Source: Patescibacteria group bacterium (GTDB lineage Bacteria > Patescibacteriota > Minisyncoccia > Phycocordibacterales > SBAW01). From it: a stretch of DNA of 64,000 bases. A program made the translations under genes and the position numbers. This document shows positions 1 to 64,000 of the stretch, in pieces. The notes below the pieces were generated by a model, which worked only from the letters and a program-made list of their open reading frames with translations, made no database searches and was not told the DNA's origin. How positions within the stretch are numbered: the first letter of the stretch is position 1; every line of letters starts with the position of its first letter. The DNA is taken from the NCBI GenBank assembly GCA_028864875.1, contig JAGWLV010000001.1, positions 8,288-72,287 of the forward strand. The letters are read 5' to 3'.

Positions 1-1620
1 GGCATCACCATTAAGATGCAGCCGGTGCGTATGGCGTGGAAGAGACACGTGCTCAACCTCATCGACACGCCCGGGCACATCGACTTTAGCTACGAGGTGT
101 CCCGCGCGCTGAGCGCCGTTGAAGGCGCAATACTTCTTGTGGACGCGACACAGGGCGTACAGGCTCAGACGCTCACGGTGTTGCGCAGTGCGCGGGACTT
201 GGGGCTAGCTATTGTGCCTGTGATTTCTAAAATCGACTCACCGCTCAGCGATGTGCCCAGTGTGCGTGCACAAGTCGCAAAACTCCTCGGCATTTCCGAG
301 GACGGAATTCTTTTGTGCTCCGGCAAAACAGGGGAGGGGGTCGAGCACGTGCTTGATGAAATTGTTGTGCGCGTCCCGCCGCCTAAAGCCGGCGGCTCCG
401 TGCCACAGGCACTTATTTTTGACTTCCAGTATTCTGACCACCAGGGTGTCATCGTATATGTGCGCATGGTAGGCGGCGAGATTAAAAAGAATACGCCGCA
501 AGAGTTTGCGGCAAGCGGCAAAACTTTTAACACGCTCGATGTCGGCACCTTTTCTCCCGAGCCGAAATCTACCGGGGCGCTCAGCGCCGGGGAGATAGGC
601 TACATCACCACAGGCATCAAAGAGCCCGGTTTTGCGCGTGTGGGCGACACCATCAGGGGCAAGGGCAGCACCACGCCCGCGCTCGCCGGCTATGAGCCGG
701 CCAAGCCGGTGGTGTGGGCGAGCGTGTACCCGGAGAGCCAAGACGACTTTGTGGCGCTCCGGCAGTCGCTCGAGCGCCTGCGCCTCAGCGACTCCGCACT
801 CTCGTTTGAAGAGGAGTCTTCCAGCGTGCTCGGCCGCGGCTTCCGCTGCGGACTCCTCGGCATGCTCCACCTCGAAATTGTGACCGAGCGGCTGCGCCGC
901 GAGTTCAACTTGACACTCATTGTCACGACTCCGACTATTCAATACGAAGTGGAGACCAAGCGCGGGCAGCGGCTCACCGTGTACTCGCCGTCGCTGTTTC
1001 CGCCCTTCGGAGACATCGCAGCGGTGTGGGAGCCAATGATAGAAGCGCAGCTCCTCCTGCCGAGCGACTACCTGGGCGCAGTGGTGCCGCTTTTGTTTGA
1101 GCATGAGGCGGTGACTGAGGCAACAGAAAACTTTTCTGAAGGGCGGCTCTTGTTGCGCGTGTCTATGCCGCTGCGCGAACTTATGCGCGGCTTTTTTGAC
1201 AAGCTCAAGAGTGCAAGCCGCGGCTACGCGTCCCTGTCCTGGCAAATGGGTGAGCTGCGTGCCGCGGATGTTGTGCGCCTCGATCTTGTGGTGGCGGAGG
1301 AGCTTGTGCCGGCGTTTTCGCGTATCGTGGCACGCGGCAGGGTGGAGTATGAGTCAAAGGCCGCCGTGGAGAAGCTCTACACCGTGCTGCCGCGGCAGAT
1401 GTTCGCTACCAAAATCCAGGCGCAGGCGCTCGGGCGCATTATTGCGAGCCGCACGCTCTCAGCCATGAGCAAGGACGTCACCCAGCACATGTACGGCGGA
1501 GACATCACCCGCAAAATGAAGTTGCGCGAAAAGCAAAAAAAGGGCAAGGCAAAAATGAAGGAGCGCGGGAGGGTCACTATCCCTCACGACGTGTTTCTGA
1601 AGATGGTCAAAAGCGAATAA
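1..1620 (+). CDS. lepA: Elongation factor 4 (LepA), 5' end cut by window edge
   Basis: ORF runs in frame from base 1; GTPase G-motif region NLIDTPGHIDF, EF-G-like domains and conserved LepA C-terminal domain; stop at 1618-1620. Confidence 0.93.
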   Translation, partial: GITIKMQPVRMAWKRHVLNLIDTPGHIDFSYEVSRALSAVEGAILLVDATQGVQAQTLTVLRSARDLGLAIVPVISKIDSPLSDVPSVRAQVAKLLGISEDGILLCSGKTGEGVEHVLDEIVVRVPPPKAGGSVPQALIFDFQYSDHQGVIVYVRMVGGEIKKNTPQEFAASGKTFNTLDVGTFSPEPKSTGALSAGEIGYITTGIKEPGFARVGDTIRGKGSTTPALAGYEPAKPVVWASVYPESQDDFVALRQSLERLRLSDSALSFEEESSSVLGRGFRCGLLGMLHLEIVTERLRREFNLTLIVTTPTIQYEVETKRGQRLTVYSPSLFPPFGDIAAVWEPMIEAQLLLPSDYLGAVVPLLFEHEAVTEATENFSEGRLLLRVSMPLRELMRGFFDKLKSASRGYASLSWQMGELRAADVVRLDLVVAEELVPAFSRIVARGRVEYESKAAVEKLYTVLPRQMFATKIQAQALGRIIASRTLSAMSKDVTQHMYGGDITRKMKLREKQKKGKAKMKERGRVTIPHDVFLKMVKSE

Positions 1621-1821
1621 GCGAAACAAGAGTCGCTCCGGAAAGCGTTCCTGTTATGACCTGAAGCTTGGAGGAGCGGACTTTTGTGCAGCTTTAAAAA
1701 AGGAGGGCGAAGTAGGCAAAAATCATCGAGGCAATAACGACAACGGCCAAAGCTCCGCCGAGTATTTTATTATTTCGGTCGCGGTTCTTACTGTTGAACA
1801 TGGGAGCAGTATACTAAAGGT

Positions 1822-2205
1822 ATGCGCGAGTTTCAAAGGCGCCGCGGAGAGGGGAAGGTGAAGGCAGCACTCGCCGTGCTGGGGGTGGTGACACTCGCGG
1901 TTGTCGCGGTTTTTGCCGCGCAAGGGGTGTGGGGGATGTATCAAAAATTTGCCTCTGCGAGCGCCGACGACGCCGCGGCCCAAGCACAACTAGGCACGCT
2001 CAAAGATCAGTACCAAAAACTCGATGCCGCAGTAACCGCCTACCAGAGCGGCCGGGGAGTGGAGGCCGCAGTGCGCGAGCGCTGGGGGGTCGCCCGCCCC
2101 GGAGAGAGCGAGATAGACATCATCCGCGTTGCAACTACAAGCGCCCCGATCGCCGTTGAAGTCGGCTTTTGGGCGCGCCTCTGGCACGCCATTTTTGTGT
2201 GGTAA
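1822..2205 (+). CDS. Septum formation initiator family protein (FtsB/DivIC-like)
   Basis: N-terminal TM helix, coiled-coil stretch, conserved ERWGVARPGE-type motif typical of FtsB/DivIC. Confidence 0.6.
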   Translation: MREFQRRRGEGKVKAALAVLGVVTLAVVAVFAAQGVWGMYQKFASASADDAAAQAQLGTLKDQYQKLDAAVTAYQSGRGVEAAVRERWGVARPGESEIDIIRVATTSAPIAVEVGFWARLWHAIFVW

Positions 2206-2210
2206 TTTTC

Positions 2211-2284
2211 TGGTGCGGGTACGGAGAATCGAACTCCGACCTACTGCTTGGGAAGCAGTCGTTCTGCCACTAAACTATACCCGC
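2211..2284 (-). tRNA. tRNA-Gly (anticodon CCC)
   Basis: Cloverleaf read by hand: acceptor GCGGGTA/TACCCGC, anticodon loop TTCCCAA, T-loop TTCGATT, 3' CCA encoded. Confidence 0.85.
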
Positions 2285-2327
2285 GGCGTGAGCTTGAAAT
2301 TCGACTCTTGGATGATACAATATCGCC

Positions 2328-2573
2328 ATGGAAACCAAAAGCGTGACTATTTATTCGACCCCGACGTGCCACTTCTGCAAAATGGCGAAGGATTTCTTCG
2401 CCGAGAAGGGCATCACCTACACCAACTACGACGTCTCTACCGACGCTCAAAAGCGCGAGGAGATGATTAAACTCACGGGGCAGCTCGGGGTGCCGGTCAT
2501 AGTCGTCGGCGACTCCATTATGGTCGGGTTTGACCGCATGAGGTTGGCGGACAAGCTCGGTATCGCGGCCTAG
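2328..2573 (+). CDS. Glutaredoxin-like protein (NrdH/Grx family)
   Basis: 81 aa thioredoxin-fold protein with CHFC active-site motif near N-terminus. Confidence 0.75.
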   Translation: METKSVTIYSTPTCHFCKMAKDFFAEKGITYTNYDVSTDAQKREEMIKLTGQLGVPVIVVGDSIMVGFDRMRLADKLGIAA

Positions 2574-2580
2574 GGCGGCC

Positions 2581-2652
2581 GCCCTCGTAGTTCAATGGAT
2601 AGAACAGCCCCGTCCTAAGGGGTAGATGTGGGTTCGATTCCTGCCGAGGGCG
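2581..2652 (+). tRNA. tRNA-Arg (anticodon CCT)
   Basis: Acceptor GCCCTCG/CGAGGGC, anticodon loop GTCCTAA with U33 and A37, T-loop TTCGATT. Confidence 0.8.
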
Positions 2653-2670
2653 CACGGTATACTTCTCTAC

Positions 2671-2952
2671 ATGGACACGGAGATTCAATCGCTCAAAAAA
2701 GAGGTGGATGAGCTCAAGTCGCTCACGCTCGACACCAACCGCACGGTGCACAAAATGCGCCGTGCCGCGTGGTGGGGGAGGCTTTGGGGTATAGTTTGGT
2801 GGCTTCTTATATTCGGTGCATCGGGTGCGGCGTACTACTATTATGTTCAGCCGTATGTAAACACAATTATGAAAGAGTACGGCAATGCAAAGGACTTGCA
2901 GCTGCAAGTACAAAACTGGTTCGCCCAGTTTGGCCACACCACCTCGCAATAG
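2671..2952 (+). CDS. Small membrane protein, hypothetical
   Basis: ATG just after tRNA-Arg (the longer six-frame ORF overlaps the tRNA); one hydrophobic TM segment WWGRLWGIVWWLLIFGASGAAYYYY. Confidence 0.45.
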   Translation: MDTEIQSLKKEVDELKSLTLDTNRTVHKMRRAAWWGRLWGIVWWLLIFGASGAAYYYYVQPYVNTIMKEYGNAKDLQLQVQNWFAQFGHTTSQ

Positions 2953-2984
2953 CGGGTGTGTTTTGATACAATCGTTCGGTATTG

Positions 2985-3056
2985 CTTGGGTAGCTCAGTT
3001 GGTAGAGCATCTCCCTGAAGAGGAGGGGGTCGCCGGTTCGAGCCCGGCCCCAAGCA
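2985..3056 (+). tRNA. tRNA-Phe (anticodon GAA)
   Basis: Acceptor GCTTGGG/CCCAAGC, D-arm GCTCAGTTGGTAGAGC, anticodon loop CTGAAGA (G at position 37), T-loop TTCGAGC. Confidence 0.82.
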
Positions 3057-3551
3057 CTAGTTTGATTTGACCTTGAGTTTGGCTTGGCGGCCTTTGTCGA
3101 GCTTGGGAAGTTTGATTACCAAAAGTCCGTGCTTTTCGGTCGCTTCGGCCTCTTCTATTTCGACTTCCTGCGGGAGCATGATGGTGCGGGCGAAAGAGCC
3201 CCAGTAAAGCTCTTGGAAGAAAAAGTCCCCGGCCTGCCCCTCGGTGGCGCGCTCACGCTTGCCGCGTATGGTCACGGAGTCGCGGGTGATAGAAACATCA
3301 AGGTCGTCCGGGCGCACGCCGGCAATCATCGCCTTGATGATGATGTGGGTGGGCGTTTGGTGCATGTCGATGGCCAACTCACCCACGGCATCATCCTCGG
3401 ATGAAAAGGCGAGCGGCTCGTCGTCCTCTTTGGTGATGGGGATTTTTTTGCTGCCGCGGGGTGCGGGGGTAGCAACTTCGAGTTCGTCGAAATTAAAATC
3501 GTCAGCACTTTCGCCGCCGGTGAGCCAGTCTAGGAGTGAGCGTTTAGCCAT
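3057..3551 (-). CDS. Hsp20/alpha-crystallin family small heat shock protein
   Basis: 164 aa, alpha-crystallin domain core with conserved GVL-type segment near C-terminus. Confidence 0.8.
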   Translation of the reverse strand: MAKRSLLDWLTGGESADDFNFDELEVATPAPRGSKKIPITKEDDEPLAFSSEDDAVGELAIDMHQTPTHIIIKAMIAGVRPDDLDVSITRDSVTIRGKRERATEGQAGDFFFQELYWGSFARTIMLPQEVEIEEAEATEKHGLLVIKLPKLDKGRQAKLKVKSN

Positions 3552-3561
3552 AGTATAGTTA

Positions 3562-4257
3562 TCAGCAATAGTCGCGGGCCGGTTGTTTTATGCGCTCGAC
3601 CATGAGGAGGAGCGCCACAATACCGAGCCAGATGGCCAGGAAGACCCAAAATGTAGAGTCTCCGCCGCCTGACCCAAGTATAAAAAAGTTAAAGGCTGTG
3701 TGCAATGAGATGGCAAGGATAACTCCCAGGAGCGCGGCGAAGCGGCGCACCGATGCGCGGTAGCGCCATGCGAGCGCCATCGAGATGCCGATTGACGCCG
3801 AGGCGAGCGTGTGGAGGAGCGACGCTCCGATAAAGCGCAAGTCGCCCGTAATAACCCCGCGCAGGACCTCACTTTGCGACAAGGGCCCCCACAAAAACAT
3901 CGCATTCTCGAGCGCGGAGAAGCCGAGTGCCGCTGTGACAAGGTACACCACGGCATCCAAGGGCTCGTCGAAGGCGCGCGTGCGCAGAGCGCCGAGGAAT
4001 GCCGCCGAAAACTTGAGTATTTCCTCCGTCGCAGCCCAGATGATGAGGAGGGGGAGCGATCCGAGCGGATAGAGTGCCTCGGCGCTCTGCTCAACAACGA
4101 GCGCAATAGGCACGCACACCATGCCGAGCAGAAAGCACAATAAAATGTAGCGCTTGGGCTCGGGCTCGCAGCGGTCCTCGAGCATCCAAAAGGCGAGCCA
4201 CAGGAGCGCGGGCAAGAGCCCGCCGAGGAGTGCGATGAGGATTACCGGACTGGCCAT
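3562..4257 (-). CDS. PrsW-family intramembrane metalloprotease
   Basis: Polytopic membrane protein with EExxK (ATEEILKF), FxxxE (FSALENAMF) and HxxxN (HTAFNF) motifs characteristic of PrsW proteases. Confidence 0.7.
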   Translation of the reverse strand: MASPVILIALLGGLLPALLWLAFWMLEDRCEPEPKRYILLCFLLGMVCVPIALVVEQSAEALYPLGSLPLLIIWAATEEILKFSAAFLGALRTRAFDEPLDAVVYLVTAALGFSALENAMFLWGPLSQSEVLRGVITGDLRFIGASLLHTLASASIGISMALAWRYRASVRRFAALLGVILAISLHTAFNFFILGSGGGDSTFWVFLAIWLGIVALLLMVERIKQPARDYC

Positions 4258-6353
4258 TCCTCGACCATTATAAGGCCCAATTTATTATTTGAAGAGGCGC
4301 CGGGCACAGACGACCAAATCTCCTCGGTAATAAAGGGCATAAAAGGGTGCAGCAGCTTGAGCGCGCCTTCGAGGATGTAATACAACGTTCCGCCGTACTC
4401 CGGTTTGCCCTTGCTCTCTTCTATAATCTGCGCGGCAAAGCGGTCCCAGAGGTAGTGGTAGAGCTTTTCGCCCGCGAGGTAGATGCGGTACGCCCGCAGA
4501 TCCGCAGTCACGTCGCGCGCGAGCGCATCGAACTCGTCCTTGAGGTCTTGTTTTATCCCGCCCGCGCGCTCTTGGGAGAGTACGTAGCGCGCGATGTTCC
4601 ACACCTTGTTGGAGAAGTTTTTGTACCCGCGCACGCGGTTTTCGTCGAGCTTGATGTCGTTGCCCGGCGCCGCGCCCATAATAAGCGACAGCCGTGTCGC
4701 ATCCGCGCCGTAGCGGTCTATCATATCGAGCGGGTCAATGATGTTGCCTACACTCTTGCTCATTTTGCGGCCCTTGTGGTCACGCACGAGCCCGTGGAGG
4801 TACACGTTTTTAAACGGCACCCGCCCCAGCAAAAACTGGCTCATCAATATCATGCGCGCCACCCAAAAAAAGAGAATATCGTAGCCCGTTTCAAGCAGCT
4901 CTGTAGGGTGGTAGATCTTAAGATCAGCCGTCTGCTCCGGCCACCCCAGGGTCGAGAAGGTCCACAGTCCGGAGGAAAACCACGTGTCGAGCGTATCCGG
5001 GTCCTGCTCCCACCCTGCGCCGGGGGAGTTGGCCTGCACTTTTAATTCTTCGCCGCGATACCACACGGGGATGCGGTGGCCGAACCAGATTTGGCGGCTG
5101 ATGCACCAGTCGCGCAAGTTTTCTATCCAGTGGAAGTAAATCTTTTCGAAGCGCTCCGGGGTGATAGTTGTGGCGCCACTCTGGACCGCCTCGCGCATCA
5201 AATCTTTAAGCGACTTGCCCCCGCGCTCTTTGATGGGTTTGTTGACGTCCACCCACCACTGGAGCTTGGGGAGGGGCTCGATGACGGCCCCTGTGCGCTC
5301 GGCGGTCGAGACGTTTTGTTTAATCTTTTCTTCTTTGATGAGCAAGCCCTGCTCGCGCAGCCACTCTACGACCGCCTCGCGCGCCTCGAGCACCTTTTTG
5401 CCCGCCATCGCGGGGCCCGCTGCGTCGGTCATCCGCGCGTACTCGTTGATGACTTGTACCAAAGGCAGGTTGTTTTTTTGTGCGATGTCCCAGTCTTGCT
5501 GGCTGTGCGCGGGGGTTACGCCGAGCGCCCCTGTACCAAAGGTCGGGTCGACCGACTCGTCGGCAACAATAGCGATGGTGAGCGTCGTGCCTGCAAACGG
5601 CACTTCGAATGTCTGCCCGATGTAGCCCATGTAGCGCGCGTCTTGGGGGTGGACGGCGACCGCGGTATCGCCAAGTTTGGTTTCGGGGCGCGTCGTTGCA
5701 ACCGCGATGGGGAAGTCGGGAGCATATTTAAACGTGTAGAGCGTTGTGTCGCGCTCTTCGTACACCGTTTCGTCGTCGCTGATGGTCGTCTGACCCTTCG
5801 GGTCCCAGTTGACAATGCGATTGCCCCGGTAGATGAGCCCCGCATTGTACATGCGCACAAACGCCTCCATGACCGCCTTGTAGCGCGGAGGATCCATCGT
5901 GTAGGCGTAGCGGCTCCAGTCGAGCGAGCTCCCCATCCGTTTTAATTGGTTGAGGATTATGGACTCGCTTTCTTTGACAAACACGTCGATGCGCTCAAGG
6001 AGTCCTTCGCGCCCCACATCTTTGCGGCTCAAGCCCTCTTTCTTTTCCATTTCTTTCTCAACTTTGCTCTGAGTTGCTATGGCCGCAGAGTCCGTGCCCG
6101 GGATCCACAACACCTTCTTCCCCTGCATGCGCTCAAAGCGCACGATGATGTCCTCGACGGCCAACATCGCCGCGTGCCCCATGTGGAGCGTGCCCGTGAC
6201 ATTGGGGGGCGGCAGGACTATGGAGAAGGGTTCACCGTCTTGTTTGGGGAGATTGTCAGGATTGAAGTAGCCGCTGTCCTCCCACTTCTTATATATAGGC
6301 CCTTCGACCGCGGAGGGGTCATAGGGCTTCAAAAACTTATCCGGCAGAGCCAT
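4242..6353 (-). CDS. valS: Valine--tRNA ligase (short form, 703 aa)
   Basis: Class I aaRS HMGHA (HIGH) and KMSKS motifs, DWCISRQIWFGHRIPVWY signature of ValRS; lacks long C-terminal coiled coil. Confidence 0.9.
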   Translation of the reverse strand: MALPDKFLKPYDPSAVEGPIYKKWEDSGYFNPDNLPKQDGEPFSIVLPPPNVTGTLHMGHAAMLAVEDIIVRFERMQGKKVLWIPGTDSAAIATQSKVEKEMEKKEGLSRKDVGREGLLERIDVFVKESESIILNQLKRMGSSLDWSRYAYTMDPPRYKAVMEAFVRMYNAGLIYRGNRIVNWDPKGQTTISDDETVYEERDTTLYTFKYAPDFPIAVATTRPETKLGDTAVAVHPQDARYMGYIGQTFEVPFAGTTLTIAIVADESVDPTFGTGALGVTPAHSQQDWDIAQKNNLPLVQVINEYARMTDAAGPAMAGKKVLEAREAVVEWLREQGLLIKEEKIKQNVSTAERTGAVIEPLPKLQWWVDVNKPIKERGGKSLKDLMREAVQSGATTITPERFEKIYFHWIENLRDWCISRQIWFGHRIPVWYRGEELKVQANSPGAGWEQDPDTLDTWFSSGLWTFSTLGWPEQTADLKIYHPTELLETGYDILFFWVARMILMSQFLLGRVPFKNVYLHGLVRDHKGRKMSKSVGNIIDPLDMIDRYGADATRLSLIMGAAPGNDIKLDENRVRGYKNFSNKVWNIARYVLSQERAGGIKQDLKDEFDALARDVTADLRAYRIYLAGEKLYHYLWDRFAAQIIEESKGKPEYGGTLYYILEGALKLLHPFMPFITEEIWSSVPGASSNNKLGLIMVEEWPVR

Positions 6354-6407
6354 GTCCCTAAATACTACCTAAAATAAGGGCTTTTTGGGAGGCCTAAAGC
6401 TAGCCAT

Positions 6408-6437
6408 TGACTTTTATATATATTTCGTTGTACAATA
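6408..6437 (+). promoter_or_regulatory. sigma70-type promoter (TTGACT-N18-TACAAT) for the downstream AT-rich ORF
   Basis: Near-consensus -35 and -10 hexamers in an AT-rich spacer, about 55 bp upstream of ATG 6493. Confidence 0.5.
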
Positions 6438-6492
6438 AAAAATAAGTTCAACCACGGCCGTCTTGTGGCCTATTCACATAGGGAGACCACCG

Positions 6493-6768
6493 ATGAAGCT
6501 CAACTTTATTGTTAAACCACCGAAGGAACTCGAAGATAAAGAAGACTCGAAACAGCTGAGCGATGTGGAGTGGCCAGCGCTCCCACTGAAGGGTCACTTT
6601 ATAGATCTGGCACCCCAAGGATATGTTGGCGGAGTGGGAGCTAGAGTGATTGATGTACAGCATTGGCTGGGGTGCGGTGATATTGATATCATTTGCACCA
6701 TCGAAGCGAAGCAGGAAGCAGCTAGTCTCTTCCATTCATTGAAGAAAGAAGATGGTTGGAAGGATTGA
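6493..6768 (+). CDS. Hypothetical protein (91 aa), low-GC ORFan
   Basis: SD-like AGGGAG 7 nt upstream of ATG, about 40% GC versus about 64% flanks, followed by rho-independent terminator. Confidence 0.5.
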   Translation: MKLNFIVKPPKELEDKEDSKQLSDVEWPALPLKGHFIDLAPQGYVGGVGARVIDVQHWLGCGDIDIICTIEAKQEAASLFHSLKKEDGWKD

Positions 6769-6783
6769 GCCTCAACACAGAAA

Positions 6784-6820
6784 AGCCCCTGCGCGAAAGC
6801 GCGGGGGCTAGTTCTTTGTT
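6784..6820 (+). terminator. Rho-independent terminator (GC hairpin plus T-tract)
   Basis: gcccctgcgcg-aaa-gcgcgggggc followed by tagttctttgtt; overlaps tsaD stop on opposite strand. Confidence 0.6.
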
Positions 6821-7863
6821 ATGGAGAGATTGCCGACGGCGCGCAAAGTTTCCGCACCGTCTTCTTTTTTGCCCGAGAGGGCGCGGGTGAGCGCGCACTG
6901 AGCGATCATCACCGCATTGTCGCCGGTTATGGCGAGGTGGGGGAGGCGAAAGTCGCAGTCGGGGAATTCGTCGAGCACCAACTGCTCTAGCCGCTCGCGC
7001 AGGTAGCGGTTGGCTGCGACCCCGCCGCCTATGACAAACGTTTTTGCCCCCGTGTCGTTGAGCGCTTGGCGTGTTTTTTGTACAAAAATATCACCGACCG
7101 CCTCTTCAAACTCCGCCGCAAAGGCGGCTTTTTCGTCTGCAGAAAGTTTTTTGTCCCGCAGCGAGTACAGCGCTGCGGTCTTGAGCCCTGAAAACGAGAC
7201 ATCGCACGTTCCCGTGTGCAACATCGGGCGTGGGAGTTTAATGTCTGAAACAAGTTTTTTCTCCCGCGCTGCAGTTGCATGTTTTGAAATTTCCGGCCCG
7301 CCGGGGTAGGGCAAGTCGAGCATGCGCGCCACTTTATCAAACGCCTCACCGACCGCGTCGTCGAGCGTTTTGCCTATGACTTTATACTGCAGCCACTCCT
7401 GCATGAGCACAAACTCCGTATGCCCGCCGGAAATCAACAGCGCCAGTACAGACATTCCAACATTCTCAAGAATGTAAGAATGTTCAGTAGTGGGTTTGGC
7501 GAGCGAGGAGAGCAAGTGCGCCTCCATGTGGTTGATAGGGAGGAGCGGCACGTGTTTGTCGCGCGCGACGCGCTCGGCAAACTCGATACCCTGCCACAGT
7601 GCCGGCTCGAGCCCGGGGCCGACAGTCACTGCAACGGCGTCGTACTCGTCATCGGCAAACTCTTTGTAGAGCGCGGGGAGATTTTTTTGATGTTCGCGCT
7701 TCGCTAAGTCGGGGTACACACCGCCATAGGGCGCGTGGAGTGCCGCTTGCGAGAGGAGCGCTTGGCGCAGCACTTTGAACTCAAATGCGTCACCGCTCTT
7801 TTTGCCCTCGACGAGCGCAATGCCCGTCTCGTCGCACGAGGTTTCAAACGCGAGGATTTTCAT
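6808..7863 (-). CDS. tsaD: tRNA N6-adenosine threonylcarbamoyltransferase TsaD
   Basis: MKILAFETSCDETGIALVE N-terminus, Kae1/TsaD family throughout; start taken at internal ATG (the long ORF extension overlaps the upstream gene). Confidence 0.9.
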   Translation of the reverse strand: MKILAFETSCDETGIALVEGKKSGDAFEFKVLRQALLSQAALHAPYGGVYPDLAKREHQKNLPALYKEFADDEYDAVAVTVGPGLEPALWQGIEFAERVARDKHVPLLPINHMEAHLLSSLAKPTTEHSYILENVGMSVLALLISGGHTEFVLMQEWLQYKVIGKTLDDAVGEAFDKVARMLDLPYPGGPEISKHATAAREKKLVSDIKLPRPMLHTGTCDVSFSGLKTAALYSLRDKKLSADEKAAFAAEFEEAVGDIFVQKTRQALNDTGAKTFVIGGGVAANRYLRERLEQLVLDEFPDCDFRLPHLAITGDNAVMIAQCALTRALSGKKEDGAETLRAVGNLSITKN

Positions 7864-8704
7864 TTTTGATATAGGTGAAGGGGAGCGGAGTATCGAGCGG
7901 GAGTCTGAAGCTTGCTGCGCCGATGTGGCCGTTGCCCCCGTATTTTTGGGCAATCTTGGCGAGATCGACCGTCCCGTCCCCACGCATGGAGAATCCGCGC
8001 GCGACCGAATCTTCATTCCAAATGATGGCGAAGGGGCGCTGTTGGCGGCGGTAGAGGCGTATGCCGATTTCGTCGCGCATTATTTGCGTGCCTTTTACAT
8101 TAACCGCAAACACATGGTGGCCTTCAAACTCAACCTCCTCGGCTTTGGCGGCAAGAAAGTCGCAGGTGGCCCCGAGGTATTCGCCGTAGGATTCTCCGGT
8201 CTGGCAGACCTCCCTGAATCCCTCCTCGGTCTGTAGCAGATGTGCCAGGCGGTCGTAGTGGGGGAACTCGCGCGGCTGGATGCTCATAAATATAGACATT
8301 TCCTGTGTGTGGGGGAGCGCATCACGGAAGAGGTCCGCGTCTTCGATATAGCTGATCATCCTCGGCACCGGCTCGGCCGGATGGAAGTAGCGCCACGCAA
8401 GGCCGGCGCCGGATTGGTCATTGTCGAACACATGCTCGCGCACAGCCTCGGTGGCATCCTTGGCGCCAATGTGGTGGTCGAGCACCATAAGCTTCTTGAC
8501 CTTCTGCTCGAGCGCAAGCATCGTGTCTTTGGTGTAACTGTAATCGATGAGGTATACCTCTTTTTCCTCAAGGCCCTCAGGAGGCACGGTGCCGTGGTGG
8601 CCGGCGATGTAGTCCGCAGAGTCGCCGAATTTTTTCCACGCGGCATAGGCGCCCCCAAAACCGTCTGGACAGTTTGCGTGATAGATAACAACGATATCTT
8701 TCAT
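7844..8704 (-). CDS. DHH-family phosphoesterase (NrnA-like oligoribonuclease/pAp phosphatase)
   Basis: DHH motif (LDHH), DHHA1 GGNGH motif; 20-nt overlap with tsaD start. Confidence 0.8.
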   Translation of the reverse strand: MKDIVVIYHANCPDGFGGAYAAWKKFGDSADYIAGHHGTVPPEGLEEKEVYLIDYSYTKDTMLALEQKVKKLMVLDHHIGAKDATEAVREHVFDNDQSGAGLAWRYFHPAEPVPRMISYIEDADLFRDALPHTQEMSIFMSIQPREFPHYDRLAHLLQTEEGFREVCQTGESYGEYLGATCDFLAAKAEEVEFEGHHVFAVNVKGTQIMRDEIGIRLYRRQQRPFAIIWNEDSVARGFSMRGDGTVDLAKIAQKYGGNGHIGAASFRLPLDTPLPFTYIKNENPRV

Positions 8705-8705
8705 G

Positions 8706-8778
8706 TGCGCGGTGGAGGACTCGAACCTCCGACCCTCCCCACGTCAAGGGGATGCTCTACCAACTGAGCTAACCGCGC
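8706..8778 (-). tRNA. tRNA-Val (anticodon GAC)
   Basis: Acceptor GCGCGGT/ACCGCGC, anticodon loop TTGACGT, T-loop TTCGAGT. Confidence 0.85.
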
Positions 8779-8873
8779 GAGTGAGGCATCCATCGAACGC
8801 TTGCGTTCGGTTGGACCGAACGAGCGCGGTTATTGAATGCCTGTGATAACCGCCGACAGCGCAGATGATAGCG

Positions 8874-8904
8874 CAAAAAAGCCGCTCTTCAAAGCGGCTT
8901 TTTT
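8874..8904. terminator. Bidirectional rho-independent terminator
   Basis: aaaaaagccgct-cttcaa-agcggctttttt, with A/T runs on both sides. Confidence 0.7.
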
Positions 8905-8905
8905 G

Positions 8906-9238
8906 CTAGTGCTGAATGTGTCCCGAGTGGGTGGAGAAGAGGTCCCTCCAGTGGAGCTTGGCCACCGCAAAGAGATAGATAATTTCGAGGATGCCAGCAG
9001 TATTGACCACTAGCATTATCACAAACCACCAGTACTGCCCGCGGCGCGCCGCGTGCCAGAGCGCCAAACCCTTCCAAAACACCGACCAGAGCACGACTAA
9101 AAGAATAAACGGCGCCAGTATGGCAAAGAGGGCAAACACCCACTCCGGCGGCGCGCCCGCCGCACCGAACCCATACCCGCCCCCGCCCCACGTGTGCATA
9201 TTGTACATACAAAAAGTATACACCTTTTCTAAGCGCAC
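8906..9238 (-). CDS. Small membrane protein, hypothetical
   Basis: Gly-rich N-terminus then two hydrophobic helices; start ambiguous (several Met codons); terminator directly downstream. Confidence 0.45.
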   Translation of the reverse strand: MRLEKVYTFCMYNMHTWGGGGYGFGAAGAPPEWVFALFAILAPFILLVVLWSVFWKGLALWHAARRGQYWWFVIMLVVNTAGILEIIYLFAVAKLHWRDLFSTHSGHIQH

Positions 9239-9300
9239 GACGAGTGGTATTTTAAGTGGGTTCTACAAGTCGCGGCGTCGTGAAAGGACACTGCTCATAT

Positions 9301-9387
9301 GGAGAGGTGGCTGAGTGGTCGAAGGCACCTGACTCGAAATCAGGCGTGGGGGCAACCTCACCGTGGGTTCGAATCCCACCCTCTCCG
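9301..9387 (+). tRNA. tRNA-Ser (anticodon CGA)
   Basis: Long variable arm, acceptor GGAGAGG/CCTCTCC, anticodon loop CTCGAAA. Confidence 0.85.
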
Positions 9388-9388
9388 C

Positions 9389-9463
9389 GGCCCTATCGTC
9401 TAACGGTTAGGACACGGCTCTTTCAAGGCCGGAATCCGGGTTCGATTCCCGGTAGGGTCACCA
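9389..9463 (+). tRNA. tRNA-Glu (anticodon TTC)
   Basis: Acceptor GGCCCTA/TAGGGTC, anticodon loop CTTTCAA, T-loop TTCGATT, CCA encoded; separated from tRNA-Ser by 1 nt. Confidence 0.85.
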
Positions 9464-10184
9464 GGTTAGAATTTTTATCAGCATTTGGCTGATTAAGCTC
9501 GTAAACTAGGGACATTTTCTTGGTTCCAAATTTTTGCCCATCAAATTCAACTTTTCCAGGAAATACGTGATTTTGGAATCGTGCCCGATATTCTGGGTAT
9601 GCAGCCAACTCTACCCACGTCTTTGCAGTCTCCCTCACAAACCGGAAGCAATATTCAAGAGCGACATCCATATCAAACTCCTCAATTTGATTGTCTTTAA
9701 GAAAAGCCTGCTTTTCACGAAGCTTGAGATTAACTAGGTTTTTCTGCTCCTTACGGAGTTCTTCTTTTTTGTATCCCGCTTTCACTCGTTCAGCCGCTTG
9801 AAGGATTTCATCCACTTTCTTTTTTGCTTCAGGGTCAGCCGCAAACCGCTTCTTGAACTCTTTATGCACATCCTCATTGGAAAATAATACTTTATATCGT
9901 CTCGCTCGTATTACCCAATCGAACTCGGCGAATTTTTGGGCGCGCCCTCCTGTTTCATCCTGGAAAATATATTCGGTCGTAATGGCCAGTTCAAAAAGGG
10001 TGCGGGAAAGTACCGCTGCGTCCTCTCCATATCCCTGTTCGCAAAGAAGCACGATTGCCGCATGAGTCTTATACGCCTTCCCGAGCGCAAAAAGTACGTG
10101 TCCCTCGCGGAGGTCCTCCGGCGGCCGGTGGTGATCTAAAACACTCTCGACGAGGGTGGTGACGGGCCCCGGCCCCAATGACAT
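9423..10184 (-). CDS. Hypothetical protein (about 253 aa) on a low-GC insertion; C-terminal codons read antisense through tRNA-Glu
   Basis: Continuous ORF from ATG about 10184 (MSLGPGPVTTL...) to stop inside tRNA-Glu; GC falls from about 65% to about 40% along the gene; Lys/Glu-rich C-terminal half. Confidence 0.45.
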   Translation of the reverse strand: MSLGPGPVTTLVESVLDHHRPPEDLREGHVLFALGKAYKTHAAIVLLCEQGYGEDAAVLSRTLFELAITTEYIFQDETGGRAQKFAEFDWVIRARRYKVLFSNEDVHKEFKKRFAADPEAKKKVDEILQAAERVKAGYKKEELRKEQKNLVNLKLREKQAFLKDNQIEEFDMDVALEYCFRFVRETAKTWVELAAYPEYRARFQNHVFPGKVEFDGQKFGTKKMSLVYELNQPNADKNSNLVTLPGIEPGFRP

Positions 10185-10449
10185 CGCGGCGGGGAAGGTG
10201 ACTATGGAAAACGTCGGCATCAACGGCGGCATGATGAAGGCAAATGCGCAGAAGCCCGCCGCCGGCTCGGGCCCCAACTCGTTCGTCTCTATCATCGGGA
10301 TTAAAAACATCGACGAGATGATGAAGAAGATTGAGGCGGCGGGCGGAGTGCCACAGACCGACAAAATGGATGTGCCGAACGTCGGGCAGATCCGCTACTA
10401 CAACGATACGGAAGGGAATATGTTCGGCATCATCGAGCCCAAGATGTAA
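10156..10449 (+). CDS. VOC/glyoxalase-family domain protein, short (possible remnant of a longer gene)
   Basis: C-terminal GGVPQTDKMDVPNVGQIRYYNDTEGNMFGIIEP resembles a VOC beta-alpha-beta-beta-beta module; only 97 aa; 5' end overlaps the opposite-strand island gene. Confidence 0.45.
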   Translation: MVTGPGPNDIAAGKVTMENVGINGGMMKANAQKPAAGSGPNSFVSIIGIKNIDEMMKKIEAAGGVPQTDKMDVPNVGQIRYYNDTEGNMFGIIEPKM

Positions 10450-10464
10450 AACAAAAGCGCGGGC

Positions 10465-11118
10465 TCATTGAGCCCGCGCTTCGGGAGAACGCCACTCCCA
10501 GTACCTTTTCTTTTTGACAAAACCGAGTTGACGCGCGGTCCCGTCATAGCGCCGCCGCATACGCCGACGGTGTTCATCACGCTCCCTTTTGTACGCGACG
10601 ATGTTTTTTGTCTGTATATCAGGGCGATAGTAGAACATGCCCTGATCGGCTCCATAGAGTCGCAGTACAAACCTGTGCCTGTGCGCAAATTCCATGCACC
10701 CGTAGACCAGGAACTTCGGCCACTGAGAGATCCCGCCCCGGGTTTGGATTCCAAAGACTCCTTGCATCTGTCTGATGGAGAGCACGTTCCCCAGCAATTC
10801 AACCCCTAACCCACAAATGGGAGTCTGGGGTTTGCCGACAAAGACAGTGATTCCTGCGGGCGCCTCCCAGCATATCGGGTGTGTTATTACGCCCGCCACG
10901 CTCGTTTCGTAGCCGCTGCGTCCCATGATTGCCCACCGGACACCGACGGGACCACCGATTTCTTCGTGGAAGCACTGCCCGACTAGGCAAGCAAGTGCTT
11001 CGACTTCATCACTGCGGCGGCTAGTGAGCCGGGACATGATATAGAAGCGCGCTCGTAAACGCAGAACCTCCGCACGGGACACCATGCGGATGAGAAGACG
11101 GAGAATTTTCTCTCGCAT
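10465..11118 (-). CDS. Hypothetical protein (start uncertain, 190-217 aa)
   Basis: Long ORF with basic Arg-rich C-terminus; GC about 55%; terminator hairpin overlaps stop codon. Confidence 0.45.
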   Translation of the reverse strand: MREKILRLLIRMVSRAEVLRLRARFYIMSRLTSRRSDEVEALACLVGQCFHEEIGGPVGVRWAIMGRSGYETSVAGVITHPICWEAPAGITVFVGKPQTPICGLGVELLGNVLSIRQMQGVFGIQTRGGISQWPKFLVYGCMEFAHRHRFVLRLYGADQGMFYYRPDIQTKNIVAYKRERDEHRRRMRRRYDGTARQLGFVKKKRYWEWRSPEARAQ

Positions 11119-11203
11119 GGAGCACCTGCTCTATTCTTCAGCCGCATTTCTTATACGCTTTTGTGGCCGCCCATGCAAGCGGGAGAGGGGGTATACTTGG
11201 GGT

Positions 11204-11626
11204 ATGGACGAGGGCGATGTAAACATCCCCGAAGACACAGATATGGTATCTATGCCTGAGCGGGGGGTACGGCACTATTACGGCGACATTGTGCGCTGGC
11301 TGTTTGTGGCGGCGGCGCTGGTCATGATAGTGGCGCTGCCGGTGTACCCGGACCTTATCGCCTATCCGGTGTCGCTCCAGTTGGCGTGGGCGGTGGTGCT
11401 TATTGTCTTTGCGGCGCTCACGAGCCCGCGTAGAGCGTGGCCGAGCTTCGGCGATGCGATTCTTGCGGTGCTAGGGCTCGTGCTTTTTGAAACAATAGCA
11501 ATAAGCGCGTACGAGGGGAGTGCATGGGTCCCGTTTATGTTGCGCGAGGGCTTTGCGGTGCTCTACGCACTTGCGCTCTACTTCAGCATCAAGACAGTGC
11601 GCGCGCGGGTGATGGGGCGGAGCTAA
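11204..11626 (+). CDS. Hypothetical membrane protein (4 predicted TM helices)
   Basis: Start taken at MDEGDVNIPED; hydrophobic helices throughout; 3' end overlaps trxB-like stop region. Confidence 0.5.
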   Translation: MDEGDVNIPEDTDMVSMPERGVRHYYGDIVRWLFVAAALVMIVALPVYPDLIAYPVSLQLAWAVVLIVFAALTSPRRAWPSFGDAILAVLGLVLFETIAISAYEGSAWVPFMLREGFAVLYALALYFSIKTVRARVMGRS

Positions 11627-12551
11627 CCACCGGTTGGGATTTGATCCAAAAGTATGCGTCTTCGAGCGCCTTGACCGCATCGCCCGCGGCGATGTTGTTT
11701 TGGTGGTAGAGTTCGTCGGTGCAGTCGCCCGCGGCCCACACGCCCTCGGCACTCGTGCGCTGGCTCTTGCCATCTACTTTAATCCGGCCCCACTCGTCGA
11801 GTTGGACGAGCCCTGTGACCAAGCCGGTCGCGGGGACCATCCCGATTTCTACAAAAATTCCTGTCACAGGGAGCTCGGTTTGCGCGCCGGTGTCCACATT
11901 TTTGACCACGAGGCCTTTCACAAACGGGCCGCCACGCATCTCAACGGGCACGCTGCTCGTGAGCACCTTCATGTTGGGGTGCGCGGTCACCGCGTCCACC
12001 GTCGCCTTATCGGCCTTGGTGCAGGTTGGACCACGGTGGATGAGCGTAACCGATTTGCAATAGGCGAGGAGTTGCGCCGCGGTTTCGAACCCCGCGTTGC
12101 CGCCGCCGACGACCGCGACGTCTTGCCCGGAGAAAAGCGGCCCGTCGCACGAAGCACAGTAGGTGAGGCCTTTGTTTTCAAACTCGCGCGCGCCGGGGAT
12201 GTCGAGCGTGCGGCGCACGCCGCCTGTCGCCACAAGCACGGCGCGGGCTTGATACGTTTGGCCCGCTTCGACAGAAAAACCGCCCGCAATCTTGGAAACT
12301 TTGGTGGCGCGGGTGCCGAGTTTGATCTCCAAAACATCGCCCGCGTACTCCTTTAAGTGCTTTTCGAGCGCGGATTGCAACTCAAGCCCCGCGATGTGCG
12401 TTGTACCTATCCAATTTTGGATATCTTGGGAGTCTATCGACTGGCCACCTATCGCTTCAGCAATAAAAATGGTTTTCAGCCGCTTGCGCGCCGCGTACAC
12501 ACCTGCCGCTGTGCCCGCCGGCCCGCCCCCGATTATTGCAAGATCATACAT
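11589..12551 (-). CDS. trxB: Thioredoxin-disulfide reductase-like FAD/NAD(P)-dependent oxidoreductase
   Basis: GGGPAG FAD motif at N-terminus, redox-active CASCD, GGGNAG NAD(P)H motif, C-terminal FAD-binding GD motif. Confidence 0.85.
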   Translation of the reverse strand: MYDLAIIGGGPAGTAAGVYAARKRLKTIFIAEAIGGQSIDSQDIQNWIGTTHIAGLELQSALEKHLKEYAGDVLEIKLGTRATKVSKIAGGFSVEAGQTYQARAVLVATGGVRRTLDIPGAREFENKGLTYCASCDGPLFSGQDVAVVGGGNAGFETAAQLLAYCKSVTLIHRGPTCTKADKATVDAVTAHPNMKVLTSSVPVEMRGGPFVKGLVVKNVDTGAQTELPVTGIFVEIGMVPATGLVTGLVQLDEWGRIKVDGKSQRTSAEGVWAAGDCTDELYHQNNIAAGDAVKALEDAYFWIKSQPVVSSAPSPARALS

Positions 12552-12642
12552 AGTTAGAAGTATACAGCGAAGCGAGCCGAAAGAAGTCGATTAGACTTGG
12601 CCTAGCGGCCCGGAGCGCCGACTTCGTCGGCTTGCGAGCGAA

Positions 12643-13824
12643 CTACTTTATTTTTGGGCGGCGCAGGAAGCTCGGCACCGCGCCCCACTCTTCCTCTTCT
12701 TCCTCCTCCACTTTCTTGGGGGTTAAGACAGGCTCGGGCATCTTTAGTGTGCTCGGGCGCTCGTCTTCGGCGACTTTCTTTTCCTTTGCAAGGGGCTTCA
12801 GCGGCGCTTCGTCCTTTTCGCGCGAGCCGAATGCGGCAAAGAGCGGCGTGCCGCGCGGTGCGACCCCCGCGGCGGGGAAGCCTGTGGCAATCACGGTCAC
12901 CTTTATTTCGCCCTTCTTGAGCTTGTCGTCCTTGATGGCGCCGAAGATTATTTTGGCGTTGGGGTCTACCGACTCGGTGATTATCTTTGCAGCTTCGTGG
13001 ACTTCAAGCATGCCGAGGTCGTCGCCGCCTGCGATGGCAAAGAGCACACCCTTGGCGCCATTGATAGAGAGTTCAAGGAGCGGGGAAGACACGGCGGCCT
13101 TGGCTGCCTGGGCGGCGCGGTGCTCGCCCGAGGCGATGCCGATGCCCATGAGCGCGGAGCCCGAGTTTTGCATAACGGCGCGCACATCGGCAAAGTCGAC
13201 GTTGATGATGCCGGGGTGAGTGATGAGGTCGGAGATGCCCTCGACGGCCTGCTTGAGCACGTCGTCGCACATCGCAAAGGCCTGCTTGAGGGTCGTCTCC
13301 TTGCCGACGGTTGCCAATAGGCGGTCGTTGGGGATGACGATGAGCGCGTCCACCTCCTTGCGCAGGTCTTCGAGGCCCTGCTCGGCGATACGCATGCGCT
13401 GAGCCCCCTCAAAGGAGAAGGGTTTGGTGACCACCGCTACCGTCAGGGCGCCGAGTTCGCGGGCGGTACTCGCAATAACGGGCGCCGCACCGGTGCCGGT
13501 GCCGCCGCCCATGCCGCAGGCGACAAAGACCATGTCGGAGCCTTTGATGGATTGCTGGATTTCCTCTTTCGTCTCTTCGCTGGCGCGCTTGCCGAGTTCC
13601 GGATTCATCCCTGCACCGAGCCCGCGGGTGAGGTTTTTGCCTATGTGGATTTTTTTGCGGGCTTGGGAATTGTGGAGGTCTTGCGCGTCGGTGTTGATGG
13701 TAACAAAATCAACGCCGCGCACCTTCTCCTCTATCATGTGGTTGATTGCGTTCTTGCCCGAGCCGCCCACGCCTATAACTCGAATCCTCGCGAACGCCTC
13801 GATTTCCGGTTGAATCTGCGCCAT
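12643..13824 (-). CDS. ftsZ: Cell division protein FtsZ
   Basis: Tubulin signature GGGTGTG, full FtsZ N- and C-domains, C-terminal conserved peptide. Confidence 0.95.
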
Positions 13825-14101
13825 GATAATTAATTAGTCTCTATTTATTAATTGGCCCCGATTAATATCTACACAACTGTACACCTGGGTGTTCGCTTTG
13901 CAACTACTACCGTGAAGGGATTTTTTGTGTTGTACACACAGCTCGCGAACTCAAACAAAATGGCTCAACCACAACTTTATTTTGTTGATATACAAAACTA
14001 CTGTTCACACATATTCCACACACAAACGGTGAGAGTATTGACTGGCAGCACCAAAACTGCTACAGTATCTCGCAACGAGGCAGACAATCCAGGAGCGCTC
14101 C

Positions 14102-14356
14102 ATGCACATTCTTTCGCCAAGAGGTTTGGCAGCGGAGCGGACACTCGTCTGCGTCGCTGCGGTTAGCTTGCTCGCTGCTTTCCAAGGGTCACTTCCCAAG
14201 GAAAAAGTCGAGCAACAGATCGAAACGTGGGAAGGGCAACTCGGTCCTGACAAAATCGCGCTCGCTCGCAGAGCTGCGCAGAGAATGCAGATCGACAAAG
14301 CCCAACCAGGCGACGTCTACAAGTACGTCGAAGAAGCACAACAGCCGCTCAATTAG
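14102..14356 (+). CDS. Hypothetical small protein (84 aa) in ftsA-ftsZ spacer
   Basis: ORF only; sits between ftsA and ftsZ on the opposite strand, followed by a strong terminator. Confidence 0.3.
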   Translation: MHILSPRGLAAERTLVCVAAVSLLAAFQGSLPKEKVEQQIETWEGQLGPDKIALARRAAQRMQIDKAQPGDVYKYVEEAQQPLN

Positions 14357-14365
14357 CGGCATCAA

Positions 14366-14398
14366 TAAAAAAGCCCGGCGGAAACGCCGGGCTTTTAC
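14366..14398. terminator. Rho-independent terminator downstream of ftsA
   Basis: aagcccggcg-gaaa-cgccgggctttt with flanking A-run, so it functions on both strands. Confidence 0.7.
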
Positions 14399-14405
14399 CT
14401 TGCTT

Positions 14406-15581
14406 TTATGGCAAAAACTTTTTAAGCCAGCGCCAGGTGCTTGAGAGGGGGGTGGTGGCGTTCTCTGCGGAGGCAACCTCCATCGAGGCGCCCTCGCCGC
14501 CGCCCCATACCGTGAGCCCGCAGGCTACCGCCCACGAAGCGTCGCGCAACTCGAGTGTGCGGGCGAGCGCCTCGGCCGCCGAGGCCGTGCGGGAGGGGAG
14601 CCGGAGCGAGCTTTTTGCTATTTCTGCAATATTGGTGAGTGCCGAGGAGCCGCCAGTGATGACGACACCGGCGGGGAGGAGCTCGTCTTTGTGGATTTTT
14701 TTGAGGTGGGTTTCGACGAGCTTAAACATGTCCGCGATGCGCCGCGCGATGATGTCGTCTATTTTGCGCTTGGGGAAGGGGGCGCCGAGTATCGCGCCGT
14801 GCTTGAGCTGCTCAGCCTCCTCAGGGATGATGCGCAATCCGAGTGCGAGGTCGTTGGTGATGTCCGCCCCGCCTACAGGAAACACTTTGACCGAAATGGG
14901 GATTGAGTCTTCAAACACGGCGATAGAAAGAGTTTCGGAGCCGACGTTTGCAAGCACGCAGCCCACGCGCTTCTGCATTTTGGAGAGGACGACGAAAGAG
15001 GCGGCGATAGGCGAAGCTATGACGTCGTCGACTTCGACCCCGGCCTCTTCGACCGCGGCAACAAGGTCGTGCATGTGACGCTCGAGGGCCGTAATAAAGA
15101 GCATGTCGACCGCAAGGCGCGCGCCCTTGAGGCCGACAGGCGAGCGGCCCAAAACGCGCGCGCCATCGACAAAAAAGCGCAGCGGGATTTCGTGTATGAC
15201 GCGGCGATTGAGCACCGCGGCCGGGGGGAGCGCCGCGCGCGCTTGTGCCACCGCGCGCGGGATGTCGCGCGCCGTGACCTCGGAGTCGCCGCGCTCGACC
15301 ACCACCTCCCCGCGGCTCGTCGCCTCCTCGAGCCCTAGGCCGCCGATGCCGATGTAGGCGCGCTTGGGCCGCACGCGCGCGGCGCGTGCGGCCTGATTGA
15401 GCGCCGCGGAAATCGAGCGCGCCGCCTCCGGAACCGAGAGCACGTACCCTTGGCGCATGCCGCGGGACTCTGCATATCCTGTGCCCAAAATGCGCGGGGC
15501 ACTGCGGCCGCTTTCGAGTTCGGCTATGACGACTTTAACGTTGTAGGTTCCAACATCGATGCCTGTAACAACTTTAGCCAT
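14406..15581 (-). CDS. ftsA: Cell division protein FtsA
   Basis: Actin-like ATPase fold, N-terminal VGIDVGTYNVKVV phosphate-1 motif, adjacent to ftsZ. Confidence 0.9.
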   Translation of the reverse strand: MAKVVTGIDVGTYNVKVVIAELESGRSAPRILGTGYAESRGMRQGYVLSVPEAARSISAALNQAARAARVRPKRAYIGIGGLGLEEATSRGEVVVERGDSEVTARDIPRAVAQARAALPPAAVLNRRVIHEIPLRFFVDGARVLGRSPVGLKGARLAVDMLFITALERHMHDLVAAVEEAGVEVDDVIASPIAASFVVLSKMQKRVGCVLANVGSETLSIAVFEDSIPISVKVFPVGGADITNDLALGLRIIPEEAEQLKHGAILGAPFPKRKIDDIIARRIADMFKLVETHLKKIHKDELLPAGVVITGGSSALTNIAEIAKSSLRLPSRTASAAEALARTLELRDASWAVACGLTVWGGGEGASMEVASAENATTPLSSTWRWLKKFLP

Positions 15582-15650
15582 ATGAAAAAAGCGGTGTGTG
15601 TCCGCTCATTCTAACCTGATTTTGTGTATCTCCGCTCTACAAAGAGTGGA

Positions 15651-15905
15651 TTAGCGGCGTCCGCGGCCGCGTGGCGCGCGCTCGACCATTTTGCCGAGCT
15701 TGATGAGTTCCTGAACTTCCTCGCGGCGCTTAATAACTTTGAGCGCGTGCTTGCGCTTGACCTGCTTGGACTTCGGGCGGGCGAAGTAGCGGCCCCCGCG
15801 CACGGCGGGGATTACCTGGGCTCCCTGGACGCGACGCGAAAAGCGGCGGATGAGATTTACCGCCGACTCACCCTCGTTCTTGGTGACTTCTGCATTGGTC
15901 GCCAT
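15651..15905 (-). CDS. rpsU: 30S ribosomal protein S21
   Basis: AEVTKNEGESAVNLIRRFSRRVQGAQV...RGGRYFARPKSKQVKRKHA matches bS21 pattern; start set at internal ATG (MATNAEV). Confidence 0.7.
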   Translation of the reverse strand: MATNAEVTKNEGESAVNLIRRFSRRVQGAQVIPAVRGGRYFARPKSKQVKRKHALKVIKRREEVQELIKLGKMVERAPRGRGRR

Positions 15906-15950
15906 TGCGCAGAGGACTATACCATATAGATACGCACTTCGCAAAATCCC

Positions 15951-16014
15951 TCTGCTCCGGAGAGATGTACACGACCCCAACTCCTCCGCAGAGGGATTTT
16001 GCTCCGCTTTTATT
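15951..16014 (-). promoter_or_regulatory. Long imperfect hairpin (about 19-bp stem) between hisS stop and rpsU start
   Basis: gcaaaatccctctgc(tcc)ggag ... ctccgcagagggattttgc inverted repeat, no T-tract. Confidence 0.4.
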
Positions 16015-17125
16015 TGAGCGTTTTTAAAAACTTGGGCAGCTGGAGAAGAGGGACTATATCTTGCGAGGAATTTTTGATTTGCCGGACGATGACGGTGCCG
16101 TCGAGCACCTCGCGCTGGCCCATGATGATGAGATGCGATACCCCCGCCACAGTAGCCTCGCGCAGCTGGTCGCCGAGGTGCGCGGGATTAAACGAGTGGA
16201 GCACGGGGATGTGCGCGCGCCGCAAGTCCTCCAGCACCGAGAGAGCGCGCAGCTTCGCGGGGAGGCCGAGCTGCACGAAGTAGAGTTTGGCGCGCACAGC
16301 GCGCGCGCTCGGCAGCCCGGAGGAAGAGAGGCCTTTCTTGCGGAAGAAAACGCTCGCGCCCACCGCGGGTATCTGCCGGCCGGTAGAGCGGCGGGCAAAC
16401 TCGTCGAAGCGCCCGCCGAGCGTGCCCACAACGGTCGCGTCCTCCACCTCGGTGTCGAGTGCAAAGAGTATGCGCGGGTCGCGCTCGTCGCTCGCAAGCA
16501 GGTCGTCGAGCTCGTAAGGGAGCCCCAGGTGCTCGAGGTGCTCGAGCACCGTGCGGAAGTGCACGCGGCTCTTTTCGGTCAAAAAGTTGACCGGTCGCGG
16601 CCCTGTTTCGACAATGGTGCGGCAGGCCTGGCTCGTGCAGGTGTAGGCGCGCAGCGGATTGTGGCTCAAGGAGTTGCGACACGCCTCGTCGAGGTGCTCG
16701 GCCTTGCGCCGCAAGTACGCGGTGAGCTCGCGCTCAAAGCGCGCGCGCGAATCCTTGTCGCCGAGCGCGTTGAGCCGCACGCGCACCGGCGTGGCGCCCC
16801 ACTCGCCGAGCATCGTCCAAAGCACTTTCATGAGCATTACTTCACCGACGCTCTCTTCGGAGCCGACGACCTGAAGTCCGACTTCGCCCACGTCGCGCGC
16901 AACGCTGCCCGCGGGCGTGTGGCTGGGGTTGGTGCTCGCGTAGTAGTAGAGGAGCGGCACGCCGGCGGAGGCGCGCACGCCCACCTGGAGTGCGGAGGCG
17001 AATGTCGGCGCGCTGAAGCGCCGCCCCTCCGGCAGGTCGCGCAGCGGTTTGAAGCCGTAGTAGCCCGCGACGTCCTGCGCATGTTTGACGAATGCCGACG
17101 GCGTGCGCGGGGTGCCTTTGGTCAT
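16010..17125 (-). CDS. hisS: Histidine--tRNA ligase
   Basis: Class II aaRS core with GGRFDEF (HisRS GGRYD-like) motif and C-terminal anticodon-binding domain (HLIIMGQREVLDGTVIVRQI); start set at ATG overlapping lepB stop. Confidence 0.8.
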   Translation of the reverse strand: MTKGTPRTPSAFVKHAQDVAGYYGFKPLRDLPEGRRFSAPTFASALQVGVRASAGVPLLYYYASTNPSHTPAGSVARDVGEVGLQVVGSEESVGEVMLMKVLWTMLGEWGATPVRVRLNALGDKDSRARFERELTAYLRRKAEHLDEACRNSLSHNPLRAYTCTSQACRTIVETGPRPVNFLTEKSRVHFRTVLEHLEHLGLPYELDDLLASDERDPRILFALDTEVEDATVVGTLGGRFDEFARRSTGRQIPAVGASVFFRKKGLSSSGLPSARAVRAKLYFVQLGLPAKLRALSVLEDLRRAHIPVLHSFNPAHLGDQLREATVAGVSHLIIMGQREVLDGTVIVRQIKNSSQDIVPLLQLPKFLKTLK

Positions 17126-17694
17126 GGCAATTGTGCCTTGCCCGGGAAGATACTCACAGAAGTGATGGGGAGGAGCCGTACGAAGACGCGCCCGACAATA
17201 TTTGTGCGCGGCAAGGGCCCCCACACGCGGCTGTCGCTAGAAGCAGGTCTGTTGTCGCCGAGCACAAAGTACTCGTCGCCTCCGAGGGTATATGTGGCGT
17301 CGGAACCGTTGCCCTGATTGACGACGTAGGACTCGTCGAGCACCACATTTTGGCCGCTTGCTTCCTTTACCGAGATAGCGCCACCGGAAATAGTCACTGT
17401 TTCATTAGGGAGGCCTATGATGCGCTTGATAAAGAACTGCGAGGGGTTGCGCGGGTAGCGGAATACGATGACGTCGCCGCGCTGAGGCACCTCAAAGTGG
17501 TACGTAAGCTCATCGATGATGAGGTACTGGCCGTCTTTAAAGGTCGGCTCCATCGATGAGCCGGAGACGACATAGGGCTTGGCTACAAAAAGCCGCACCG
17601 GGGCGACGATGATGACCGCAAGAACGAGAAACTTCAGCAATTCCACCAAGAGACTACTGCGACGCTCTTGGTTCTGCGGAGGCATGGAGGGCAT
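17122..17694 (-). CDS. lepB: Signal peptidase I
   Basis: Catalytic Ser box SGSSMEPT, Lys box, GDNRPASSDSR box E; start ambiguous (ATG 17694 or GTG 17775). Confidence 0.85.
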   Translation of the reverse strand: MPSMPPQNQERRSSLLVELLKFLVLAVIIVAPVRLFVAKPYVVSGSSMEPTFKDGQYLIIDELTYHFEVPQRGDVIVFRYPRNPSQFFIKRIIGLPNETVTISGGAISVKEASGQNVVLDESYVVNQGNGSDATYTLGGDEYFVLGDNRPASSDSRVWGPLPRTNIVGRVFVRLLPITSVSIFPGKAQLP

Positions 17695-17722
17695 TGTACG
17701 CCTCGCGGTGTACAATGCAAGG

Positions 17723-18253
17723 GTGAGCTGGACAATTGTAGGTTTAGGGAATCCGAAAGATGAGTATGAAGGCACGCGTCACAACGTCGGGCAGGATGTG
17801 GTGGCAGAAATTGAGGAGAAATTGCCCTCCGGAGCCAAGGTACGCGCGCTCAATGTATATATGAACAACTCCGGCGGGGCGGTGCGCGCGCTCGTGCCCT
17901 CCGCAAAGGCCGCACAGAAGCTCGTTGTGGTGCACGACGAGCTCGACCTGCCCCTGGGGAAGATAAAGATATCAACCGGCGGCTCCGGGGGAGGACACAA
18001 CGGGGTCAAATCAATCATCCGCGCCCTCAAGACGGAGGATTTTGTGCGCGTGCGGATAGGGATCAGTCCCTCGAGCCCCGCGGGCAAGCCCAAACGCCCC
18101 GACGGGAAGAAGGTCGTCGACTTTGTGTTGGGGAAGTTCCGCCCGCCCGAGCGCGAGAAGCTCAAAAAAGTAAAAAAGCTGCTCTCCGAAGCGCTCGCGC
18201 TCATCGTTGAGCACGGCGTCGACCGCGCCCAGAGCGAAATCAACGCGCGCTAG
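17723..18253 (+). CDS. pth: Peptidyl-tRNA hydrolase
   Basis: IVGLGNPKDEYEGTRHNVG N-terminal signature; start ambiguous (GTG 17723 or ATG 17684). Confidence 0.85.
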   Translation: MSWTIVGLGNPKDEYEGTRHNVGQDVVAEIEEKLPSGAKVRALNVYMNNSGGAVRALVPSAKAAQKLVVVHDELDLPLGKIKISTGGSGGGHNGVKSIIRALKTEDFVRVRIGISPSSPAGKPKRPDGKKVVDFVLGKFRPPEREKLKKVKKLLSEALALIVEHGVDRAQSEINAR

Positions 18254-18321
18254 GGGTTGCAAACTCCCCGTCCACGAAGTACTTTCAATAGTGGCTGAAA
18301 TATACATCATGAGGTCTGCAC

Positions 18322-18651
18322 ATGTCCGAGAACATACCAGGCAGGGACGCACCTCACACCGTTAGGATTGGGGAGCTCTCCGTGCATCTGCTGGAGCCGG
18401 TGGTGCACTTCAGGGGCACCAGGTTTAAGACGACGCCCTTTGAATATGAAGTGCTGCGCTATCTTGTGCTCAGGAGCCCGACCCCCGTCTACGCCAAGAA
18501 GGTAATCGAACACATCACCGTCCCGGGCGAAGTGCCGCACTTGGCCCCGGTGCTCTCCCTGGCCGTCAGCCGGATGCGCAAACGCCTCGGCATCGCATAC
18601 CTGCCTCCGCGGGGGCGGGGGTATGTACTGCGCGCACCGGCGGTCGACTAA
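18322..18651 (+). CDS. Stand-alone OmpR/PhoB-type winged-helix DNA-binding protein
   Basis: Trans_reg_C-like segment FEYEVLRYLVLR...VYAKKVIEHI...LAVSRMRKRLG...RGRGYVL without receiver domain. Confidence 0.65.
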   Translation: MSENIPGRDAPHTVRIGELSVHLLEPVVHFRGTRFKTTPFEYEVLRYLVLRSPTPVYAKKVIEHITVPGEVPHLAPVLSLAVSRMRKRLGIAYLPPRGRGYVLRAPAVD

Positions 18652-18667
18652 GACCGTCCATGTTGAT

Positions 18668-18705
18668 AAAAAACCGCCGGCTGACGCCGGCGGTTTTGCT
18701 TTCTA
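18668..18705. terminator. Bidirectional rho-independent terminator between wHTH gene and rpsA
   Basis: aaaaccgccggc-tga-cgccggcggttttgctttc. Confidence 0.7.
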
Positions 18706-18707
18706 AA

Positions 18708-19802
18708 TTATTTTTTTGCGCCTGAAAAGTTGAGCGCCATGCGCATGTCCTTGGGCTCAAAGAGCGCAATGGTAAAGGGGTAGCGCTTGCCCAACTCCAA
18801 GTTGCGGCGCAGCGCCTCCTCGGAGCCGAATTCGGAAACGTGCACCAAGCCCGCGATGCCCTCCTCGATGCTCGCCAGCGCGCCGTGCTTGTTAAACTTG
18901 ATGACCACGCCCTCGACCTTGTCGCCCTTTTGGTACTTCTGCGCGCTCGTAACCCACGGGTTGTCTTTGAGCTGCTTGACCGACAGCGAAATCTTGCCGT
19001 CCTTGATGTCAATTATTTTGACCTTGATGCGCTCGCCGACCTTAAAGAAGTGCCGCGGATCGTCGACGAGGCCCCAGTCGATTTCAGAAATATGCACGAG
19101 CCCTTCGAGACCCTCTTCGAGCTTCACAAAAACGCCGAAGTCGACCATGCCGGTGACCTCGCCCTCCATCGTGTCGCCCACGGCGTAGGTTGCAACAAGC
19201 TCGCGCTTTTCTTTGTCGTCCTGGCCCTTCTCGCTGAAAATAAGTTTGCCTTCTTTGGGTTCGGCACCGATGATGGTGACGCCGAGGCTCTGGCCAACAA
19301 GCTTGCGCAGGGCTTCAAGAATTTTGTCCTTGTCGCCGTCCTGGACGCGCGGGTAGTGCTCGGGCTTCAGCTGGCTTGCGGGGATAAAGCCCGCGAGCCC
19401 CTGCCACTCGACGATAAGCCCACCCTTGTTGGCCTCTTTGATTGGAAGTTGGAACTGCGTTTTGTTTTTGAGCGCCTCCTCCGCCTGGGCCCACATAATT
19501 GCTTGGCGCGCCTCCTTGAGCGAGAGCTCGATGTAACCGTCTTTGGTGCGCAGTGAGAGCACTTTGGCCGCCACCGTGTCGCCCAGGTTGGTGCGCTTAA
19601 TCACTTCGCGCGCGTTGAGGTACTCGCGGCCGAAGATGACCCCGGTGCCGAAGGGCGGGAGGTCGATGTAGAGCCGCGCGCGCTCGAGCGCAATAACCGG
19701 GCCCTCGACGATGTCACCGACTTTAGGCGGCGTCGCCGCGCGCTCCAAAAAGTCCTGCATCACAGATATAACTCCCTCTTGTTTGAGTTCAGCAGCTTCC
19801 AT
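18708..19802 (-). CDS. rpsA: 30S ribosomal protein S1 (4 S1 domains, 364 aa)
   Basis: Four tandem S1 RNA-binding domains (GxV, fGvFV, GLvHiSE motifs). Confidence 0.9.
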   Translation of the reverse strand: MEAAELKQEGVISVMQDFLERAATPPKVGDIVEGPVIALERARLYIDLPPFGTGVIFGREYLNAREVIKRTNLGDTVAAKVLSLRTKDGYIELSLKEARQAIMWAQAEEALKNKTQFQLPIKEANKGGLIVEWQGLAGFIPASQLKPEHYPRVQDGDKDKILEALRKLVGQSLGVTIIGAEPKEGKLIFSEKGQDDKEKRELVATYAVGDTMEGEVTGMVDFGVFVKLEEGLEGLVHISEIDWGLVDDPRHFFKVGERIKVKIIDIKDGKISLSVKQLKDNPWVTSAQKYQKGDKVEGVVIKFNKHGALASIEEGIAGLVHVSEFGSEEALRRNLELGKRYPFTIALFEPKDMRMALNFSGAKK

Positions 19803-19899
19803 ATTTGTTGTTGTTGCCCCTGGTCCCGTGTGCTGTCCGGATTAATCCTGGTGGCGTTAATAAAGAGACTGCTCTTTATTGATAGCGACTATAGCACAG

Positions 19900-19934
19900 C
19901 CTCTGTAGAAAAAGCAAAACCCCCGCCCAAGTGT
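19900..19934 (-). terminator. Rho-independent terminator downstream of the porin-like small gene
   Basis: cccccgcc-loop-ggcggggg hairpin, followed on the minus strand by ttttgctttt. Confidence 0.6.
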
Positions 19935-19983
19935 GGCGGGGGTCTGTGGGTTGTGTGCCCAGTAGCTCGACGACAGACCGTCG

Positions 19984-20289
19984 TCAGCCCGGGTTGTACT
20001 TCGGGTCGGTGCCGAACGGCGCGCCGAGCGTGATGGTCTTGGTGTGAACGACCAGGCCAGCACCGGAAGCGTTGATGATCGGTTCGACCGGCATGTTCAG
20101 AACCGTACCACCGTCGAGTTTCAACACCGTGTCAGCGCCCGGAATGTAATAGAATCCGGTGCCGTAGAGACTGGAGACCTTCACATACTGGACCGGCTTG
20201 GCCTTGACGGGAAGATCGGCAGCGTACGCTCCGGCAGTAGCGACGAGACCCGCCGCCGTGCCCAACAATAGGCTCTTCACCATCTTCAT
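19984..20289 (-). CDS. Small secreted protein (101 aa); N-terminal 60 aa resemble Rhizobiales Porin_2-family OMPs
   Basis: SD GAAAGGA 6 nt upstream of ATG; signal peptide MKMVKSLLLGTAAGLVATAGAYA then ADLPVKAKPVQYVKVSSLYGTGFYYIPGADT, recalled as closely matching Bradyrhizobium/Brucella-type porin N-termini; remainder unrelated; own terminator. Confidence 0.55.
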   Translation of the reverse strand: MKMVKSLLLGTAAGLVATAGAYAADLPVKAKPVQYVKVSSLYGTGFYYIPGADTVLKLDGGTVLNMPVEPIINASGAGLVVHTKTITLGAPFGTDPKYNPG

Positions 20290-20492
20290 GGTGTATCCTT
20301 TCTCGCTTGTACGTCGTCTGGTCCTGTATAGCCAGGCACTTTTACTCTACACAATTAAGACCTCAGTCGCTAGGGGAGGGCGTGTATAAGAAAATGCCCC
20401 CGCTTGGTGATTCAAGCGGGGGCGGGGGACCATGCAGTGTCCTTTGGTTGTGCCGGTAATCACCCCGGCGGCGATTAGGCCGACCAGCCGGA

Positions 20493-20744
20493 CTAGGCCG
20501 GACAGTTCCGGTAGCTGCCGATCGTGGAGTTGATGGTACCGGTCACCGGGTCGCGGGTCACCTTGTTGACGGAGCCGAAGACGGCGCCGACAACGGCCGA
20601 GCCGAGCGACAGCGGACAGGTCAGGACGGAAGCGATGGTCGCTTGCTTGGGCTGCGCCTTCTTGGTGGCGTGCTTGGCGAAGGCCGGATTTCCGAGACTC
20701 AGGGCGACCGCCGCGGCGGTTGCGAGCAAAAGGACTTTTTTCAC
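20493..20744 (-). CDS. Small secreted protein (83 aa), hypothetical
   Basis: Perfect SD AAGGAGG 8 nt upstream of GTG start; signal peptide MKKVLLLATAAAVALSLGNPAFA; two Cys in mature part. Confidence 0.5.
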   Translation of the reverse strand: MKKVLLLATAAAVALSLGNPAFAKHATKKAQPKQATIASVLTCPLSLGSAVVGAVFGSVNKVTRDPVTGTINSTIGSYRNCPA

Positions 20745-21391
20745 GAGAAGAACCTCCTTGGTTTCAAGCGCCCTAAAGACGCGCCCGCACCTTACATGAA
20801 GGCGCTATGCAAGTCAAGACTCATAGTGAAAGCCCCCGACCTGCAACGCAGGCGGGGGCTCAGGTTGGCCGGAGTCGCACTCGCCGGCCGTGCTCTCAAC
20901 TGGAGCGTTTCCTCCCGCGACTAACTTGCGTGGTGGCCTAGGCGGCCATCGGCACTTGTTCGGTCTTTGGTTCGAAGTCGAAGCTCATTTGATTGCGCCT
21001 CATCACGAGCTCCTGGTAGTCCTCTTCGGACCGGATGCCCGCTTGGAGCACCGAGTCCGGTTCGATACCGTGGATGCCATACGCCTTGCCTTGCGGCACG
21101 GTGTGGCCCCGCAGACTTGTCGTACTCATCGAAGTGGATCCTCCTGCTATGGCCTTCCCGTATATGAAAAAGGCCGAAGAACTGCTCCATGCATCATCCC
21201 CAGGGTTATACACACCTGTAGGGCACGGACTGGAGATAGTAACCCACCCCTAGTGAGGTGTCAATGAAGCGGGGCGGGCAAAGAAAAAGGCCGGTAGTTT
21301 TTGTCCCTCCCGGCCTTCTTTACGTGCTATACGCTACACGTACGCAGTACTTGTACAAAACGCTTGTGACTCAACGCAAACGCTACATTAC

Positions 21392-21497
21392 GCGTGGATT
21401 TATGATGATACAAGGAGTGTATAAATAGTCAATGAAGACAAATGTGGATAACTCCCGACATCTGTGGATAACTTTGGCCGACGGGAAAAGTGGATTG
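21392..21497. promoter_or_regulatory. DnaA-box cluster (two perfect TGTGGATAA 9-mers plus two 1-2-mismatch boxes) next to an AT-rich stretch
   Basis: TGTGGATAA at 21443-21451 and 21463-21471; GTGGATTTA at 21394-21402; AGTGGATTG at 21489-21497; about 38% GC segment at 21340-21440. Confidence 0.55.
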
Positions 21498-21529
21498 AAA
21501 ATAAGGCGATTTTTTGCTAAAATGGTGAG

Positions 21530-22150
21530 GTGGTAATCAACTACGCAGGGGGGCAGTGCTTCAAGGTGAGCCAGGGGGACTTGACCCTGGCATTTAATCC
21601 GCCCGGCAAGGGGAGCAGCCTCCAGGGCTCCAAGTTCGGTGCCGACGTCGCGTTTGTGTCGCTCGACCACCCGGACTTCAACGGCACAGACAACGCGCGC
21701 TTCGGCGAGCGCGCACCTTTTTTGGTACAGGGCCCCGGCGAGTATGAAATCAAAGGCGTCTCCGTGCGCGGCTACGGCACGCCGACGACCTACGCCGGAG
21801 AAAAATCAATCAACACGGTGTACTCCGTGCAGCTTGAGGGGATGAAGCTCTGCTTCCTCGGCGCACTCGGGAGCCCGGAGCTCCCCGCGGCCGCGACCCA
21901 AGAACTCGACGACATCGATGTGCTCTTTGTGCCGGTCGGTAACAAAGACGTGCTCGACTATGCGCAGGCGTACAAGCTTGCGGTAAGCCTCGAGCCCAAG
22001 GCCGTCATCCCCATGCACTACGACACGGCGACGCTCAAGAGCTTCCTCAAAGAGGCGGGGGCCGAAGGCACAAAGCCGGTAGAAAAGCTCACTATCAAAA
22101 AGAAAGACCTCGAGGGCAAGGAGGCCGAAATAGTCGTGCTCCAATCCTAG
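21530..22150 (+). CDS. MBL-fold metallo-hydrolase
   Basis: Metallo-beta-lactamase-like fold with UlaG/YtnP-like layout; GTG start. Confidence 0.65.
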   Translation: MVINYAGGQCFKVSQGDLTLAFNPPGKGSSLQGSKFGADVAFVSLDHPDFNGTDNARFGERAPFLVQGPGEYEIKGVSVRGYGTPTTYAGEKSINTVYSVQLEGMKLCFLGALGSPELPAAATQELDDIDVLFVPVGNKDVLDYAQAYKLAVSLEPKAVIPMHYDTATLKSFLKEAGAEGTKPVEKLTIKKKDLEGKEAEIVVLQS

Positions 22151-22379
22151 TATGTACACGCGTTACATTACACACATGCACACGCGCACACCCCACCAGC
22201 GGCGCAACCACGCACTCCTGGTCGCGGGTGGACTCACGATACTTTTGGCGCTCGCGTGGCTCGCGACACTCCCGCTGCGCACGGCATCGGGCACCGCGCT
22301 CGACCAGGGACAGCAAGACGCGTCGGCGGCGGTCGGCAATGCCACACTCATCGTTCCGCAAGACTCTTCTCAATAACTC

Positions 22380-24926
22380 ATGGCCAAGGACGATAAAAAA
22401 TTGCCGCCCGCAAGCGGTGACATAGGCGATGACCCGTCTCGCCGAGGCGAAGCCGAGGCGGAACACACGGGCATAGTCCTGCGCAACATTTCGACCGAAA
22501 TGCGCGAGGCGTACCTCGACTACGCGATGTCGGTCATCACAAGCCGGGCCCTCCCCGATGTGCGCGACGGACTGAAACCCGTGCACCGCCGCATCCTCTA
22601 CACTATGCACCGGCTGGGGCTCACGCCGACGAGCCGCTTCCGCAAATCGGCGCTGGTCGTCGGTGACGTGCTCGGCAAGTACCACCCGCACGGAGACTCC
22701 GCGGTGTACGACGCGATGGTCAAGATGGCGCAAGAGTTCACCATGCGCTACCCGCTTGTGCTCGGCCAGGGCAACTTCGGTTCAATCGACGGCGACGCCG
22801 CCGCGGCCATGCGCTACACCGAGGCCAAGATGTCGCCGATGGCGATGGAGTTGCTGCGCGACTTGGAAAAAGAGACCGTCGACTGGCTCCCGAACTACGA
22901 CGGCACGCTCAAAGAGCCGAAGGTCCTCCCCGCAGCGGTGCCGAACCTCCTCTTAAACGGCACGCTCGGCATCGCGGTCGGTATGGCGACCAACATCCCG
23001 CCGCATAATCTTAAAGAACTCTCCGACGCTATCATCCATCTCATCGACAACCCGAGCGCGACGGTTGAAGACTTGATGCAGTTTGTGACGGGGCCGGACT
23101 TCCCGGTCGGTGCGGTGGCATTTAATAAAAAAGACCTCCTCCACGCATACTCAACCGGCCGCGGGCCTGTGTCGGTGCGCGGTGTTGCAGACATCATCGA
23201 GGGCAAAAAAGGCGACTTCCAAATCATCATCACCTCGATCCCGTACCGGGTTAATAAAGCCGACCTCATTGTGCGCATCGCCGACCTGGTCCACGAGAAA
23301 AAGCTCGAAGGCGTGCGCGGCTTGCGCGACGAGTCGACCACAGACGTCCGCATTGTCGTCGACCTCAAGCAGGGCGCCCACCCGCAAAAAGTGCTCAACT
23401 ACCTCTACAAGCACACGTCGCTCGAAGACCCGTTCCACTTCAACATGGTTGTGCTCGTTGACGGCGTGCCGCAGACGATGTCCCTGAAGGGCATTTTGCA
23501 GGAGTTTATCAAGCACCGCCGCACGGTGGTCGGGCGCCGCAGCCAGTTTGACCTCAAAAAGGCACAGGACCGCGAGCACATTTTGGCCGGCCTCAAAAAG
23601 GCGCTCGATCACATCGACGAAGTCATCAAGACTATCCGCGCGAGCAAGGATGTCGCCGAAGCGGAGGTCAACCTCATCAAAAAGTTTAAATTTACCGAGC
23701 TCCAAGCCAAGGCAATTTTGGAAATGCGGCTCAGCCGGCTCGCCAACCTCGAGCGCAAAAAAATAGAAGACGAGCTCTCCGAAGTGCAGGCGGCCATTGC
23801 CGAGTTGAGCGACTTGCTGAAGAGCGAAAAGAAGATGTTCGGCGTGGTCAAAAAAGAAACACAAGATATTTCGGCGAAGTTTGGCGATGAGCGCCGCACC
23901 AAGGTGCAGAAGGGCGCCGCGGGCATCATCTCCGAGGAAGACATGGTCGCCGATGCCGAGCAGGTGCTCACGCTGACCGCGGGCGGCTATATCAAGCGCA
24001 CCAACCCGGAGGAGTTCCGCCGCCAAAAGCGCGGGGGTGTCGGCGTCATAGACCTCAACACCAAAGAGGAGGACTTTGTCACCACATTCCTCACCACCTC
24101 GACCCACAGTGACCTGTTGTTCTTTACCAACGCGGGGAAGGCGTTCCAACTCAAGATGTATGAAATCCCGGAGGGCAAGCGCTCGACCAAGGGCAAGGCG
24201 CTGGTCAACTTTCTTTCAATCGGTACGGACGAAGCGGTGACGAGCATTTTGCCGATGCGCAAAGAATATAAAGGCGACCCGTCTCGCCGAGGCGAAGCCG
24301 AGGCGGGGCGCTACCTTGTATTGGTGACCAAAAAGGGGACTATAAAGAAGACCGATGCGGCGGCGTTCCGCGATGTGCGGCGCTCGGGCTTGATTGCGCA
24401 GAAGTTGCAAAAGGGCGACGAGTTGATTGCGGCGCTGTTGGTAGAAAAAGGCGACGATATCTTTTTGAGCTCCGCGAAGGGGCAGTCGATACGGTTTAAA
24501 GAGGCGGACGTGCGCGCGATGGGCCGCGCCGCCGGAGGCGTGCGCGGGATGAAGCTCGGCGCGGGCGACTCGGTCGTCGGGGCGGACGTGGTGCCCAAAG
24601 GCAAAGCGGGCGACAAGCTCGAAGTGCTCGTCGTATCGCGCAACGGCTACGGCAAGGCGACCCCGACGACCGACTACAAAACCCAGGGCCGCGGCGGCTC
24701 GGGCATCAAGACCATGAGTGTGACCGCGAAGACCGGCCCCTTGATCACCTCGCGCATCATCTCCCGCGGCGAGGGCGGGGAGGAGGAGATAGTGGTCGTG
24801 TCCAAAAAAGGCCAAATCATCCGCACGGGGCTCAACGAAGTCAAAACCCAGTCCCGCGCCACGCAGGGCGTGCGCATCATGCGCCTGCGCGACTCCGACT
24901 CCATCGCCTCCTTCGTTTGTTTGTAA
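22380..24926 (+). CDS. gyrA: DNA gyrase subunit A
   Basis: [31 protein letters not shown] signature with catalytic Tyr region, QRDR-like segment, C-terminal beta-pinwheel repeats. Confidence 0.95.
22441..22471 (+). repeat. 31-bp direct repeat copy 1 (gacccgtctcgccgaggcgaagccgaggcgg) inside gyrA
   Basis: Exact match to 24276-24306; encodes [10 protein letters not shown] in frame in the N-terminal tail. Confidence 0.8.
24276..24306 (+). repeat. 31-bp direct repeat copy 2 inside gyrA
   Basis: Exact match to 22441-22471; encodes [10 protein letters not shown] in frame in the C-terminal domain. Confidence 0.8.
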
Positions 24927-24933
24927 ACAAAAT

Positions 24934-25674
24934 ATGCCCGAGCCTTTTTCTCCTACACCAAGTCCTGCTCCCGAACCTCAACCTGGAATCAACAGGTCAA
25001 TATCTTCTGTGGATCAGCCCAGAGTGTATAGAGCCGTACGAGCTGTTGGAGTGGTTAAGCCGATGTTTAATCCAACAAACCAACAGTTTGGAAATAACTT
25101 TCAAGTTACTGGGACAGCTTTTTGGCTCTCAGAGTACCGAGTTTTGATAACTTGTGCCCACGTGGTCCAGGGATTATTGCTGGGAGACGCAGTTCAGACA
25201 GGACTCCTGATGATTGGTAACATGGGTGATTATAGTAGAGCGGCCATTGCTTCCCTCGATTTAGCCCATGATTTAGCCGTTTTAAAAATTATTGATAAAC
25301 CCGATTCTTTTATAGATAGTGAAGCAAAGACAGGGGTTTCTATTTTGGAGCGCTACCCTCAAGTTGGTGAGGCTGTAGCATACGCCGGCTTTCCGCTCGG
25401 TTCTCAACTACTTAACTCAGCTCATGCCCCCACATTTTCTGATGGTGTAGTAGCAGTACAGTTGAGAGAGTCTCCTCTTAGAAAAGAAATTCAAGTTACT
25501 GGTGCTGTCGTGGGAGGCTATAGCGGAGCCCCCGTGGTTCTTAGAGAACCAGACTCGAGTCGCCTGATTGGAGTGTTGGCGCGCGGCCCAAGTTCTTCAG
25601 AGACACAAGGCAATATATTTATGGCCATTTCCTGGGAGCACGTTAAAGCCATAGCGGAGTTAGCGACCTCCTAG
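24934..25674 (+). CDS. Trypsin-like (S1 family) serine protease, low-GC gene
   Basis: Catalytic triad context TCAHVV (His), DLAVLK (Asp), GYSGAPV (Ser); GC about 48% versus about 65% in adjacent gyrA. Confidence 0.75.
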   Translation: MPEPFSPTPSPAPEPQPGINRSISSVDQPRVYRAVRAVGVVKPMFNPTNQQFGNNFQVTGTAFWLSEYRVLITCAHVVQGLLLGDAVQTGLLMIGNMGDYSRAAIASLDLAHDLAVLKIIDKPDSFIDSEAKTGVSILERYPQVGEAVAYAGFPLGSQLLNSAHAPTFSDGVVAVQLRESPLRKEIQVTGAVVGGYSGAPVVLREPDSSRLIGVLARGPSSSETQGNIFMAISWEHVKAIAELATS

Positions 25675-25810
25675 TTTTTGCTGAAACTTTGCAGCTTCAT
25701 CCAAGTTTTATATTACGGACAGTGCGGTGAGCGGGGCCGCTTCGGCGGGATGCATAGCGCCGACGGGGCCCGGCTCACTAGGGAGCTTGGGCATAACCAA
25801 GGAGATGGCT

Positions 25811-25969
25811 ATGTCACAGTACAAGCGCGGCCGTTTCGATGGTGAAAACCGCCGCACGTATCGACCGCCGCACGATGGGTTTATCGAGCGGGTGTTCCAA
25901 AGCCCACGGCAAGCCCGCGACCGCGGCAACTACCGCTCCGGGTATCGTCACGGCCGTGGTTGGTGGTAA
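25811..25969 (+). CDS. Small Arg/Gly-rich basic protein (about 52 aa), hypothetical
   Basis: AAGGAG SD immediately upstream; MSQYKRGRFDGENRRTYRPP...GYRHGRGWW; strong terminator follows. Confidence 0.5.
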   Translation: MSQYKRGRFDGENRRTYRPPHDGFIERVFQSPRQARDRGNYRSGYRHGRGWW

Positions 25970-25987
25970 TCCTCCCCGCCACCAACC

Positions 25988-26024
25988 TCCGCCCGCCTCT
26001 TTACGGGGCGGGCGGTTTGTTTTC
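25988..26024 (+). terminator. Rho-independent terminator
   Basis: ccgcccgcc-tctttac-ggggcgggcgg followed by tttgtttt. Confidence 0.7.
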
Positions 26025-26048
26025 ACTATGATATATCATAGTGAAAAC
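26019..26048. repeat. 30-bp perfect palindrome gttttcactatgatatatcatagtgaaaac (core recurs inside miaA)
   Basis: Self-complementary 30-mer; 19/20-bp core CACTATGATATATCATAGT(G) also at 42148-42166. Confidence 0.8.
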
Positions 26049-26112
26049 AGTACTGGAAAAACGCCGGTCACAGTGCTAGGGTGGGGGCGGCTGCAGGAGT
26101 GGGAGAAGTCTC

Positions 26113-26340
26113 ATGTTCTGGCTCAAGCACGGCCTTATCGTCGCAGGCATCATCGTTTTTCTTGTAGTGATGTTGGCTCTCGGCATTGTCTACAAGCCGG
26201 CGGGCGTCCCCAGCACCGCCGCGGGGTGGGCGTTCATCCTCCTTGGGGTAGGAATCGTAATCGAAATAGTCTACGGCATGTTCGACTTTGCCAAGGAAAC
26301 TTTTCGGAGCCTCCCTATGCAAGACATCGACAGCCGCTAA
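26113..26340 (+). CDS. Small membrane protein (75 aa), hypothetical
   Basis: Two hydrophobic helices; ORF only. Confidence 0.4.
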   Translation: MFWLKHGLIVAGIIVFLVVMLALGIVYKPAGVPSTAAGWAFILLGVGIVIEIVYGMFDFAKETFRSLPMQDIDSR

Positions 26341-26395
26341 TTCAAATAAAGAGGCCCGGCACAGTGCCGGGCCTTTTGCGCGCTACAATAGCTCC

Positions 26396-26737
26396 ATGAT
26401 TTTCAACTGGGCGCTCTATATTGTGCTCGCGGCGCTCTCTTATATAGGTATCTCGCTCATGGGACAGCTCGGCGGCGCGCCCGCCTCGGGGACGCTCGGC
26501 GTGCTCATCAATGCGTACAAGCCGCTCACGCTCCTTGTTATGCTGGTGGCCAACGGCTTGTGGATTGTGGCGGTGTACTACGGTTTACAAGAAACACGCA
26601 CCGCCATTCCGGCCGCGATTGCGCTCGGCGTTGTGGTGAGCTTTGTATACTCGCTCGTATTTTTGGGCGGCACGGTCACCCCGCTGCGGGTGGGCGGACT
26701 TGTGCTCATCCTCGCGGGCATCTACCTATTGGCGTAG
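26396..26737 (+). CDS. Small 4-TM membrane protein (SMR/EamA-like fold?), hypothetical
   Basis: 113 aa, four hydrophobic helices, size and topology of small multidrug-resistance-like half transporters. Confidence 0.5.
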   Translation: MIFNWALYIVLAALSYIGISLMGQLGGAPASGTLGVLINAYKPLTLLVMLVANGLWIVAVYYGLQETRTAIPAAIALGVVVSFVYSLVFLGGTVTPLRVGGLVLILAGIYLLA

Positions 26738-26794
26738 GTACGCAGCACTGGCTTTTGCTATACTCAATCCGAACAGCCCTTTGGAGGTAGCAGC

Positions 26795-27133
26795 ATGCTC
26801 ACAACACGGTTTTGGCGCGCTCCGCGCCCCGGCGACAGGCGCCACGGTTTTAGCGGCGCAATCTCAAACAGTATCGAAAAGCTCAACGAGCAGTCCGCAA
26901 AGCTCGCGGCGTATACGGCAGAGCGCAAGGCGGCCGCCGCGCGCGCGGACGCGCGCGAGCGGGCGGAGGATGCCGAGCGCCGCGAGCGCATGGTCGAAGT
27001 GGCCAAAGCGGTGCCCACCATCATCACTCAAGATGACAAGCGCCGGGTCACCATGACCCCGCGGGGTAAAAAGGTCAAAACCCGCACCAAGCGCACCGCG
27101 CAAAAGTTGCGGCTTACGCGCACCAAAAAATAA
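26795..27133 (+). CDS. Basic Ala/Arg/Lys-rich protein (112 aa), hypothetical
   Basis: GGAGGT SD 6 nt upstream of ATG; coiled-coil-like ERKAAAARADARERAEDAERRER; C-terminal KRTAQKLRLTRTKK. Confidence 0.5.
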   Translation: MLTTRFWRAPRPGDRRHGFSGAISNSIEKLNEQSAKLAAYTAERKAAAARADARERAEDAERRERMVEVAKAVPTIITQDDKRRVTMTPRGKKVKTRTKRTAQKLRLTRTKK

Positions 27134-27234
27134 TCCCCGGCTTCACGGCCGGGGATGTTGCTCGGTGGACAATTCATTTGACGCTGCAGCGGGCGGCGGT
27201 ATGATTGGGGCGGCTGGGCAGTGGAGGCATTACT

Positions 27235-27372
27235 ATGTCAACACTTGATGTCGGCCGCTCGATCACAGAGCGCACAATCACGGTCGGCACGTTCTACCGC
27301 AACTGGCACTGGATCTCAGCGCTGACTGCGGCGGGGTTTGCGGCTCTGATTTACGCCCTTGGTCCGATTTGA
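27235..27372 (+). CDS. Small membrane peptide (45 aa), hypothetical
   Basis: GGAGG SD 7 nt upstream; single TM WHWISALTAAGFAALIYALGPI; terminator follows; below ORF-track size cutoff. Confidence 0.4.
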   Translation: MSTLDVGRSITERTITVGTFYRNWHWISALTAAGFAALIYALGPI

Positions 27373-27376
27373 TACC

Positions 27377-27418
27377 GAAAGCCCGCGCCGGTTCTACCGG
27401 CCGCGGGCTTTTGCTTTA
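27377..27418 (+). terminator. Rho-independent terminator
   Basis: aaagcccgcg...ccgcgggcttttgctttat. Confidence 0.65.
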
Positions 27419-27630
27419 TCTCGTCGCGACCACTGCCGAGCCCTGGCCGTCCGAAAGCTTGTGCGAGTGCAAAAGGGTGGAGGCCCACACGCTGTAGGCC
27501 ACGACCGTCGCGGCCGCTATCGCGCATACCGCCGGGACGCCTATTTTTTCTACAAATCTCACTCTCATACAACCTATGATGCACAAGAGAAGTGATTCTT
27601 ACATGAATCAGTGCGCTGTATAATAAAGGC

Positions 27631-28185
27631 ATGGAAAGTTTCTTTTTGGTCCCCGGGGAGGCGCTGCGGAGCGCGGGTCTTGCCGAAGGCATGAAGGTGG
27701 CCGATTTGGGCTGCGGCGGGGGCTTTTTTGCGCGCGCGGCCGCGCGCGCGGTAGCGCCGGCGGAGGTGTGGGCTGTGGACCCCAACCGCGAAATACTCTC
27801 GCGGGTCAAGAACCTCGCCTTGGGCGAGGGGCTCCACAATGTCGAGGTGCTCTCCGGCACGCCGCAGGCGAGCAATCTCCCGGCAGGGCGGTTCGACGTT
27901 GTTATTGTGGCCAATACCCTCTTTGCCGAAGCTCCGGAGGAGCGCGGCGCGGTTGCCGGAGAGGCACACCGTTTGCTCCGCCGTGGCGGCAAAGTGGTCG
28001 TCATAGACTGGAGCGGTAGCCACGGCGGGCTCGGGCCCCACCCAAACCACATTGTGGAGGAAAAGGTGGCCCGCGCGCTCTTTGAGCGCGCGGGCTTCGG
28101 CTGGGAGCGCGCGCTCCCCGCGGGCTCCTACCACTGGGGTGCGCTATTTAAGAAAGGCGGGCATAGCATTAAGAAGGTACAATAG
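27631..28185 (+). CDS. Class I SAM-dependent methyltransferase
   Basis: Motif I VADLGCGGGFFA, Rossmann-fold MTase layout (Methyltransf_11/25-like). Confidence 0.8.
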   Translation: MESFFLVPGEALRSAGLAEGMKVADLGCGGGFFARAAARAVAPAEVWAVDPNREILSRVKNLALGEGLHNVEVLSGTPQASNLPAGRFDVVIVANTLFAEAPEERGAVAGEAHRLLRRGGKVVVIDWSGSHGGLGPHPNHIVEEKVARALFERAGFGWERALPAGSYHWGALFKKGGHSIKKVQ

Positions 28186-28193
28186 AAAGAGCT

Positions 28194-29516
28194 ATGGGTT
28201 CGATGTCAACCTTTCAGTTGTTGGTCATAGGCGCGTTTATCATCCTCGCCATCGTGGGGGTGGGGGCCTTTGCTGTGTTTGGCGGCGCGCTCGGCGGCTC
28301 GGGCGTGGGGCCGGTAGTCGTATGGGGAACGCGCAGCCAAGACGAGATGACCACACTCATCGAGTCCCTGCGCTCGCAAAACAAGGCCTTCGAGCAGGTC
28401 ACGTACGTGGAGAAGGACCCGTCGACCTACACCAAAGAGTTGGTGAGCGCGATGGCCGCGGGCACGGGGCCGGACCTCTTTTTGATCGACCAGGAAAACT
28501 TGGGCGCGTTTGTCGACAAGGTTGGCATTATCCCGTACGGCGCGATTTCCCAAGGCACGTTTGCCAACAGTTACATCGACGAGGGTCAGGTGTTTCTTTC
28601 GCCGCAGGGTGCCTATGCGCTCCCGTTCCTCATCGACCCGATGGTCATGTACTGGAACCGCGACCTCTTTGCCCAAGCGGGGCTTGGGCAACCGCCGACT
28701 TTGTGGAGTGACTTCACCAAAGCGGACGGCATCCCGACCAAAATCAGCGCCATCGACACCTCGCAAAATGTAAAGCGCTCCGCAGTCGCAATGGGCGCGT
28801 GGGACAATGTTGCGAACGCCAAGGCGATACTCTCGACACTCTTTATGCAGTCCGGCGACCCGATTGTGGGGCGCGACTCCTCGACGGGCAACTTGATATC
28901 GGTCTTCGGCCGCACGCCGAGTGCGGCGGCGGAGAATCCGGCATCATCAGCGCTGCGCTTTTATACCGAGTTCGCCGACCCCGGCAAGTCGACCTACTCG
29001 TGGAACCGCGCGCTCCCGCTGTCGACCAACGCGTTTGTTGCGGGCGACGTGGGCGTGTACTTCGGCTTTGCGAGCGAGTATCAAAGCCTGCTGCAGCGCA
29101 ACCCCAACCTCCACTTCGGCGTTGATGTGGTGCCCCAGCTCCAAAATGCGCCGCAGATGACGTACGGCCTTTTGACCGGCGTCGCCATCTCGCGCACCGC
29201 GCACAACGTCAACGGCGCGCTCGTTATTGCGGAGGCCCTGACGGCCCAAACGGCGAGCGCGGTAGAAGCGCGCACCACGGGCTTGCCGCCCGCGCGCCGC
29301 GACGTGCAAGTGGACACCTCGGGCAATGCGGCCGCGGCGACGTTTGTGCGCTCGGCCTTGATTGCGCGCGGGTGGCTCGACCCGGACCCGGCGTCGACCA
29401 ACTCCATCTTCAAAGGCATGATAAACTCGGTCGTATCGGGCGCCTCGACTCCGGACGCCGCCGTCTCGGACGCCTCTCAAGAAATGAGCCAGCTCTTTAC
29501 TCCAAATGCTCAATAA
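28194..29516 (+). CDS. Extracellular solute-binding protein (ABC-type, family 1), membrane-anchored
   Basis: N-terminal TM anchor, MalE-like periplasmic binding-protein fold over 440 aa. Confidence 0.7.
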   Translation: MGSMSTFQLLVIGAFIILAIVGVGAFAVFGGALGGSGVGPVVVWGTRSQDEMTTLIESLRSQNKAFEQVTYVEKDPSTYTKELVSAMAAGTGPDLFLIDQENLGAFVDKVGIIPYGAISQGTFANSYIDEGQVFLSPQGAYALPFLIDPMVMYWNRDLFAQAGLGQPPTLWSDFTKADGIPTKISAIDTSQNVKRSAVAMGAWDNVANAKAILSTLFMQSGDPIVGRDSSTGNLISVFGRTPSAAAENPASSALRFYTEFADPGKSTYSWNRALPLSTNAFVAGDVGVYFGFASEYQSLLQRNPNLHFGVDVVPQLQNAPQMTYGLLTGVAISRTAHNVNGALVIAEALTAQTASAVEARTTGLPPARRDVQVDTSGNAAAATFVRSALIARGWLDPDPASTNSIFKGMINSVVSGASTPDAAVSDASQEMSQLFTPNAQ

Positions 29517-29928
29517 GTATAAACACATCGCCGCGGGCATAAGCATCGGAGCGCTCGCGCTCCTCCTTTCTCCCGCATTTACGTTTGCACAAAGCGCTCA
29601 GCCGGCAAACTGCGGCGGCGGTACCTGCTCGATTGCCAATCCGCTCAACACACTCAGTTTCTGCGGCTTGGTCAAAAATGTGTTGGGTGCGGTTATTGCG
29701 ATAGGCATCCCCATTGCAGTTATTATGCTCGTGTATGTTGGCGCACAGTTTGTGTTCGCGCAAGGGAGCCAGGATGGCATTAAAAAAGCCAGAGAAAATT
29801 TAAAGTACACCGTCATAGGCATCGCCATATTCCTCTCCGCGTGGCTCATCGCGCAAGTCATCGCCAACACGGTCAACAACCTCATGCAAGGCACAGGCGT
29901 CAACCCGTTCATCTCATCGTGTAACTAA
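29506..29928 (+). CDS. VirB2/TrbC-like pilin-type small membrane protein, paralog 1
   Basis: Signal peptide, Cys-pair motif (CGGGTCS...FCG), two hydrophobic helices; pattern typical of CPR T4SS-pilin-like proteins. Confidence 0.6.
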   Translation: MLNKYKHIAAGISIGALALLLSPAFTFAQSAQPANCGGGTCSIANPLNTLSFCGLVKNVLGAVIAIGIPIAVIMLVYVGAQFVFAQGSQDGIKKARENLKYTVIGIAIFLSAWLIAQVIANTVNNLMQGTGVNPFISSCN

Positions 29929-30273
29929 ATGTTTGGACCAGGAGACACATTCAGATCGGTCGTCACAGCCCTCGTCGGGCTCATCGACATGATTATCCCG
30001 GTCTTGACCGCGGCGGCCATCGTATTCTTTTTCTACGGACTCGCGGTCAAGTACATGAAGGCACCCACAAACAAAGAAAATTGGAACATGGTGCTCTGGA
30101 GCCTCATCGCGCTCTTCATCCTCTTCTCCATTTGGGGGATACTGCGCGTGCTGCAAAACACGTTCCTCGGCGGGGTGGGGAGCGGGGTCAACTGGGGCGG
30201 GCCGGTGCACACCTTTAGTACCCCAAGCGGCAATGCCAACAGCGGCCTGTGCCTGTTTGGCAATTGCTACTGA
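29929..30273 (+). CDS. VirB2/TrbC-like pilin-type small membrane protein, paralog 2
   Basis: Same two-helix architecture; start abuts previous stop; C-terminal Cys pair (CLFGNC). Confidence 0.55.
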   Translation: MFGPGDTFRSVVTALVGLIDMIIPVLTAAAIVFFFYGLAVKYMKAPTNKENWNMVLWSLIALFILFSIWGILRVLQNTFLGGVGSGVNWGGPVHTFSTPSGNANSGLCLFGNCY

Positions 30274-30326
30274 TATCCACACAGGGGCCTTCGCGGGGCA
30301 TATTTAGAAGTACAATTACTATATAT

Positions 30327-30689
30327 ATGAAAAAGCTTTCCATACTCTCGGCCATACTTTTGGCTGCGCCGGCGGTTGCCTTTGCCCAAACGCCGACTGA
30401 CCTGCGGTCGCTCATCGCCTTTGTGGGCAATATTCTTAATGCACTCATTCCGCTTTTGATCGCATTGACCCTTGTTGTTTTTTTCTACGGCCTCTACAAA
30501 TATGCGCTAAATCCTGGTGGTGGTGGCGGTAAAGAGGGGGGCGGCAACACCAAGCTCCTTTGGGGTGGGCTCGTCGCGCTCTTCATTATGGTGTCGGTGT
30601 GGGGTATCATCCGCATCGCGCAGAACACCTTCGGGGTCAACAACTCCGCTCCCATCACCATCCCGCAAGTCCCGCAGGCAGTGCACTAA
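30327..30689 (+). CDS. VirB2/TrbC-like pilin-type small membrane protein, paralog 3
   Basis: Signal peptide MKKLSILSAILLAAPAVAFA, helix, Gly-rich loop, second helix. Confidence 0.6.
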   Translation: MKKLSILSAILLAAPAVAFAQTPTDLRSLIAFVGNILNALIPLLIALTLVVFFYGLYKYALNPGGGGGKEGGGNTKLLWGGLVALFIMVSVWGIIRIAQNTFGVNNSAPITIPQVPQAVH

Positions 30690-30692
30690 CAC

Positions 30693-30959
30693 GTGTCCAA
30701 CAATTCGTTCATAGGTACGGTGCTCGGCAACTTTGTCTCATACATCGTCAATCCGGCGCTCTTGTTGCTGTTTGCTGCGGCATTTCTTGTATTTGTGTAC
30801 GGATTGGTAAAGTTCATCGCCAAGACCAACTTCAGCGGCCAGGTTGATACGGACGGCAAAAAACAGATTTGGTGGGGGATAGCGGGGATGTTTATTATGG
30901 TCTCCGCGTGGGCCGTCATTATGCTCATCCGCAACACGATAGGACCGGGCTCGTTTTAA
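30693..30959 (+). CDS. VirB2/TrbC-like pilin-type small membrane protein, paralog 4
   Basis: Two hydrophobic helices, same spacing as paralogs 1-3. Confidence 0.55.
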   Translation: MSNNSFIGTVLGNFVSYIVNPALLLLFAAAFLVFVYGLVKFIAKTNFSGQVDTDGKKQIWWGIAGMFIMVSAWAVIMLIRNTIGPGSF

Positions 30960-31026
30960 ATAAAAGAAAAAGGGCGCCCTCAACTTTTTAAGTAGTGGGC
31001 GCCCTTGTTGCCTGCGCGGTGCTGTG

Positions 31027-31326
31027 TCAGTAGCGCCGCGGCGGCCGTTCATAGTAGTGCAACCACCGGTCGATCATGCCCGGCTCGGTCTTTGGAGTAG
31101 AGACATACCGTGGGGTGGAGTAGGACCCCGGGCGGGTATGGACCCCGCTCGTGGGATAGTACGCGCTGACGAAGGGCGTACCAAGGACCGCGATACCCGC
31201 GACAATCACCAAAGCCCAGGTGATCCGGCCGAGCGACTTTTCCGCTTGGATAGCGGCGTCGTCAATCACTTCCGAGGGGACTTTGCGGGTTGGCTTCTCT
31301 TTGGGGTCGTTGATCGTATCAGCCAT
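31027..31326 (-). CDS. Small membrane-anchored protein, hypothetical
   Basis: 99 aa, one TM; start overlaps stop of upstream gene (operon). Confidence 0.5.
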   Translation of the reverse strand: MADTINDPKEKPTRKVPSEVIDDAAIQAEKSLGRITWALVIVAGIAVLGTPFVSAYYPTSGVHTRPGSYSTPRYVSTPKTEPGMIDRWLHYYERPPRRY

Positions 31327-32552
31327 TATTGACCTCCGGGAGATTGCGGTTGTGCGCCGCCGCGGAGTGCTTGCGCGAGCCTTTCAACAAAGCTCGCGAT
31401 GCCCGCCGCAGTGGTGTTAAGGTTCGAGCTTGCCCGCTCGCCGAGCTCGAACTCGAAGGTCTCGCGGTTTGTCTTGCCAACGTTCGCCATGGCGATGTTG
31501 ACCGCCTCGCCGTGAGTAACCTTCGACCCTTCGGTAGTGCCGCTCTTCTCGATATCCTTGGCGGTTTCGAGGATTTGCGTCATTGCCACCTTTCCTTCGG
31601 TGGCTTTGTTGTACTCCTCCGAAGGAGTCGGGACCCCGAAAGGCACTGTCTCGGCAATGACGCCGTACTGTGCTTCGAAGGGGAGCCCTTTGGTGTCGCG
31701 GTGTCGCGGGTCCGACTCGCCGCTTTCAGTCACGCCCTCGAGTGCCAAGATGAGCGTATCTTCGAGTTTGGAGAGCGTCTCGGCTTGCTGGACATTCTCG
31801 AGCGGAGTGTCGAGAATTTCGTCGTTCATTGCGTTTTGCACGATGTTGGTCGCCGCCTGCTCGATAGACTTGATGTCGTGGCTTGCGTTGACCAACAGGA
31901 GCGGCGGGAAGACCCGCATACGCAGCATCGGGTGCTCGAATGTCACCCGCACCTTGTCGCTTGTCCGGAAAGTTGCCGGACGGGACACAATGCTGCTGCG
32001 TATGGTCAAATCATCAGTCTTCGGGTCCAAAGTTTCCAATGGACCAAAGGTGATGTTGAGGCCCTGCAAGTAGACATGCACCCGCCGGGTGAAGAGCTGC
32101 ACCGCCTTTGCACCCGTGAGTTGAGGCACAGCGATGATCCAATTTACTCTCTGCGCCGCCCAAAAGACGGCCGGCGCGGCGAGTGTGGCGACGAGCACGC
32201 CCTGGTACCACCACGGTATGTAGTGGCCGGAGAGACGTGCGATGGTGTCGAACACAAAGACCACCGCGTACGTGAGAGTGGACACGGGCAGGACGAGACC
32301 CACTATAAAGAAGAGGACCCGTCCCCACGTGTTGCCCACTTTGCCGCTGATGCGGTAGCCGTACGCTGCGCCGATGTGGCGCAATTGACGGGCCGACATC
32401 AACTCAAGCGGCGAACGCCGCTTACCTTCGGTTCCGGGCAGCGATGAGCCGGAGCCCTTGCTTGAGTCCGACCACAAAGCCGCCACCGCTCCCGCCAGTA
32501 TGGCGAAGACGATTGTCAGCCAGAACCAGTTGTCCGCCAAGAATTTCATCAC
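31326..32552 (-). CDS. Membrane protein with SPFH/band-7-like central region (tentative)
   Basis: N-terminal TM helices, then beta-rich segment resembling SPFH/stomatin core, acidic C-terminus. Confidence 0.45.
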   Translation of the reverse strand: MMKFLADNWFWLTIVFAILAGAVAALWSDSSKGSGSSLPGTEGKRRSPLELMSARQLRHIGAAYGYRISGKVGNTWGRVLFFIVGLVLPVSTLTYAVVFVFDTIARLSGHYIPWWYQGVLVATLAAPAVFWAAQRVNWIIAVPQLTGAKAVQLFTRRVHVYLQGLNITFGPLETLDPKTDDLTIRSSIVSRPATFRTSDKVRVTFEHPMLRMRVFPPLLLVNASHDIKSIEQAATNIVQNAMNDEILDTPLENVQQAETLSKLEDTLILALEGVTESGESDPRHRDTKGLPFEAQYGVIAETVPFGVPTPSEEYNKATEGKVAMTQILETAKDIEKSGTTEGSKVTHGEAVNIAMANVGKTNRETFEFELGERASSNLNTTAAGIASFVERLAQALRGGAQPQSPGGQ

Positions 32553-32636
32553 GGCGCACTCCTTTTGATGTTGTGGGCAAGGTGCCCATTCAGCCGAGGC
32601 AACCTTACCACTTAAAAATGAGTATTGTCAATAGCT

Positions 32637-32726
32637 GTGCCGGGGGAGCGACTCGAACGCTCACGAGGATTTTTAGTGCCTCCCGGGATTTTAAGTCCCG
32701 TATGTCTACCAATTCCATCACCCCGG
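32637..32726 (-). tRNA. tRNA-Leu (anticodon TAA)
   Basis: Long variable arm, acceptor GCCGGGG/CCCCGGC, anticodon loop CTTAAAA. Confidence 0.85.
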
Positions 32727-32737
32727 CATTTTTTCTT

Positions 32738-32809
32738 GAGGCCACGGAGGGATTCGCACCCTCGCATAACGGTTTTGCAGACCGTCGCGTTGCTTCTTCG
32801 CCACGTGGC
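32738..32809 (-). tRNA. tRNA-Cys (anticodon GCA)
   Basis: Acceptor GGCCACG/CGTGGCC with discriminator U, anticodon loop CTGCAAA. Confidence 0.8.
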
Positions 32810-32811
32810 CA

Positions 32812-32884
32812 GTCCGCCCAGTAGGACTCGAACCTACAACCAACTGCTTAAGAGGCAGCTGCTCTACCAATTGAGCTATAGGCG
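32812..32884 (-). tRNA. tRNA-Lys (anticodon CTT)
   Basis: D-arm GCTCAATTGGTAGAGC, anticodon loop CTCTTAA, T-loop TTCGAGT. Confidence 0.8.
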
Positions 32885-32912
32885 GATATACAATAAAGTA
32901 CCATAGCACGAA

Positions 32913-32994
32913 TGCCCTCGTGGCGGAATTGGTAGACGCGCGTGGCTTAGGACCACGTAGAGCAATCTGTGGAGGTTCGAGTCCTCCCGAGGGC
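32913..32994 (+). tRNA. tRNA-Leu (anticodon TAG)
   Basis: Long variable arm, acceptor GCCCTCG/CGAGGGC, anticodon loop CTTAGGA. Confidence 0.85.
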
Positions 32995-32995
32995 A

Positions 32996-33304
32996 CTAAG
33001 AAGTAAGTTCATCTAACCGCTGGCGGTTTTTTTCGCCGCGGTCGAGCACAAACTCCGTGTGCGAGGGCGGCATCCCTTTGACCCGCTTTTTGTGGTAGAG
33101 GATAAAGTCCCGCCCGCGGCGGTTGAGGAACTCTATCGCACGCTCCTCGTGCGCTTCGGGGAAGACGGTGACAAGCACGGTCGCTTTGGTGCCCGCGTCG
33201 TTGAGCCGCACACCGGTGACGGTTATCATCGATTGGCGGTTCGTTTCTTGGTTGATGAACTCCGCCGCGGACTCATGCAGTGCTTGAATGTGGCGCTCTC
33301 TCAT
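32996..33304 (-). CDS. rbfA: Ribosome-binding factor A
   Basis: RbfA KH-like fold pattern, conserved context downstream of infB. Confidence 0.75.
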   Translation of the reverse strand: MRERHIQALHESAAEFINQETNRQSMITVTGVRLNDAGTKATVLVTVFPEAHEERAIEFLNRRGRDFILYHKKRVKGMPPSHTEFVLDRGEKNRQRLDELTS

Positions 33305-33332
33305 ATATTTTCGCTTTGCTCACGCATAGAAT

Positions 33333-34889
33333 TTATTTAAACGCTATCTCAAAGGGCTCGAGCCGGTCGCCCGCGGCGGGCAGTGCGTCGGTTTTAAGTT
33401 GCGCGCCGAACTCGGCCCCTTTCTCCACCTCTTTGACCTCGCGCTTTTGGGACTGGAGCGACAGTATTTTGCCCGTCCCCAACTCGACATCACGCCGCCA
33501 AATTTTTAGTTCATCGCCGAGCCGCAGGCGCCCGTCATCCACGCGCCCGCCGAGCACGATGCGCCCGCCCTTCCACACGGTAAATATCTTGACCACGCGC
33601 GCGGAGCCGCGGACCTCCTCGACGCGCTCGCGCGGGCGGCGCGCCTCGATGCGCCCGCCGAGCCACTCGGCGAGTTTGTAGATGATGTCGAATGTTTTGA
33701 CTTCGATCCCGTTGCGCTCGGCCAAGTCCGCCGCCTCGCGCTCGATCTTGACGTTAAAGCCGACCACAATGCCGCCCGGGCCGGCCAGCTTGATGTCACC
33801 GTCGGTTATAGAGCCGACGCCGCGCGCGAGCACGCGCACCTCGTAGGGCATAGTTGCCGACGAGGGGAGCGTGGCGAGCACTTTGTCGAGCTCGTGCACG
33901 ACGGCCTCGGCGGTGCCGGCGACGTCGGTTTTTATAACAAGCGGGAGTATCGTGAGCTTCGGTTCTTCTCCCTCCGGCGCACCATCCGCTCCGCTCCTCG
34001 TTGCCTGCTTCGCAGTCGCACTACGGGGCTGCGCGGACGGTGCGCCTTCGGCGTCCTCCTCTGCCTCGCGCTTGGTTTCGACCGACTTCCACGGGTCGCC
34101 CACGCGCGGGAGTGCGGAGAAGCCGACCACCCGCACCGGTTGCCCGGGGCGCGCCTCACTCATCTTTGTGCCCAAGAAATTTTCCATGATGCGCGTGGGC
34201 GCCCACGTGCCGCCCGCAACGACGAATTCGCCCGCCTCGAGCGTCCCGTTTTGGACGATGAGCGTCGCGGTATTGCCGCGGCGCGGGTCAACGTGCGCTT
34301 CAATAACAACTCCGCTCCCTGGGAGTGTTGCGTCGGCCGCAATTCCTTTAAGCTCCGCCGCAAGCAAAATAAGGTCGAGCAGGTCGCTCACACCCTCGCC
34401 GCTTTTGCCCGAGACCGCCACAAACGGCACATCGCCGCCCATGCCTTCAAGAAATACCTGGCTCTCGAGCATGCTCATCTTGGCGCGCTCGAGGTTTGCG
34501 CCCGGCTTGTCTATTTTGGTGAAGGCGACGACATAGGGGATACCCGCCTCCTGGATAAGCTTGAGTGCCTCGAGTGTTTGGGGCTTGGCCCCCTCCTCGG
34601 CACTTACGACCAAAATCGCGACATCGGCGATCCCGAGCCCGCGGCTGCGCATCGCACGGAAGGCTTCGTGCCCTGGCGTATCAAGAAACGTGATAGAGCC
34701 CTCGACGCCCTCCTTTGTTGTGTGCGGCGCTTCGTAGGCCGAGAGGTGCTGGGTGATGCCCCCCGCCTCGCCCTCCACCACGGAAGTTTTGCGGATGTAA
34801 TCGAGCAACGTCGATTTACCGTGGTCGATGTGTCCGACAACGGCAACAATGGGCGGTCTGCCGACCGCTATGGTCTTTGGCCCTGGCAT
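33333..34889 (-). CDS. infB: Translation initiation factor IF-2 (short form, 518 aa)
   Basis: G-domain [24 protein letters not shown]-2 domains II-IV; lacks long N-terminal region. Confidence 0.9.
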
Positions 34890-34912
34890 AGCAAAGATGA
34901 GTATACTCTAGA

Positions 34913-36097
34913 GTGATGTGGTTTAGAAAGAAGCGGATTTATGCCGATGCGGCGGCTGCGACGCCGTTGAGCGAGAAAGCGCGCGCGGAGATGCTGCGTT
35001 TGCTACCTCTGTATGGCAACCCGGGTGCTATTCATACAGAGGCGCTCGAGGCCAAGCGTGAGCTCGACCTCGCCCGCGCGCGCATCGCGCGCGCAATCGG
35101 CGCGCACGCAGACGAAATCGTCTTCACCGCAAGCGGCACCGAGGCCAACAACCTGGCCCTCCACGGCGCGCGCGGGCACGCCATAACGTCCGCCATAGAG
35201 CACCAGTCGGTGCTCGAGCCCCTGCGCGCGACCGGCGCATCTGTAACCGAGCTGCCGGTAGATAGAGAAGGTGTTATTGATATCGCGCAGTTCAAAGAGT
35301 CGCTGCGCGAGGATACGTCCATCGTTTCAATCCAGTTGGTCAACAGCGAAGTGGGCACGATTCAACCGATACAAGAGCTACGGCGACATATCTCTCGCCG
35401 ACGGCGCTCCGGGCCGCTAGGCCAAGTCCTACCGTCGCCTCAAGATGTGTCGCCTCCACTTTTTCATACGGATGCATCACAGGCGCCGCTGTGGCTGCCT
35501 GTTAATGTCGAGGTGCTCGGGGTCGATCTCTTGACGCTCGATGCACAAAAGATGCTGGGGCCGAAGGGCGTGGGCGCTCTATATATAAGAAGGGGCGTGG
35601 AAGTGCAGCCACTCATACGCGGCGGGGGGCAAGAAGGCGGCCTGCGTGGCGGGACGGAGAATGTGCCCCTCATCGGCGCATTTGCGGTTGCGCTAGAAGA
35701 AGCGCAAAAAGATGTAGAGGCGCGCGCCCTGGGCACAGCCGCCGTGCGCGACTACCTGTGGGGCGAAATCAAGCGCCTCATTCCCGGTGCAATTTTAAAC
35801 GGCCCCGCGCAGGGCGCGCGCCGGAGTCCGAATAATCTGAACATTTCCATCCCTGGACTCGAGGCGCAGATGGCCGTAGTGTCACTCGACGCACAGGGTA
35901 TAGCCGCAGGCACCCGCAGTGCTTGCGACTCGGGGGATGAAGACCCCAGTCACGTTATTGTGGCGCTCGGCACACCGCCTGCGCTCGCAACAAGCGCGGT
36001 GCGCATCACCCTTCTGCCCACGGCGACAGAGGTCGATGCCCGCGCCATCGCCGCGGCCCTCGCGCACGCCGCGGCGCTATACCGGGCGGAGCAATGA
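34913..36097 (+). CDS. Cysteine desulfurase (class V aminotransferase, IscS/NifS-like)
   Basis: PLP-fold, HTDASQA pyridoxal-lysine region, catalytic-Cys loop ...AAGTRSACDSG...; contains an Arg-rich low-complexity insertion. Confidence 0.85.
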   Translation: MMWFRKKRIYADAAAATPLSEKARAEMLRLLPLYGNPGAIHTEALEAKRELDLARARIARAIGAHADEIVFTASGTEANNLALHGARGHAITSAIEHQSVLEPLRATGASVTELPVDREGVIDIAQFKESLREDTSIVSIQLVNSEVGTIQPIQELRRHISRRRRSGPLGQVLPSPQDVSPPLFHTDASQAPLWLPVNVEVLGVDLLTLDAQKMLGPKGVGALYIRRGVEVQPLIRGGGQEGGLRGGTENVPLIGAFAVALEEAQKDVEARALGTAAVRDYLWGEIKRLIPGAILNGPAQGARRSPNNLNISIPGLEAQMAVVSLDAQGIAAGTRSACDSGDEDPSHVIVALGTPPALATSAVRITLLPTATEVDARAIAAALAHAAALYRAEQ

Positions 36098-36128
36098 TTT
36101 TATAATGCACCTATGATACAGTGGCCTC

Positions 36129-36941
36129 ATGGACATAGAGAAGCTGACTAAACATCAGATAGTGCTTCTCACTCTGCTGGTCAGCTTTGTGACCTCTATA
36201 GCGACCGGCATAGTGACCGTCGCGCTCATAAACCAGGTGCCTCCCCAGGTGCGCCAGACCATCAATCAAATCGTCGAGCACACGGTCGAGCAGGTTGCGC
36301 AAGCGCCGGCGGCTGTCGTTTCCTCTGCAACCGGCGGCACCATTACAAAACAGACCACCGTCGTTGTCAAAGATGACGACCAGGTCGCGCTCTCGATTGC
36401 GCAGGCGCAAAAGGGGATAGTGCGCATCGTGAGCACCAATGACCCCCAGACGCTCCTTGCGCGCGGCATCATCATCGACAAACAGGGCACCGTGCTCTCC
36501 GACCGCGGAGTGCTCGAGCCGATGGGCACACTCCAGTTCGAAGCGTATCTCCCCGACGGCAAGTTGGTACCCGCCGTCATGCGCGTCCCGCAGGGGACGA
36601 GCACCATCGCGGTCCTCGATCTTTCTATTGCATCAAGTTCCGCGGCGAGTATTGTACCTATTGCCCTTGCCGATTCCGGTAAGCTTGCGCTCGGCTCGAG
36701 CGTCATACGCATCGGCGGCAGCGGCGGAGACACCGTGGGCGTGGGTGTCATCGCAAAAATTCCGTCCGCGATGTCGGACGCTCATCGCGACCTCATCGAG
36801 AGCACGGTAACGTCCTCTACACCGGGTTCGGTCATCATCACGCTCTTCGGCGATGCGGTCGGGCTCACCACCGGCGACTCCTCCTCCTTGGGCAGCGACT
36901 TCTACACGGTAGCGAAAGTTCCTCCGACCAAGAATCAATAA
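36129..36941 (+). CDS. Membrane-anchored trypsin-like (S1C-type) domain protein, possibly catalytically inactive
   Basis: N-terminal TM, HtrA-like beta-barrel pattern but His position replaced (LSDRGVL); GGSGGDT at Ser position. Confidence 0.45.
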
Positions 36942-36945
36942 TCAT

Positions 36946-39660
<2,715 letters not shown>

Positions 39661-39662
39661 AG

Positions 39663-39692
39663 CAAAACCCGCCCTTCAGAGCGGGTTTTGTT
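39663..39692 (+). terminator. Rho-independent terminator after clpB
   Basis: aaacccgc-ccttcaga-gcgggttttgtt. Confidence 0.7.
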
Positions 39693-39693
39693 A

Positions 39694-39779
39694 TGGTGCG
39701 TCGGGGAGGATTCGAACCTCCGTAGCCCGAAGGCGACAGGTTTACAGCCTGTTGTAATTGACCACTCTACCACCGACGC
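39694..39779 (-). tRNA. tRNA-Tyr (anticodon GTA)
   Basis: Long variable arm, acceptor GCGTCGG/CCGACGC, anticodon loop CTGTAAA, CCA encoded. Confidence 0.85.
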
Positions 39780-39843
39780 AGACCCACACAGAATACAATA
39801 ATTCCACCTCTCCCGCAAAAATCTGGTGCTACAATTTGGATGT

Positions 39844-40791
39844 ATGAGACGCCGAGTGGCGCTGTGGTACTTTGCGATTCCTATCGTGTGCTTGCCGCTT
39901 TTTGCGACGGCGCAAGGGCTCGTGCCCTGTAGCGGGCTCAACTGCCGCCTGTGCGACCTGGCCGCGCTCGCTCAAAACATCATCAACTTCCTCATCGGGC
40001 TCTCGATCCCCATCGTGGCGTGCCTGTTTGCCTACGCGGGCTTTTTGTATGCGACCTCGGCCGCAAGCCCCGCCAATATCGACACCGCCAAAAACATCTT
40101 CAAGCAGGTGCTCTTCGGCTTTCTCTTTGTGCTGGGCTGCTGGCTCATCATCCAGACTGTTCTCAAAGTCGCGCTTAACTCAAGCTACAACAACTGGAAC
40201 ACCATTCAGTGCAACGACAACCGCCCGATGCAATCCCAACCGAGCGACCTCCTGTCGCAAGTGAGCCCGGTCCAGGCGCCGATTGAAGTGTCTCCCACGC
40301 CCGGATATCTAGCGCAACCGGGCGGACCCCAGCTAGTTGCGCCCGCCGGTGGCGGTTGCGATTCCTATCTTGGGGTGTGTTGGGACGCCAATAACAATGT
40401 AGTGGATGCAAAAAGCGGTTCAATCGCCAACGCCGCATCGCTCTACTATGGGACAAATACTTCTGCTGGTCCCGATAACGGAAATCTTGCCTGTGCTTGG
40501 GCGGTCAATAATGTGCTTCAGAGCGCGGGGGTAGCTCCCATAGACGGTGCAAGCGTCTCCGGTATGGAACAGGCACTTGAAAACGGTCGCGGCACACCCA
40601 TTGATACCACAAGCGCACAGCCCGGTGATATCATAGTGTGGAAAAGCGACACAGTGAGCCACGTAGGCATCTGTCAAAATGCCGGGTGCAGCAGCGCCAT
40701 TTCAAACTCTAGTGCAAATGCATCTTTTACTAACGTAAGTGGGTCGACTCTTATGGGAGTCCCCGGACGTGTGTATCACGTCAACAAATAA
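39844..40791 (+). CDS. Fusion protein: VirB2/TrbC-like pilin-type N-terminal module + C-terminal CHAP-domain peptidoglycan hydrolase
   Basis: N-terminal two-helix module with Cys motifs like the 29.5-31 kb paralogs; C-terminal CHAP Cys (LACAWAVNNVL) and His (VSHVGIC); GC falls from about 62% to about 50% near 40250. Confidence 0.65.
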   Translation: MRRRVALWYFAIPIVCLPLFATAQGLVPCSGLNCRLCDLAALAQNIINFLIGLSIPIVACLFAYAGFLYATSAASPANIDTAKNIFKQVLFGFLFVLGCWLIIQTVLKVALNSSYNNWNTIQCNDNRPMQSQPSDLLSQVSPVQAPIEVSPTPGYLAQPGGPQLVAPAGGGCDSYLGVCWDANNNVVDAKSGSIANAASLYYGTNTSAGPDNGNLACAWAVNNVLQSAGVAPIDGASVSGMEQALENGRGTPIDTTSAQPGDIIVWKSDTVSHVGICQNAGCSSAISNSSANASFTNVSGSTLMGVPGRVYHVNK

Positions 40792-40794
40792 TAT

Positions 40795-41247
40795 ATGAAC
40801 CGCAATCTGATTATCGGAATAGTTTTGGTCGTCGTATTGGCGCTCGTCGCAATATTTTTTGTCTTTTCCGGGTCATCCACTCCCGCACCACAGCCTTCCA
40901 ATGGGAATCCCACAGTGACCTATCCGAGTGACAACACGGGGCTCCCCAATACACAGAGCGGCACTACCGCACAACAACAAGCCGTACAGGCAGCATTTCA
41001 GAGTCGCCTTCCCGCTGATAACCCCAATCACACCAAGCTATATGCGACTGTCATAGTTGGCGACTATGCTCTGCAGGTATGGGCAGGAGACGTGATGGGG
41101 GGTGAGGCAGTGCTCAAGTACAACACAGGCACGAACAAATGGGAGCTTATTGATGCAGGGGGAGGGGCGTGGAGCGTTGATACTCTTGCGGGCATAGGTG
41201 TGCCCACCACCACAGCCCAATCTCTTTTAAACCAACTACCGCACTAA
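40795..41247 (+). CDS. Membrane-anchored hypothetical protein
   Basis: N-terminal TM, Thr/Gln-rich linker, C-terminal beta-rich region; lower GC. Confidence 0.45.
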   Translation: MNRNLIIGIVLVVVLALVAIFFVFSGSSTPAPQPSNGNPTVTYPSDNTGLPNTQSGTTAQQQAVQAAFQSRLPADNPNHTKLYATVIVGDYALQVWAGDVMGGEAVLKYNTGTNKWELIDAGGGAWSVDTLAGIGVPTTTAQSLLNQLPH

Positions 41248-41314
41248 CTTGCGCCTCTGGTGCCTATAAGGTATATTCCTTTTGTTGCCGGCTGCCTGCC
41301 GGCCTTTCAATACC

Positions 41315-41473
41315 ATGTCTCAAGAACGCCTCATAGGACTCAAATGCAGCAAATGTAAGCGCGTAAATTACATTACTGACAAAAATAAGAAGCTCGTTAC
41401 GCGCAAAATAGAGCTAAAAAAGTTTTGCAACTGGTGCAGGGCTTCTTTGGTGCACAAAGAGACGAAGATATAA
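41315..41473 (+). CDS. rpmG: 50S ribosomal protein L33 (zinc-ribbon form)
   Basis: CSKCKR...CNWC zinc ribbon, 52 aa, followed by tRNA-Trp as in many bacteria. Confidence 0.8.
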   Translation: MSQERLIGLKCSKCKRVNYITDKNKKLVTRKIELKKFCNWCRASLVHKETKI

Positions 41474-41483
41474 GACCTGCGCT

Positions 41484-41554
41484 ATACTCAGCGCAAGGGC
41501 GCTTGGTGAAATGGTATCACAACGGTCTCCAAAACCGTTAGTGGGGGTTCGATT
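41484..41554 (+). tRNA. tRNA-Trp (anticodon CCA)
   Basis: Acceptor GGGCGCT/AGCGCCC, anticodon loop CTCCAAA, T-loop TTCGATT. Confidence 0.85.
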
Positions 41555-41557
41555 CCC

Positions 41558-42400
41558 TCAGCGCCCGCTCAGGAATTGTTTTGAAAGTTCGAGAGCTTCG
41601 GCTTTGGTTTTGACCCAGAGGATGTCTTTATTGCGCTTAAACCAGCGCAGTTGGCGCTTGGCGTACTTGCGCTCACCGTTGGCGATTTTGCCGATGAGTT
41701 CTTTTTTTGATATTTTTTTGTCGATATAGTCGCCGAGTAAGTCAAACTCAAACCCCAGTTCCATGTACCGGCGGCGTGGAAGCGCCCCACGCAGTTTTTT
41801 AGCCTCGGCGAGTATGCCGCGCCGCAGCCGGGCTTCTACCCCCGCGCGGAGGTTTCTAGATTCGCGCAGGCCGAGCCACAGCACCTTGTAGCGGCCGTGC
41901 GGTTGCGGCGCGGGCACAGAGCCGAGGGCGCGCGCGACTTCTATAGCGCGGATAAGCCGCACTGTGTTGTGCGGGTCCACGCGCGCGGCGCTCTTCGGGT
42001 CGAGCTGGCGCAGGCGTGCGAGGAGCTGCACCGGCGTCTTTTTGTTCAAAGAAGCACGGAGTTTTTTGTTTGGCACTACCTCCGGCAATCCACCGCGCAG
42101 CAGCGCTTCCGCATAAAACCCCGTCCCGCCGACGACAATGGGGATTTTTTTACTATGATATATCATAGTGATTTTTTTGGCGGCCAACGCGGCGTACGCG
42201 CCCGCGCTCATGGCGCGGCGGGGGTCGGCGATGCCGACCATGTGGCCCGCTTCGGCACGCGAAATGACCTTCATACCTTTGTAAATTTGCCGACTGTCGG
42301 CGGAAATTACTTCGCCGCGCAATTTTTGTGCAAGAAAATCGCCGAGGGCGGACTTGCCCGAAGCGGTGGGGCCAACGACTGCTATTACCTTTGGGCGCAT
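41558..42400 (-). CDS. miaA: tRNA dimethylallyltransferase MiaA
   Basis: P-loop VVGPTASGKS, ADSRQIYKGMKV, IVVGGTGFY motifs of MiaA. Confidence 0.9.
   Translation of the reverse strand: MRPKVIAVVGPTASGKSALGDFLAQKLRGEVISADSRQIYKGMKVISRAEAGHMVGIADPRRAMSAGAYAALAAKKITMIYHSKKIPIVVGGTGFYAEALLRGGLPEVVPNKKLRASLNKKTPVQLLARLRQLDPKSAARVDPHNTVRLIRAIEVARALGSVPAPQPHGRYKVLWLGLRESRNLRAGVEARLRRGILAEAKKLRGALPRRRYMELGFEFDLLGDYIDKKISKKELIGKIANGERKYAKRQLRWFKRNKDILWVKTKAEALELSKQFLSGR
42148..42166. repeat. 19-bp copy of the CACTATGATATATCATAGT palindromic core, in frame inside miaA
   Basis: Matches the 26019-26048 palindrome core; encodes ...ITMIYHS... flanked by Lys-Lys (A-runs). Confidence 0.75.
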
Positions 42401-42453
42401 GGTGGGTAGCATAAACCCCGGCTCCCTGTTAGGGAAGCCGGGGTCAATTGTTG

Positions 42454-43179
42454 TCAGGCCGCTTTGCGTTGCAGAAACACGTTCATATCCTGCAGAAAGC
42501 GGCGCACGGCATCAAGTTCGTCGGCGGCGACGAAGCCCTTTTCCTTGGCTCGCACCACGACCTGGCGGACAAGGAATATATTGTGAGGCTCCACACCCAG
42601 GCTTTGCAAGCGGCTTGCACCGTCAAACCCGTAGGTGAGTACGGTGAGAAACTGCTTGACGATATAGCCAGCCTGCCGCACGCGATGGACCGCGCTCTGG
42701 CCGATGGTTGCGTGGGTGAGCACATCGTCGATGGGGAGCACGACACTCCCGCGGGGGCACTCTTTGAGCATCTCCTTGGTAGTCTCCACGCGGGCTATCT
42801 CGCTTGCCCCTCCGGCCGTTTCTACCTTTGTGAGGGGCAGGAGAGGGATGTGTTTGCCCATCTGGTGGCGCACCGAGCGCTGCATGCTCACGGCGATTTT
42901 GTGGCCGACGTTTGGAATGCCGGTCACGACGGAGTCGTCGAGCCCGTGGTGCAAGGCATAATCATCGAGGACCTCGCCCATGAGCGTGAGGTCCTCTTCG
43001 AACATGCGTCCATCCTTGCGGGTCTTGTTGTCCGCAAGGTTGAACTTGATGGGCGAGCGGGGCGCCTCAGGATAGACCTTGTGGAGGCGGAATTCGAAGC
43101 CTTTCTCGATGTCGATATCCATGCCGCGCGCGGCGATGGCATCCATCAAGTCGTTGAGTCTCTCGGCAGTGAATGCCAT
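42454..43179 (-). CDS. Phosphoribosyltransferase-family protein (type I PRTase fold; orotate PRTase-like)
   Basis: PRPP-binding motif VVLPIDDVLTHATIGQSA; 241 aa. Confidence 0.5.
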   Translation of the reverse strand: MAFTAERLNDLMDAIAARGMDIDIEKGFEFRLHKVYPEAPRSPIKFNLADNKTRKDGRMFEEDLTLMGEVLDDYALHHGLDDSVVTGIPNVGHKIAVSMQRSVRHQMGKHIPLLPLTKVETAGGASEIARVETTKEMLKECPRGSVVLPIDDVLTHATIGQSAVHRVRQAGYIVKQFLTVLTYGFDGASRLQSLGVEPHNIFLVRQVVVRAKEKGFVAADELDAVRRFLQDMNVFLQRKAA

Positions 43180-43243
43180 TGTGTACCCCTATACCTATTT
43201 CAGCCACATCGAACGTAGCACAGTGGGGCTCAAAAACAAAATG

Positions 43244-43323
43244 TGCCGGGGGAGAGAATCGAACTCTCATGACCTTGCGATCGCGGGATTTTGAGTCCCG
43301 TGCGTCTACCAATTCCGCCACCC
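43244..43323 (-). tRNA. tRNA-Leu (anticodon CAA)
   Basis: Long variable arm, acceptor GCCGGGG/CCCCGGC, anticodon loop CTCAAAA. Confidence 0.85.
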
Positions 43324-43362
43324 CGGCAAATACCTTGAGACTGTCGTGTTAGAATATCGCCA

Positions 43363-44409
43363 ATGTCGCAGTTTTACAACAACGCGATTTTTTGGGTCGA
43401 GGTGGACAAAATCCGCCCCAACCCGTTCCAACCGCGCCGCGAGTTCGACGAGCACAAGCTTCAGGACCTTGCGCGCTCCATCCGCCAGTACGGCGTCATT
43501 CAGCCCCTGACCGTGACCCGCAAAGAGCTCGAGCGCGACGACGGCGGGCTCTCCACCGAGTATGAACTTATAGCAGGGGAGCGCCGGCTGCGCGCGGCGC
43601 GCCTGGTGGGCCTGCGCGAAGTGCCGGTCTTAATCCGCGGTGGGCACGACGACGACCAGACCAAGCTTGAGTTGGCAATAATCGAAAACCTCCAGCGTGA
43701 GGACCTCAACCCCATCGACCGCGCCAAAGCATTCGACAAGTTGGTCAAAGAGTTCGGCTTCAAACATGCCGAGGTCGCACAGAAGGTGGGCAAGAGCCGC
43801 GAGTACGTGAGCAACACACTGCGCCTCTTGGCGCTGCCCGAGGAGATGCAAAACGCACTCTCTGACGGCAAAATAAGCGAGGGTCACACGCGGCCACTCC
43901 TGATGCTCGCCGAGCGCCCCGACGAGCAGCAAACACTCTTCCACGAAATCATGCTCAAAAAGGTAACAGTGCGCGATGCCGAGGCCATTGCGCGGCGCAT
44001 CGCCTACGACCGCGTGCGCAAAAAAGAGTACCTGTATGCGCCGGAAATTTTGGACATGGAGCGGCAATTGAGCGACGCGCTCCACACACGCGTCATGATC
44101 GAGCCGAAGGAAAACGGCGGCAAGCTCTCAATCGACTTCGGCAACGAGGACGACCTCCGCACTATCTTTACACAACTTGCTTCGGGCTTTGCGGGCGCTC
44201 CGGAGCAGCACCCTGCACATGTGGAGCGGGAGATTCCTGGACAAAATGGTCTGGCCTCGCCGGCGCGCCCGCATGAGCGAGCAGCGCCGGACGAGGAGAA
44301 CCGAGGACCTTTTGGAAAGGAATCTCCCGTGGAACCAATCGATGACCGCACGAAAGAAGAAAAAGACCGCGACGAAAACACCTTCGACCCCTCCAACTTT
44401 TCTATCTAG
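43363..44409 (+). CDS. parB: ParB/Spo0J-family partition protein with long disordered C-terminal tail (no adjacent parA)
   Basis: ParB N-domain [14 protein letters not shown]...[14 protein letters not shown] region, 348 aa. Confidence 0.85.
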
Positions 44410-45939
44410 CTACTTTTTGTGCTTGTCGAGTGCGAGGCGGATGTGGCGGCGCGCGAGGGTCGTCTTGGCGAAGTCGAGCCATTTGTGGGTCGGCACGGCC
44501 GACTTTTTGGTCACAATTTCAACTATGTCGCCGTTTTTAAGCCGCGTGTCGAGCGGAACCATTTTGCCGTTGACTTTGACGCCCGCGATGTGGTCGCCGA
44601 TATCGGAGTGTATCGCGTAGGCAAAGTCGACGGGGGACGAGTCGACGGGGAGATCGACCACGTCGCCTGTCGGGGTAAAGACGAACACCCGATGGGTAAA
44701 GAGGTCCGTGCGCAGAGTCATCTCAAAGTCCGGATCCTCCGCCTCCTCGCCCAACTCCTCGAGCCACTCGGGGCCGCCCTGGGCCCCGTAGCGGGAGCGG
44801 TTGAGCTCAACCTTGCCACTCTTCTCCGCAGCGACCTGGCGCGCGGAGCCGAGGCCCGGAATGAGTGACTTGATCCAGTCGAAGCTCGAGCCCGCCCCTA
44901 GGCGCTTGTCGCCCTCTTTGTAGCTCACGTGTGCGGCGATACCATACTCGGCCTCGGTATGCATTTGCTGTGTGCGGATTTGTACCTCGACGATGCCGCC
45001 GTCGCCGGAGAATACGGTTGTGTGGAGCGATTGGTAGCCGTTCGGCTTCGGGAAGGCAATATAGTCTTTGATTTTGTTGGGGAGCGGCTGGTACTGCTGG
45101 TTGACGATACCCAATACGCGGTAGCAGGTGGCCACATCCGGCACAATGATGCGCAGCGCCGCGACGTCGTAAATTTTTTCTACGTCGCCCTCTTTGCGCT
45201 GGAGCTTGCGCCACAGCGAGTAGAGCCCTTTGATGCGGTAGTCCGTGTGGAAGTCCTTAATTCCTTCTTTGGCTAAGTCTTTTTGGAGCGCGCGCGACAT
45301 CTTTTTGAGCCGCTCGAGCGTCGTTTTGCTCGCCGAGGTCATTATTTTTTTAGTCTGCGCGTATTCTTCGGGGAAGGCGTACTCGAAGGCAAGGTCCTCG
45401 AGCTCGCGGCGCACCAATCCCATACCCAAGCGGTGGGCTATCGCGGCATAAATTTCGAGCGTCTCGAGCGCGATACGCTTGCGCTTGTGTTCGGGGACAA
45501 ACTTGAGCGTGCGCATATTGTGGAGCCGGTCCATCAGTTTGATTATGAGCACACGCGCATCCTGGCCCGTTGCGACGAGCAGCTTGCGGAGACTTTCGCG
45601 GTGCCTCTCCGCCCCACGGTATTTAAGCCGGCCGAGCTTGGTCACACCCTCGACCATAAAGCGCACTTCTTTGCCGAACTCTTTTTCAAGCACTTTTGGG
45701 TCGACACTAGCGTCTTCAATAGTGTCGTGCAGCAATCCTGCCACAACAACGCGCGCACTCATCCCCATGCCCGCCAAGCCGCGCGCGGTCTCCACAACAT
45801 GGGTGACGTACGGGTCGCCGGAGAAGCGCTTCTGCCCCTCGTGGGCGCGGGCGGCAAACTCGTACGCCTTTTCCACCAGCGCCAAGTCCTCCTTGCTCGG
45901 CACCCCCATCTTTTCAAGTACTTCCTTCACCCCCTCCAT
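44410..45939 (-). CDS. RelA/SpoT-homolog (p)ppGpp synthetase/hydrolase, short form
   Basis: HD hydrolase domain (HD motif), RelA_SpoT synthetase domain, TGS region; start set at MEGVKEVLEKM to avoid overlap with topA. Confidence 0.9.
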   Translation of the reverse strand: MEGVKEVLEKMGVPSKEDLALVEKAYEFAARAHEGQKRFSGDPYVTHVVETARGLAGMGMSARVVVAGLLHDTIEDASVDPKVLEKEFGKEVRFMVEGVTKLGRLKYRGAERHRESLRKLLVATGQDARVLIIKLMDRLHNMRTLKFVPEHKRKRIALETLEIYAAIAHRLGMGLVRRELEDLAFEYAFPEEYAQTKKIMTSASKTTLERLKKMSRALQKDLAKEGIKDFHTDYRIKGLYSLWRKLQRKEGDVEKIYDVAALRIIVPDVATCYRVLGIVNQQYQPLPNKIKDYIAFPKPNGYQSLHTTVFSGDGGIVEVQIRTQQMHTEAEYGIAAHVSYKEGDKRLGAGSSFDWIKSLIPGLGSARQVAAEKSGKVELNRSRYGAQGGPEWLEELGEEAEDPDFEMTLRTDLFTHRVFVFTPTGDVVDLPVDSSPVDFAYAIHSDIGDHIAGVKVNGKMVPLDTRLKNGDIVEIVTKKSAVPTHKWLDFAKTTLARRHIRLALDKHKK

Positions 45940-45964
45940 AGTGGGCTCAGTATAGCAAAATCCG

Positions 45965-48163
45965 CTACTCTTTTTTCTTGCGGGCGAAGCCGCGTTTCTT
46001 TTTGGGCTCCTTGAGGATTTCGAGCGCTCGCTCAAGAGTGATGTCGTACACCGAGTCGGTCTTCAGCGAGCGGAAGTCGGCATCGTGCACGATGTACGGG
46101 CCGAAACGCCCTACGCTCGCAGAAATCATTTTGCCCGACTCCGGGTGCACGCCGAGCTCGCGGGGGAGCGAAAGGTACTTCACCGCATCGGCCACCGTGA
46201 CTTCCTCCAGGTTTTTATCTTTGGGGATGCTCGCACGCTTGGGTTTGAGTTTACTGCCCTTCTTTTGCTCGCCCAATTGTACATATGGGCCGAAGCGTCC
46301 GCTCAAAACATAAATGTCCTCGCCCGACTCCGGATGTTTGCCGATGGGCTTAGAGGGTTCGTTGCTCAGCACCAGCCCTTCTGCAGTGCGCGCGCCGGTG
46401 CACTTCGGGAAGCGCGCGCAGGACATAAACTTGCCGCCGCGCGAGAGTTTGTACACCATCGTGCTCCCGCAGATAGGGCACATAAATTCCGCGGGTGCCG
46501 GACCCAAGTCGGTTATTTTGCCGGCCTCTTTGTCTTTTTTCTTAACTTCCTTTTGGAACGGGCCGTAAAAATCTTTGAGCGTTTTTTCATACTGCCGCTC
46601 GCCGCTCGCAATTTGGTCGAGCTCATCCTCCATCTCGGCGGTAAAGGTGTCTGAAATGTATGTGGGGAAGTAGGTCTCCAGGAACGTCGACACAACGTCG
46701 CCTGTGTCGGTCGGTTTGAGGCTCCGGCCCTCCTTTGTCACGTAGCCGCGTGCTTCGAGCGTGCGCATAATGCTCGCGTAGGTGGAGGGCCGGCCGATGC
46801 CGCGCTTCTCGAGCTCTTTGATGAGTCCCGCTTCGGTGTAGCGTGGCGGAGGTGTCGTCTGTTTTTCTTCCGAGGAGATGTCTTTGACCGCAAGCGTCTC
46901 GCCCCCGCTGACTTTGGGGAGCTCGACGTCCTCGCCGCGAGCGGCCACATCGGCCGCGAGCCACCCGTCGAAGATGACACGGCTGCCTGTCGCGGCAAAA
47001 GCCGGAATAGAAGTATCTTTCGTGTGCGCCTCGACTTTAGTGCGCATAATTTTGGCGTCGGCCATCTGGCTTGCCACGGTGCGGCGCCAAATCAATTCGT
47101 AAAGCTTTTTCTGCTCGGGGGTCGTGCCTGCGGCGAGCTTGTCGACGTGCGTGGGGCGGATGGCTTCGTGCGCTTCCTGTGCGTTTTTGCTCTTGGTGGC
47201 GAACACTCTAGGCTGCACGTACTCCTTGCCCCACTTCTTTTCTATGAGCCCGAGCATAGCTCCCCGCGCTCCCGCCGAAAGATTGAGCGAGTCCGTGCGC
47301 ATGTAGGTAATGTGCCCCGCTTCATAGAGCCGTTGGGCTATCTGCATCGTGCGGGAGGGCGAGAAGCCGAGCCGGCTCGAGGCCGACTGCTGGAGGGTCG
47401 AGGTGGTGAAGGGGGGGCGCGCGGCGCGCTTGGCCTCGGCCTCGGTCACGCTTGAAACGGTGAGCCCGTCTTGTTTAACCGCATCGAGTATCTTTTCGAC
47501 GAGTTTTTTGTCGCGCGGCTCCTCCGAACAGGTGAGCGTCAGGTCTGTTTTTGCTTTTGTCTTTGTTTGTGCGGTGATGACCCAAAAGGTCTCCGGCACG
47601 AAGGCGCGGATTTCGCGCTCGCGCTCCATCAAAATGCGCAGTGCGGGGCTTTGCACGCGCCCGGCGGAGAGGCCGTAGCGCACCTTCTTCCACACCAGGC
47701 CCGAGAGGTCGTAGCCCACCAAACGGTCGAGCACGCGGCGGGCTTCTTGCGCGTAGCGCAAGTTGTCGTCTATTTTGCGGGGAGACTTGAGCGCCTCGGC
47801 GATAGCCTCGGGCGTGATTTCATAAAACACGATGCGCTCCGGAGACTTCAACCCCAACTCCTGCGCAATGTGCCAGGCTATAGCCTCGCCCTCGCGGTCG
47901 GGGTCGGTTGCGAGGAGCACCCCGTCGGCTTTTGCGGCGAGCGAGGAGAGTTCGGAAATTACTTTCTGCTTGCCGGGCACGACCTCATAGTGGGGGACAA
48001 AACCGCCCTCGATGTCTATCGCTTTTTTATTGCTCTTGGGGAGGTCGCGCACGTGGCCCACCGACGCGCGTACGATAAAGTTACCCGAGGGGTCCACCTC
48101 GGACAGATACTTTTCAATAGTCTTCGCCTTTGCGGGCGACTCAACGATGACGAGTGTGGACAT
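45965..48163 (-). CDS. topA: DNA topoisomerase I
   Basis: TOPRIM N-terminus MSTLVIVESPAKAKTIEKYL, catalytic Tyr region, C-terminal Cys4 zinc ribbons. Confidence 0.9.
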   Translation of the reverse strand: MSTLVIVESPAKAKTIEKYLSEVDPSGNFIVRASVGHVRDLPKSNKKAIDIEGGFVPHYEVVPGKQKVISELSSLAAKADGVLLATDPDREGEAIAWHIAQELGLKSPERIVFYEITPEAIAEALKSPRKIDDNLRYAQEARRVLDRLVGYDLSGLVWKKVRYGLSAGRVQSPALRILMEREREIRAFVPETFWVITAQTKTKAKTDLTLTCSEEPRDKKLVEKILDAVKQDGLTVSSVTEAEAKRAARPPFTTSTLQQSASSRLGFSPSRTMQIAQRLYEAGHITYMRTDSLNLSAGARGAMLGLIEKKWGKEYVQPRVFATKSKNAQEAHEAIRPTHVDKLAAGTTPEQKKLYELIWRRTVASQMADAKIMRTKVEAHTKDTSIPAFAATGSRVIFDGWLAADVAARGEDVELPKVSGGETLAVKDISSEEKQTTPPPRYTEAGLIKELEKRGIGRPSTYASIMRTLEARGYVTKEGRSLKPTDTGDVVSTFLETYFPTYISDTFTAEMEDELDQIASGERQYEKTLKDFYGPFQKEVKKKDKEAGKITDLGPAPAEFMCPICGSTMVYKLSRGGKFMSCARFPKCTGARTAEGLVLSNEPSKPIGKHPESGEDIYVLSGRFGPYVQLGEQKKGSKLKPKRASIPKDKNLEEVTVADAVKYLSLPRELGVHPESGKMISASVGRFGPYIVHDADFRSLKTDSVYDITLERALEILKEPKKKRGFARKKKE

Positions 48164-48267
48164 ATATAGAGGCAGGTAATACCGTACTAGGGTAGCACAT
48201 GTCAAATCTGTGAACACGAAAAGGGCTCTGCAGAAGTGTGCAGAGCCCTGTGCCCGGTCCGCCGCAG

Positions 48268-48759
48268 TTATCCGCGGAAGGGGCGGTGTTCGCGACGATA
48301 GGCGGCAAGCGGTTGGAATGCCACACGGCTGTGATACGCGCAGTACGGCAGGCTCTTTGCAGCTTCGCCGCCGCAGAAAAAGAAGTCGCCCGAGCCTGGG
48401 TCGCCGACCGGCCAGCGGCACGTGTCTTCGGCCAGTTGCAGCAAAGTCTTGCGCTGCTCGACCGGAATCCCGAGCATTTCCGGTTCCGGCTCGTAGCCAT
48501 CGGGTTCGAGAGCGAGCGCGGTGTTGGCGCGCATCGACGGCCGCGAAACACGGAACATGCCCCCCGAACTGCGCGCTTTGCGCGGGCGCGGGGATGAACT
48601 CGACGGTGCCTTTGCCCGCCCGGAAAGCCCCATCCGGTGCACTTTGCCCATGACGCCATTGCGGGTTACGCCGCCTAGTTCGGCGGCGATTTGACTGGCG
48701 GAGAGCCCGTCAGCCCACAGCTTTGCACACAATGCGCTACGCTCTTCGGTCCATGACAT
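48268..48759 (-). CDS. gcrA: GcrA-family cell-cycle regulator homolog (164 aa)
   Basis: GGGAGG SD 5 nt upstream of ATG; N-terminal MSWTEERSALCAKLWADGLSASQIAAELGGVTRNGVMGKVHRMGL and C-terminal CRWPVGDP...DFFFCG...PYCAYHSRVAFQP match both conserved GcrA blocks. Confidence 0.8.
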   Translation of the reverse strand: MSWTEERSALCAKLWADGLSASQIAAELGGVTRNGVMGKVHRMGLSGRAKAPSSSSPRPRKARSSGGMFRVSRPSMRANTALALEPDGYEPEPEMLGIPVEQRKTLLQLAEDTCRWPVGDPGSGDFFFCGGEAAKSLPYCAYHSRVAFQPLAAYRREHRPFRG

Positions 48760-48819
48760 AGCGACCTCCCACTTGTGTTGCGTCAGCAATCAGCCGTTTT
48801 TAATATAGCCTTGATTTCC

Positions 48820-48839
48820 TGTGGATACCAAGTGGATAG
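48820..48839. promoter_or_regulatory. Two DnaA-box-like 9-mers (TGTGGATAC, AGTGGATAG) in the gcrA-like promoter region
   Basis: 8/9 and 7/9 matches to TGTGGATAA, 60-80 bp upstream of gcrA-like ATG; adjacent AACCTGTT direct repeat. Confidence 0.45.
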
Positions 48840-48899
48840 CCCAGTACAACCTGTTTGTAACCTGTTGGCAACAAACGCCCCACGGTGTGGGGCGTTTAT

Positions 48900-49181
48900 C
48901 TAGCGCACAGCACTCTTGAGACGCGCAAGCAGCGGGTCGTCCTTGGGTATGACGGGCATACGCTCCGAAGGAGCAGACACTATGCGGCGGGGGCGGAATT
49001 GATATGTCCCGTCAGGAGCTGCATCGGGACGGTACACGATACCTGCAACTTTGTTCCTATTAAGTCCTGCGCCCCGGATACGGCGGTTTACTTCTTCTGC
49101 GGTTTTGGAGTAGGACAACTCTTCAACCAATTGCAAAACAAGCCTTCGGACCTTCGGGGGATGGGCTTTTGGGATGGGCAT
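48900..49181 (-). CDS. Hypothetical protein (93 aa)
   Basis: AGGAGG SD 4 nt upstream of ATG (MPIPKAHPPK...); terminator downstream at 48873-48898. Confidence 0.5.
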   Translation of the reverse strand: MPIPKAHPPKVRRLVLQLVEELSYSKTAEEVNRRIRGAGLNRNKVAGIVYRPDAAPDGTYQFRPRRIVSAPSERMPVIPKDDPLLARLKSAVR

Positions 49182-49234
49182 GTAGCCTCCTGGGAGAGAA
49201 TGAGCGAGCCACTTTAGTCTACCACGCACAATCT

Positions 49235-50098
49235 CTACACACGTTCGACTTTCCCCAACCTTTCAACAATGAGGCCGCGGATAAGGAGCGAGGAGAGCGC
49301 CACGTTTGCCTCTTGGGCCGAGAGCCCCGAGTGCTCGATAAGCTCGTCGCGCACCAAGGGCTCGACGAGCGCGTGGAGCGTCTTCATCTCCGAGGGGGAT
49401 AGGTCGGTGGGGAGCGTAGTTTGGGTCGGTTTGTCGGAGGGTTTGAGGTTGAGCGCCTGGAGCACATCGTCTGCATTGCGCACCAAGGTCGCCCCGTCGC
49501 GGATGAGCTGGTTGACCCCGGCACCTGTCTCGCGCCCCAACTCGTGGGGCACGGCCAAAACCTCGCGGTTGTAGTCGAGCGCCAGGCGCGCCGTGATGAG
49601 CGTGCCCGACTTTTCGCCCGCCTCGATGATGAGCGTGGCGCGGCTCATCCCTGCGCCGATGCGGTTGCGCTTGGGGAAGTCGTGAATCATCGCCTTGTGC
49701 GCAGTGCCGTACTCGCTCACAAGCGCGCAGCCGCGCGCAAGGATGCGCGCGGCGAGCGCTCTGTTGGTCGACGGATAGATGGAGCGGTCGTCGAGCGAGG
49801 AGGGGAGCACCGCAATGGTCGGCAAGCCGACATCGAGTGCGCTCGTGTGCGCTTGCGAGTCGATACCGAGCGCCATGCCCGAGACTATCGCGACGTTGTA
49901 CCCCGCGAGCCCGGAGATAATACTCATGCACATGCGCCGGCCGTACGGAGTTGTTGCGCGGCTCCCGACCACGCACAGGTACTCGCAGTCCTTCGGCGGC
50001 ATCTTCCCGCGCACATAGAGCTCCGCGGGCATGTCGGGTATCTCGCGCAGCATGGGCGGGTAGTCTTTCTGCGCGAGCCGCTTGATAGGGTGGTCCAT
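49235..50098 (-). CDS. dprA: DNA processing protein DprA (Smf)
   Basis: Rossmann-like DprA core GLALGIDSQAHTSAL...LPSSLD and C-terminal winged helix. Confidence 0.85.
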   Translation of the reverse strand: MDHPIKRLAQKDYPPMLREIPDMPAELYVRGKMPPKDCEYLCVVGSRATTPYGRRMCMSIISGLAGYNVAIVSGMALGIDSQAHTSALDVGLPTIAVLPSSLDDRSIYPSTNRALAARILARGCALVSEYGTAHKAMIHDFPKRNRIGAGMSRATLIIEAGEKSGTLITARLALDYNREVLAVPHELGRETGAGVNQLIRDGATLVRNADDVLQALNLKPSDKPTQTTLPTDLSPSEMKTLHALVEPLVRDELIEHSGLSAQEANVALSSLLIRGLIVERLGKVERV

Positions 50099-50125
50099 GG
50101 GGGATATTGTACAATTCTATCTACC

Positions 50126-51409
50126 ATGCTCGACCTGCAATTTATACGCGACAATATCGACATCGTGCGCGCAGCGCTCAAAAATAAGCGCCGCGAGGTC
50201 GACCTCGACCGCGTGCTCGCACTTGCAGACGAGAGAAAAACAGCCTCGGCGGCCGTGGCCGAGATCAACCGCAAGCGCAACGAGGTACAGAAGACCCGCG
50301 ATGCCGAAGCGGGCAAGCGCCTTAAAGATGAGTTGAAGGCCGCCGAAGAAACGTATCAAACACTCGAAAAAGAGCTTGTTGCGCTCCTCATCAAAATCCC
50401 TAACATCCCCTCCGCCGACACGCCTGTGGGTCCCGACGAGACGGGCAACAAAGTGGTGCGCAGCTGGGGGGAGGCACGGCAATTTAGTTTTGCGCCGAAG
50501 GCGCACTGGGATATAGGCAAGGATTTGGGTGTCATCAATACCGAAAAGGCGGCCGAAGTCTCGGGTGCGCGCTTTGCATACCTCCTCGGCGACCTCGTCC
50601 TGCTGCAGCAAGCGCTCATACAATTTGTATTCGGCATTCTCACCAGCCGCGATGCACTCGCGGGGATTATCAAGGAAGCGAAGCTCGATGTGAGTGACAA
50701 GCCGTTTGTACCTGTGAGCATCCCGCTCATGATGCGCAGCCAGGTGATGAACCGGATGGCGCGGCTCGACCCGATAGACGAGCGCTACTACTTTGAAAAG
50801 GACGACATGGTGCTCGTCGGCTCCGCCGAACACACGCTCGGCCCCTTGCACATGGACGAGACTATTCCCGAGGCGCGACTGCCGCTGCGCTACGTGGCGG
50901 TGTCGCCCGCATTCCGCCGCGAGGCGGGGACGTACGGCAAGGACACCAAGGGCATTTTGCGCCAGCACCAGTTCGACAAAATCGAGATGGAGAGCTTCAG
51001 CAAGCCGGAGGACGGATTCTCCGAGCAGGAGTTTTTTGTCGCAATCCAAGAACACATCATGCGCGCGCTGAAGATCCCGTACCAAGTGGTACTCATTTGT
51101 ACGGGGGACATGGGCTTCCCCGACCAGCGGCAGTTCGACATCGAGGCGTGGATGCCGGGGCAACAGGCCTACCGCGAGACGCACACCGCCGACTACGTGG
51201 GCGGCTTTCAGGCGCGCCGGCTCAACACCAAGGTCAAGCGCGCGGACGGGACGACCGAGCCCGTGCACATGAACGATGCCACCGCCGCAGCGATAGGCCG
51301 CACGCTGATTGCGATTATAGAAAACTATCAACAAGCGGACGGCACTATTGCGGTGCCCGAAGTGCTGCAGAAATTTGTCGGGAAGAAGGTGATAGGGAAG
51401 GTAGAATAA
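50126..51409 (+). CDS. serS: Serine--tRNA ligase
   Basis: N-terminal coiled-coil arm, class II motifs 1-3 (FRREAGTYGKDTKGILRQHQF...). Confidence 0.9.
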   Translation: MLDLQFIRDNIDIVRAALKNKRREVDLDRVLALADERKTASAAVAEINRKRNEVQKTRDAEAGKRLKDELKAAEETYQTLEKELVALLIKIPNIPSADTPVGPDETGNKVVRSWGEARQFSFAPKAHWDIGKDLGVINTEKAAEVSGARFAYLLGDLVLLQQALIQFVFGILTSRDALAGIIKEAKLDVSDKPFVPVSIPLMMRSQVMNRMARLDPIDERYYFEKDDMVLVGSAEHTLGPLHMDETIPEARLPLRYVAVSPAFRREAGTYGKDTKGILRQHQFDKIEMESFSKPEDGFSEQEFFVAIQEHIMRALKIPYQVVLICTGDMGFPDQRQFDIEAWMPGQQAYRETHTADYVGGFQARRLNTKVKRADGTTEPVHMNDATAAAIGRTLIAIIENYQQADGTIAVPEVLQKFVGKKVIGKVE

Positions 51410-51413
51410 GTGG

Positions 51414-52229
51414 GTGGCTCGCGTAGATATTTCTTCCGGATTGCGGATACGGCGCCGTAGACGCCGTGCATGGGCGCTCGCCGGCGTCGCGCTGGTGCTT
51501 ATAGGACTTGTCACAGGTGCCGCCGCGTTCTCGCACGCGCCCTTTTTGCGCATCACGCGCATTGAGATAGTTGGTGCACAGACGGTCGCCTCATCGACGA
51601 TCATGGACACGGTTCAGCAACAACTTTCGGGCTCGTACTTCTTTATATTTGCGCGCGACAACATCTTTCTGTATCCAAAGAGGGGGATAGACAACGCACT
51701 TCTCTTTCTCTACCCGCAGCTCAAGTCGGTTGATGTGCACGCGGGAGACTTCAACTCCATTGCCGTATCAGTCGTCGAGCGTGCGCCCAAAGCGCTGTGG
51801 TGTGGCAGCGGGCCGGGCGTGGGCGCGTGCTCCTATGTCGATGAGGACGGGGTTGTGTATGCTCAAGCGCCGGATTTCAATATGCCGCTATATGTCGAGT
51901 ACCTCGGCGTCGCAACCGGCACCCCCGTTTCTGACTCCGCGCTGCAATTTTTGACCTCCGAACAGTTCCACTCGCTTGCGGCACTCATCGACGCACTCAC
52001 GACGCCCGAGAATCAGGTGCACACCGTTACGGTTGACGACGTTGGCGATGTACGCGCATACTTTCAAAACAATTTCATCCTCATCTTTTCGCTGGGCGAC
52101 GAGGGAGGGGACATCTACGAGCGCTACAAGCTGGCGCTCCAAAGCGATCCGTTTAAAAACCACACGATAGCGGACTTCGAGTACCTCGATCTGCGCTTCG
52201 GCGACAAGCTGTATTACAAATTGAAATAA
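51414..52229 (+). CDS. FtsQ/DivIB-like cell division protein (POTRA domain)
   Basis: N-terminal Arg-rich cytoplasmic tail, single TM, POTRA-like then beta domain; GTG start. Confidence 0.55.
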   Translation: MARVDISSGLRIRRRRRRAWALAGVALVLIGLVTGAAAFSHAPFLRITRIEIVGAQTVASSTIMDTVQQQLSGSYFFIFARDNIFLYPKRGIDNALLFLYPQLKSVDVHAGDFNSIAVSVVERAPKALWCGSGPGVGACSYVDEDGVVYAQAPDFNMPLYVEYLGVATGTPVSDSALQFLTSEQFHSLAALIDALTTPENQVHTVTVDDVGDVRAYFQNNFILIFSLGDEGGDIYERYKLALQSDPFKNHTIADFEYLDLRFGDKLYYKLK

Positions 52230-52230
52230 C

Positions 52231-52266
52231 AAAAGCCCCGTCACACACTGCGTGACGGGGCTTTTG
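52231..52266. terminator. Bidirectional rho-independent terminator
   Basis: aaaagccccgtcac-acactgc-gtgacggggcttttgg. Confidence 0.7.
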
Positions 52267-52270
52267 GGTG

Positions 52271-52456
52271 TCAGTCGGTAACGTTGGTATGCCACCAGAC
52301 TCGCAAACGCTCCCCAATGTTGAGGGCAAATTTTTTGAGTGGGGACATTACAGGGATTTTGCGCTTAAGGCGTGCTTTGCGGTCTTTTTTCGCGCACTCC
52401 TCGATCCATGCACCCATTTCCGGTGTCCAGAGTTGGATATCGGACGGTTGAATCAT
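52271..52456 (-). CDS. Hypothetical small protein (about 61 aa)
   Basis: ORF only; weak SD. Confidence 0.3.
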   Translation of the reverse strand: MIQPSDIQLWTPEMGAWIEECAKKDRKARLKRKIPVMSPLKKFALNIGERLRVWWHTNVTD

Positions 52457-52518
52457 TTGGTGACCCCATGCAATTTGCAGCCGTTGACCATAATGCAAAC
52501 TTTACATAGAGTTGTCAA

Positions 52519-53523
52519 ATGTCCGGTGCGCAAAACTTTTGGAAGGGGTTACGCAAGCCTTTTTTTGTTTTGGCCCCTCTTGCGAATGTTACCGACGCGG
52601 CGTTTCGCAGCATTATTGCCAAGTACTCCAAGCCCGTAGGGCCCGATGTATTTTTTACGGAGTTTGTGTCGGCAGACGGAATTTTTAAGGGCAACCTGCC
52701 TCGGCACGCCGGAGGCAAGACGGGCCGCGACGTGCTGATACGCGACCTGCAATTTTCTCCCGCAGAAAAGCCGGTTGTCGCACAATTTTTTACGAGCGAC
52801 CCAACTATGATGGAGCGCGCTGCGGCGCTTGCGGCGGAGATGGGCTTCAGCGGGGTGGACATCAACATGGGCTGCCCGGACAGGAGTGTAGAGAAGCAGG
52901 ATGCCGGGGCGAAATTGATTTTAAATCCTGAACGGGCGGTTGAATTAATCGCCGCAGCCAAGCGCGGCGGTGCGGGCCTGCCCGTGTCGGTCAAGACGCG
53001 CTTGGGGTACAACAAAGATGTGCTCGACGAGTGGCTCCCGGTGCTTTTGCGGGCAGAGCCCGCGGCGGTGACCATCCACGCCCGCACGCGCAAAGAAATG
53101 AGCAAGGTCCCCGCGCGCTGGGAGCGCGTCGCGCGCGCGGTAGAAATCCGCAACGAGCTCGGCGCCGACACGCTTATTGTGGGCAACGGTGACCTGTGGG
53201 GCGTTGAAGATGCGCGCGCTAAAGTACAAGAATCAGGGGCGGATGGTGCCATGTTGGGCAGGGCGATTTTCGGCAAACCGTGGCTGTTCAAAGCTTCGGA
53301 AAATCCTCCGCTTACACAACGCCTGCACATTTTAGTAGAGCACACCAAGCTGTTTGAAGAGATTCTCGGCGACATAAAAAACTTTGCCATTATGAAAAAG
53401 CACTTCAAGGCGTATGTCGAGGGGTTTGACGGCGCGCGCGAACTGCGCGCGCGCCTCATGGACACGCGCAGCGCGGCCGAGGTTGAGCAGATTGTCGGCG
53501 AGTTTCTTGCCAACCACCCGTAG
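52519..53523 (+). CDS. tRNA-dihydrouridine synthase
   Basis: Dus TIM-barrel, VDINMGCP motif with catalytic Cys. Confidence 0.85.
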   Translation: MSGAQNFWKGLRKPFFVLAPLANVTDAAFRSIIAKYSKPVGPDVFFTEFVSADGIFKGNLPRHAGGKTGRDVLIRDLQFSPAEKPVVAQFFTSDPTMMERAAALAAEMGFSGVDINMGCPDRSVEKQDAGAKLILNPERAVELIAAAKRGGAGLPVSVKTRLGYNKDVLDEWLPVLLRAEPAAVTIHARTRKEMSKVPARWERVARAVEIRNELGADTLIVGNGDLWGVEDARAKVQESGADGAMLGRAIFGKPWLFKASENPPLTQRLHILVEHTKLFEEILGDIKNFAIMKKHFKAYVEGFDGARELRARLMDTRSAAEVEQIVGEFLANHP

Positions 53524-53599
53524 CAGTTTGTGTATTGCCTGCACGACACGCAGGCGCTATAGTCGACAGTGGCTGCAATAAATTCCTTGGAGGCAGAAT

Positions 53600-54781
53600 A
53601 TGACAGAAACGTCGGCGACAGATGGCCCCAGGAGCATCACGCTCCCCGGCGGCGATGTTGTGTCGGTGTCAGATGATCCGGAGGAGTGGTGGTCGAAGCA
53701 CAACGCCACCGGTTTTGTGGATCCGCACTATATCGCTCCGGATCCAAAGAATCCGCGCCGTCGACTCAACCCCGCGCGGCAAAAGGAGCTCGAAGAAAGC
53801 ATCAAAGCCCGTGGCGTCAGGCAAGCACTCATTCTTACTCCGCGGCACTGCGCGCCGTGGGCCCCGGTCGAACCGCAGTATAAAAAGTGCTTCTTTCTTG
53901 CGGTAGGCGGACATCGCCGTCGCGCCGGATCCATCGCCACCCAAATCGGAGCCGTTCCGGTTATGGTGAAGATCTACCCATCCGAAAAAGAACACCGGAT
54001 GGATGTCTCGCTACTCAACAAGGGGCAGGATGATCTCACGCCGCTTGAAGAGGGTGAGGAGATGATGAGTCTTCAGAGCCTCGGTTGGAAAGTCGAAGAA
54101 CTGTGTGAAGCCTTCGGTTATGCTACGCCGCAGCTCTACGACCGGATGCATCTCACCAAACTCGATCCTAGACTCCAGAAATGGCTGGATCCGGAGCTCC
54201 CGCGTCGCCAACGGATTCCGATTACCTTGGGCGGAACTTTGGGCGGAATACCGGTGCCGACTCTCGAAGAGCTCGTCGAAGTCTATGACGGGCTCAACGA
54301 CACGGTGCGTATTCTTAAGACCGATGAGTACGTCCCTGCCGAAAAACTCGAGGACTTGGATCAAAAGGGACGCCGCTTCGCACTCCAACGGTTGCTGTTT
54401 GCCGTAATACAACGGCGGAACTTGCCATCTCCCCGCGCCATTGAGTTCATCCGCGATCGTAAACTTAAACTCGCGGGAGGCAAGTCGGCAGGCGGAAGGC
54501 CGACTCAGCGATACAGACCCAACCGCCGTAAAGATGTTCTCGATACGGTGATCAAGGAGATCAGCAGTTCGCTCGTCGTAGATTGGCCGGAAGCGGAATG
54601 GCAGCGGATCTTCGGCCTTGCTCCCCGCGAGGAGGTCGAGGACTATATGAAGAAAGTGCAGAATGCTCAAAAGACCCTGACTATGTGGGAAAGCATTCTC
54701 GGTCGCATCCGCGATTCCAAGAAAGCCACTCGACCTGAAGTGCTGGAGATACTTCAGCGCAAAAAGGCCGTTGGCCAATGA
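53600..54781 (+). CDS. ParB/Srx-like nuclease-domain protein (second ParB-like gene), lower GC
   Basis: GGAGG SD; ParB N-domain hallmarks DPKNPRRRLNP...LAVGGHRRRAGSIATQ...VPV; own terminator; GC about 58%. Confidence 0.65.
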   Translation: MTETSATDGPRSITLPGGDVVSVSDDPEEWWSKHNATGFVDPHYIAPDPKNPRRRLNPARQKELEESIKARGVRQALILTPRHCAPWAPVEPQYKKCFFLAVGGHRRRAGSIATQIGAVPVMVKIYPSEKEHRMDVSLLNKGQDDLTPLEEGEEMMSLQSLGWKVEELCEAFGYATPQLYDRMHLTKLDPRLQKWLDPELPRRQRIPITLGGTLGGIPVPTLEELVEVYDGLNDTVRILKTDEYVPAEKLEDLDQKGRRFALQRLLFAVIQRRNLPSPRAIEFIRDRKLKLAGGKSAGGRPTQRYRPNRRKDVLDTVIKEISSSLVVDWPEAEWQRIFGLAPREEVEDYMKKVQNAQKTLTMWESILGRIRDSKKATRPEVLEILQRKKAVGQ

Positions 54782-54783
54782 GT

Positions 54784-54816
54784 AAAAGCCCCGCCGGCAA
54801 CGGCGGGGTTTTTCTT
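54784..54816 (+). terminator. Rho-independent terminator
   Basis: aagccccgccg-gcaa-cggcggggtttttctttgtt. Confidence 0.7.
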
Positions 54817-54859
54817 TGTTATGTATACTGGGCTCATGGTCAAAAAGGGGGAGGAACGG

Positions 54860-55882
54860 ATGGTCGAAGCTTTGTATCGTAAATACCGCCCGGGCGACTT
54901 CGACGAAGTGCGCGGGCAAGACGAGGTGGTCGCCGTACTGCGCGCTGCGGTCAAGAAGGGGGTACCCGCCCACGCCTATTTGTTTGCGGGTGGGCGGGGC
55001 ACGGGCAAGACGTCGATGGCGCGCATTTTGGCAAAGGCGCTCGGCACGAGCGACTCGGATGTGTACGAAATGGATGCCGCGAGCAACCGCGGCATAGACG
55101 AGGTGCGTGAGTTGCGCGAGGGTGTCGCCACACTCCCGTTTGAGTCGACGTACAAGTTCTACATCATCGATGAGGCGCACGCGCTCACCAAAGATGCGTG
55201 GGGGGCATTGCTGAAGACTCTTGAAGAGCCGCCCGCGCACGCTATTTTTGTGCTCTGCACCACCGAGCTCGACCGTGTGCCCGAAACTATCCGCTCGCGC
55301 TGCCAGGTATTCAGTTTCAAAAAGCCGGGGCACGAGACGCTCAAAAAAATTGCCGTTGATGTCGCCAAAAAAGAGGGCGCGACGCTCGAGCCAGCGGGGG
55401 CGGAACTCATCGCGCTCATGGGCGAGGGGTCCTTCCGCGACGCGCTCGGCATTTTGCAGAAAGTGCTCACGGTCTCCGGCGACAAAAAACTCACCGAAGA
55501 CGAGGTGGCCAAGGTTGTGGGTGCGCCGGGGAGCCGTACACTCAACGAGTTTATACAAGCACTTGGACACAAAGATATTGCTGCAGCACTCGCAGCCTTC
55601 CACACCGCAGTCGGCGCGGGGTCGGAGCCGCGCATCTTTACGCTCCTTGCGATGGCTCGCGCGCGCGGCGTGCTCCTCCTGCGCTTTGCCCCGAAGCTTG
55701 AAAAAGAACTCTCCGAGCAGTTCGGCGAGGATGACCTCAAAGTGCTCAAGGTGCTCGCCAAAGAGGGCCTTGCGCTCAATGCGGCGCTCCTTGCGGAGCT
55801 TATCGGCGCCTACATCGACATGGCCCGTGCGCCACTCCCGAGCGTGCCGCTCGAACTCGCGCTCTATCGAGCGCTCGGATAA
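54860..55882 (+). CDS. dnaX: DNA polymerase III subunit gamma/tau (short form, about 340 aa)
   Basis: AAA+ clamp-loader: RPGDFDEVRGQ, Walker A GGRGTGKTS, DEAH-like FYIIDEAHAL, sensor motifs. Confidence 0.85.
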   Translation: MVEALYRKYRPGDFDEVRGQDEVVAVLRAAVKKGVPAHAYLFAGGRGTGKTSMARILAKALGTSDSDVYEMDAASNRGIDEVRELREGVATLPFESTYKFYIIDEAHALTKDAWGALLKTLEEPPAHAIFVLCTTELDRVPETIRSRCQVFSFKKPGHETLKKIAVDVAKKEGATLEPAGAELIALMGEGSFRDALGILQKVLTVSGDKKLTEDEVAKVVGAPGSRTLNEFIQALGHKDIAAALAAFHTAVGAGSEPRIFTLLAMARARGVLLLRFAPKLEKELSEQFGEDDLKVLKVLAKEGLALNAALLAELIGAYIDMARAPLPSVPLELALYRALG

Positions 55883-55903
55883 TTTGATATCCTCAAACGG
55901 TAT

Positions 55904-55978
<75 letters not shown>

Positions 55979-56009
55979 ACACATGACAAGTCAGGTGACT
56001 ATGACGCGT

Positions 56010-56095
56010 CTATATTTTTCAACGTATTTTTAGCGTTCGGTTCGAGACCATGACGCGTCATGTGTCTCAGTCTCGAACCGCAAAAGAAAAATTAC
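56010..56095. repeat. Palindromic att-like site (ggttcgagac-catgacgcgtcatg-tgtctc..cgaacc) with duplicated TGACGCGTC motif
   Basis: Imperfect inverted repeat around a central CATGACGCGTCATG palindrome, adjacent to the serine recombinase gene 3' end. Confidence 0.45.
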
Positions 56096-56118
56096 CCGGC
56101 GAGGTGATTTTTCTTTGG

Positions 56119-57411
56119 CTACTCCATCGTCACTTTCTTGTCTTTCAGGAATAACTTGCTCTGCAAGCATCCAAGCAATTCCCGTTTCTCTACCAGGGTT
56201 CCTTCCCTGAGCAGGTACTTCGTGTAATTCCGAACGTCCACGTCTATCTCGACTTTGTCCTGCTTGTGCCCGAGTACTCCTGACTGAAATTTGTTGAACC
56301 GCCGTATTTCTTCTTCGATCCGTGTCCGTACTCCCAACTCATCCAAATTTACCGTATCCATCAATCCAATTAGTTCATCAATCAGGCTCGGCTCGTTGAT
56401 CGGTGGATTCTTGCAATCGATATTCCGAGCCTTTGTGCAGAAGTAATATACATGGCGATTCACACCGCCACTCTTGAGCTTCTTGAATTTTTCGTCAGCT
56501 GATATACCCGAGCCGCAGTAGCCGCATCGCACGAGCTTGGTGAAGGCGAACTCCTTGCTCTCGGTTTTGGGTATGAAATTTTCGTTGAGCGTCATCTGTA
56601 CCTTCTCATACAGCTGTTTGTCGATGATTGGCGTATGCTTGCCGGTGTACCATTGACCACCCCCGACCGGGTATTCAAATTCACCCGAGTAGAAGGGGTT
56701 CCGCAGAATGACGTAGACATTCGCGAGCACGAGCGGTTTTCCTCCCGTTGTTTTGAAGTCAATCTCTCGGAGCCATCGGTATACTTTCCGTCCGCTCCAC
56801 TGTTCGTGCGCTACCTTCTCGAACATCTGTTTGATCACAGGCGCGCGCTTTGGGTCGATCCGGCACTGACATTTCTTGTCGACATGCTTTTCATTGAGAT
56901 ACCCAGTCGGGGCAGGGCCGGGCCTCCAACCCATCTCGCATCGTGTTCTCAGCCCGCGCTTCACGTTTACCGCCTTGTTGTCGTTTTCGAGCTTCGCCTG
57001 CGAACCCAGAATCATTAGTAGGAATTTTTCGTTCGGATTGTTTGTGAATCTCTGTCCGTATGTACGGATTTCATGGAGTAACTTTTGGTCCATCAGGTCC
57101 ACGACTGACCCCAGGTCACCGGCATTGCGACTCAGGCGATCTGGTGCCCACGTGAGTATTGCGTTGAACTTCTTCGACCGGATATCCTCCAACATTTGGT
57201 TGTAGACCGGACGTTGGCCGACCTCTTTAGATGAGTGGGCCTCACGCTTAATCTCGACAATATGCAAACACTCTCGCTCGGCTAGCGCCTGCATTTCTTT
57301 CACCTGGCTCTCGATTGATAATGCTTGCTTATCTTCCGCCTCAGTACTTTTGCGTGCATAGAGGCAGTACCGTAAGGCCTCCTGTGGTTGTGTTTTTTCC
57401 ATACACCACAA
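56119..57411 (-). CDS. Large serine recombinase (phage-integrase type)
   Basis: Resolvase catalytic domain YARKSTEAE...SIESQ, recombinase domain, C-terminal zinc ribbon CGYCG...YYFC; 430 aa; AT-rich codon usage. Confidence 0.9.
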   Translation of the reverse strand: MWCMEKTQPQEALRYCLYARKSTEAEDKQALSIESQVKEMQALAERECLHIVEIKREAHSSKEVGQRPVYNQMLEDIRSKKFNAILTWAPDRLSRNAGDLGSVVDLMDQKLLHEIRTYGQRFTNNPNEKFLLMILGSQAKLENDNKAVNVKRGLRTRCEMGWRPGPAPTGYLNEKHVDKKCQCRIDPKRAPVIKQMFEKVAHEQWSGRKVYRWLREIDFKTTGGKPLVLANVYVILRNPFYSGEFEYPVGGGQWYTGKHTPIIDKQLYEKVQMTLNENFIPKTESKEFAFTKLVRCGYCGSGISADEKFKKLKSGGVNRHVYYFCTKARNIDCKNPPINEPSLIDELIGLMDTVNLDELGVRTRIEEEIRRFNKFQSGVLGHKQDKVEIDVDVRNYTKYLLREGTLVEKRELLGCLQSKLFLKDKKVTME

Positions 57412-57927
57412 GGAATGACGCCACCCTCCTGAGGAGTCCAGGACTCCTCAGGAGGTGGAAGTAGATAACATTTGACTCCTCAAGGAAGCCCTATATACTT
57501 GGGGTATGAGTCTACCGATCCCTAAAGAGCCGACCGACGTCAAAGATTGGATCCACCGGATTGAAGGAATGGGAGGTAAGTCTGGTGAGATCAATTGGGA
57601 TTCTCTGAACGTTTGGTACGGGAACAAATTGCCACAATACTTGTGGAATGAATGGAAGGACTCACTCAAACCCTCAGGAGGGTGAGCTCCGCCTCAACTC
57701 GCGCTTGCTTAAGGCGCTTCACAAATATTGCTCGTTCATTGGTATGAATGGACTTCTTCATACCTATAAGCCTGTATTCCGTATTGGGATATTCCAAAGT
57801 GGAATATCCCATGCTATGCTTGAAATGGCCCCGTTAGGGCACTGTTGGTAACTCCGCTTCGCAAGGCCTTGAAACTAAGTTAGGAAACACAAAGTCAGTC
57901 TTTATTAGCTCATATTTAGTAAGTGCT

Positions 57928-58479
57928 ATGGACACAGAAGTAAAACCCAAGAAGAAGTTTTATAAGCGCTGGTGGTTCTGGGTCGGTGCCGTTCTTGTGC
58001 TGTTCGTGATTATCGGCATGAGCGGCAATTCAACACCTACCACGAGCGTTCCGGCTCCTAACGAAAGCGCTGGTACCGCCTCAGCGCAAACTCAAGCCGC
58101 GCCTGAGCAAAAGTCGGTGCCTGCCCCAACAGAGTCCCAATCAGCTCCTGCCCCCTCGCAGCCGATCAGTAAGCCTGCACCGGCTCCTGCCGCCATGCAG
58201 ACCCTGCTCGATATCTCCGGCAGCGGCAGCAAGACGACTGAGTCGTTCACGGCTGCCGGCGCGTGGAATCTCATCTGGAGCTACGACTGCTCTAACTTCG
58301 GCAGCAAAGGCAACTTCCAGGTATTTATCTACGACGGCAACGGTAACATGTCGTTCGACAACTCAGGTGTGAACCAACTTGGCGCTTCCGGATCAGATAC
58401 CGACTACTATCACGTGGGTGGCACCTACTACCTCGAGGTCAACTCCGAGTGTAGCTGGCATGTCACCGTGAAAGGCTAG
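57928..58479 (+). CDS. Membrane-anchored secreted protein with Pro/Ala-rich linker and C-terminal beta domain, hypothetical
   Basis: N-terminal Lys-rich tail and TM; architecture like prophage-encoded surface or exclusion proteins (DUF4352-like, tentative). Confidence 0.45.
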   Translation: MDTEVKPKKKFYKRWWFWVGAVLVLFVIIGMSGNSTPTTSVPAPNESAGTASAQTQAAPEQKSVPAPTESQSAPAPSQPISKPAPAPAAMQTLLDISGSGSKTTESFTAAGAWNLIWSYDCSNFGSKGNFQVFIYDGNGNMSFDNSGVNQLGASGSDTDYYHVGGTYYLEVNSECSWHVTVKG

Positions 58480-58533
58480 TGTAGACAACTCGCTTCGCAA
58501 TACCTCCGTTCTAAGCTGGAATGGAGGTGTTGC

Positions 58534-58740
58534 ATGTCCATACTGTCACCACAAAGCGCTTGCGAACTTCGTCGGATCATCAAAGAGTCGACCGGTCGCG
58601 ACATCTCGCAGGGTGAGGCCTACGCCATCTGGCACTACCTCATCAAACTTCTCCAGCTCTTGTGGCGCGTAGAAACACGCAAAGAGATACCGCCTCCGCC
58701 TCATCAGCTCAGCCTATTTCACTCTAGCAAGAAGCCTTAG
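58534..58740 (+). CDS. Hypothetical small protein (68 aa)
   Basis: ORF only. Confidence 0.3.
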   Translation: MSILSPQSACELRRIIKESTGRDISQGEAYAIWHYLIKLLQLLWRVETRKEIPPPPHQLSLFHSSKKP

Positions 58741-58754
58741 AACTTTCTGCTGCA

Positions 58755-59648
58755 CTACAACGACTTCGAGTACGCGTCCCAGTCAATGTCTCCGTTCGGC
58801 TTTTTGAAGTACTCAAGGATTGCGGCCCGTTGCGCTCGCTCTTTGATCTCCGCCTCTTCGCGCTCCTTGCGTTCCTGCTCTTGTTGGTACAGGGCAATGT
58901 CATCTCTAATAGCCTGTAGACGCATGTAGTTATTGTTGCGTAGTCCTTCGGGCAACATATCAATTACCTGGCGCACGTCATCAGGCGAAAGCCGGTCCAA
59001 CTTCGGCCCCGCAGCGTCACGCTTCTCTTTGATGCGCTGGGCATAATCGAGCCAGAGCTTTTGGCTTCGTAGATTGCCACCTCGAGCTGAGGTGTAGATC
59101 TCGCCAAGTACGTCACCGGTCTTGAAGATGATCCAGTCTTCTCGGAGCGCGGCGACACGTTGCCCGAAGTCTGCACGTTGTGCCCAGGCATCGAGCAATC
59201 GTAGGCTCGGAACGCCGTACATCTTGCAGAACTGCTCGCGCGTTTGAACGCCGCGCCAGGAGCGCTCTTCGGGCGTGAGGGCGCTCCAAAGCACGAACTG
59301 CTCATACGCTTCGGCATCAGAGAGTATCTCTGGCACCGGGTGCATAGAGGCGGGTTCCGACCGTTCAGGAGCTTTCTTGTAAGGAGCTACGTTGTGCTCA
59401 AGGTAGTACCTGATAAGACGGGAGTCGCCCTCGCTGATCTTCTTGAGGAACGCCGCCGATACACGGTCGTCGGTCGTATCTTTGCCGGAGCGCCGGGCCG
59501 CGTCCGCCTTCTTGTGGAAGTCGAGGTCGCTCTTGTAGTGGCGATCGTAGAACATGCGGGACACACCCGCTCGCTTGCAGGCGACCGTAATGGTGTGTCC
59601 TTCGGCGAGGGCACTGAGAAGTACCGATACCTGATCATGCTTGTGCAT
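58755..59648 (-). CDS. HTH-domain protein resembling phage terminase small subunit / DNA-binding regulator
   Basis: N-terminal HTH ALAEGHTITVACKRAGVSRMFYDRHYKSD, second HTH-like region, Glu/Arg-rich C-terminal coiled coil; 14-nt overlap with MTase gene. Confidence 0.45.
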   Translation of the reverse strand: MHKHDQVSVLLSALAEGHTITVACKRAGVSRMFYDRHYKSDLDFHKKADAARRSGKDTTDDRVSAAFLKKISEGDSRLIRYYLEHNVAPYKKAPERSEPASMHPVPEILSDAEAYEQFVLWSALTPEERSWRGVQTREQFCKMYGVPSLRLLDAWAQRADFGQRVAALREDWIIFKTGDVLGEIYTSARGGNLRSQKLWLDYAQRIKEKRDAAGPKLDRLSPDDVRQVIDMLPEGLRNNNYMRLQAIRDDIALYQQEQERKEREEAEIKERAQRAAILEYFKKPNGDIDWDAYSKSL

Positions 59649-60498
59649 GGATCTTTACGCGCTTCTTACCAGAGAACTTTTCCCAGCGATTGAGGATGAC
59701 CTCGGCGTATGTTGGGACCTTCTCCATGAGGAAGCAGCGCCTGCCGAGTGTGTTGGCAGCGATGAGCGTCGATCCACTCCCGCCGAAGGGCTCAATGATG
59801 AGCTGCCCGCGTTTGGTGAGCGTCTTGACGTAGGGCAAGAGAATTTCGATCGGCTTCACGCCATAGATGATCGCTTGCCCAGACGACTTCTCATCAGCGG
59901 CATTGAACTCGATGAAGTCCGTTGGACAGTACTTCTTGTTCTTGCCGTAGTTCTCCCAATGGGAACCTTTGCCTTGGATCGCGAAGAGTGCGGTCTCGTA
60001 CTGGTTCTCGTACAGCCCATCCTCGGGCTCAAGATTGAGGCCACTGTGCTCCTCGCTCGTGCCTACCATCGCAATGTCGTGTTTTGAAAACAAGACATTC
60101 TTGCCGGCATAGCCCTGATTCCTCGTGGGTAGGTGCCAGACGATCATGTTGCGTACCTTCCAACCCTGCTTCTCGATGACGTCCCACTGCTCGCGGATGT
60201 TGCGCCAGTTTTCGTAGGAGATGATGGAGAAGTCCCTGTTGGCAACCCTAGCAACATTACCCATCCACTTTTCAACGAAGTCCGGCGGCAGTTCCTCGGT
60301 CTCGAGGTATCGGCGATTTCTTTTTGCACCGAAGCCGACGGTGGGGTTGCCGTTGCGCGTTTTGCCCTTCAGGTAACTGAGCCGGTACGGCATGTCAGTC
60401 ATGCACATGTCCGCTTTCTCATCACCCATGAGCAGAAGCACGTCGGCTTCGGCGGTTGAGTCGCCGCACATGAGCCGCGACCCGTCGAGGTCGTACAC
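59635..60498 (-). CDS. Beta-class DNA amino-methyltransferase (N6-A or N4-C), orphan
   Basis: Motif IV TDMPY (DPPY variant) precedes motif I EPFGGSGST, the beta-class order; ParB-MTase-like N-terminus; GTG start. Confidence 0.8.
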   Translation of the reverse strand: MYDLDGSRLMCGDSTAEADVLLLMGDEKADMCMTDMPYRLSYLKGKTRNGNPTVGFGAKRNRRYLETEELPPDFVEKWMGNVARVANRDFSIISYENWRNIREQWDVIEKQGWKVRNMIVWHLPTRNQGYAGKNVLFSKHDIAMVGTSEEHSGLNLEPEDGLYENQYETALFAIQGKGSHWENYGKNKKYCPTDFIEFNAADEKSSGQAIIYGVKPIEILLPYVKTLTKRGQLIIEPFGGSGSTLIAANTLGRRCFLMEKVPTYAEVILNRWEKFSGKKRVKIHAQA

Positions 60499-60785
60499 GT
60501 CGCCCTTCTTTACGGTGATCTGATCTATCTTGAGTTTGTCTAACTCCTTTTCGAGGTCGAACTGTTCTTCCGTTTTTTCGATCTCGAATACCGAGACAGT
60601 CAGCAGTCTAGTTTAGTATCGAAGGACCTAGAGCCGTATGGTTGGTCAGCTGTGGCGTATGGGAGTAAACTTCATTTATGAAATCCGATCCGAGAGGCTC
60701 AATCTGGCGAAAGTGGGACCTGCAGGTGCACGCACCTTTGGGTAAACTTTATGATGGGTACAAGACTTCCGACGGCTCGGATCCG

Positions 60786-60995
60786 CTAGAGGAAGTAGCT
60801 GACAGGTTTTCCGTAGAGCTTTGCAAGGCGATTGAGCCAAATAGCTTCCACCCGCAACTCACCAAGTTCTACTTTTGATACCCAAGACTGCGAACACCCA
60901 AGTTTTTCAGCTACCTCTGCTTGTGTCAGGCCGGCTTCGACTCGTGCTTTTTTGAGTTTTCCAACAAAGACGGTTCGCTCATGCGACTGGCGCAT
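60786..60995 (-). CDS. XRE-family HTH transcriptional regulator (Cro/C1-type)
   Basis: LTQAEVAEKLGCSQSWVSKVELGE helix-turn-helix; 69 aa. Confidence 0.7.
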   Translation of the reverse strand: MRQSHERTVFVGKLKKARVEAGLTQAEVAEKLGCSQSWVSKVELGELRVEAIWLNRLAKLYGKPVSYFL

Positions 60996-61006
60996 AGTGC
61001 AGCCTT

Positions 61007-61747
61007 ATGGCTCAAAAGATTTATATATACGGGAAGCATGCGGTGGGGGAGGCACTCACGCACGCGCCCAACGTGGTACTCAAAGTGCACCTCGCGGCGA
61101 ACATGGACGACGCGAAGTTGCGCGCAGCCATACGCGCGGCCGGAGTGCCGACCGAAAAGCTCGACCCCAAGCGCGTATCCTCGATGGTCGAGCACAATGC
61201 ACCGCACCAGGGTGTGGTTGCGCTCGTGTCGCTTGGCAATGTGACCGTGCCCTTCGAGCATTTTGTGGGGACCCTCAACGTCACCGATGACACGCTCCTC
61301 ATACTTTTAAGCGAGGTTCAAGACCCGCACAACGTCGGTGCGATTATCCGCTCCGCCGCGGCGCTCGGTGCCAGCGCGGTCTTGATGCCCGCACAAAAGC
61401 AATCGCCGATCACCGGTGCGGTTATCAAAGCATCGGTGGGGATGGCGTTCCACATCCCGCTTGTCGTGATGCAAAACATGCAGCAGGGCATAGCGGAGCT
61501 CAAGAAAAAGGGCATGCGCGTGTACGGACTCGACACCAAGGGCTCGCCGCTTAGCGAAGAGGAGTTCAGCGGCGCGACATTGTTCGTACTAGGCAACGAG
61601 TCGCAGGGTGTGGCGCCCGCGGCGCGCGCCCTGTGTGATGCGACACTCTCCATCCCCATGCGCGCGGGTGTCGAGTCGCTCAATGTCGCCGCAAGCGCCG
61701 CGGTCGCGTTCTACGCGTGGAATCTCAGCAAAAGTAGAAAATTTTGA
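61007..61747 (+). CDS. TrmH/SpoU-family RNA 2'-O-methyltransferase (RlmB-like)
   Basis: SPOUT fold motifs: LLSEVQDPHNVGAIIRSAAALG, LVLGNESQGV, SLNVAASAAV. Confidence 0.8.
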   Translation: MAQKIYIYGKHAVGEALTHAPNVVLKVHLAANMDDAKLRAAIRAAGVPTEKLDPKRVSSMVEHNAPHQGVVALVSLGNVTVPFEHFVGTLNVTDDTLLILLSEVQDPHNVGAIIRSAAALGASAVLMPAQKQSPITGAVIKASVGMAFHIPLVVMQNMQQGIAELKKKGMRVYGLDTKGSPLSEEEFSGATLFVLGNESQGVAPAARALCDATLSIPMRAGVESLNVAASAAVAFYAWNLSKSRKF

Positions 61748-61788
61748 CACTGAAAGGCTTTTGGGGTACAATCGTCCGGTGAAAAATC

Positions 61789-61958
61789 CGGCCAAACAGC
61801 CCACCCCCGCTACCCCTGTGCGCACCAACCATGCCTACGGCAAGGGTCCTGTGTGGCGCGAGACCAAATCGATCATTGTGATGTGCGTCTGCGGAAACAA
61901 GTACATCAAGACCCGTCCCGGACAGAGCACCTGCATCCGCTGTCTCCACAAGCACTAA
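61789..61958 (+). CDS. Possible small zinc-ribbon protein (about 56 aa)
   Basis: GTG-start ORF ending MCVCGNKYIKTRPGQSTCIRCLHKH (CxC...CxxC); weak RBS. Confidence 0.3.
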
Positions 61959-61996
61959 GCGCCGCGGGGTTTTTGCGCCGTATACTTATATATGTG

Positions 61997-63043
61997 AAGC
62001 GCCTTCAGAGCCGCGGTTTTACTCTCGTCGAAATTCTCATCACGATTGCAATTATTGCGGTCCTCACCGGCATTATCCTCATGGTGGTCAATGGGGCCAA
62101 GGGCAAGGCCCGCGACGCCAGGCGCCTTGTGGACCTCCACTCGCTCGCGCTCGGGCTCCAAGTCTATTTCAACGAAGTGGGGCACTATCCCGTTACCGAC
62201 GGGTGGGTCAGCGAGTGCGATACGCCCACGGGCAATTGGATACCCGACAGCGGTGACTACACGTGGAATGTCAAAGACCTCCCGCAGGTCCCGCGCGACC
62301 CGCTCGCGATGGGCTGCGCCCCGGGGAGCCCGTACCACTACTCCTACATAAGCACCGACGGCAAAACGTATCAATTGAGCACGCAGCTTGAGTATCCGAC
62401 GCCGGGCATCAGCAACAGCTCCGGCCCGTACGCGTTCAACGGTTCGTACTTCCAGGCCGACACGTCGCCCGTTGCGGTGAACTTCAGCACGAATGCGCAG
62501 AATCCCACGTCACAAAATCCGATCCCGCTGACTGTGTCCTTCTCCCGCGCCGTGGTCGACTTTACCCAGGCGAGTCTCTCCGTATTGCGCGGCTACATCA
62601 GCAGCTTTACTCAAGTGCTTGCGTCGCTCTTCAATATTCAAGTTACGCCGACGGACAACGACCAGGTGGTCGTGAGCATCACGGGCGGCACGGTGCATGA
62701 TGTCAACGGCGTGGGCAACACATCGGCGCAATTTTCAATCACGTACGACTCGCTTTTGCCGCACCCCGCGCTCTCGCCAGACCCGCTCCCCGGCACCGTG
62801 CAGGGCTCTTTCCAGGTGTCGGTCAACTTTACCGTTGCGGTGATCGACTTTTCAGCCGCAGATATTTCGATACAAAACGGCTCGGTGAGCACCTTAACTG
62901 GCAGCGGCAGGGACTACACCTTCACCGTTGTGCCCTCCTCGCCGGGAGTGGTGTCGGTCTTCATACCCTCCGGCGTGACACACAGCGCCGCGGGCAACGG
63001 CAACGTCGCTTCAAACCATATAAGTACCACGTACCAACCATAG
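61997..63043 (+). CDS. Type IV prepilin-like protein with two C-terminal Ig-like repeats
   Basis: Prepilin leader MKRLQSRG|FTLVEILITIAIIAVL (cleavage/methylation motif), then two ~90-aa repeats with shared FT/VS pattern; GTG start. Confidence 0.7.
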   Translation, partial: KRLQSRGFTLVEILITIAIIAVLTGIILMVVNGAKGKARDARRLVDLHSLALGLQVYFNEVGHYPVTDGWVSECDTPTGNWIPDSGDYTWNVKDLPQVPRDPLAMGCAPGSPYHYSYISTDGKTYQLSTQLEYPTPGISNSSGPYAFNGSYFQADTSPVAVNFSTNAQNPTSQNPIPLTVSFSRAVVDFTQASLSVLRGYISSFTQVLASLFNIQVTPTDNDQVVVSITGGTVHDVNGVGNTSAQFSITYDSLLPHPALSPDPLPGTVQGSFQVSVNFTVAVIDFSAADISIQNGSVSTLTGSGRDYTFTVVPSSPGVVSVFIPSGVTHSAAGNGNVASNHISTTYQP

Positions 63044-63107
63044 GGTTAATTAGTTTTTCAGGATAGGCCTGCAACCCGGTGGCCTAGGGCACGGTTAGAA
63101 TAGGAGC

Positions 63108-63404
63108 ATGAGTCGCAATCCGCTCATTAACGCACTTGCCGCAAGCGCCTACGTGTCGCTTGTAGCACTGGGCATTATGCATGTCCCGGAAAAGCAGCCC
63201 ATGTTAGCCGCGCTCGGACCGCTCATTTTTTTGTCGGTGTTTGTTTTTTCGGCCGGCCTTATAGGGTATCTTTTTTGTATGCATCCGCTCCTATTCGCAC
63301 TTCGTGGCGAGCAGCGGGCCGGCATTGTCCTGTTTCTCAAAACGCTAGGGTTCTTCGCCCTGATAACGCTTGTGCTTGTCGCAGCGTATGCCGCCCTGCT
63401 ATAG
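63108..63404 (+). CDS. Small membrane protein (98 aa), hypothetical
   Basis: Three hydrophobic helices; ORF only. Confidence 0.4.
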   Translation: MSRNPLINALAASAYVSLVALGIMHVPEKQPMLAALGPLIFLSVFVFSAGLIGYLFCMHPLLFALRGEQRAGIVLFLKTLGFFALITLVLVAAYAALL

Positions 63405-63422
63405 CCGCGCTACAATTGGTGT

Positions 63423-64000
63423 ATGTCTTCGTTGTCAGACGATCTGCGCAAGGTAGTTGAGGGCGAAGTCGACGACTCCACAAAGACGCGCGATAAGTTT
63501 AGTCGCGATGCCTCGCTGTTTCGCGTAGAGCCGGAGGTTGTGGTGGCGCCCACAAACGCCCGGGACATGTGTGCGCTGGTCGATTTTGTTCTTGAAAAGA
63601 AAAAAGTTCCCAAAACGCACCTTTCTCTGACCGCGCGCGCGGCGGGCACCGACATGGGCGGCGGGCCCCTCGGCGACTCCATTATTCTCGATATGACAAA
63701 ACACTTTGACCGGCTCATCGAGATGGGGAAGGACTACGCTGTCGTCGAGCCAGGGGTGTTTTTCAGGGATTTTGACGCAGAAACGCGGAAAAAAAACCTG
63801 GAGCTTCCGAGCTACACTGCAAGCCGCATGCTCAACACCGTGGGCGGCATGGTGGCCAACAACTCCGGCGGGGAAAAGAATCTCAAGTACGGCAAGACCG
63901 CGCGCTGGGTCGACTGGCTCGAAGTCGTACTTGGCGACGGCGCGGTGCACACGCTCGCCAACCTGCAGGGCGAAGCGCTCCGGTTGAAGTTGCGCGAGGT
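63423..64000 (+). CDS. FAD-linked oxidase (GlcD/D-lactate dehydrogenase-like), 3' end beyond window
   Basis: Open frame from ATG 63423 to window end (not in ORF track because no stop); FAD_binding_4 pattern ...ARAAGTDMGGGPLGDSIILDM...VEPGV...NTVGGMVANNSGG. Confidence 0.7.
   Translation, partial: MSSLSDDLRKVVEGEVDDSTKTRDKFSRDASLFRVEPEVVVAPTNARDMCALVDFVLEKKKVPKTHLSLTARAAGTDMGGGPLGDSIILDMTKHFDRLIEMGKDYAVVEPGVFFRDFDAETRKKNLELPSYTASRMLNTVGGMVANNSGGEKNLKYGKTARWVDWLEVVLGDGAVHTLANLQGEALRLKLRE

What the first reader, a model, noticed from the sequence alone, without database searches (positions are those of the whole stretch)
19984..20744. Two SD-equipped small secreted-protein genes, one with an N-terminus closely resembling Rhizobiales porin (Porin_2) N-termini
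The 19984-20289 gene (101 aa) has a GAAAGGA SD and its own terminator. It encodes MKMVKSLLLGTAAGLVATAGAYA|ADLPVKAKPVQYVKVSSLYGTGFYYIPGADT.LK. From memory this matches Bradyrhizobium/Brucella-type porin signal peptide plus the first ~35 mature residues almost position by position, with the two porin Cys replaced by Ser and Val; the remainder is unrelated and short. By established knowledge, in Rhizobiales the mature N-terminal Ala-Asp of such outer-membrane proteins is covalently tethered to peptidoglycan by L,D-transpeptidases. A stand-alone mimic of that N-terminal module in a CPR-like, presumably episymbiotic, genome could be a host-envelope-targeting factor or a captured gene fragment. The neighbouring 83-aa secreted protein at 20493-20744 has a perfect AAGGAGG SD and is equally unexplained.
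Basis: partly seen in the sequence, partly recalled or inferred. Interest (0 to 1): 0.65.

Follow-up and report, generated by a model that had tools for sequence, protein, structure and literature searches.

The report
Borrowed porin start on CPR gene
A tiny soil bacterium with no outer membrane carries a small gene whose first 60 codons were copied from an outer-membrane porin gene of soil alphaproteobacteria; it is a real but one-off captured gene fragment that cannot form a porin, and it may hint at who this bacterium lives with.

Summary
Both ORFs exist on the minus strand, each with an SD and a hairpin terminator.

**The 101-aa gene**
- Residues 25-60 hit Pfam Porin_2 (49 bits, E=7.5e-13), but only profile positions 1-38 of 357.
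- Residues 1-60 are 75-85% identical to Hyphomicrobiales porin N-termini (named hits are Pseudolabrys and Bradyrhizobium). DNA identity is 78-83% from the ATG for about 160-180 nt.
- The 5'UTR and SD are not shared, and the 41-aa tail has no detectable relatives.

**Context**
- The contig is genuinely Paceibacterota. GyrA–MBL hydrolase–[gap]–S1–Pth–LepB synteny is conserved in related loci.
- The gap is a size-variable slot. None of 89 related loci carries either gene.
- The 83-aa protein and a third 63-aa gene in the island are strict ORFans.

**Best reading**
- This is a horizontally captured porin 5' fragment that now forms a chimeric, Sec-exported small protein. NCBI's "porin" name for it is a misannotation.
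- The signal peptide and the Ala-Asp linker (residues 1-37) look constrained.
- Residues 38-60 look neutral and have lost both invariant Cys.

**Not tested**
- The peptidoglycan-tether mimic idea remains possible but untested. No L,D-transpeptidase was seen in the sequence available.
- An assembly chimera is unlikely, but read coverage could not be checked.

The parts
19984..20289 (-). Chimeric 101-aa gene (NCBI MDE2071145.1, annotated 'porin'): Sec signal peptide, then a porin-derived N-terminus, then an orphan tail
   Evidence: ORF. Exact NCBI match. Porin_2 hit.
20110..20289 (-). Porin-derived segment, codons 1-60: signal peptide (1-23, predicted cleavage AYA|AD), the Ala-Asp linker ADLPVKAKPVQYVK (24-37), and a degraded first-strand/Cys-loop region (38-60)
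   Evidence: blastn gives 78-83% identity to L036-L038 from the ATG for 161-179 nt. Amino-acid identity is 75-85% to 118 porin N-termini. The unique changes Q22Y, C39S, A44T, T52A, C55V and G59D are shared by 0 of 118 sequences. Window-specific changes are 2 nonsynonymous and 5 synonymous in codons 1-37, against 9 and 3 in codons 38-60.
19987..20109 (-). 41-codon tail with no detectable relatives
   Evidence: In-frame GC3 is 34 of 41 (p=0.005), like host genes. No porin similarity in any frame. A profile of the collinear porin region gives -1.0 bits, and 222 of 2000 shuffles score at least as high. An index-free phmmer search found only repeat-protein artefacts.
20296..20302 (-). SD GAAAGGA, 6 nt upstream of the ATG. 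It is not shared with the alphaproteobacterial genes, which have a conserved 5'UTR and a GGAGG SD.
   Evidence: Sequence; upstream alignment.
19917..19945 (-). Intrinsic terminator of the 101-aa gene (11-bp stem, T-run)
   Evidence: Comparable hairpin terminators occur elsewhere in the window.
20493..20744 (-). 83-aa ORFan gene (MDE2071146.1, KGI70_00190). GTG start, signal peptide ending AFA|KH, cationic N-terminus, second hydrophobic stretch at 37-55, two Cys.
20753..20759 (-). SD AAGGAGG, 8 nt upstream of the GTG start of the 83-aa gene
   Evidence: Sequence.
20396..20423 (-). Intrinsic terminator of the 83-aa gene
20938..21129 (-). Third ORFan small gene of the island (63 aa, KGI70_00195). 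No signal peptide. AGGAGG lies about 10 nt upstream. GC3 is 0.77.
   Evidence: Sequence. Only self-hit among 5.8 billion proteins. GC3.
20831..20858 (-). Hairpin terminator-like element downstream of the third small gene (weak T-run)
19803..21529 (.). Variable slot between the S1-domain gene (minus strand) and the MBL hydrolase/gyrA genes (plus strand). It holds the three lineage-specific small genes.
   Evidence: The gap is about 200-2150 bp in 51 related loci with conserved flanks. There is no DNA or protein similarity between the window's gap and the relatives' gaps.

Best explanation
**What it is**
- A roughly 180-nt 5' piece of a Porin_2 porin gene from a soil Hyphomicrobiales bacterium was horizontally captured by this Paceibacterota (CPR) genome. 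The closest sampled relatives are Xanthobacteraceae such as Pseudolabrys, and Bradyrhizobium.
- It landed in a hypervariable slot upstream of the S1-domain gene.
- It now forms the start of a chimeric 101-codon gene with its own local SD and terminator.

**How it most likely works (inferred)**
- The porin-derived part supplies a ready-made Sec signal peptide.
- After export and cleavage at AYA|AD by signal peptidase I (a LepB gene lies 2.2 kb away), a 78-residue, Cys-free, beta-prone soluble polypeptide is released at the cell surface.
- It cannot be a porin, because it lacks about 320 of the 357 profile positions and CPR bacteria have no outer membrane.
- It belongs to a set of three lineage-specific small genes in a slot where relatives encode other, unrelated signal-peptide proteins. 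Any role is therefore most likely at the cell surface or partner interface, and it is young and lineage-specific.

**Shown versus inferred**
- Shown: homology, boundaries, genomic context, singleton status.
- Inferred: expression, export, cleavage site, direction and mechanism of transfer.
For: - Porin_2 hit limited to profile positions 1-38 of 357.
- 1216 hits, with named ones Pseudolabrys/Pseudomonadota. The short 'hits' are truncated or frameshift-split real porins in alphaproteobacterial contexts.
- Plasmid matches come only from Hyphomicrobiales and nearly all stop at residue 60.
- DNA identity is 78-83% from the ATG for 161-179 nt. The conserved alphaproteobacterial 5'UTR and SD are absent.
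- Where the amino acid is identical, the codon is also identical in 27-31 of 50-51 cases.
- Flanks are CPR: S1, LepB, Pth, MBL hydrolase and GyrA, with synteny in 51 loci.
- Slot size varies from about 200 to 2150 bp, and relatives hold unrelated signal-peptide proteins there on the same strand.
- 0 of 89 related loci carry the gene.
- The tail shows a coding-like GC3.
- The SD and terminator are in the native style.
- Codons 1-37 look constrained (2 nonsynonymous, 5 synonymous; p=0.012 against neutral). Codons 38-60 look neutral (9 and 3).
Against: - No promoter was detected upstream and there are no expression data.
- The gene is a singleton, so purifying selection cannot be shown by comparison with orthologues.
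- The constraint test uses small counts, a post hoc partition and an unsampled donor.
- The tail lies where true porins have a hypervariable loop. A longer original porin piece from an unsampled donor therefore cannot be excluded (weak collinear match to a Rhizobium porin, E=0.078 on its own).
- The structure model is uninformative (pLDDT 45).
- Read-level support for the junctions could not be examined.
Confidence: 0.6

Rival explanations
1. Functional tether-module mimic. The retained signal peptide plus the N-terminal Ala-Asp linker (ADLPVKAKPVQYVK) is the selected part. After export, the free Ala-Asp N-terminus acts as an acceptor for L,D-transpeptidases. These could belong to an alphaproteobacterial partner, where the protein would compete with or hitch onto OMP-peptidoglycan tethering. 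Alternatively they could be the CPR's own, anchoring the small protein to its own wall.
For: - The Ala-Asp N-terminus and the whole 14-residue linker are unchanged, while residues 38-60 carry 5 of the 6 changes unique to the window.
- The tethering premise is documented for Hyphomicrobiales OMPs (PMC10787603, PMC12729407).
- Dickeya OutB is a precedent for a non-OMP protein borrowing a tether motif.
- Losing both Cys removes dependence on periplasmic disulfide formation (inference).
Against: - There is no homologue in any of 89 related loci or among 5.8 billion proteins beyond the porins themselves.
- No YkuD catalytic motif was found in the window or in 0.82 Mb of related loci, though these are not whole genomes.
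- No route into a partner's periplasm is known.
- Conservation of residues 1-37 is partly explained by signal-peptide and cleavage-site function alone.
- The statistics are small-sample and post hoc.
Confidence: 0.12
2. Non-functional relic. A larger piece of porin DNA was taken up and has mostly decayed. The present ORF is an accidental open frame that is not expressed or has no role.
For: - Singleton status.
- No detectable promoter.
- Five otherwise invariant positions, including both Cys, are lost.
- The overall window-specific pN/pS of about 0.45 is not significantly below 1 (p=0.075).
- There is a weak collinear match of the tail to a Rhizobium porin.
Against: - The SD is well placed at 6-nt spacing and there is a strong dedicated terminator.
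- The frame is intact, with a coding-type GC3 in the tail (p=0.005).
- Nonsynonymous changes are almost absent from codons 1-37.
- No porin remnant lies downstream of the stop in any frame.
- CPR genomes are small and gene-dense (established knowledge), so dead DNA is not expected to persist.
Confidence: 0.2
3. Assembly or binning artefact. The porin-like stretch is alphaproteobacterial sequence mis-joined into a CPR contig.
For: The MAG is from a metagenome, Hyphomicrobiales porin 5' ends are very abundant in such data (1216 hits), and read coverage could not be checked here.
Against: - The porin-like tract is only about 180 nt. It is fused in frame to unique sequence.
- It sits 180 bp from the CPR S1 gene on one side and about 1.2 kb from the CPR MBL/gyrA genes on the other.
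- It differs from every one of 118 alphaproteobacterial sequences at positions they never vary, so it is not a copy of a working porin gene.
- Its SD and upstream region are not alphaproteobacterial.
- A chimera would need two precise junctions within about 200 nt.
Confidence: 0.05

Closest known systems
Porin_2 (PF02530) general porins of Hyphomicrobiales, e.g. Bradyrhizobium and Pseudolabrys porins, Rhizobium RopA-like porins, Brucella Omp2a/2b
   Same: The signal peptide and the first 37 mature residues are homologous at both protein level (75-85%) and DNA level (78-83%). The mature N-terminus is Ala-Asp.
   Different: Only profile positions 1-38 of 357 are present, so there is no beta-barrel. 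The conserved DARTQTEYGTLR region is absent. Both invariant Cys are lost. The host is a CPR bacterium without an outer membrane. NCBI's product name 'porin' is therefore misleading.
N-terminally peptidoglycan-tethered OMPs of Brucella and Agrobacterium (Ala-Asp motif, L,D-transpeptidase dependent; Godessart et al. 2021, as summarised in PMC10787603 and PMC12729407)
   Same: The predicted mature N-terminus Ala-Asp and the adjacent linker are fully retained.
   Different: There is no membrane-embedded barrel to tether. No L,D-transpeptidase was identified in the sequence available. Linkage is untested.
Dickeya dadantii OutB (an inner-membrane protein whose C-terminus mimics the Lpp tether motif; PMC12274547, via PMC12729407)
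   Same: It is a precedent for a non-OMP protein carrying a tether motif borrowed from an abundant envelope protein.
   Different: In OutB the mimicry is within one organism, at the C-terminus, and experimentally shown. Here it would be across phyla, at the N-terminus, and hypothetical.
Chimeric or orphan genes born from horizontally acquired gene fragments (general phenomenon; own knowledge)
   Same: A foreign 5' fragment is fused in frame to sequence without relatives, under local expression signals, and is present in a single lineage.
   Different: The donor and recipient are a diderm alphaproteobacterium and a CPR bacterium. The captured piece is an export signal plus an envelope-tether module.

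Membership tests
Porin_2 (PF02530) porin | Pfam score above the gathering threshold | tested here: met
   49.1 bits against a cutoff of 22, E=7.5e-13. The match is confined to profile positions 1-38.
Porin_2 (PF02530) porin | A complete beta-barrel domain (about 357 profile positions; proteins of about 360-550 aa) | tested here: not met
   The protein is 101 aa. Nothing aligns beyond residue 60. Real family members examined here are 363 and 550 aa.
Porin_2 (PF02530) porin | The conserved Cys pair in the N-terminal region (C39 and C55 in precursor numbering) | tested here: not met
   Cys is present in 118 of 118 alphaproteobacterial sequences. The window has Ser39 and Val55.
Porin_2 (PF02530) porin | An organism with an outer membrane and BAM machinery | not testable with these tools
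   The contig is Paceibacterota. That CPR bacteria lack an outer membrane is established knowledge and was not tested here.
Ala-Asp peptidoglycan-tethered envelope proteins of Hyphomicrobiales | A cleavable Sec signal peptide that exposes an N-terminal Ala-Asp | tested here: met
   The sequence has an n-region MKMVK, a hydrophobic core and AYA|AD. This is a by-eye -3/-1 rule; SignalP was not available.
Ala-Asp peptidoglycan-tethered envelope proteins of Hyphomicrobiales | A cognate L,D-transpeptidase (YkuD) in the same cell or in the target cell | tested here: inconclusive
   No [ST]xGC[IVLF]R-type motif in a plausible ORF in the 64-kb window or in 0.82 Mb of related loci. Whole genomes were not available.
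Ala-Asp peptidoglycan-tethered envelope proteins of Hyphomicrobiales | A covalent bond between the N-terminus and mDAP of peptidoglycan | not testable with these tools
   This requires muropeptide mass spectrometry.
Sec-dependent small bacteriocin-like peptides (considered for the 83-aa protein) | A significant match to a curated family | tested here: not met
   The best match is NCBIfam NF053514 (BLB8/JUQZ-1) at 17.9 bits against a cutoff of 40, covering residues 1-58 including the signal peptide. There are no Pfam, PHROG or PADLOC hits and no homologues.

The most novel reading that the evidence does not exclude
The retained signal peptide plus Ala-Asp linker is a functional, cross-phylum mimic of the alphaproteobacterial OMP-peptidoglycan tether. 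A CPR episymbiont would export a decoy or hitch-hiker substrate for its partner's L,D-transpeptidases (or for its own), using a module stolen from the partner's most abundant envelope protein. This would both identify the partner lineage (Xanthobacteraceae/Bradyrhizobium-like soil bacteria) and reveal a new way for an epibiont to engage a host envelope.
Probability: 0.1. Interest if true: 0.8.

Novelty: new variant of a known kind. Interest (0 to 1): 0.35.

Why it matters
- Hosts of soil Paceibacterota are essentially unknown. A clearly alphaproteobacterial (Hyphomicrobiales) gene fragment fixed in such a genome is a concrete, testable pointer to DNA exchange with that group, and possibly physical association with it.
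- It is a clean example of how a streamlined CPR genome can make a new exported protein from a foreign 5' gene fragment.
- It shows that automated annotation ('porin') can be wrong when a short conserved N-terminal module alone passes a family threshold.
- If the Ala-Asp linker proved to be a working tether substrate, that would be a new kind of inter-bacterial envelope mimicry. On present evidence that is a minority possibility, and the gene is a singleton.

Tried and rejected
1. **A family of stand-alone mini porin-N-terminus proteins.** Rejected. The 68-171-aa hits are contig-end truncations or frameshift-split full porins in alphaproteobacterial contexts.
2. **Homologues in related Patescibacteria.** None in 35 GTDB and 54 metagenome loci.
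3. **The contig in the gene-position index.** Not on record.
4. **The tail as a frameshifted or decayed porin.** No signal in any frame. The profile test is no better than shuffles. A weak collinear Rhizobium match is not significant alone. The test has little power because that porin region is hypervariable.
5. **The tail as a repeat unit of giant surface proteins.** The phmmer hits are artefacts of summing many weak matches in tandem-repeat proteins.
6. **Structure prediction.** pLDDT 45 and pTM 0.21, so no fold search was run.
7. **Phage vector.** No match in IMG/VR or INPHARED.
8. **Foreign terminator style.** My narrow regex found only the three island terminators. The general scans show equally strong GC hairpins elsewhere, so I dropped the idea.
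9. **RNA genes in the gap.** Only sub-threshold hits on terminator hairpins.
10. **Flanking repeats or mobile-element signatures around the island.** Only short, chance-level repeats.
11. **Remnants of the relatives' slot proteins in the window.** None.
12. **oriC in the gap.** The DnaA-box pair is not conserved in relatives and there is no skew switch.
13. **Literature precedent for porin fragments in Patescibacteria.** None found. The primary tethering paper is not held, so reviews were used instead.

Full report
**1. What is there**

Two ORFs lie on the minus strand:
- 19984-20289 (ATG, 101 aa).
- 20493-20744 (GTG, 83 aa).

Their signals, read directly and from the scan:
- The first gene has GAAAGGA 6 nt upstream of the start. 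The second has AAGGAGG 8 nt upstream.
- Each is followed by an 11-bp GC-rich hairpin and a T-run, at 19945-19917 and 20423-20396.
- No sigma-70-like promoter was found in front of either gene.
- Comparable hairpin terminators occur elsewhere in the window, so these signals are in the genome's own style. An early impression that the island's terminators were unique came from an over-narrow regex, and I withdraw it.

**2. The porin resemblance is real and specific**

- Pfam Porin_2 (PF02530) matches residues 25-60 at 49.1 bits (cutoff 22), E=7.5e-13. Only profile positions 1-38 of 357 are covered.
- A search of 5.8 billion proteins gave 1216 hits. The one full-length match is the protein itself (MDE2071145.1, 'porin [Patescibacteria group bacterium]', on a 75.7-kb contig).
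- The other best hits are 68-171 aa and looked at first like a mini-protein family. Their sequences and contexts show otherwise. They are contig-end truncations (L036, a Pseudolabrys MAG) or frameshift-split full porin genes (L037, L038), with DUF3551 and TPR neighbours.
- Over residues 1-60 the window protein is 75-85% identical to 118 such sequences, which are on average 91% identical to each other.
- In PLSDB the matches come only from Hyphomicrobiales (Bradyrhizobium, Agrobacterium, Rhizobium, Methylobacterium and others). They are annotated 'porin' where annotated, and nearly all stop at residue 60.
- Pseudolabrys belongs to Xanthobacteraceae, Hyphomicrobiales.

**3. DNA-level boundaries**

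- blastn against three alphaproteobacterial genes gives 78-83% identity, starting exactly at the ATG and ending after 161-179 nt.
- Where the amino acid is the same, the codon is also identical in 27-31 of 50-51 cases. This is common descent, not convergence.
- The three alphaproteobacterial genes share a conserved 5'UTR and a GGAGG SD, and the window has none of it.
- Downstream, neither the 41-codon tail nor the DNA as far as the S1 gene resembles a porin body in any frame.
- A profile of the collinear porin region scores the tail at -1.0 bits, and 222 of 2000 shuffles score at least as high.
- Caveat: that part of true porins is a hypervariable loop, so this test has little power. A Rhizobium porin gives a weak collinear match (E=0.078 on its own). 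The captured piece may originally have been longer than 180 nt.
- An index-free phmmer search of the tail against 1.84 billion representatives returned only tandem-repeat proteins, where many weak matches add up. I do not regard these as homologues.
- The tail does look coding. In-frame GC3 is 34 of 41 (p=0.005), matching the GC3 of neighbouring genes (0.67-0.81).

**4. The genome is CPR and the site is a variable slot**

- Flanking genes are an S1-domain protein, signal peptidase I, peptidyl-tRNA hydrolase, an MBL-fold hydrolase and GyrA.
- The S1 protein is 77-82% identical to those of Paceibacterota, Parcubacteria and Adlerbacteria MAGs, many of them soil MAGs.
- The order GyrA–MBL–[gap]–S1–Pth–LepB is conserved in 51 loci.
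- The gap ranges from about 200 to about 2150 bp and is 1727 bp here.
- In several relatives the gap holds other signal-peptide proteins on the same strand as S1. Two of them (L002, L006) are clearly related to each other (E about 4e-9), and L005 matches L002 only weakly (E=0.004). None is related to the window's genes and none has a Pfam family.
- Neither the 101-aa nor the 83-aa protein has a homologue in any of 89 related loci.
- The 83-aa protein is a strict ORFan.
- The island also contains a third small gene, 20938-21129 on the minus strand. It is 63 aa, has AGGAGG upstream, shows GC3 of 0.77, and is followed by a hairpin at 20858-20831. NCBI annotates it as KGI70_00195, and it is also an ORFan.

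**5. Pattern of change in the captured segment**

- Six amino-acid states are found in none of the 118 alphaproteobacterial sequences: Q22Y, C39S, A44T, T52A, C55V and G59D. Five of them replace residues that are invariant in 117-118 of the 118.
- None falls in residues 1-21 or 23-37.
- I counted nucleotide changes where the window differs from all three alphaproteobacterial genes. Codons 1-37 have 2 nonsynonymous and 5 synonymous changes (p=0.012 against the neutral 0.75). Codons 38-60 have 9 and 3, exactly the neutral ratio.
- These counts are small, the split was chosen after seeing the data, and the true donor is unsampled. This is suggestive only.
- The pattern fits a product in which the export signal, and perhaps the Ala-Asp linker, still matters, while the former first barrel strand and its disulfide do not.

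**6. Mechanism**

- *Shown:* homology, boundaries, context, singleton status.
- *Inferred:*
  - The gene is translated from its own SD.
  - The product is exported by Sec and cut at AYA|AD by signal peptidase I (LepB lies at 17122-17775).
  - This releases a 78-residue, Cys-free, near-neutral polypeptide without further hydrophobic segments.
- It cannot form a porin barrel.
- The most economical account is capture of an abundant, highly conserved 5' porin fragment from environmental or partner DNA. That fragment then served as a ready-made secretion leader for a new small surface or secreted protein in a slot that turns over quickly.
- That CPR bacteria take up foreign DNA is general knowledge and was not tested here.

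**7. The tether idea**

- Two reviews state that Hyphomicrobiales OMPs are covalently linked to peptidoglycan through a conserved N-terminal Ala-Asp motif by L,D-transpeptidases (PMC10787603; PMC12729407). The primary paper is not in the library.
- The window protein keeps that N-terminus and the following 12 residues unchanged.
- However, no YkuD-type motif was found in the window or in 0.82 Mb of related loci. These are not whole genomes.
- There is no conservation across genomes, and no known way for the protein to reach a partner's periplasm.
- I keep it as a minority reading, about 0.1.

**8. Artefact**

- Contig-level contamination is excluded by the synteny.
- A read-level chimera would need two junctions about 200 nt apart, an in-frame fusion, a non-alphaproteobacterial SD, and a porin fragment mutated at sites that working porins never change. 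This is unlikely, but coverage could not be inspected.

**9. The 83-aa protein**

- It has a signal peptide (…NPAFA|KH), a cationic mature N-terminus, a second hydrophobic stretch at residues 37-55 (KD 1.85) rich in small residues, and two Cys.
- There is no significant family match. The best is a sub-threshold NCBIfam hit covering residues 1-58, signal peptide included.
- It may be a small membrane-anchored or membrane-active peptide. Nothing more can be said.

**10. Verdict**

- The 'host-envelope-targeting mimic' is neither excluded nor supported.
- The NCBI name 'porin' is a misannotation.
- The case is a new variant of a known kind: an orphan gene built on a horizontally acquired fragment. 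It is of moderate-to-low interest because it is a singleton, with some value as a pointer to Hyphomicrobiales as DNA donors, and possibly partners, of a soil Paceibacterota lineage.

Noticed in passing
window 20938-21129 (-), hairpin at 20858-20831, promoter-like site at 21264-21236 (-): A third small gene in the same island: 63 aa, no signal peptide, acidic, AGGAGG about 10 nt upstream, GC3 0.77. NCBI annotates it as KGI70_00195. Its only hit among 5.8 billion proteins is itself. A TTGACA-17-TACTAT site lies upstream.
   Followed up: partly
window 21443-21451 and 21463-21471 (-), with a 1-mismatch copy at 21206-21214 (+): Two perfect DnaA-box consensus 9-mers (TTATCCACA) sit 20 nt apart inside a 17-nt direct repeat. 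They lie just upstream of a promoter-like site (21495-21523) for the MBL hydrolase/gyrA genes, in a gap flanked by divergent genes. They are the only perfect boxes in 64 kb. They are not conserved in relatives (1 of 51 gaps has even one box), and there is no GC-skew switch. This could be a lineage-specific DnaA-regulated promoter or chance duplication, and is unlikely to be oriC.
   Followed up: partly
L002:9301-9777, L006:9315-9728, L005:9071-9661, L001:8727-9257, L010:4008-4586 (all + strand, upstream of S1): Related Paceibacterota carry different signal-peptide proteins of 137-196 aa in the same MBL–S1 slot. L002 and L006 are clearly related to each other (41% identity), and L005 matches L002 only weakly (E=0.004). 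L001 and L010 are unrelated. None has a Pfam family. The slot looks like a hotspot for turnover of exported proteins.
   Followed up: partly
window 18322-18651 (+): A 109-aa ORF between S1 and Pth has a weak winged-helix (Trans_reg_C) match below threshold. It has a tblastn counterpart in only one of 35 related loci (L014), so this is a second variable spot in an otherwise conserved gene order.
   Followed up: no
L037:3001-4408, L038:3001-3828 (ENA assemblies ERZ25039562 and ERZ25039606): Alphaproteobacterial porin genes in these assemblies are split into two or more called genes by frameshifts. This generates many short 'Porin_2' proteins with nonsense C-termini in protein databases, and these can masquerade as a mini-protein family.
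   Followed up: yes
window 19803-19825 (upstream of the S1-domain gene, - strand): The S1-domain gene has no purine-rich SD in the 20 nt before its ATG (…ggggcaacaacaacaaatATG). The three small ORFan genes next to it all have strong SDs.
   Followed up: no

Follow-up and report, generated by a model that had tools for sequence, protein, structure and literature searches.

A putative lineage-specific DnaA-type operator in the divergent promoter region upstream of gyrA in a Patescibacteria genome

Several kinds of promoters and intergenic sites with DnaA boxes have been described in bacteria. In E. coli, nrdAB has two strong boxes and one ATP-DnaA box, and it is activated or repressed according to the level of DnaA-ATP (PMC8203912). 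In Caulobacter, DnaA activates gcrA (PMC8203912). Other cases are the replication origins which follow the basal unwinding system (BUS), the DnaA-box clusters (DBCs) of B. subtilis and the datA and DARS sites of E. coli. The locus which we describe here is an intergenic region of about 785 bp upstream of gyrA, in an Adlerbacteria-like Patescibacteria/CPR genome. All positions refer to the window, the whole stretch of 64 kb which we have analyzed.

As in nrdAB, two high-affinity boxes are found just upstream of a core promoter, a weaker site is nearer to it or overlaps it, and the target is a gene of DNA metabolism. By analogy, low DnaA-ATP would be expected to activate the promoter and high DnaA-ATP to occlude it. 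Unlike nrdAB, the boxes would serve two back-to-back promoters, the downstream operon is predicted to be leaderless and codes for gyrase A, and the host is a CPR bacterium, whose site is known from sequence alone. A BUS-type oriC would also have boxes in the same orientation, an AT-richer stretch on the side where unwinding is expected and an intergenic position beside a gene for replication or topology. Our site differs from such origins in several ways: it has no skew switch, no nearby dnaA or dnaN and no GC-rich spacer, its two strong boxes are 11 bp apart instead of 3 bp or less, its triplets match at the middle A alone, and relatives which have the same genes on either side lack it. It resembles the DBCs, datA and DARS as a non-origin intergenic cluster of strong and weak boxes, and differs from them in having fewer strong boxes and a fixed promoter geometry. 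On balance, we think that the region is a lineage-specific DnaA-type operator in a divergent promoter region.

The nearest relatives of this genome are Candidatus Adlerbacteria and Paceibacterota MAGs. The identity of the gyrA protein to them does not exceed 79%, the closest ones in GTDB and JGI are in the 75-79% range. The local gene order is pth (plus strand), ribosomal protein S1 (minus strand, 18708-19802), two small secreted-protein genes (minus strand), the 785-bp region and a gene for an MBL-fold hydrolase (plus strand, 21530-22150), which has a GTG start. A 74-aa ORF (22152-22376) and gyrA (22380-24926) follow on the plus strand, so that gyrA is found 0.9 kb downstream, as the preliminary description of this DNA had indicated. 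The MBL gene, the 74-aa ORF (orf74) and gyrA are probably one operon (21530-24926), since their spacing is tight and their order is conserved across Parcubacteria. Most of the 160 related loci retain the order pth - S1 / MBL - gyrA, with proteins down to 30-40% identical, and about 100 relatives hold the S1 / MBL-gyrA synteny. In these relatives the spacer between S1 and MBL is variable, from 95 to 5814 bp, with a median of 686 bp. A mobile-element origin of our spacer was considered and rejected, there is no blastn match for it in plasmid or phage collections.

Neither dnaA nor dnaN is found in the 64-kb window, according to Pfam scans of about 50 ORFs and tblastn; dnaA had already been placed outside it, correctly. 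They are also absent within 6 kb on either side of gyrA or MBL in the 160 relatives. For dnaA, the tblastn query was a B. subtilis DnaA sequence, and the search covered the window and the 160 loci.

The region of about 785 bp is probably non-coding. It had been described as having no convincing ORF, and this probably stands. The only spacer ORF with a Shine-Dalgarno sequence (GGAGGA) is a doubtful 64-aa ORF on the minus strand (20938-21130). The GGAGGA suggested a real gene, which is now doubtful: the homologue search was empty, and the GC content at the three codon positions is 0.77/0.61/0.41, as against about 0.6/0.4/0.75 in the real genes found here. Two hairpins are present. One of them is a perfect 8-bp GC-rich hairpin, AGCCCCCG / CGGGGGCT (20831-20860). 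The other one is GC-rich, with arms at 21284-21297 and 21307-21320, and corresponds to the stem-loop first reported at 21280-21318. On the minus strand it looks like an intrinsic terminator, because TTTTTCTTT comes after the GC-rich stem. A consensus terminator scanner omitted it, probably owing to its long loop.

Two perfect DnaA boxes, TGTGGATAA, are found on the plus strand at 21443-21451 (the proximal box) and 21463-21471 (the second box). They have the same orientation and are 20 bp apart, start to start. The preliminary description gave them exactly as we find them, and no other exact copy is present on either strand of the 64 kb. Block shuffling (1000 shuffles) gives an average of 0.25 exact copies, and two or more are found anywhere in 33 shuffles; two copies at 30 bp or less are far rarer still, with an estimated chance of about 7e-5. 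The pair of perfect boxes is real and non-random. Both boxes are contained in a direct repeat of 17 nt, GACAnnTGTGGATAACT (21437-21473, plus strand), whose two copies, GACAaaTGTGGATAACT and GACAtcTGTGGATAACT, are identical at 15 of 17 positions with a period of 20 bp.

Such a repeat might be a non-functional recent tandem duplication of 20 bp, which happens to contain one chance DnaA-like 9-mer. The two 20-bp units are directly adjacent and share 15 of 20 positions, and the site is conserved in no relative, as would be expected in this case. We consider such a duplication very improbable. The five differences are all outside the 9-mer, which, given a duplication, has a calculated chance of about 0.03. 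Four more GTGGAT cores in the same orientation and two TGTGTATAA-type sites are found nearby, and the distance from the proximal box to a -10 element, given below, equals the one used elsewhere in the clade.

Two other boxes had been called near-perfect, which overstates them: each has 3 mismatches to the perfect box, and only the GTGGAT core is common. Both are on the plus strand. The first one, CGTGGATTT, is located at 21393-21401, one position away from the 21394-21402 originally given, at the predicted start point of a minus-strand promoter. The second one, AGTGGATTG (21489-21497), overlaps the -35 element TTGAAA of the predicted MBL-gyrA promoter. Farther to the left there are two additional GTGGAT cores in the orientation of the pair, CGTGGATGC (21069-21077) and AGTGGATCC (21133-21141), both on the plus strand. 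The window contains 19 plus-strand GTGGAT cores; six of them are within 21070-21495, in a single orientation, and none of 1000 shuffles has four or more cores per 110 bp. The weak GTGGAT boxes are not noise.

Some sites of other types are also present. AGTGTATAA (21416-21424, plus strand) has one mismatch to the relaxed box TGTGNATAA, and is found within a 12-nt inverted repeat whose partner is located at 21206-21217. On this partner, TTATACACA (21206-21214, plus strand) is an exact match to TTATNCACA, with an orientation opposite to that of the perfect pair. When the relaxed TTWTNCACA box is searched with at most one mismatch, there are six sites in the 309 bp of 21163-21471, whereas the background is 1.2 per kb. 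The cluster contains three of the five exact TTWTNCACA matches of the window, including the inverted TTATACACA. The strict box TTATCCACA, with at most one mismatch, gives three sites (21206, 21443 and 21463), with a mean spacing of about 130 bp. The cluster is the densest one in the 64-kb window, and the one with the top score.

A consensus scan predicts two promoters, back to back, around these boxes. A sigma-70-like promoter, TTGACT-16-TATCAT (21405-21432, minus strand), points left; its -10 element TATCAT is 32 nt from the proximal box, in the same orientation. The other promoter, TTGAAA-17-TGcTAAAAT (21495-21523, plus strand), leaves 6 nt between its -10 element and the GTG start of MBL, so the MBL mRNA would be leaderless. 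In 93 of 149 relatives the position is similar: between the end of a -10-like hexamer and the MBL start there are 4-10 nt (mode 6), and 79 of the 93 have a TGn extension. Since the -10 position is kept in this way, the MBL-gyrA operon appears to be conserved as a leaderless unit. The strong boxes are 11-39 bp upstream of the minus-strand -35 element and 24-52 bp upstream of the plus-strand one, and the weak boxes overlap the plus-strand -35 element and the minus-strand start point. DnaA boxes are found in or beside the core promoter elements, as they are in a DnaA-regulated promoter.

The terminator-like hairpin is about 80 nt past the leftward promoter. From this promoter to the hairpin there would be a candidate short transcript of about 115 nt (21284-21398, minus strand), either a small RNA or an orphaned leader. 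Its folding z-score is -1.9, which gives it modest support. There is no start codon after the leftward -10 element, and a search of 20700-21600 against Rfam gave nothing below E=1. The consensus scan also gives a second promoter-like site on the minus strand, TTGACA-17-TACTAT (21236-21264). In relatives, TTGACA is found at the position equivalent to the leftward promoter, and in those with short spacers it would be the S1-side promoter. The divergent promoter elements TTGACA and TATGCTA are the sole motifs enriched in the spacers of the relatives.

A comparison with 1.54 Mb of related Parcubacteria loci shows that the distance from box to -10 element is a shared feature. These loci contain 56 exact copies of TTATNCACA, which is the classical DnaA consensus. 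In 14 of the 56 a -10-like hexamer follows downstream on the same strand at 29-32 nt, most often at 31. The same interval gives only 3 of 56 when the box is in the reverse orientation, and from 0 to 2 for each of four control motifs. The 14 sites correspond to about 10 independent promoter contexts, and many of the hexamers have an ATG 6-9 nt farther on, they belong to leaderless genes. The proximal box of our site (TTATCCACA on the minus strand, 21451..21443), with TATCAT at 32 nt, is within this geometry of box, 29-32 nt and -10 element in the same orientation. The second box is two helical turns farther upstream. A DnaA-regulated promoter had been proposed from the beginning. This agrees with the geometry shared with the relatives, but the promoter of the type common in the clade is the divergent one on the minus strand, and not primarily that of MBL-gyrA.

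An orthologous SAM-methyltransferase gene keeps this architecture in three relatives (L021, L024 and L044) and in the window at 27577. In the relatives this gene is located just downstream of gyrA. Boxes are enriched 3.7-fold in the first 100 bp past the gyrA stop codon of the relatives, because the box of the methyltransferase promoter is found there. The copy in the window, at 27631, keeps the arrangement TGATGCACA-N33-TATAAT-N6-ATG. The boxes of the window and the promoter boxes of the relatives have common flanks, aGTTATsCACAg (TGTGGATAACT on the other strand), and every one of the box variants seen is consistent with TTATNCACA.

These common flanks raise the question of which protein binds. 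The boxes might be the operator of another DNA-binding protein with a site similar to a DnaA box, for example one which recognizes the GACAnnTGTGGATAACT repeat or aGTTATsCACAg; the '-48' element of Parcubacteria would then be the site of that protein instead of DnaA's. In fact, the repeat is longer than the 9-mer (17 nt), many of the sites close to promoters in relatives read TTATGCACA and have flanks which are conserved, and a constant distance to the -10 element is typical of dedicated activators. On the other hand, the 9-mer exactly matches the DnaA box of highest affinity, all variants fit the classical consensus, and there is no adjacent gene for a candidate regulator.

Phage sequences also bear on this point. 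In IMG/VR, tandem copies of TGTGGATAACT with a spacing of 19-21 bp (gaps of 8, 9 and 10 nt) are found in at least 120 viral contigs for each spacing, as compared with 14 loci for a spacing of 25 bp (a 14-nt gap). The 20-bp set (9-nt gap) includes at least 51 unrelated sequence families, from 28 to 67% GC, nearly always with the boxes in one orientation. Evidently, boxes in tandem and in phase are preferred. The phage arrays have the same extended box and the same head-to-tail spacing of 19-21 bp as our pair, and their sequence similarity to it is confined to the boxes. They often contain 3-14 boxes, unlike our pair, although 16 of the 51 families have exactly two. These arrays may be origins, operators or DnaA sponges. 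An extended box shared in phase by phages from 28 to 67% GC, and thus from many hosts, points to a universally conserved host protein as the binder, so that an operator for some other regulator appears unlikely. DnaA, a protein of this kind, would be the simplest binder of the boxes.

The preliminary description had presented the region as a candidate oriC. DnaA would bind the array of boxes in the same orientation, at a site displaced from dnaA, and would open the adjacent AT-rich stretch (21328-21440). Several features agree with an origin. The box cluster is the densest one in 64 kb, with six relaxed boxes in 309 bp and six GTGGAT cores on the same strand; an origin is expected to have at least three boxes with at most one mismatch and a mean spacing below 100 bp, as is found for the six TTWTNCACA sites in 21163-21471. 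About 785 bp of probably non-coding DNA are found inside a compact genome. A promoter model has no need of the inverted box at 21206, nor of the two GTGGAT cores at 21069 and 21133. Real origins often include DnaA-regulated promoters, so that the promoter geometry is compatible with an origin. Neither is the distance from dnaA disqualifying: gene content reportedly does not reveal the origin of Peribacteria, which also belong to the CPR (PMC4736985). As for gene orientation, genes diverge from this point, with 15 of 19 on the minus strand to the left and 23 of 35 on the plus strand to the right. About 70% of the genes would be co-oriented with replication if it started at 21.4 kb, a divergence which we judge not significant as an origin signal, given operon runs. 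A parB gene is located 22 kb away; it is an orphan, and canonical parS has no match with 3 mismatches or less.

The agreement with the BUS model is only partial. The side on which trios and unwinding are expected follows, in part, the arrangement of B. subtilis incC. Relative to the boxes, the AT-rich stretch is on the flank to which the model assigns unwinding (PMC8287927, PMC7561715), and four NAN triplets (AAT GAA GAC AAA) abut the proximal box. These triplets satisfy the permissive rule (.A.){3,} (PMC8287927), but they fit the 3'-GAT-5' consensus of the DnaA-trio solely at the middle base, and the separation of 11 bp between the boxes exceeds the limit of 3 bp. As a match to the BUS, the arrangement is permissive and of low information. 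The strong boxes of the strict type are only two. The AT-rich stretch itself, which had been given as about 38% GC at 21340-21440, is real: the 21328-21440 segment has 37-40% GC, with 40% in 21340-21439 and a 100-bp minimum of 37%, in a genome of 58% GC. Nevertheless, it is unexceptional, as 17 other segments of the window are equally low (40% GC or less). It contains two copies of ACGCTACA and no repeats of the 13-mer type. It is occupied by the minus-strand promoter, and it abuts the terminator-like hairpin.

Base composition does not agree with an origin at this site. Cumulative skew across the contig was the check proposed at the start; within the 64 kb, the G-C curve does not reach a minimum at 21.4 kb, and the sign of the plain skew is opposite to that of an origin, with +0.024 for the left-hand 20 kb and -0.009 for the right-hand 20 kb. 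Four-fold degenerate sites allow for the effect of the coding strand, and there the origin-switch contrast is 0.002 (p 0.48). On either side of 21.4 kb, these sites are G-richer in plus-strand than in minus-strand genes, by 0.078 (permutation p 0.038), as would be expected if replication crossed the whole window in one direction. As evidence against oriC the skew is of moderate weight and not decisive, since it is weak and covers only 64 kb.

The relatives give the same result. About 100 of them keep the S1 / MBL-gyrA synteny, with spacers which show no box enrichment, and dnaA and dnaN are absent from the 160 related loci as they are from the window. Among the regions upstream of MBL with at least 200 nt (143 relatives), 18 have a box with at most one mismatch, as against 21 hits expected, and none of the 143 has a box cluster. 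No GTGGAT enrichment is found in the spacers of 96 relatives, and no origin-like repeat is enriched in the spacers of the relatives, only the promoter hexamers are. If oriC were at 21.4 kb, it would have to have moved recently into a spacer which is conserved in other respects. With no skew switch, no linkage to dnaA or dnaN, no positional conservation in some 100-140 relatives with the same flanking genes, and a proximal box which fits the promoter geometry of the clade, we do not retain the origin as the main interpretation and regard it as unlikely.

The region might also be a DnaA reservoir, or titration site, which would buffer free DnaA in the manner of datA, DARS and the DBCs of B. subtilis. 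Strong and weak boxes in the same orientation extend over about 430 bp of non-coding DNA, and the site is lineage-specific, as sites of this type tend to be. Titration is nevertheless improbable: there are just two high-affinity boxes, and a match to the promoter geometry would be superfluous for it. Our model leaves unexplained the GTGGAT cores found 300-370 bp away and the inverted TTATACACA, which a promoter operator would not need, and these sites keep both the origin and the reservoir alive.

If the region is an operator of the DnaA type, the explanation which we prefer, DnaA would act as a transcription factor and would bind cooperatively to both high-affinity boxes, located on one helix face and 20 bp apart. 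With the proximal box at about -48 and the second one at about -68, it would control the leftward TTGACT/TATCAT promoter. All that this promoter would drive today is the terminated RNA of about 115 nt; its ancestor probably served the S1 (rpsA) side of the spacer. At higher DnaA-ATP, binding would spread to the weak GTGGAT sites, whose occupancy would cover the -35 element of the leaderless MBL-orf74-gyrA promoter and also the leftward start point. As a result, the supply of gyrase A would be tied to the status of the initiator, as in E. coli nrdAB. We infer both the direction and the size of this regulation from the arrangement of boxes and promoters. Found in this lineage only, the site draws no support for a function from conservation.

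The window also contains a GcrA homologue (48268-48759; Pfam PF07750, 168 bits). Two tandem box-like 9-mers, TGTGGATAC and AGTGGATAG (48820-48839), overlap its predicted -35 element. There is a likeness to the DnaA-activated promoters of gcrA and ftsZ in Caulobacter, in that box-like 9-mers are found over the promoter of a GcrA homologue. They differ from the boxes upstream of gyrA, as they have 1 and 2 mismatches and are 12 nt from the -10 element. The GcrA homologue gene may be of mobile or phage origin. The boxes in its promoter suggest a DnaA regulon which includes cell-cycle genes.

A more general proposal, which we make tentatively and consider possible rather than probable, is that in Parcubacteria DnaA, or a protein specific for DnaA boxes, might be a general promoter-proximal transcription factor. 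Its binding position would be constant, some 48 nt before the start (box, 29-32 nt, -10 element), often at leaderless genes. Here its regulon would include the S1-side / MBL-gyrA region, with the strongest operator, of two boxes, the conserved methyltransferase gene and the GcrA homologue. The single site upstream of gyrA is of a known kind; the box architecture with a fixed distance found across the clade is a by-product of our analysis, and the more interesting of the two.

These results have a consequence for annotation: a pair of perfect boxes and an AT-rich stretch near gyrA are insufficient for calling an origin in these genomes. A box count in the style of Ori-Finder would flag this site, while the skew and the comparative data speak against an origin. 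To our knowledge, the control of replication and the regulation of transcription in CPR bacteria are experimentally uncharacterised. If the site is a DnaA operator, it provides a concrete promoter architecture, with a box at a fixed distance from the -10 element of leaderless genes, and it suggests a link between the status of the initiator and the supply of gyrase. If the proposal for the whole clade is true, there would be a circuit from DnaA to GcrA and gyrase outside the Alphaproteobacteria.

A recurrent promoter layout is found in the window and in the related Parcubacteria loci around gyrA (L001–L160): TTATNCACA is followed, after 29–32 nt, by a TATAAT-like -10 element. In the Parcubacteria loci, 14 of the 56 exact boxes present this layout, in a single orientation only, and an ATG often lies 6–9 nt past the -10, which corresponds to leaderless genes. 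Examples in the relatives (locus:position) are L021:8495, L024:8485, L044:3619, L008:4226, L026:1443 and, on the minus strand, L157:4284; those in the window are found at 27577–27636 and 30273–30330. The layout is kept at an orthologous SAM-methyltransferase gene, which the relatives carry directly 3' of gyrA and the window carries at 27631.

In the window, the gene directly 3' of gyrA codes for a trypsin-like peptidase (24934–25674). Its third-position GC is atypically low (0.38, compared with about 0.75 in its neighbours), and it contains TGTGGATCA 82 nt past the stop codon of gyrA. The gene may have been acquired recently, at the position that the methyltransferase promoter has in the relatives.

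The predicted promoter at 21495–21532 of the window, like the equivalent position in L001–L160, indicates that the gene for the MBL-fold hydrolase, which precedes gyrA, is leaderless too. In 93 of 149 relatives, the MBL start codon follows about 6 nt after the end of an extended -10 (TGnTAtAAT). This codon is ATG in 148 relatives and GTG in the window.

The Adlerbacteria-like relative L008 has four exact TTATCCACA and one TTGTCCACA inside 5 kb 3' of gyrA (positions 4226, 5118, 5185, 8885 and 9042). Three of these five boxes adjoin AAGGACnGTCCTT hairpins, and the region at about 4950–5240 is intergenic, AT-rich and flanked by tRNA. The cluster could be the origin of that genome, or a repeated element.

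Other box-like sites are found in the window. This CPR genome encodes a homologue of the GcrA cell-cycle regulator (48268–48759, minus strand; PF07750, 168 bits), whose predicted -35 is overlapped by two tandem DnaA-box-like 9-mers, TGTGGATAC and AGTGGATAG (48820–48839). No paper naming both GcrA and Patescibacteria was found in the literature searched. A second small ORF nearby (48901–49181, minus strand) has a GcrA-like helix-turn-helix and an AGGAGG Shine-Dalgarno sequence, with no Pfam matches. The ftsA-ftsZ intergenic region (13825–14405) is unusually long (580 bp) and AT-rich, and contains five DnaA-box-like sites with two mismatches each, which composition alone may account for.

The window also encodes a full-length ParB (43363–44409, plus strand), with N-terminal, HTH and dimerisation domains and no adjacent ParA, and a second protein with a weak ParB_N match (53600–54781, plus strand). 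No canonical parS is present at up to 3 mismatches across the whole window. A large serine recombinase (56119–57411, minus strand) is found directly after tRNA-Gln, in surroundings of low GC (48–50%, 55905–58500), and a DNA methyltransferase at 59635–60498. This region is probably an integrated mobile element.

The spacer between the ribosomal protein S1 and MBL genes, which contains lineage-specific small genes, can be as short as 95 bp or as long as 5814 bp. Many MAG and metagenome contigs stop within or exactly at this spacer (L004, L008, L013, L034, L044, L073, L076, L106, L108 and others). This suggests that strains vary strongly at the spacer, making it a hotspot where assemblies break.

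Tandem TGTGGATAACT boxes are also found in IMG/VR viral contigs: gaps of 8–10 nt (a 19–21 bp period) are present in at least 120 contigs per gap size, compared with 14 contigs when the gap is 14 nt. Contigs with the 9-nt gap fall into at least 51 unrelated families, and some of these carry arrays of 3–14 boxes, nearly all in the same orientation. These phage tandem boxes may act as an origin, an operator or a DnaA sponge.

Follow-up and report, generated by a model that had tools for sequence, protein, structure and literature searches.

REP–RAYT systems (REPtrons) consist of short hairpins without target-site duplications, for which mobilisation in trans by an HUH/Y1 transposase has been proposed. 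The GC clusters and double-hairpin elements of fungal mitochondria are short GC-rich mobile palindromes of compact, AT-rich genomes and are occasionally found in frame in coding sequence. Close precedents for the element described here are the intragenic GTAG/CGTC-tagged REPs and the RPEs of Rickettsia; what is new is an unusually small, mainly intragenic variant in CPR/Patescibacteria. Passages of Di Nocera, De Gregorio & Rocco (2013, BMC Genomics 14:522; PMC3733652) describe tagged REPs as 20–40-nt GC-rich imperfect palindromes that are intergenic or wholly intragenic, the latter encoding short peptides. According to the same passages, replication/repair genes and tRNA synthetases are over-represented among the intragenic hosts, some ORFs have two distant REP insertions (R. 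conorii uvrB and O. terrae uvrA) and the CGTC type has no dedicated transposase. The passages that cover the distribution of tagged REPs (eight phyla, >80 species) do not mention CPR, and gyrase/topoisomerase has no occurrence in the available portions of the supplements of that paper. RPEs (Ogata et al. 2000 Science 290:347, as treated in passages of PMC10969869 and PMC3733652) are palindromic, lie in frame in unrelated housekeeping genes, are translated and are regarded as selfish; RPE-1 is about 100–150 bp long, is restricted to Rickettsia and has tens of copies per genome. Intragenic MITEs (Coxiella QMITE, ERIC and Correia) are non-autonomous inverted repeats that may fuse in frame with host ORFs; as a class MITEs measure 50–500 bp, are usually rich in AT and carry both terminal inverted repeats and target-site duplications (PMC10969869, PMC5896051).

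The window, by which we mean the whole 64,000-nt stretch of Patescibacteria DNA that was analysed, contains the exact 31-mer GACCCGTCTCGCCGAGGCGAAGCCGAGGCGG twice, both times on the + strand and in frame in gyrA, and each copy encodes the same 10-residue peptide. The product of the host ORF is 100% identical to the NCBI entry ‘DNA gyrase subunit A [Patescibacteria group bacterium]’; it has the PF00521 N-terminal domain, the PF03989 β-pinwheel repeats and full-length similarity to solved GyrA (top PDB match 8s7k, E = 2.8e-215, residues 36–844 aligned). The original prediction was right about the frame, the shared peptide, the internal GCCGAGGCG..GCCGAGGCG duplication and the position of copy 2. 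It had placed copy 1 at 22441–22471, 10 nt away from its true position at 22431–22461; 22441 is the start of the GCCGAGGCG core. The copies are 1845 nt (615 codons) apart, start to start. The pair found no match across 100 dinucleotide shuffles, in agreement with the claim that the repeat is beyond chance. No additional copy occurs in the window at three or fewer mismatches, nor at up to eight substitutions. A match to the peptide PSRRG at 56685 has no DNA similarity to the repeat, lies inside a minus-strand ORF and was rejected as chance. The features are as follows.

22380–24926, + strand: gyrA ORF of 848 aa, host of both repeat copies (from the ORF list).
22431–22461, + strand: copy 1 of the exact 31-nt repeat, in the variable N-terminal tail (aa 18–27).
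22433–22462, + strand: putative 30-nt inserted unit of copy 1 (C + 28-mer + A), by analogy with the L036/L025 pair described below.
22434–22441, + strand: left arm CCGTCTCG of the imperfect inverted repeat of copy 1, pairing with 22454–22461 with one T:G.
22454–22461, + strand: right arm CGAGGCGG of copy 1 (folding analysis).
24276–24306, + strand: copy 2 of the exact 31-nt repeat, in a loop of the C-terminal β-pinwheel domain (aa 633–642).
24278–24307, + strand: putative 30-nt inserted unit of copy 2 (C + 28-mer + G), from the comparison of P0090 (filled) with P0102 (empty, 92% identical).
24279–24286, + strand: left arm CCGTCTCG of copy 2, pairing with 24299–24306.
24299–24306, + strand: right arm CGAGGCGG of copy 2 (folding analysis).

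The flanks of copy 2 lengthen the pairing (GCG.CCCGTCTCG / CGAGGCGGG.CGC), and with them the copy folds at −13.2 kcal/mol (z = −1.78 against shuffles); the folding energy of copy 1 is no better than that of shuffles (z = −0.28). As the folding energy is not better than that of shuffles, we treat the hairpin as a sequence feature and not as a demonstrated structure.

Both segments are lineage-specific insertions, as shown by the orthologue alignment that had been proposed as a check. Neither is present in 26 GyrA orthologues (76–81% identity), and the eight nearest relatives carry no insert. Copy 1 is missing from all 26 of the aligned orthologues, which have the native motif ..D-E-H.. at this position; at the copy 2 site the orthologues have K-E-G-E-(K/R)-F, and the copy 2 peptide is a 10-residue gap in the alignment to 8s7k. 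The description of the N-terminal extension as unusual did not survive this comparison: all close orthologues have their own variable tail of 20–30 aa, beginning MA(K/D).., and only the 10-residue insert is lineage-specific. The putative copy 1 unit would fall within a GA^A Glu codon, GAT GA[C CCG..GCG GA]A CAC, with a junction that is ambiguous by up to 3 nt; the context of the copy 2 unit is GGC GA[C CCG..GCG GG]G CGC. The AlphaFold model of the protein (27-sequence alignment) is poor, with a mean pLDDT of 52, and predicts residues 626–642 as a low-confidence stretch flanked by two strands.

Nearly the same 30 nt, referred to here as family A, are found at four gyrA sites among other Patescibacteria. 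One gyrA (P0090, found on three contigs) has family A with two mismatches at the CTD loop of copy 2 and shares the residues there, while its 92%-identical relative has no insert. Orthologues sharing these residues over diverged DNA would speak against an inserted repeat; in P0090 the element DNA is near-identical inside diverged flanks. A further gyrA (P0117) has family A at the tower loop, again with two mismatches. In two others (L025 and L036) the element lies at aa ∼500, in the linker that joins the N-terminal domain to the CTD. The last two are near-identical to each other, and L036 has a further family A copy in the N-tail, where L025 is empty. The site is that of copy 1, and there L036 has exactly 30 nt more than L025 (GCGAC/CCGTCTCG..GGCGGAC/CA), inserted within a GA^N codon and with at most a 3-nt overlap (GAC) at the junction. 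This pair proves a precise 30-nt insertion. The idea that a short mobile or recombinogenic repeat was inserted in frame thus gains support from the alignment, the other gyrA sites, the filled/empty pair and the unrelated host genes described below; membership of a widespread family, and the precedent of intragenic REPs, go beyond what had been predicted. One element is independently doubled within one gyrA in three lineages, namely the window (A+A), L036 (A+A) and P0104 (B+B, a second hairpin family). Within a GyrA clade at 95–99% identity the same two loops are either empty or filled by family A, B or E, and a decayed copy with mainly GC-to-AT changes is seen in P0082; the presence of the element is patchy, turnover is fast and copies decay.

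The family A unit is 30 nt (10 codons) long, about 77% GC and an imperfect palindrome. Its consensus is C-CCGTCTCGCC-AA-GGC-GAA-GCCGAGGCGG-R, its arms are of 8–9 bp (CC(C)GTCTCG/CGAGGCGG(G), one T:G) and in the main frame it gives the hydrophilic decapeptide (D)PSR(Q/R)G(E/G)AEA(G/E). All 64 instances have C at position −1 and a purine at +1, and 52/64 have A at −2, giving a 5′ flank consensus of (G)AC and a purine as the 3′ flank; past about 3 nt the flanks are unrelated among copies. A flanking direct repeat of at least 3 nt is absent in 41 of the 64 copies, and in the others it varies from 3 to 12 nt. The search pattern fixed 23 bases, stem bases included, and conservation between copies is therefore partly ascertainment. 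The host contigs have 33–46% GC, compared with 77% for the element, and the inner palindrome is inverted in some copies (GGCGAAGCC to GGCTTCGCC); the GC contrast and the flip give the element a foreign character. The absence of stops in all six frames is real but was rejected as a designed property, as it is also seen in 62% of composition-matched shuffles. Rfam has no family covering the element.

Searching beyond the window recovered the same DNA in dozens of unrelated genes across CPR/Patescibacteria MAGs: 17 genome and 62 metagenome loci reduce to 64 unique instances. Strict copies number 1–2 per genome, in 15 of about 185,000 species genomes, a per-genome number that is possibly an undercount because the strict search pattern may miss diverged copies. 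The copies are solitary, with a sole tandem case (L026, 7-nt spacer), and 49/64 unique instances lie within ORFs of at least 100 aa, the others including intergenic spacers. Hosts confirmed by Pfam are, in a first set, NusA, a PPDK-type enzyme, an AMP-binding enzyme, PurF, ArgRS, GT2, Mur ligase, GlyRS, IF-2 and DnaG and, in a second, TsaD, UvrB, AP endonuclease, PurT, L21, a ProRS-like protein, Pol III δ′, TrmD, LeuRS and BipA. Orthologous copies were found in LeuRS, ProRS and NusA from different samples. Viral contigs gave zero family A matches and thereby no sign of a phage vector. When variants of the peptide were concatenated as a protein query, 892 word-sharing candidates came back, none at E ≤ 10; this search was uninformative. 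Literature searches found no prior description in CPR.

Of the 37 copies in long ORFs, 36 are sense and 31 have the frame PSRxGxAEA (P = 6e-19). Some copies use other frames or the opposite strand, some lie between genes, and the ORFs neighbouring intergenic copies are on the same strand in nine cases and on the opposite strand in 17. As the intergenic copies are without the strand bias seen in genes, selection filters insertions; the single-frame bias could also mean that the peptide itself is selected.

As described in the passages cited above, tagged REPs resemble family A in being short, GC-rich and palindromic, in occurring both between and within genes, in their replication/repair and tRNA-synthetase hosts and in their double insertions. 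As an imperfect palindrome of 20–40 nt with a G+C-rich stem, family A falls within the broad definition of a REP; it lies outside the part of the definition that calls for high copy number and a predominantly extragenic location. It has 1–2 copies per genome whereas the tagged REPs of those passages have tens to thousands, it is mostly intragenic (49/64) whereas they are intragenic in a minority, and unlike them it is near-identical in very distant lineages. GTAG-tagged REPs have an unpaired GT(A/G)G tetranucleotide at one end; GTAG is on neither strand of family A, which therefore has no GTAG head. CGTC is present near the 5′ end, at positions 3–6 (C-C-CGTC-T..), and the unit can be drawn as CGTC-T-[CGCC GA GGC]-GAA-[GCC GA GGCG]; these CGTC bases, which were fixed by the search pattern, are unpaired only in the alternative fold CGTC-T-[CGCCGAGGC]-GAA-[GCCGAGGCG] and are paired in the outer-stem fold. 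The CGTC type as defined in the same passages has a terminal CGTC (or TGTC/CCTC) motif that takes no part in pairing, an 8–9 bp stem starting with A/T pairs, a 4–5 nt loop and a 3-nt CCA-like tail, whereas the first stem pair of family A is C/G or T:G, its loop has 3 nt (GAA) or 12 nt and its tail consists of R and then variable bases. With the RPEs, as those passages present them, family A shares its palindromic form and its in-frame position in unrelated housekeeping ORFs, where its translation is predicted; at 30 nt, low-copy and in many CPR lineages, it is outside their length and lineage range.

Family A is like REPtrons in being a hairpin without target-site duplication, and a bona fide REPtron is present on a family A-bearing CPR contig (L064), where a Y1_Tnp gene lies between GTAG-headed hairpins 1.7 kb from a family A copy. 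REP machinery thus exists in CPR. The likeness ends at the missing GTAG head and at the repeat bordering the L064 RAYT, GTAGCGTGCCGATTTATCGGCTG, which differs from family A. This is the one Y1_Tnp ORF in 610 kb of element-bearing DNA, in which no RAYT is flanked by family A copies, and no Y1_Tnp-like ORF was detected in the window with the probe sequences used. Compared with MITEs, family A has inverted arms but is 30 nt long and GC-rich, with no target-site duplication of fixed length, which places it outside that class. The fungal GC clusters are organellar, with other sequences and another presumed mechanism, and are an analogy only.

Taken together, we think it probable that the two 31-mers are one member of a REP-like, non-autonomous palindromic family that was inserted into gyrA and is translated as loop insertions. 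Family A is scattered at low copy through Patescibacteria/CPR genomes and would insert without target-site duplication, the point of entry being within a GA^N codon where it is best defined. The copies persisting in gene-dense genomes are mainly those on the sense strand and in one reading frame, and each would add a decapeptide to a housekeeping protein, in a loop or tail that tolerates it. In the gyrA of the window, copy 1 sits in the disordered N-terminal tail and copy 2 in a CTD β-pinwheel loop, and the second gyrA copy most likely came from local re-insertion or copying of the first. The candidate mobiliser is an HUH/Y1 RAYT-like transposase, which would act on the hairpin as single-stranded DNA. 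We infer mobility through such a trans-acting enzyme, translation of the insert and near-neutrality for GyrA; the 1–2 strict copies per genome, unlike classical REPs and MITEs, make an active transposition cycle less obvious.

Spread without any transposase, through repair- or replication-templated copying (template switching, gene conversion or microhomology-mediated templated insertion) and then recombination after DNA uptake, with copy 2 templated on copy 1, is in our judgement unlikely, although several observations fit it. There is no consistent target-site duplication and no associated transposase, the window copies share an upstream GGCGA context (GGCGATGA/C and GGCGA/C), the 3-nt GAC overlap at the L036 junction is compatible with microhomology and doubling in one gene in three lineages is as expected with a nearby template; CGTC-type REPs, too, are reported to lack a dedicated transposase in the passages seen of PMC3733652. 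However, an exact 30-nt unit with an invariant −1 C and +1 purine in unrelated genes points to a defined element end and not to variable patches, the flanks are unrelated beyond about 3 nt, and homologous transfer of a 30-nt patch needs flanking homology, which is missing between unrelated host genes.

It is less likely still that function, and not selfish spread, explains the recurrence, with the decapeptide or its RNA hairpin selected as a module that serves, for example, interaction, regulation or stability. The extreme one-frame, sense-strand bias within genes and the recurrence in GyrA (four sites), NusA, LeuRS and ProRS would suit such a module, as would the high conservation across distant lineages, for which the 23 fixed bases of the pattern partly account. 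Yet the closest relatives, up to 92–97% identical, evidently function without the insert, the same loops take hairpins of the unrelated families B, C and E, whose peptides differ, not all copies are in the main frame, on the sense strand or inside genes, a decayed copy exists and the host enzymes are functionally unrelated. An assembly or sequencing artefact, or a chance repeat, is scarcely credible. The window GyrA is known from a single contig and its protein cluster has one member; against this stand the absence of the pair from the shuffles, two inserts that keep the frame exactly and lie between contiguous stretches of conserved GyrA, the recurrence of the element at the same sites in independent assemblies from other samples (the three P0090 contigs, L025/L036 and the LeuRS, ProRS and NusA orthologues) and a repeat length of 31 nt, shorter than the k-mer sizes that cause assembly collapse. 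Neisseria DUS are biased towards genome-maintenance genes, and a DNA uptake sequence was considered for family A; a copy number of 1–2 per genome rules it out. A CRISPR or TIGR-like array is ruled out by the solitary copies, and a diversity-generating retroelement, an intein or RNA-level excision has no supporting feature, every insert keeping the frame.

The REP-like family that we favour may have company: at least six hairpin families were seen, A (PSRQGEAEAG), B (QPRRQGVGAPTEASGK), C (SAKGGPALGW), D (PASTRGDSSTRGG), E (KKGALPAGGQG) and one giving LGGEAAKLG. Tentatively, they could form a CPR guild of codon-length (21–48 nt) GC-rich hairpins, mainly in essential genes, where they would be translated as loop insertions, with rapid turnover at shared hot-spot loops, local re-insertion and cross-lineage movement; they would then be smaller than any gene-resident mobile element known, and a mechanistic link between hairpin/cruciform DNA and gyrase may make gyrA a preferred target. 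For the study of how REP-like hairpins without a dedicated transposase move, family A is tractable, with the L025/L036 pair and the L064 RAYT as starting points. In the window the two 31-nt direct repeats, 1845 nt apart in an essential gene, might serve as substrate for the in-frame deletion of 615 codons, an event that would presumably be lethal and purged. The inserts call for caution in automated annotation and alignment, and gyrA, aminoacyl-tRNA synthetases and ribosomal proteins are phylogenetic markers, in which independent insertions in the same loop can mimic common ancestry. CPR/Patescibacteria genomes are tiny and gene-dense, with almost no space for repeats, and the findings suggest that repeats survive there by their 10-codon length and the tolerant loops of essential proteins. 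This offers a testable origin for many lineage-specific indels in CPR housekeeping proteins and, if the guild reading is true, such hairpins would be a major cause of the variation in protein length among these minimal genomes.

Two exact copies of the 31-mer GACCCGTCTCGCCGAGGCGAAGCCGAGGCGG, and no more, are present in the 64-kb window; both are on the + strand and in frame within gyrA, and each encodes the same decapeptide, as had been noted. The first copy had been placed at 22441-22471, which is 10 nt too high (22441 is the start of the GCCGAGGCG core); apart from this slip the observation is real.

Features of the gyrA locus
22380..24926: gyrA open reading frame (ORF listing; 848 aa), host of both copies
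22431-22461, + strand: copy 1, residues 18-27, decapeptide
24276-24306, + strand: copy 2, residues 633-642, same decapeptide

The copies lie 1845 nt (615 codons) apart. None of 100 dinucleotide-preserving shuffles matched the 31-mer, and no further copy was found in the 64-kb window with up to three mismatches or up to eight substitutions. The encoded protein, with domains PF00521 and PF03989, has a match of 100% identity at NCBI, named DNA gyrase subunit A, in a Patescibacteria-group MAG (75.7-kb contig); this gyrA is known from one contig.

Alignment of the window GyrA with 26 orthologues (76-81% identity) showed both segments to be lineage-specific insertions. Copy 1 is an additional decapeptide within a length-variable N-terminal tail that is present in all relatives, beginning MA(K/D).., and that natively reads ..D-E-H-(S/T)-G-I-V-L-R-N at this site. 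Copy 2 adds ten residues to a C-terminal domain (CTD) loop, between ..VTS(I/V)LPMRK.. and ..(F/Y)L(Y/V)(M/L)(I/V)TK.., at a point where the relatives have K-E-G-E-(K/R)-F; it aligns opposite a 10-residue gap in the best solved GyrA (PDB entry 8s7k, E = 2.8e-215). The eight nearest relatives are free of inserts. An AlphaFold model from a shallow alignment was poor (mean pLDDT 52), and all that it shows is a predicted low-confidence stretch between two strands at residues 626-642. We assume that the inserts are translated as peptide. The original interpretation, in-frame insertion of a short mobile or recombinogenic repeat, is supported.

Two loci with gyrA genes, L025 and L036 (∼90% DNA identity), delimit the element. 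Each has one copy in the linker that joins the N-terminal domain to the CTD (between WAKKFAD and DRRTKV), which is absent from the related GyrA proteins P0087, P0063 and P0015 (93-97% identical). A further copy is present in L036 alone, at the N-terminal tail site of window copy 1.

Junctions of filled and empty sites
L036, N-terminal tail, filled: ..GGCAGCGAC / CCGTCTCGCCGGGGCGAAGACGAGGCGGAC / CATTCC..
L025, N-terminal tail, empty: ..GGCAGCGAC / CACTCC..
Window copy 1: GAT GA[C..GA]A CAC
Window copy 2 and P0090: GGC GA[C..GG]G CGC; native G-E-R, as in P0102
P0117: GGC GA[C..GG]C TAC; native G-D-Y, as in P0070

L036 and L025 differ at this site by the gain or loss of exactly 30 nt, the L036 junction being ambiguous within a 3-nt GAC overlap. 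Reading all the well defined cases in the same way, the inserted unit would be C + 28-mer + R, placed within a GA^N Asp/Glu codon. Presence is patchy: P0102, 92% identical to the filled P0090, is empty.

Among the 120 best GyrA matches, several sites have short inserts of related peptides. In P0090 (Ca. Adlerbacteria) the CTD loop that holds copy 2 contains GACCCGTCTCGCCAAGGCGGAGCCGAGGCGG, with two mismatches and otherwise diverged flanks, and P0117 has GACCCGTCTCGCCGAGGCCGAGCCGAGGCGG in the 'tower' loop of the N-terminal domain (native E-G-K-K-G-D), a different loop from that of copy 2. A scan of one genome per species with the DNA pattern CCGTCTCGCCNNGGCNNNGCCGAGGCGG gave 17 loci in MAGs labelled Parcubacteria, Saccharibacteria, Azam-, Kaiser-, Adler- and Giovannonibacteria and in others labelled Nanoarchaeia and Gammaproteobacteria; metagenomes added 62 loci and the viral collection none. 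Removal of duplicates left 64 unique instances, here called family A, with diversity, copy number and conservation seen through the narrow window of a pattern that fixes 23 of 28 bases. Open frames of at least 100 aa contain 49 of the 64. Pfam-confirmed hosts are NusA (four instances), a PPDK/PEP-synthase-type enzyme, an AMP-binding enzyme, PurF, ArgRS, a GT2 glycosyltransferase, a Mur ligase, GlyRS, IF-2, DnaG, TsaD, UvrB, an AP endonuclease, PurT, ribosomal protein L21, a ProRS-like C-terminus, DNA Pol III delta', TrmD, LeuRS and BipA. The commonest host is GyrA (six instances at four sites; two of the six belong to the query and a third, L005, was reached by way of GyrA), an enrichment made up of few independent events. 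A defined 30-nt unit has been inserted, and it recurs across unrelated genes and lineages. The contigs in non-CPR bins (CPR denoting the ultra-small Patescibacteria) are L011 and L021, labelled Nanoarchaeia, and L007 and L019, labelled Gammaproteobacteria; L011 has an 1183-aa open frame that begins, by eye, like a bacterial RNA polymerase beta subunit, and its mis-binning is therefore likely.

Across the 64 instances position -1 is always C and +1 always a purine, and 52 of them have A at -2. No consistent target-site duplication was found among them, and 41 lack any of at least 3 nt. The element is 77% GC, against 33-46% in many host contigs. Its 28-nt core has subfamily-specific flanks in AT-rich genomes, including direct repeats to either side (CGAATTA or CAAAAT) or part of a second copy in inverted orientation. 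It could fold with an 8-9 bp outer stem, CC(C)GTCTCG/CGAGGCGG(G), including one T:G pair, or as CGTC-T-[CGCC GA GGC]-GAA-[GCC GA GGCG]. The folding energy is no better than that of shuffles (z = -0.28 for the 31-mer alone and -1.78 for copy 2 with flanks), and the instance set carries no covariation information, as the search pattern fixed the stem bases. The inner palindrome is reversed in some copies (GGCGAAGCC to GGCTTCGCC). No Rfam family matched the element. It has no stop codon in any frame, as is true of 62% of composition-matched shuffles.

For ORFs of at least 150 aa in which the element is flanked by 15 aa or more on each side, 36 of 37 intragenic copies are on the sense strand (P = 3e-10) and 31 of 37 are read in the single frame PSRxGxAEA (P = 6e-19). 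Copies outside long ORFs have no comparable orientation (ORFs within 400 nt: nine same strand, 17 opposite). We infer that the intragenic bias reflects a survival filter, passed by a near-neutral, hydrophilic decapeptide placed where a loop tolerates it, and not a property of the insertion step. Two antisense copies (L083 499-526 and 1024-1051) occupy consecutive spacers of a ribosomal-protein operon (L6-S8-S14-L5), with the loop variant CCACGGCATCGC and conserved AT-rich flanks.

Loop occupancy in one GyrA clade (95-99% identity)
P0117, P0119: tower loop, family A; CTD loop, family E
P0074, P0076, P0083: tower loop, none; CTD loop, family B
P0104: tower loop, family B; CTD loop, family B
P0070: tower loop, none; CTD loop, none

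P0082 retains a decayed family A copy at the linker site (GACTCGTCTCGCCGTGGCGGGGATGAAACGGGTGAC), with changes mostly from GC to AT. The same element is found twice in one gyrA in three lineages independently: the window (A+A, no mismatch over 31 nt), L036 (A+A, two mismatches) and P0104 (B+B). As strict copies elsewhere number one or two per genome and gyrA is only ∼0.25% of a ∼1 Mb genome by our own estimate, this repeated doubling is not a matter of chance and points either to re-insertion or copying nearby or to gyrA being favoured, or unusually tolerant, as a host. The sole tandem arrangement among family A copies is a diverged pair (L026 3366-3395 and 3403-3432) with a 7-nt spacer (AAAATTC) and a 37-nt period.

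Further inserts are also GC-rich hairpins with lengths that are multiples of three.

Other hairpin inserts
Family B: CCCCGAC-loop-GTCGGGGCCCCGACCGAAGCGTCGGGG; 45-48 nt; gyrA
Family C: TCCGCCAAAGGCGGACCAGCC(TTA/AAG)GGCTGG; 30 nt, two hairpins; GyrA P0094 and Giovannonibacteria LeuRS
Family D: CCCGCCTCG..CGAGGCGGG; 39 nt; UvrB (L009, peptide PASTRGDSSTRGG); terminal arms those of family A
Family E: CC(C)TGCCTGCCGGC(G)GGCAGG; gyrA of P0117
21-nt hairpin: CTTGGCGGCGAAGCCGCCAAG; abuts the family A copy in LeuRS

The P0104 gyrA has the family B double hairpin twice, once in each of the tower and CTD loops, the latter being the loop of window copy 2 (L003 4882-4926 and 5986-6033), and relatives at 96-97% identity have one copy or none. 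Family C is common to GyrA and LeuRS of different CPR lineages (L086 4276-4305; L020, SAKGGPAKGW); this LeuRS (L020 713-4258, 1182 aa) has embedded NUDIX and Ser_hydrolase domains and three hairpin inserts. Near-identical copies of family E (CCTGCCTGCCGGCAGGCAGG) were found at four other loci. Within the window, an exact 27-mer, GACTTGGCCTAGCGGCCCGGAGCGCCG, lies at 12594-12620 (+), between a trxB-like ORF and ftsZ, and inverted at 35402-35428, with unrelated flanks; the latter copy is in frame as RRSGPLGQV within an apparent additional segment (SRRRRSGPLGQVLPSPQDVSPP) of a cysteine-desulfurase-like ORF (34913..36097). No relatives of it were found in 610 kb of other CPR loci, and the pair is probably the same kind of event as the gyrA element. 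An AT-rich perfect palindrome, TCACTATGATATATCATAGTGA, at 26023-26047 and 42147-42171 (25 nt, 96%), is intergenic in both places, flanked by A/T runs and adjoining GC-rich hairpins; it resembles an operator or regulatory site used at both places and has no relation to the gyrA element.

Family A shows no regular target duplication, a frame and strand selection filter, and gain, loss and decay. A trans-acting enzyme would move it, the best candidate class being the HUH/Y1 transposases (RAYTs, REP-associated Y1 transposases), which, according to PMC3733652, probably mobilise repetitive extragenic palindrome (REP) hairpins in single-stranded form and leave no target duplication. One Y1 transposase gene (PF01797, HUH motif HVHIIF, 137 aa; L064, 4750-5400 region) was found with a purD-like gene on one side and a purN-like gene on the other; a purF gene containing a family A copy is 1.7 kb away. 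Inverted hairpins headed by GTAG (GTAGCGTGCCGATTTATCGGCTG) flank the transposase gene, five or more of them within 650 nt, which makes the locus a classical REPtron; its repeats differ from family A. No Y1-like ORF was detected in the window with the probe sequences used. Spread without a transposase, by templated copying and recombination, is possible. Intergenic family A copies, at least two of them, are within about 20-170 nt of small GIY-YIG-type ORFs adjoining tRNA genes (L006 2323-2622; L061 900-1445; also L057); this may be coincidence or a lead to a mobilising nuclease.

The closest description, in PMC3733652, is of GTAG- and CGTC-tagged REPs, found within ORFs in several species; many of the hosts are replication and repair genes and tRNA synthetases, with double insertions in R. 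conorii uvrB and O. terrae uvrA. The same paper gives CGTC-type REPs no dedicated transposase and classes R. conorii RPE-4 and RPE-6 (Rickettsia palindromic elements) among them. Family A has the CGTC but lacks the A/T-start stem, 4-5-nt loop and CCA tail that also define that family, and for this reason we do not file it as a CGTC REP. It works like the intragenic REPs and RPEs, but differs in being only 30 nt long, low-copy and mainly intragenic with one dominant frame, and in having near-identical copies common to distant CPR lineages. We found no prior description of such elements in CPR in the literature searched, of which coverage was incomplete. The gyrA feature is a new, very small, gene-resident form of an already known kind, the REP/RPE-like selfish palindromic repeats; if the Nanoarchaeia and Gammaproteobacteria labels were true, family A would cross domains.

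Follow-up and report, generated by a model that had tools for sequence, protein, structure and literature searches.

A palindrome present twice in the stretch of DNA analyzed here, a 64,000-nucleotide segment of a Patescibacteria genome referred to below as the window, probably serves as the operator of a TrpR-like regulator that controls its own gene, one conserved copy being located in the tRNA-modification gene miaA, a reading that comes from sequence comparison. An operator for a dimeric regulator was among the possibilities raised in a preliminary description of the window, and it is the one we favor: the palindrome brackets the gene for a TrpR-family HTH protein, overlaps the predicted promoter of that gene, and is replaced by a different palindrome at the gene of a divergent relative.

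The first of the two copies, site 1, is a perfect 30-bp palindrome, GTTTTCACTATGATATATCATAGTGAAAAC, at positions 26019-26048, a direct check confirming what had been described. It contains the 20-bp motif CACTATGATATATCATAGTG (26024-26043), which is identical to the consensus of the family, [C/T]ACTATGATATATCATAGT[G/A], and which surrounds the 18-bp core ACTATGATATATCATAGT; beyond the 20-mer, the arms continue for 5 extra Watson-Crick pairs per side (GTTTT/AAAAC). Site 2 spans 42151-42170 with the 20-bp motif TACTATGATATATCATAGTG; like site 1, it is assigned to neither strand. Within the window, the core has two exact matches (26025-26042 and 42152-42169), and no third copy was found at up to 3 mismatches across the 64 kb. 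Likeness between the two sites reaches 24 of 25 nt and includes a common 19-mer at 42152-42170, which the preliminary description had rightly placed in frame in miaA but 4 nt away from its true position, at 42148-42166. Its estimate of the host's G+C content (~65%) was too high, the window measuring ~58%, whereas its judgment that the recurrence was very unlikely to be due to chance agrees with a control in which none of 100 dinucleotide-preserving shuffles matched the core. Because the 18-mer is palindromic, its single stop-free reading frame is the same on both strands.

Site 1 directly follows a terminator, as had been noted. A terminator-like, G+C-rich hairpin on the plus strand (25989-26015; an 11-pair stem with 10 GC pairs and the tail TTTGTTTTCA) closes the upstream gene set gyrA / trypsin-like / small-ORF and is followed by TTTGTTTT; site 1 begins 3 nt beyond the hairpin, and its left arm extension is the T tract of the terminator, reused. 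The first gene downstream, also on the plus strand (26113-26340), starts 64 nt after the palindrome and encodes a 75-aa predicted membrane protein. This protein is an orphan, with no homologs found outside its own contig, and its gene may be regarded as a candidate target of site 1. At gathering thresholds, Rfam matched only tRNAs in the window.

An exact 18-mer scan covering one genome per species (596 Gb) established that the core is not private to this genome, which answers the earlier call for a count of its copies. It was found 131 times at 106 loci in 52 assemblies, of which 46 are CPR/Patescibacteria, and the 6 loci outside this group do not exceed the ~9 chance 18-mer matches expected in 596 Gb. 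The CPR carriers include Giovannoni-, Zambryski-, Kaiser-, Adler- and Yanofskybacteria and other Parcubacteria, together with two Woesebacteria (Microgenomates group) and MAGs labeled Saccharibacteria. Genomes have 2-10 exact copies, 73% of all copies lying outside and 27% inside ORFs of at least 150 aa, and since the base flanking the core is C in 61% and T in 31% of cases, the unit is best written as the 20-mer given above. A phage origin was ruled out by the complete lack of exact core matches among 2.9 million viral contigs. In a Pfam census, the 47 genes downstream of sites displayed no common function and no enrichment, including for his, trp or transporter genes, and thus define no recognizable regulon beyond the regulator itself and miaA; this lack of a shared function speaks against an operator. 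Literature searches, which included the exact text of the motif, retrieved no description of it or of TrpR-like regulators in CPR, although an earlier description is possible.

The search for a cognate HTH regulator, which the preliminary description had proposed, led to a Trp-repressor-family gene (PF01371) that is bracketed by the palindrome in many CPR genomes. Pairs of copies 430-500 bp apart enclose one gene of ~140 aa (products of ~135-160 aa). Five of six regulators scored 33-50 bits against PF01371 (Trp_repressor; cut-off 27) and the sixth, from locus L003, 23 bits; a PF01371 match is recorded for all 120 listed homologs. Scores against TIGR02531, the YerC/YecD model, were 17-32 bits (cut-off 42.2), and assignment as a HisR/YerC ortholog was rejected on the basis of this shortfall, the lack of histidine genes near the sites, and the greater length of the protein. 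NrdR, Fur and LexA boxes were likewise dropped as candidates for the motif because the associated gene is TrpR-like. A profile search of the PDB returned the YerC/HisR-like structures 3frw, 3kor and 3g1c with E values of 5e-14 to 3e-11, and E. coli TrpR at about 1e-5. An AF2 model of the regulator (pLDDT 86.7) is all-helical with an HTH; its residues ~1-95 superimpose on 3frw, 3g1c and 3kor with TM scores of 0.75-0.83 and on E. coli TrpR with 0.60-0.67, in each case normalized to target length, and ~45 additional C-terminal residues, also helical, have no match. This C-terminal helical segment is conserved among the CPR proteins (...LYRLKKKYPxHFLLFP). The family comprises 488 clusters at 50% identity (E <= 1e-10), whose members bear the database labels 'Trp family transcriptional regulator' or 'YerC'. 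Three regulator subtypes were distinguished, with a mutual identity of 20-28%, all tied to the identical 18-mer, a situation that is unusual for co-evolving pairs and speaks against an operator.

At each regulator locus examined, the start codon has a copy of the palindrome 0-50 nt ahead of it, and in most cases the stop codon is followed by another at 1-20 nt. The bias inherent in a motif search was removed by picking three regulators through protein similarity alone (L190, L191, L192); all three are bracketed, by a copy 0-25 nt before the ATG (with 1 mismatch in L192) and a copy 1-5 nt after the stop codon. The upstream copy is accompanied by a further element: of the 20 regulator-facing flanks, 9 have a TTG at precisely 14 nt upstream from the core, versus 4 of 245 other flanks (Fisher p = 6.6e-9). 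This TTG (e.g. TTGATT, TTGTCA, TTGTTA, TTGTAA) is separated by a 17-nt spacer from the TATCAT within the palindrome, a spacing from which it follows that the palindrome overlaps the regulator gene's own predicted promoter, spanning the putative -10 hexamer (TATCAT) and half or more of the spacer. The gap between palindrome and start codon is 4-14 nt at most regulator genes, implying a leaderless or near-leaderless mRNA. Predicted in this way, the layout is the standard arrangement for negative autoregulation. The two copies in the window are placed differently. Generic scans yielded no recognizable promoter around either of them; site 1 accommodates no sigma-70-like promoter and also does not conform to the TTG rule. 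With no -35 element at the position seen in regulator genes, neither site is a promoter of that kind, and both would instead be binding sites that stand alone. That neither site lies near a recognizable promoter also speaks against an operator.

Protein and site appear to co-vary in a divergent member of the family, P0289 (E 7.5e-25 to the profile). Its recognition helix reads VSPNTFGRIYKW in place of VGxDTIxRVxRW, and its gene is bracketed by three copies of another palindrome, CCTTATCATCGATGATAAGG, each a perfect palindrome of 30-36 bp; one copy has its end on the ATG, and another begins at the stop codon. The changed helix together with the different palindrome, albeit in a single example, provides the best indirect argument that protein and site are cognate, and the bracket architecture thus appears to be a trait of the family, the sequence of the palindrome changing with that of the protein.

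Site 2 lies in miaA, the gene for tRNA dimethylallyltransferase (PF01715), which occupies 41558-42400 on the minus strand, the start of the ORF possibly being as far as 42412. The 280-aa product is identical to P0001, with 100% identity to a Patescibacteria MAG protein from a 75.7-kb contig. The palindrome is located 230-250 nt into the gene and in frame in the ORF (41558-42412, minus strand), where it encodes ...AAKKITMIYHSKKIPIVVGGT..., its core specifying TMIYHS; 41 nt separate miaA from the upstream ORF on the same strand, and miaA often has no intergenic space of its own. The 18-mer is found at the orthologous position, codon for codon identical, in at least nine genomes (L002, L011, L023, L036, L047, L060, L066, L100 and the window), and all third-codon positions are identical among these copies in genomes of 38-58% G+C. 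Because the neighboring genes vary between loci (a P-type ATPase, thrS/gatB, or parB), the site is tied to miaA itself. The preliminary description had considered that there might be just two copies and that MiaA orthologs might specify the same residues with unrelated codons; instead, many copies exist in other genomes, and orthologs with the same residues share the codons. Its suggestion that the ITMIYHS segment could be an insertion, and the palindrome a miniature mobile element that can sit in coding sequence, found no support in miaA: 58 of 61 MiaA homologs do not differ in length over the segment, where the counterparts of TMIYHS in the alignment are ADILKR, EKILKK and the like, replaced without any residue being added. 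The miaA copy is consequently not an insertion, and an in-frame palindromic insertion of the RPE- or MITE-like kind was ruled out on the same grounds.

Most MiaA homologs have unrelated residues at this position. Among 113 close homologs, TMIYHS is present in 8, decayed versions (IMIYHN, SMIYHR, TTIYRS and others) in 12, LRYIV in 2 and [ILVF]LQ[NK] in 23, the decayed versions being as expected if the site was gained and lost by point mutation. Other lineages have other palindromes here. In L187, whose MiaA is 69% identical and which shares the relA-parB-miaA-clpB synteny, miaA contains the 26-bp perfect palindrome GAATACTACGATATATCGTAGTATTC; its core, ACTACGATATATCGTAGT, is that of the window with the symmetric changes T5C/A14G, and it is shifted out of register by 7 nt and read in a different frame. 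In L108, the equivalent position is taken by a related 28-bp palindrome, CACAACTTACGATATATCGTAAGTTGTG, and the homologs with LQN carry a second palindrome, AGTATTTTGCAAAATACT, of which L193 has a perfect and L188, L194 and L039 a partial version. That different lineages have different palindromes at one position of miaA argues that the DNA (or RNA), rather than the peptide, is under selection there. TMIYHS is compatible with the pattern of the MiaA helix at this place, x-x-I-[L/Y]-x-x, and the palindrome occupies the one helix whose pattern tolerates the peptide. A metagenome scan recovered mostly distant MiaA homologs (30-45% identity) without the motif, L108 alone having a related palindrome. 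Orthologous intragenic copies were also found in trxB-like (L020, L095), murD-like (L087, L098), hydrolase (L079, L084) and glycosyltransferase-like (L018, L049) genes.

The symmetry of the palindrome goes beyond what a plain operator predicts. At flank positions 2, 3 and 4, Watson-Crick pairing was observed 77, 68 and 61 times versus 33.5, 37.4 and 38.0 expected, with no preferred base in the arm extensions and no enrichment of G:T pairs. The latter finding means that there is no RNA-level signature, and selection for an RNA hairpin was rejected for this reason. Arms extend on average by 1.3 pairs inside genes versus 2.4-4.4 outside. In 947 kb of CPR loci, 133 copies were exact, while 6 had a single mismatch, 9 had two and none had three; 7 of the 9 two-mismatch variants are perfectly symmetric, compared with ~2% expected from independent mutations. 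These symmetric variants (GCTATG..CATAGC, four times; ACTACG..CGTAGT; ATTATG..CATAAT; ACTATGACATGTCATAGT) share genomes with exact copies. Symmetric double changes and paired flanks without preferred bases speak against a plain binding site. Quasipalindrome template-switch mutagenesis has been described for E. coli thyA and phage T4 rII. The perfect symmetry and arm extension of the CPR palindromes are most simply explained as by-products of such hairpin-templated correction, which, acting on a long palindrome, would symmetrize tolerated changes and lengthen the arms, selection for protein binding meanwhile holding the core.

Palindromes also coincide with differences in gene content. Three Giovannonibacteria loci differ by whole genes exactly between palindromes: L071 corresponds to L064 minus the regulator and one palindrome, and in L054 two palindromes enclose an additional methyltransferase gene. 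In L003, eight copies with C-poor spacers are found within 1.4 kb adjoining the regulator, and in L068, three copies precede the gene of a His-rich small membrane protein. The copy at the stop codon, the arrays of 3-8 copies, and the presence or absence of genes at palindromes also fit recombination or a mobile element. Many copies are found in the gaps of convergent gene pairs or immediately behind stop codons, and TTTT follows within 14 nt of the palindrome in 13-18% of cases in every category, with no rise behind stop codons. As T runs are not enriched, the palindrome is not a canonical terminator, and a role as intrinsic terminator was rejected on this ground and because site 1 has a separate terminator upstream.

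Taken as an operator, the palindrome would function as follows. A homodimeric Trp-repressor-family HTH protein, belonging to a CPR-specific branch related to YerC/HisR and TrpR and equipped with an extra C-terminal helical part, would bind it with high affinity; we infer both this binding and the sign of the regulation. The bound dimer would exclude RNA polymerase, since the palindrome contains the predicted -10 element and most of the spacer, and exclusion of the polymerase would result in negative autoregulation of the leaderless or near-leaderless mRNA. The copy behind the gene, at the stop codon, may act cooperatively with the upstream one or serve as an insulator of the gene. As for the window, its two copies would be additional targets of this protein in the genome. 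No match to the regulator gene was found within the 64-kb window, which speaks against an operator; the protein is presumed to be encoded in this genome and to have an effect at the two sites. Such binding could act as a roadblock, as repression of the orphan gene, or as titration; at site 2 in particular, the bound protein could form a roadblock, a regulatory site or a titration site.

Several other readings have to be weighed against the operator. In one, which we consider unlikely, the palindrome belongs to a selfish or recombinogenic element, a palindrome-gene-palindrome cassette whose dispersed ends or recombination sites are the solo palindromes and whose DNA-binding factor is the TrpR-like protein, by analogy with the REP/RAYT 'REPtrons' and integron attC. 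The tight bracketing of the regulator gene from start codon to stop codon agrees with such an element, as do the breakpoints of L071/L064 and L054 lying exactly at palindromes, the adjacency of sites to unrelated genes and their occurrence in arrays, the patchy distribution (the exact 18-mer is present in only 46 GTDB species), and the perfect symmetry and arm extension that are typical of hairpin-recognized elements. However, the only domain detected in the bracketed gene is an HTH, with no sign of a transposase, recombinase or HUH domain; one regulator locus was seen per genome, and sites number only 2-10; at least nine genomes have the miaA copy at an identical position, and it is not an insertion; neither target-site duplications nor matches in viral contigs were seen; and the deletions match ordinary recombination between repeats of 18-30 bp. 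The last point also bears on the recombination site that had been suggested in the preliminary description: the gene differences between palindromes in the three Giovannonibacteria loci are circumstantially in its favor, but ordinary repeat recombination gives the same outcome, and the recombination reading is less likely than the operator reading. A broader proposal, fairly unlikely in our estimate, is that the palindrome and the TrpR-like protein together form a new kind of protein-associated palindromic element with a genome-structuring or self-propagating role. Such an element could actively maintain its symmetry, with compensatory changes in arms that grow to 30-36 bp; it could enclose the gene for the protein that binds it, define where genes are gained and lost, and occur in noncoding arrays; and it could be 'written' into miaA and other conserved genes with their length unaltered.

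The same protein-site pair might instead serve chromosome organization, in a centromere-like or replication-linked role comparable to that of parS/ParB. Consistent with this are the few sites per genome, their conserved intragenic positions (miaA, trxB-like, murD-like, hydrolase), the lack of a coherent regulon, noncoding arrays of 3-8 copies beside the regulator gene or elsewhere, and the richness of the window in origin-region genes (gyrA, parB), with miaA beside parB in several lineages and canonical parS absent from the window. We nevertheless rate it as distinctly unlikely, given that promoter overlap favors transcriptional control at least at the regulator gene, that the TrpR family has no known architectural members, that miaA adjoins parB in only some lineages, and that no clustering of sites in one chromosomal region was visible across the loci examined. 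A structural hairpin or cruciform whose function depends on pairing without any sequence-specific protein, for example a bidirectional terminator, an insulator or an RNA processing site, would account for the 7 symmetric variants among 9, for variable arms in perfect palindromes of up to 36 bp, for the many copies between convergent genes or right after stop codons, and for the different palindromes at one miaA position across lineages. Such a structure, however, needs no 18-bp core conserved to the base across distant lineages, and it is very unlikely in view of the unenriched G:T pairs, a TTTT frequency behind stop codons (13-18%) no higher than that elsewhere, the canonical terminator already present immediately upstream of site 1, the harm that a terminator in the middle of miaA would do, and the lack of a match in Rfam. 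Finally, TMIYHS might be a conserved MiaA peptide, the product of protein-level constraint, with the intergenic copy an unrelated coincidence. The peptide does fit the MiaA helix pattern, but the idea is scarcely credible and is effectively refuted by the shuffles, none of which in 100 gave a match, by codons shared down to every third position in genomes of 38-58% G+C, and by the out-of-register variant ACTACGATATATCGTAGT in another frame of a relative's miaA; moreover, most MiaA homologs have unrelated residues at this position.

If the palindrome is indeed the operator of a TrpR-like regulator, it is of interest in several respects. CPR/Patescibacteria are a very large, mostly uncultured group with tiny genomes and few regulators, and gene regulation in them is almost undocumented. 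The pair described here is testable, with a predicted binding site defined to the base, an autoregulatory geometry and an apparently leaderless mRNA, and at least one of its predicted targets is in an unusual place, miaA being a tRNA-modification gene that affects translation fidelity. The miaA copies form a clear case of DNA-level selection overriding synonymous codon choice in a conserved enzyme, while the symmetric variants and growing arms constitute a natural data set on the evolution of long palindromes. The motif can be used at once to scan CPR genomes for targets.

Among known systems, HisR (B. subtilis YerC) is closest in several features. The HisR operator is a 20-bp palindrome, cacTTTAnnnnnnTAAAgtg, as is that of TrpR, TGTAcTnGTnnACnAgTACA, and hisR is often autoregulated, its own site preceding the gene in about half of genomes (PMC9413887). 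Both HisR and the CPR proteins are small, all-helical and TrpR-folded with an HTH, 3frw, 3g1c and 3kor being the closest solved structures, and both have a 20-bp palindromic operator, predicted in the case of CPR, with cac...gtg ends that is often found before the regulator's own gene. In contrast to HisR, with fewer than 100 aa, the CPR proteins have 135-160 aa and an extra C-terminal helical segment; their operators differ in sequence, the CPR sites are not adjoined by genes for histidine or other amino acids, and neither a second copy at the stop codon nor conserved intragenic copies are described for HisR. E. coli TrpR is an intertwined helical homodimer that binds an 18-20-bp palindrome overlapping the promoter and is encoded by an autoregulated gene, a layout like that predicted for the CPR system; the sequence relationship, however, is distant (E about 1e-5, TM 0.60-0.67). 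To our knowledge, CPR genomes generally lack tryptophan biosynthesis.

The likeness to parS, the site of ParB/Spo0J, consists in a palindrome of ~16-20 bp with few copies per genome, some in frame in conserved genes, and in conservation at the DNA level between distant lineages. The sequences are unrelated, however, the CPR protein is TrpR-like and not ParB, the CPR site overlaps the predicted promoter of its own gene, and the parS consensus TGTTNCACGTGAAACA had no match within 3 mismatches in the window; a parS/ParB centromere site was rejected on the strength of this test and of the unrelated motif. REP/RAYT systems share palindromic repeats that flank the gene of the presumed recognizer and variable stems in which pairing is kept, but the gene flanked in CPR does not encode a HUH/Y1 transposase, there are 2-10 copies versus hundreds, and some copies are genic and in frame. 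This candidate was rejected, the protein having HTH matches only and the exact copies numbering 2-10 per genome with 27% inside ORFs of at least 150 aa. Rickettsia palindromic elements also place palindromic sequence in frame inside conserved protein-coding genes; they are insertions of 100-150 bp that lengthen the host protein, whereas the sites described here measure 18-30 bp and cause no change in length. Quasipalindrome template switching, a putative source of the symmetry seen here, is a mutational process and not a functional class; it would perfect imperfect inverted repeats, producing symmetric changes and arm extension without selection. Overall, in its domain, in the fold of its modeled protein, in operator architecture and in the predicted autoregulatory geometry, the CPR system resembles the TrpR/HisR repressor-operator pairs, and its unusual traits are the bracketing of the gene, the conserved intragenic site in miaA, and the maintained symmetry of the palindrome.

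Three loci from Giovannonibacteria differ from one another by entire genes that lie exactly between copies of the first-motif palindrome. One carries a single palindrome between uvrB and ruvA (L071, 7540-7720), the next has the Trp-repressor-family regulator gene flanked by a palindrome on either side in the same interval (L064, 1706-2430), and the third reads uvrB, palindrome, regulator, palindrome, methyltransferase, palindrome, ruvA (L054, 2920-4510). The motif also forms noncoding arrays. At L003 (3817-5172), eight copies, six exact and two symmetric variants, adjoin the regulator gene and are separated by C-poor, purine-rich spacers, and at L068 (1542-1667) three copies within 126 bp lie upstream of a gene for a His-rich small membrane protein.

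The position in miaA that carries the first motif is occupied in other CPR lineages by a different palindrome, AGTATTTTGCAAAATACT, which encodes the peptide SILQNT (L193, 10235-10252; L188, 5001-5018; L194, ~432-449; L039, 887-904). A peptide of the form [ILVF]LQ[NK] is found at this position in 23 of 113 close homologues. Because the genome of L039 possesses the first motif and its regulator as well, AGTATTTTGCAAAATACT may serve as the site for a different factor. The gene order relA-parB-x-miaA-...-clpB is common to the window, L187, L188, and L193. In the window, parB (43363-44409) lies near miaA and gyrA is 20 kb off; no canonical parS was found in the whole window with up to 3 mismatches allowed. 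The final 11 nt of the window's miaA (- strand; end, 41558) are shared with a tRNA-Trp gene (41497-41568, + strand), the two genes being convergent.

Within gyrA (22380-24926), a 31-nt exact repeat, GACCCGTCTCGCCGAGGCGAAGCCGAGGCGG, is present in two in-frame copies, both encoding the same 10-residue peptide, one in the N-terminal tail (22431-22461) and the other in the C-terminal domain (24276-24306); this is apparently the second small repeat to lie in frame in this genome. A perfect 27-nt inverted repeat, GACTTGGCCTAGCGGCCCGGAGCGCCG, occurs at 12594-12620 and 35402-35428, in unrelated contexts 22.8 kb apart. The window also has an isolated exact first-motif half-site, CACTATGATA (40629-40638, - strand), within the ORF at 39826-40791; with a chance expectation of ~0.1, it may be without meaning.

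The first-motif 18-mer is also present in three Firmicutes MAGs (L052, 4067; L067, 1048; L099, 3069), where it falls within ESTMIYHSP, a conserved motif of a gene resembling those for periplasmic binding proteins. As their count falls within the database chance expectation, these copies are probably unrelated to the CPR system. At L195/L196, a different palindrome, CCTTATCATCGATGATAAGG (4796-4827, 4966-5001, 5447-5476), brackets a divergent TrpR-like gene, with dnaG/rpoD on one side and rpoC on the other. Every copy is extended, with perfect symmetry over 30-36 bp, and the half-sites of CCTTATCATCGATGATAAGG resemble first-motif half-sites in reversed orientation.
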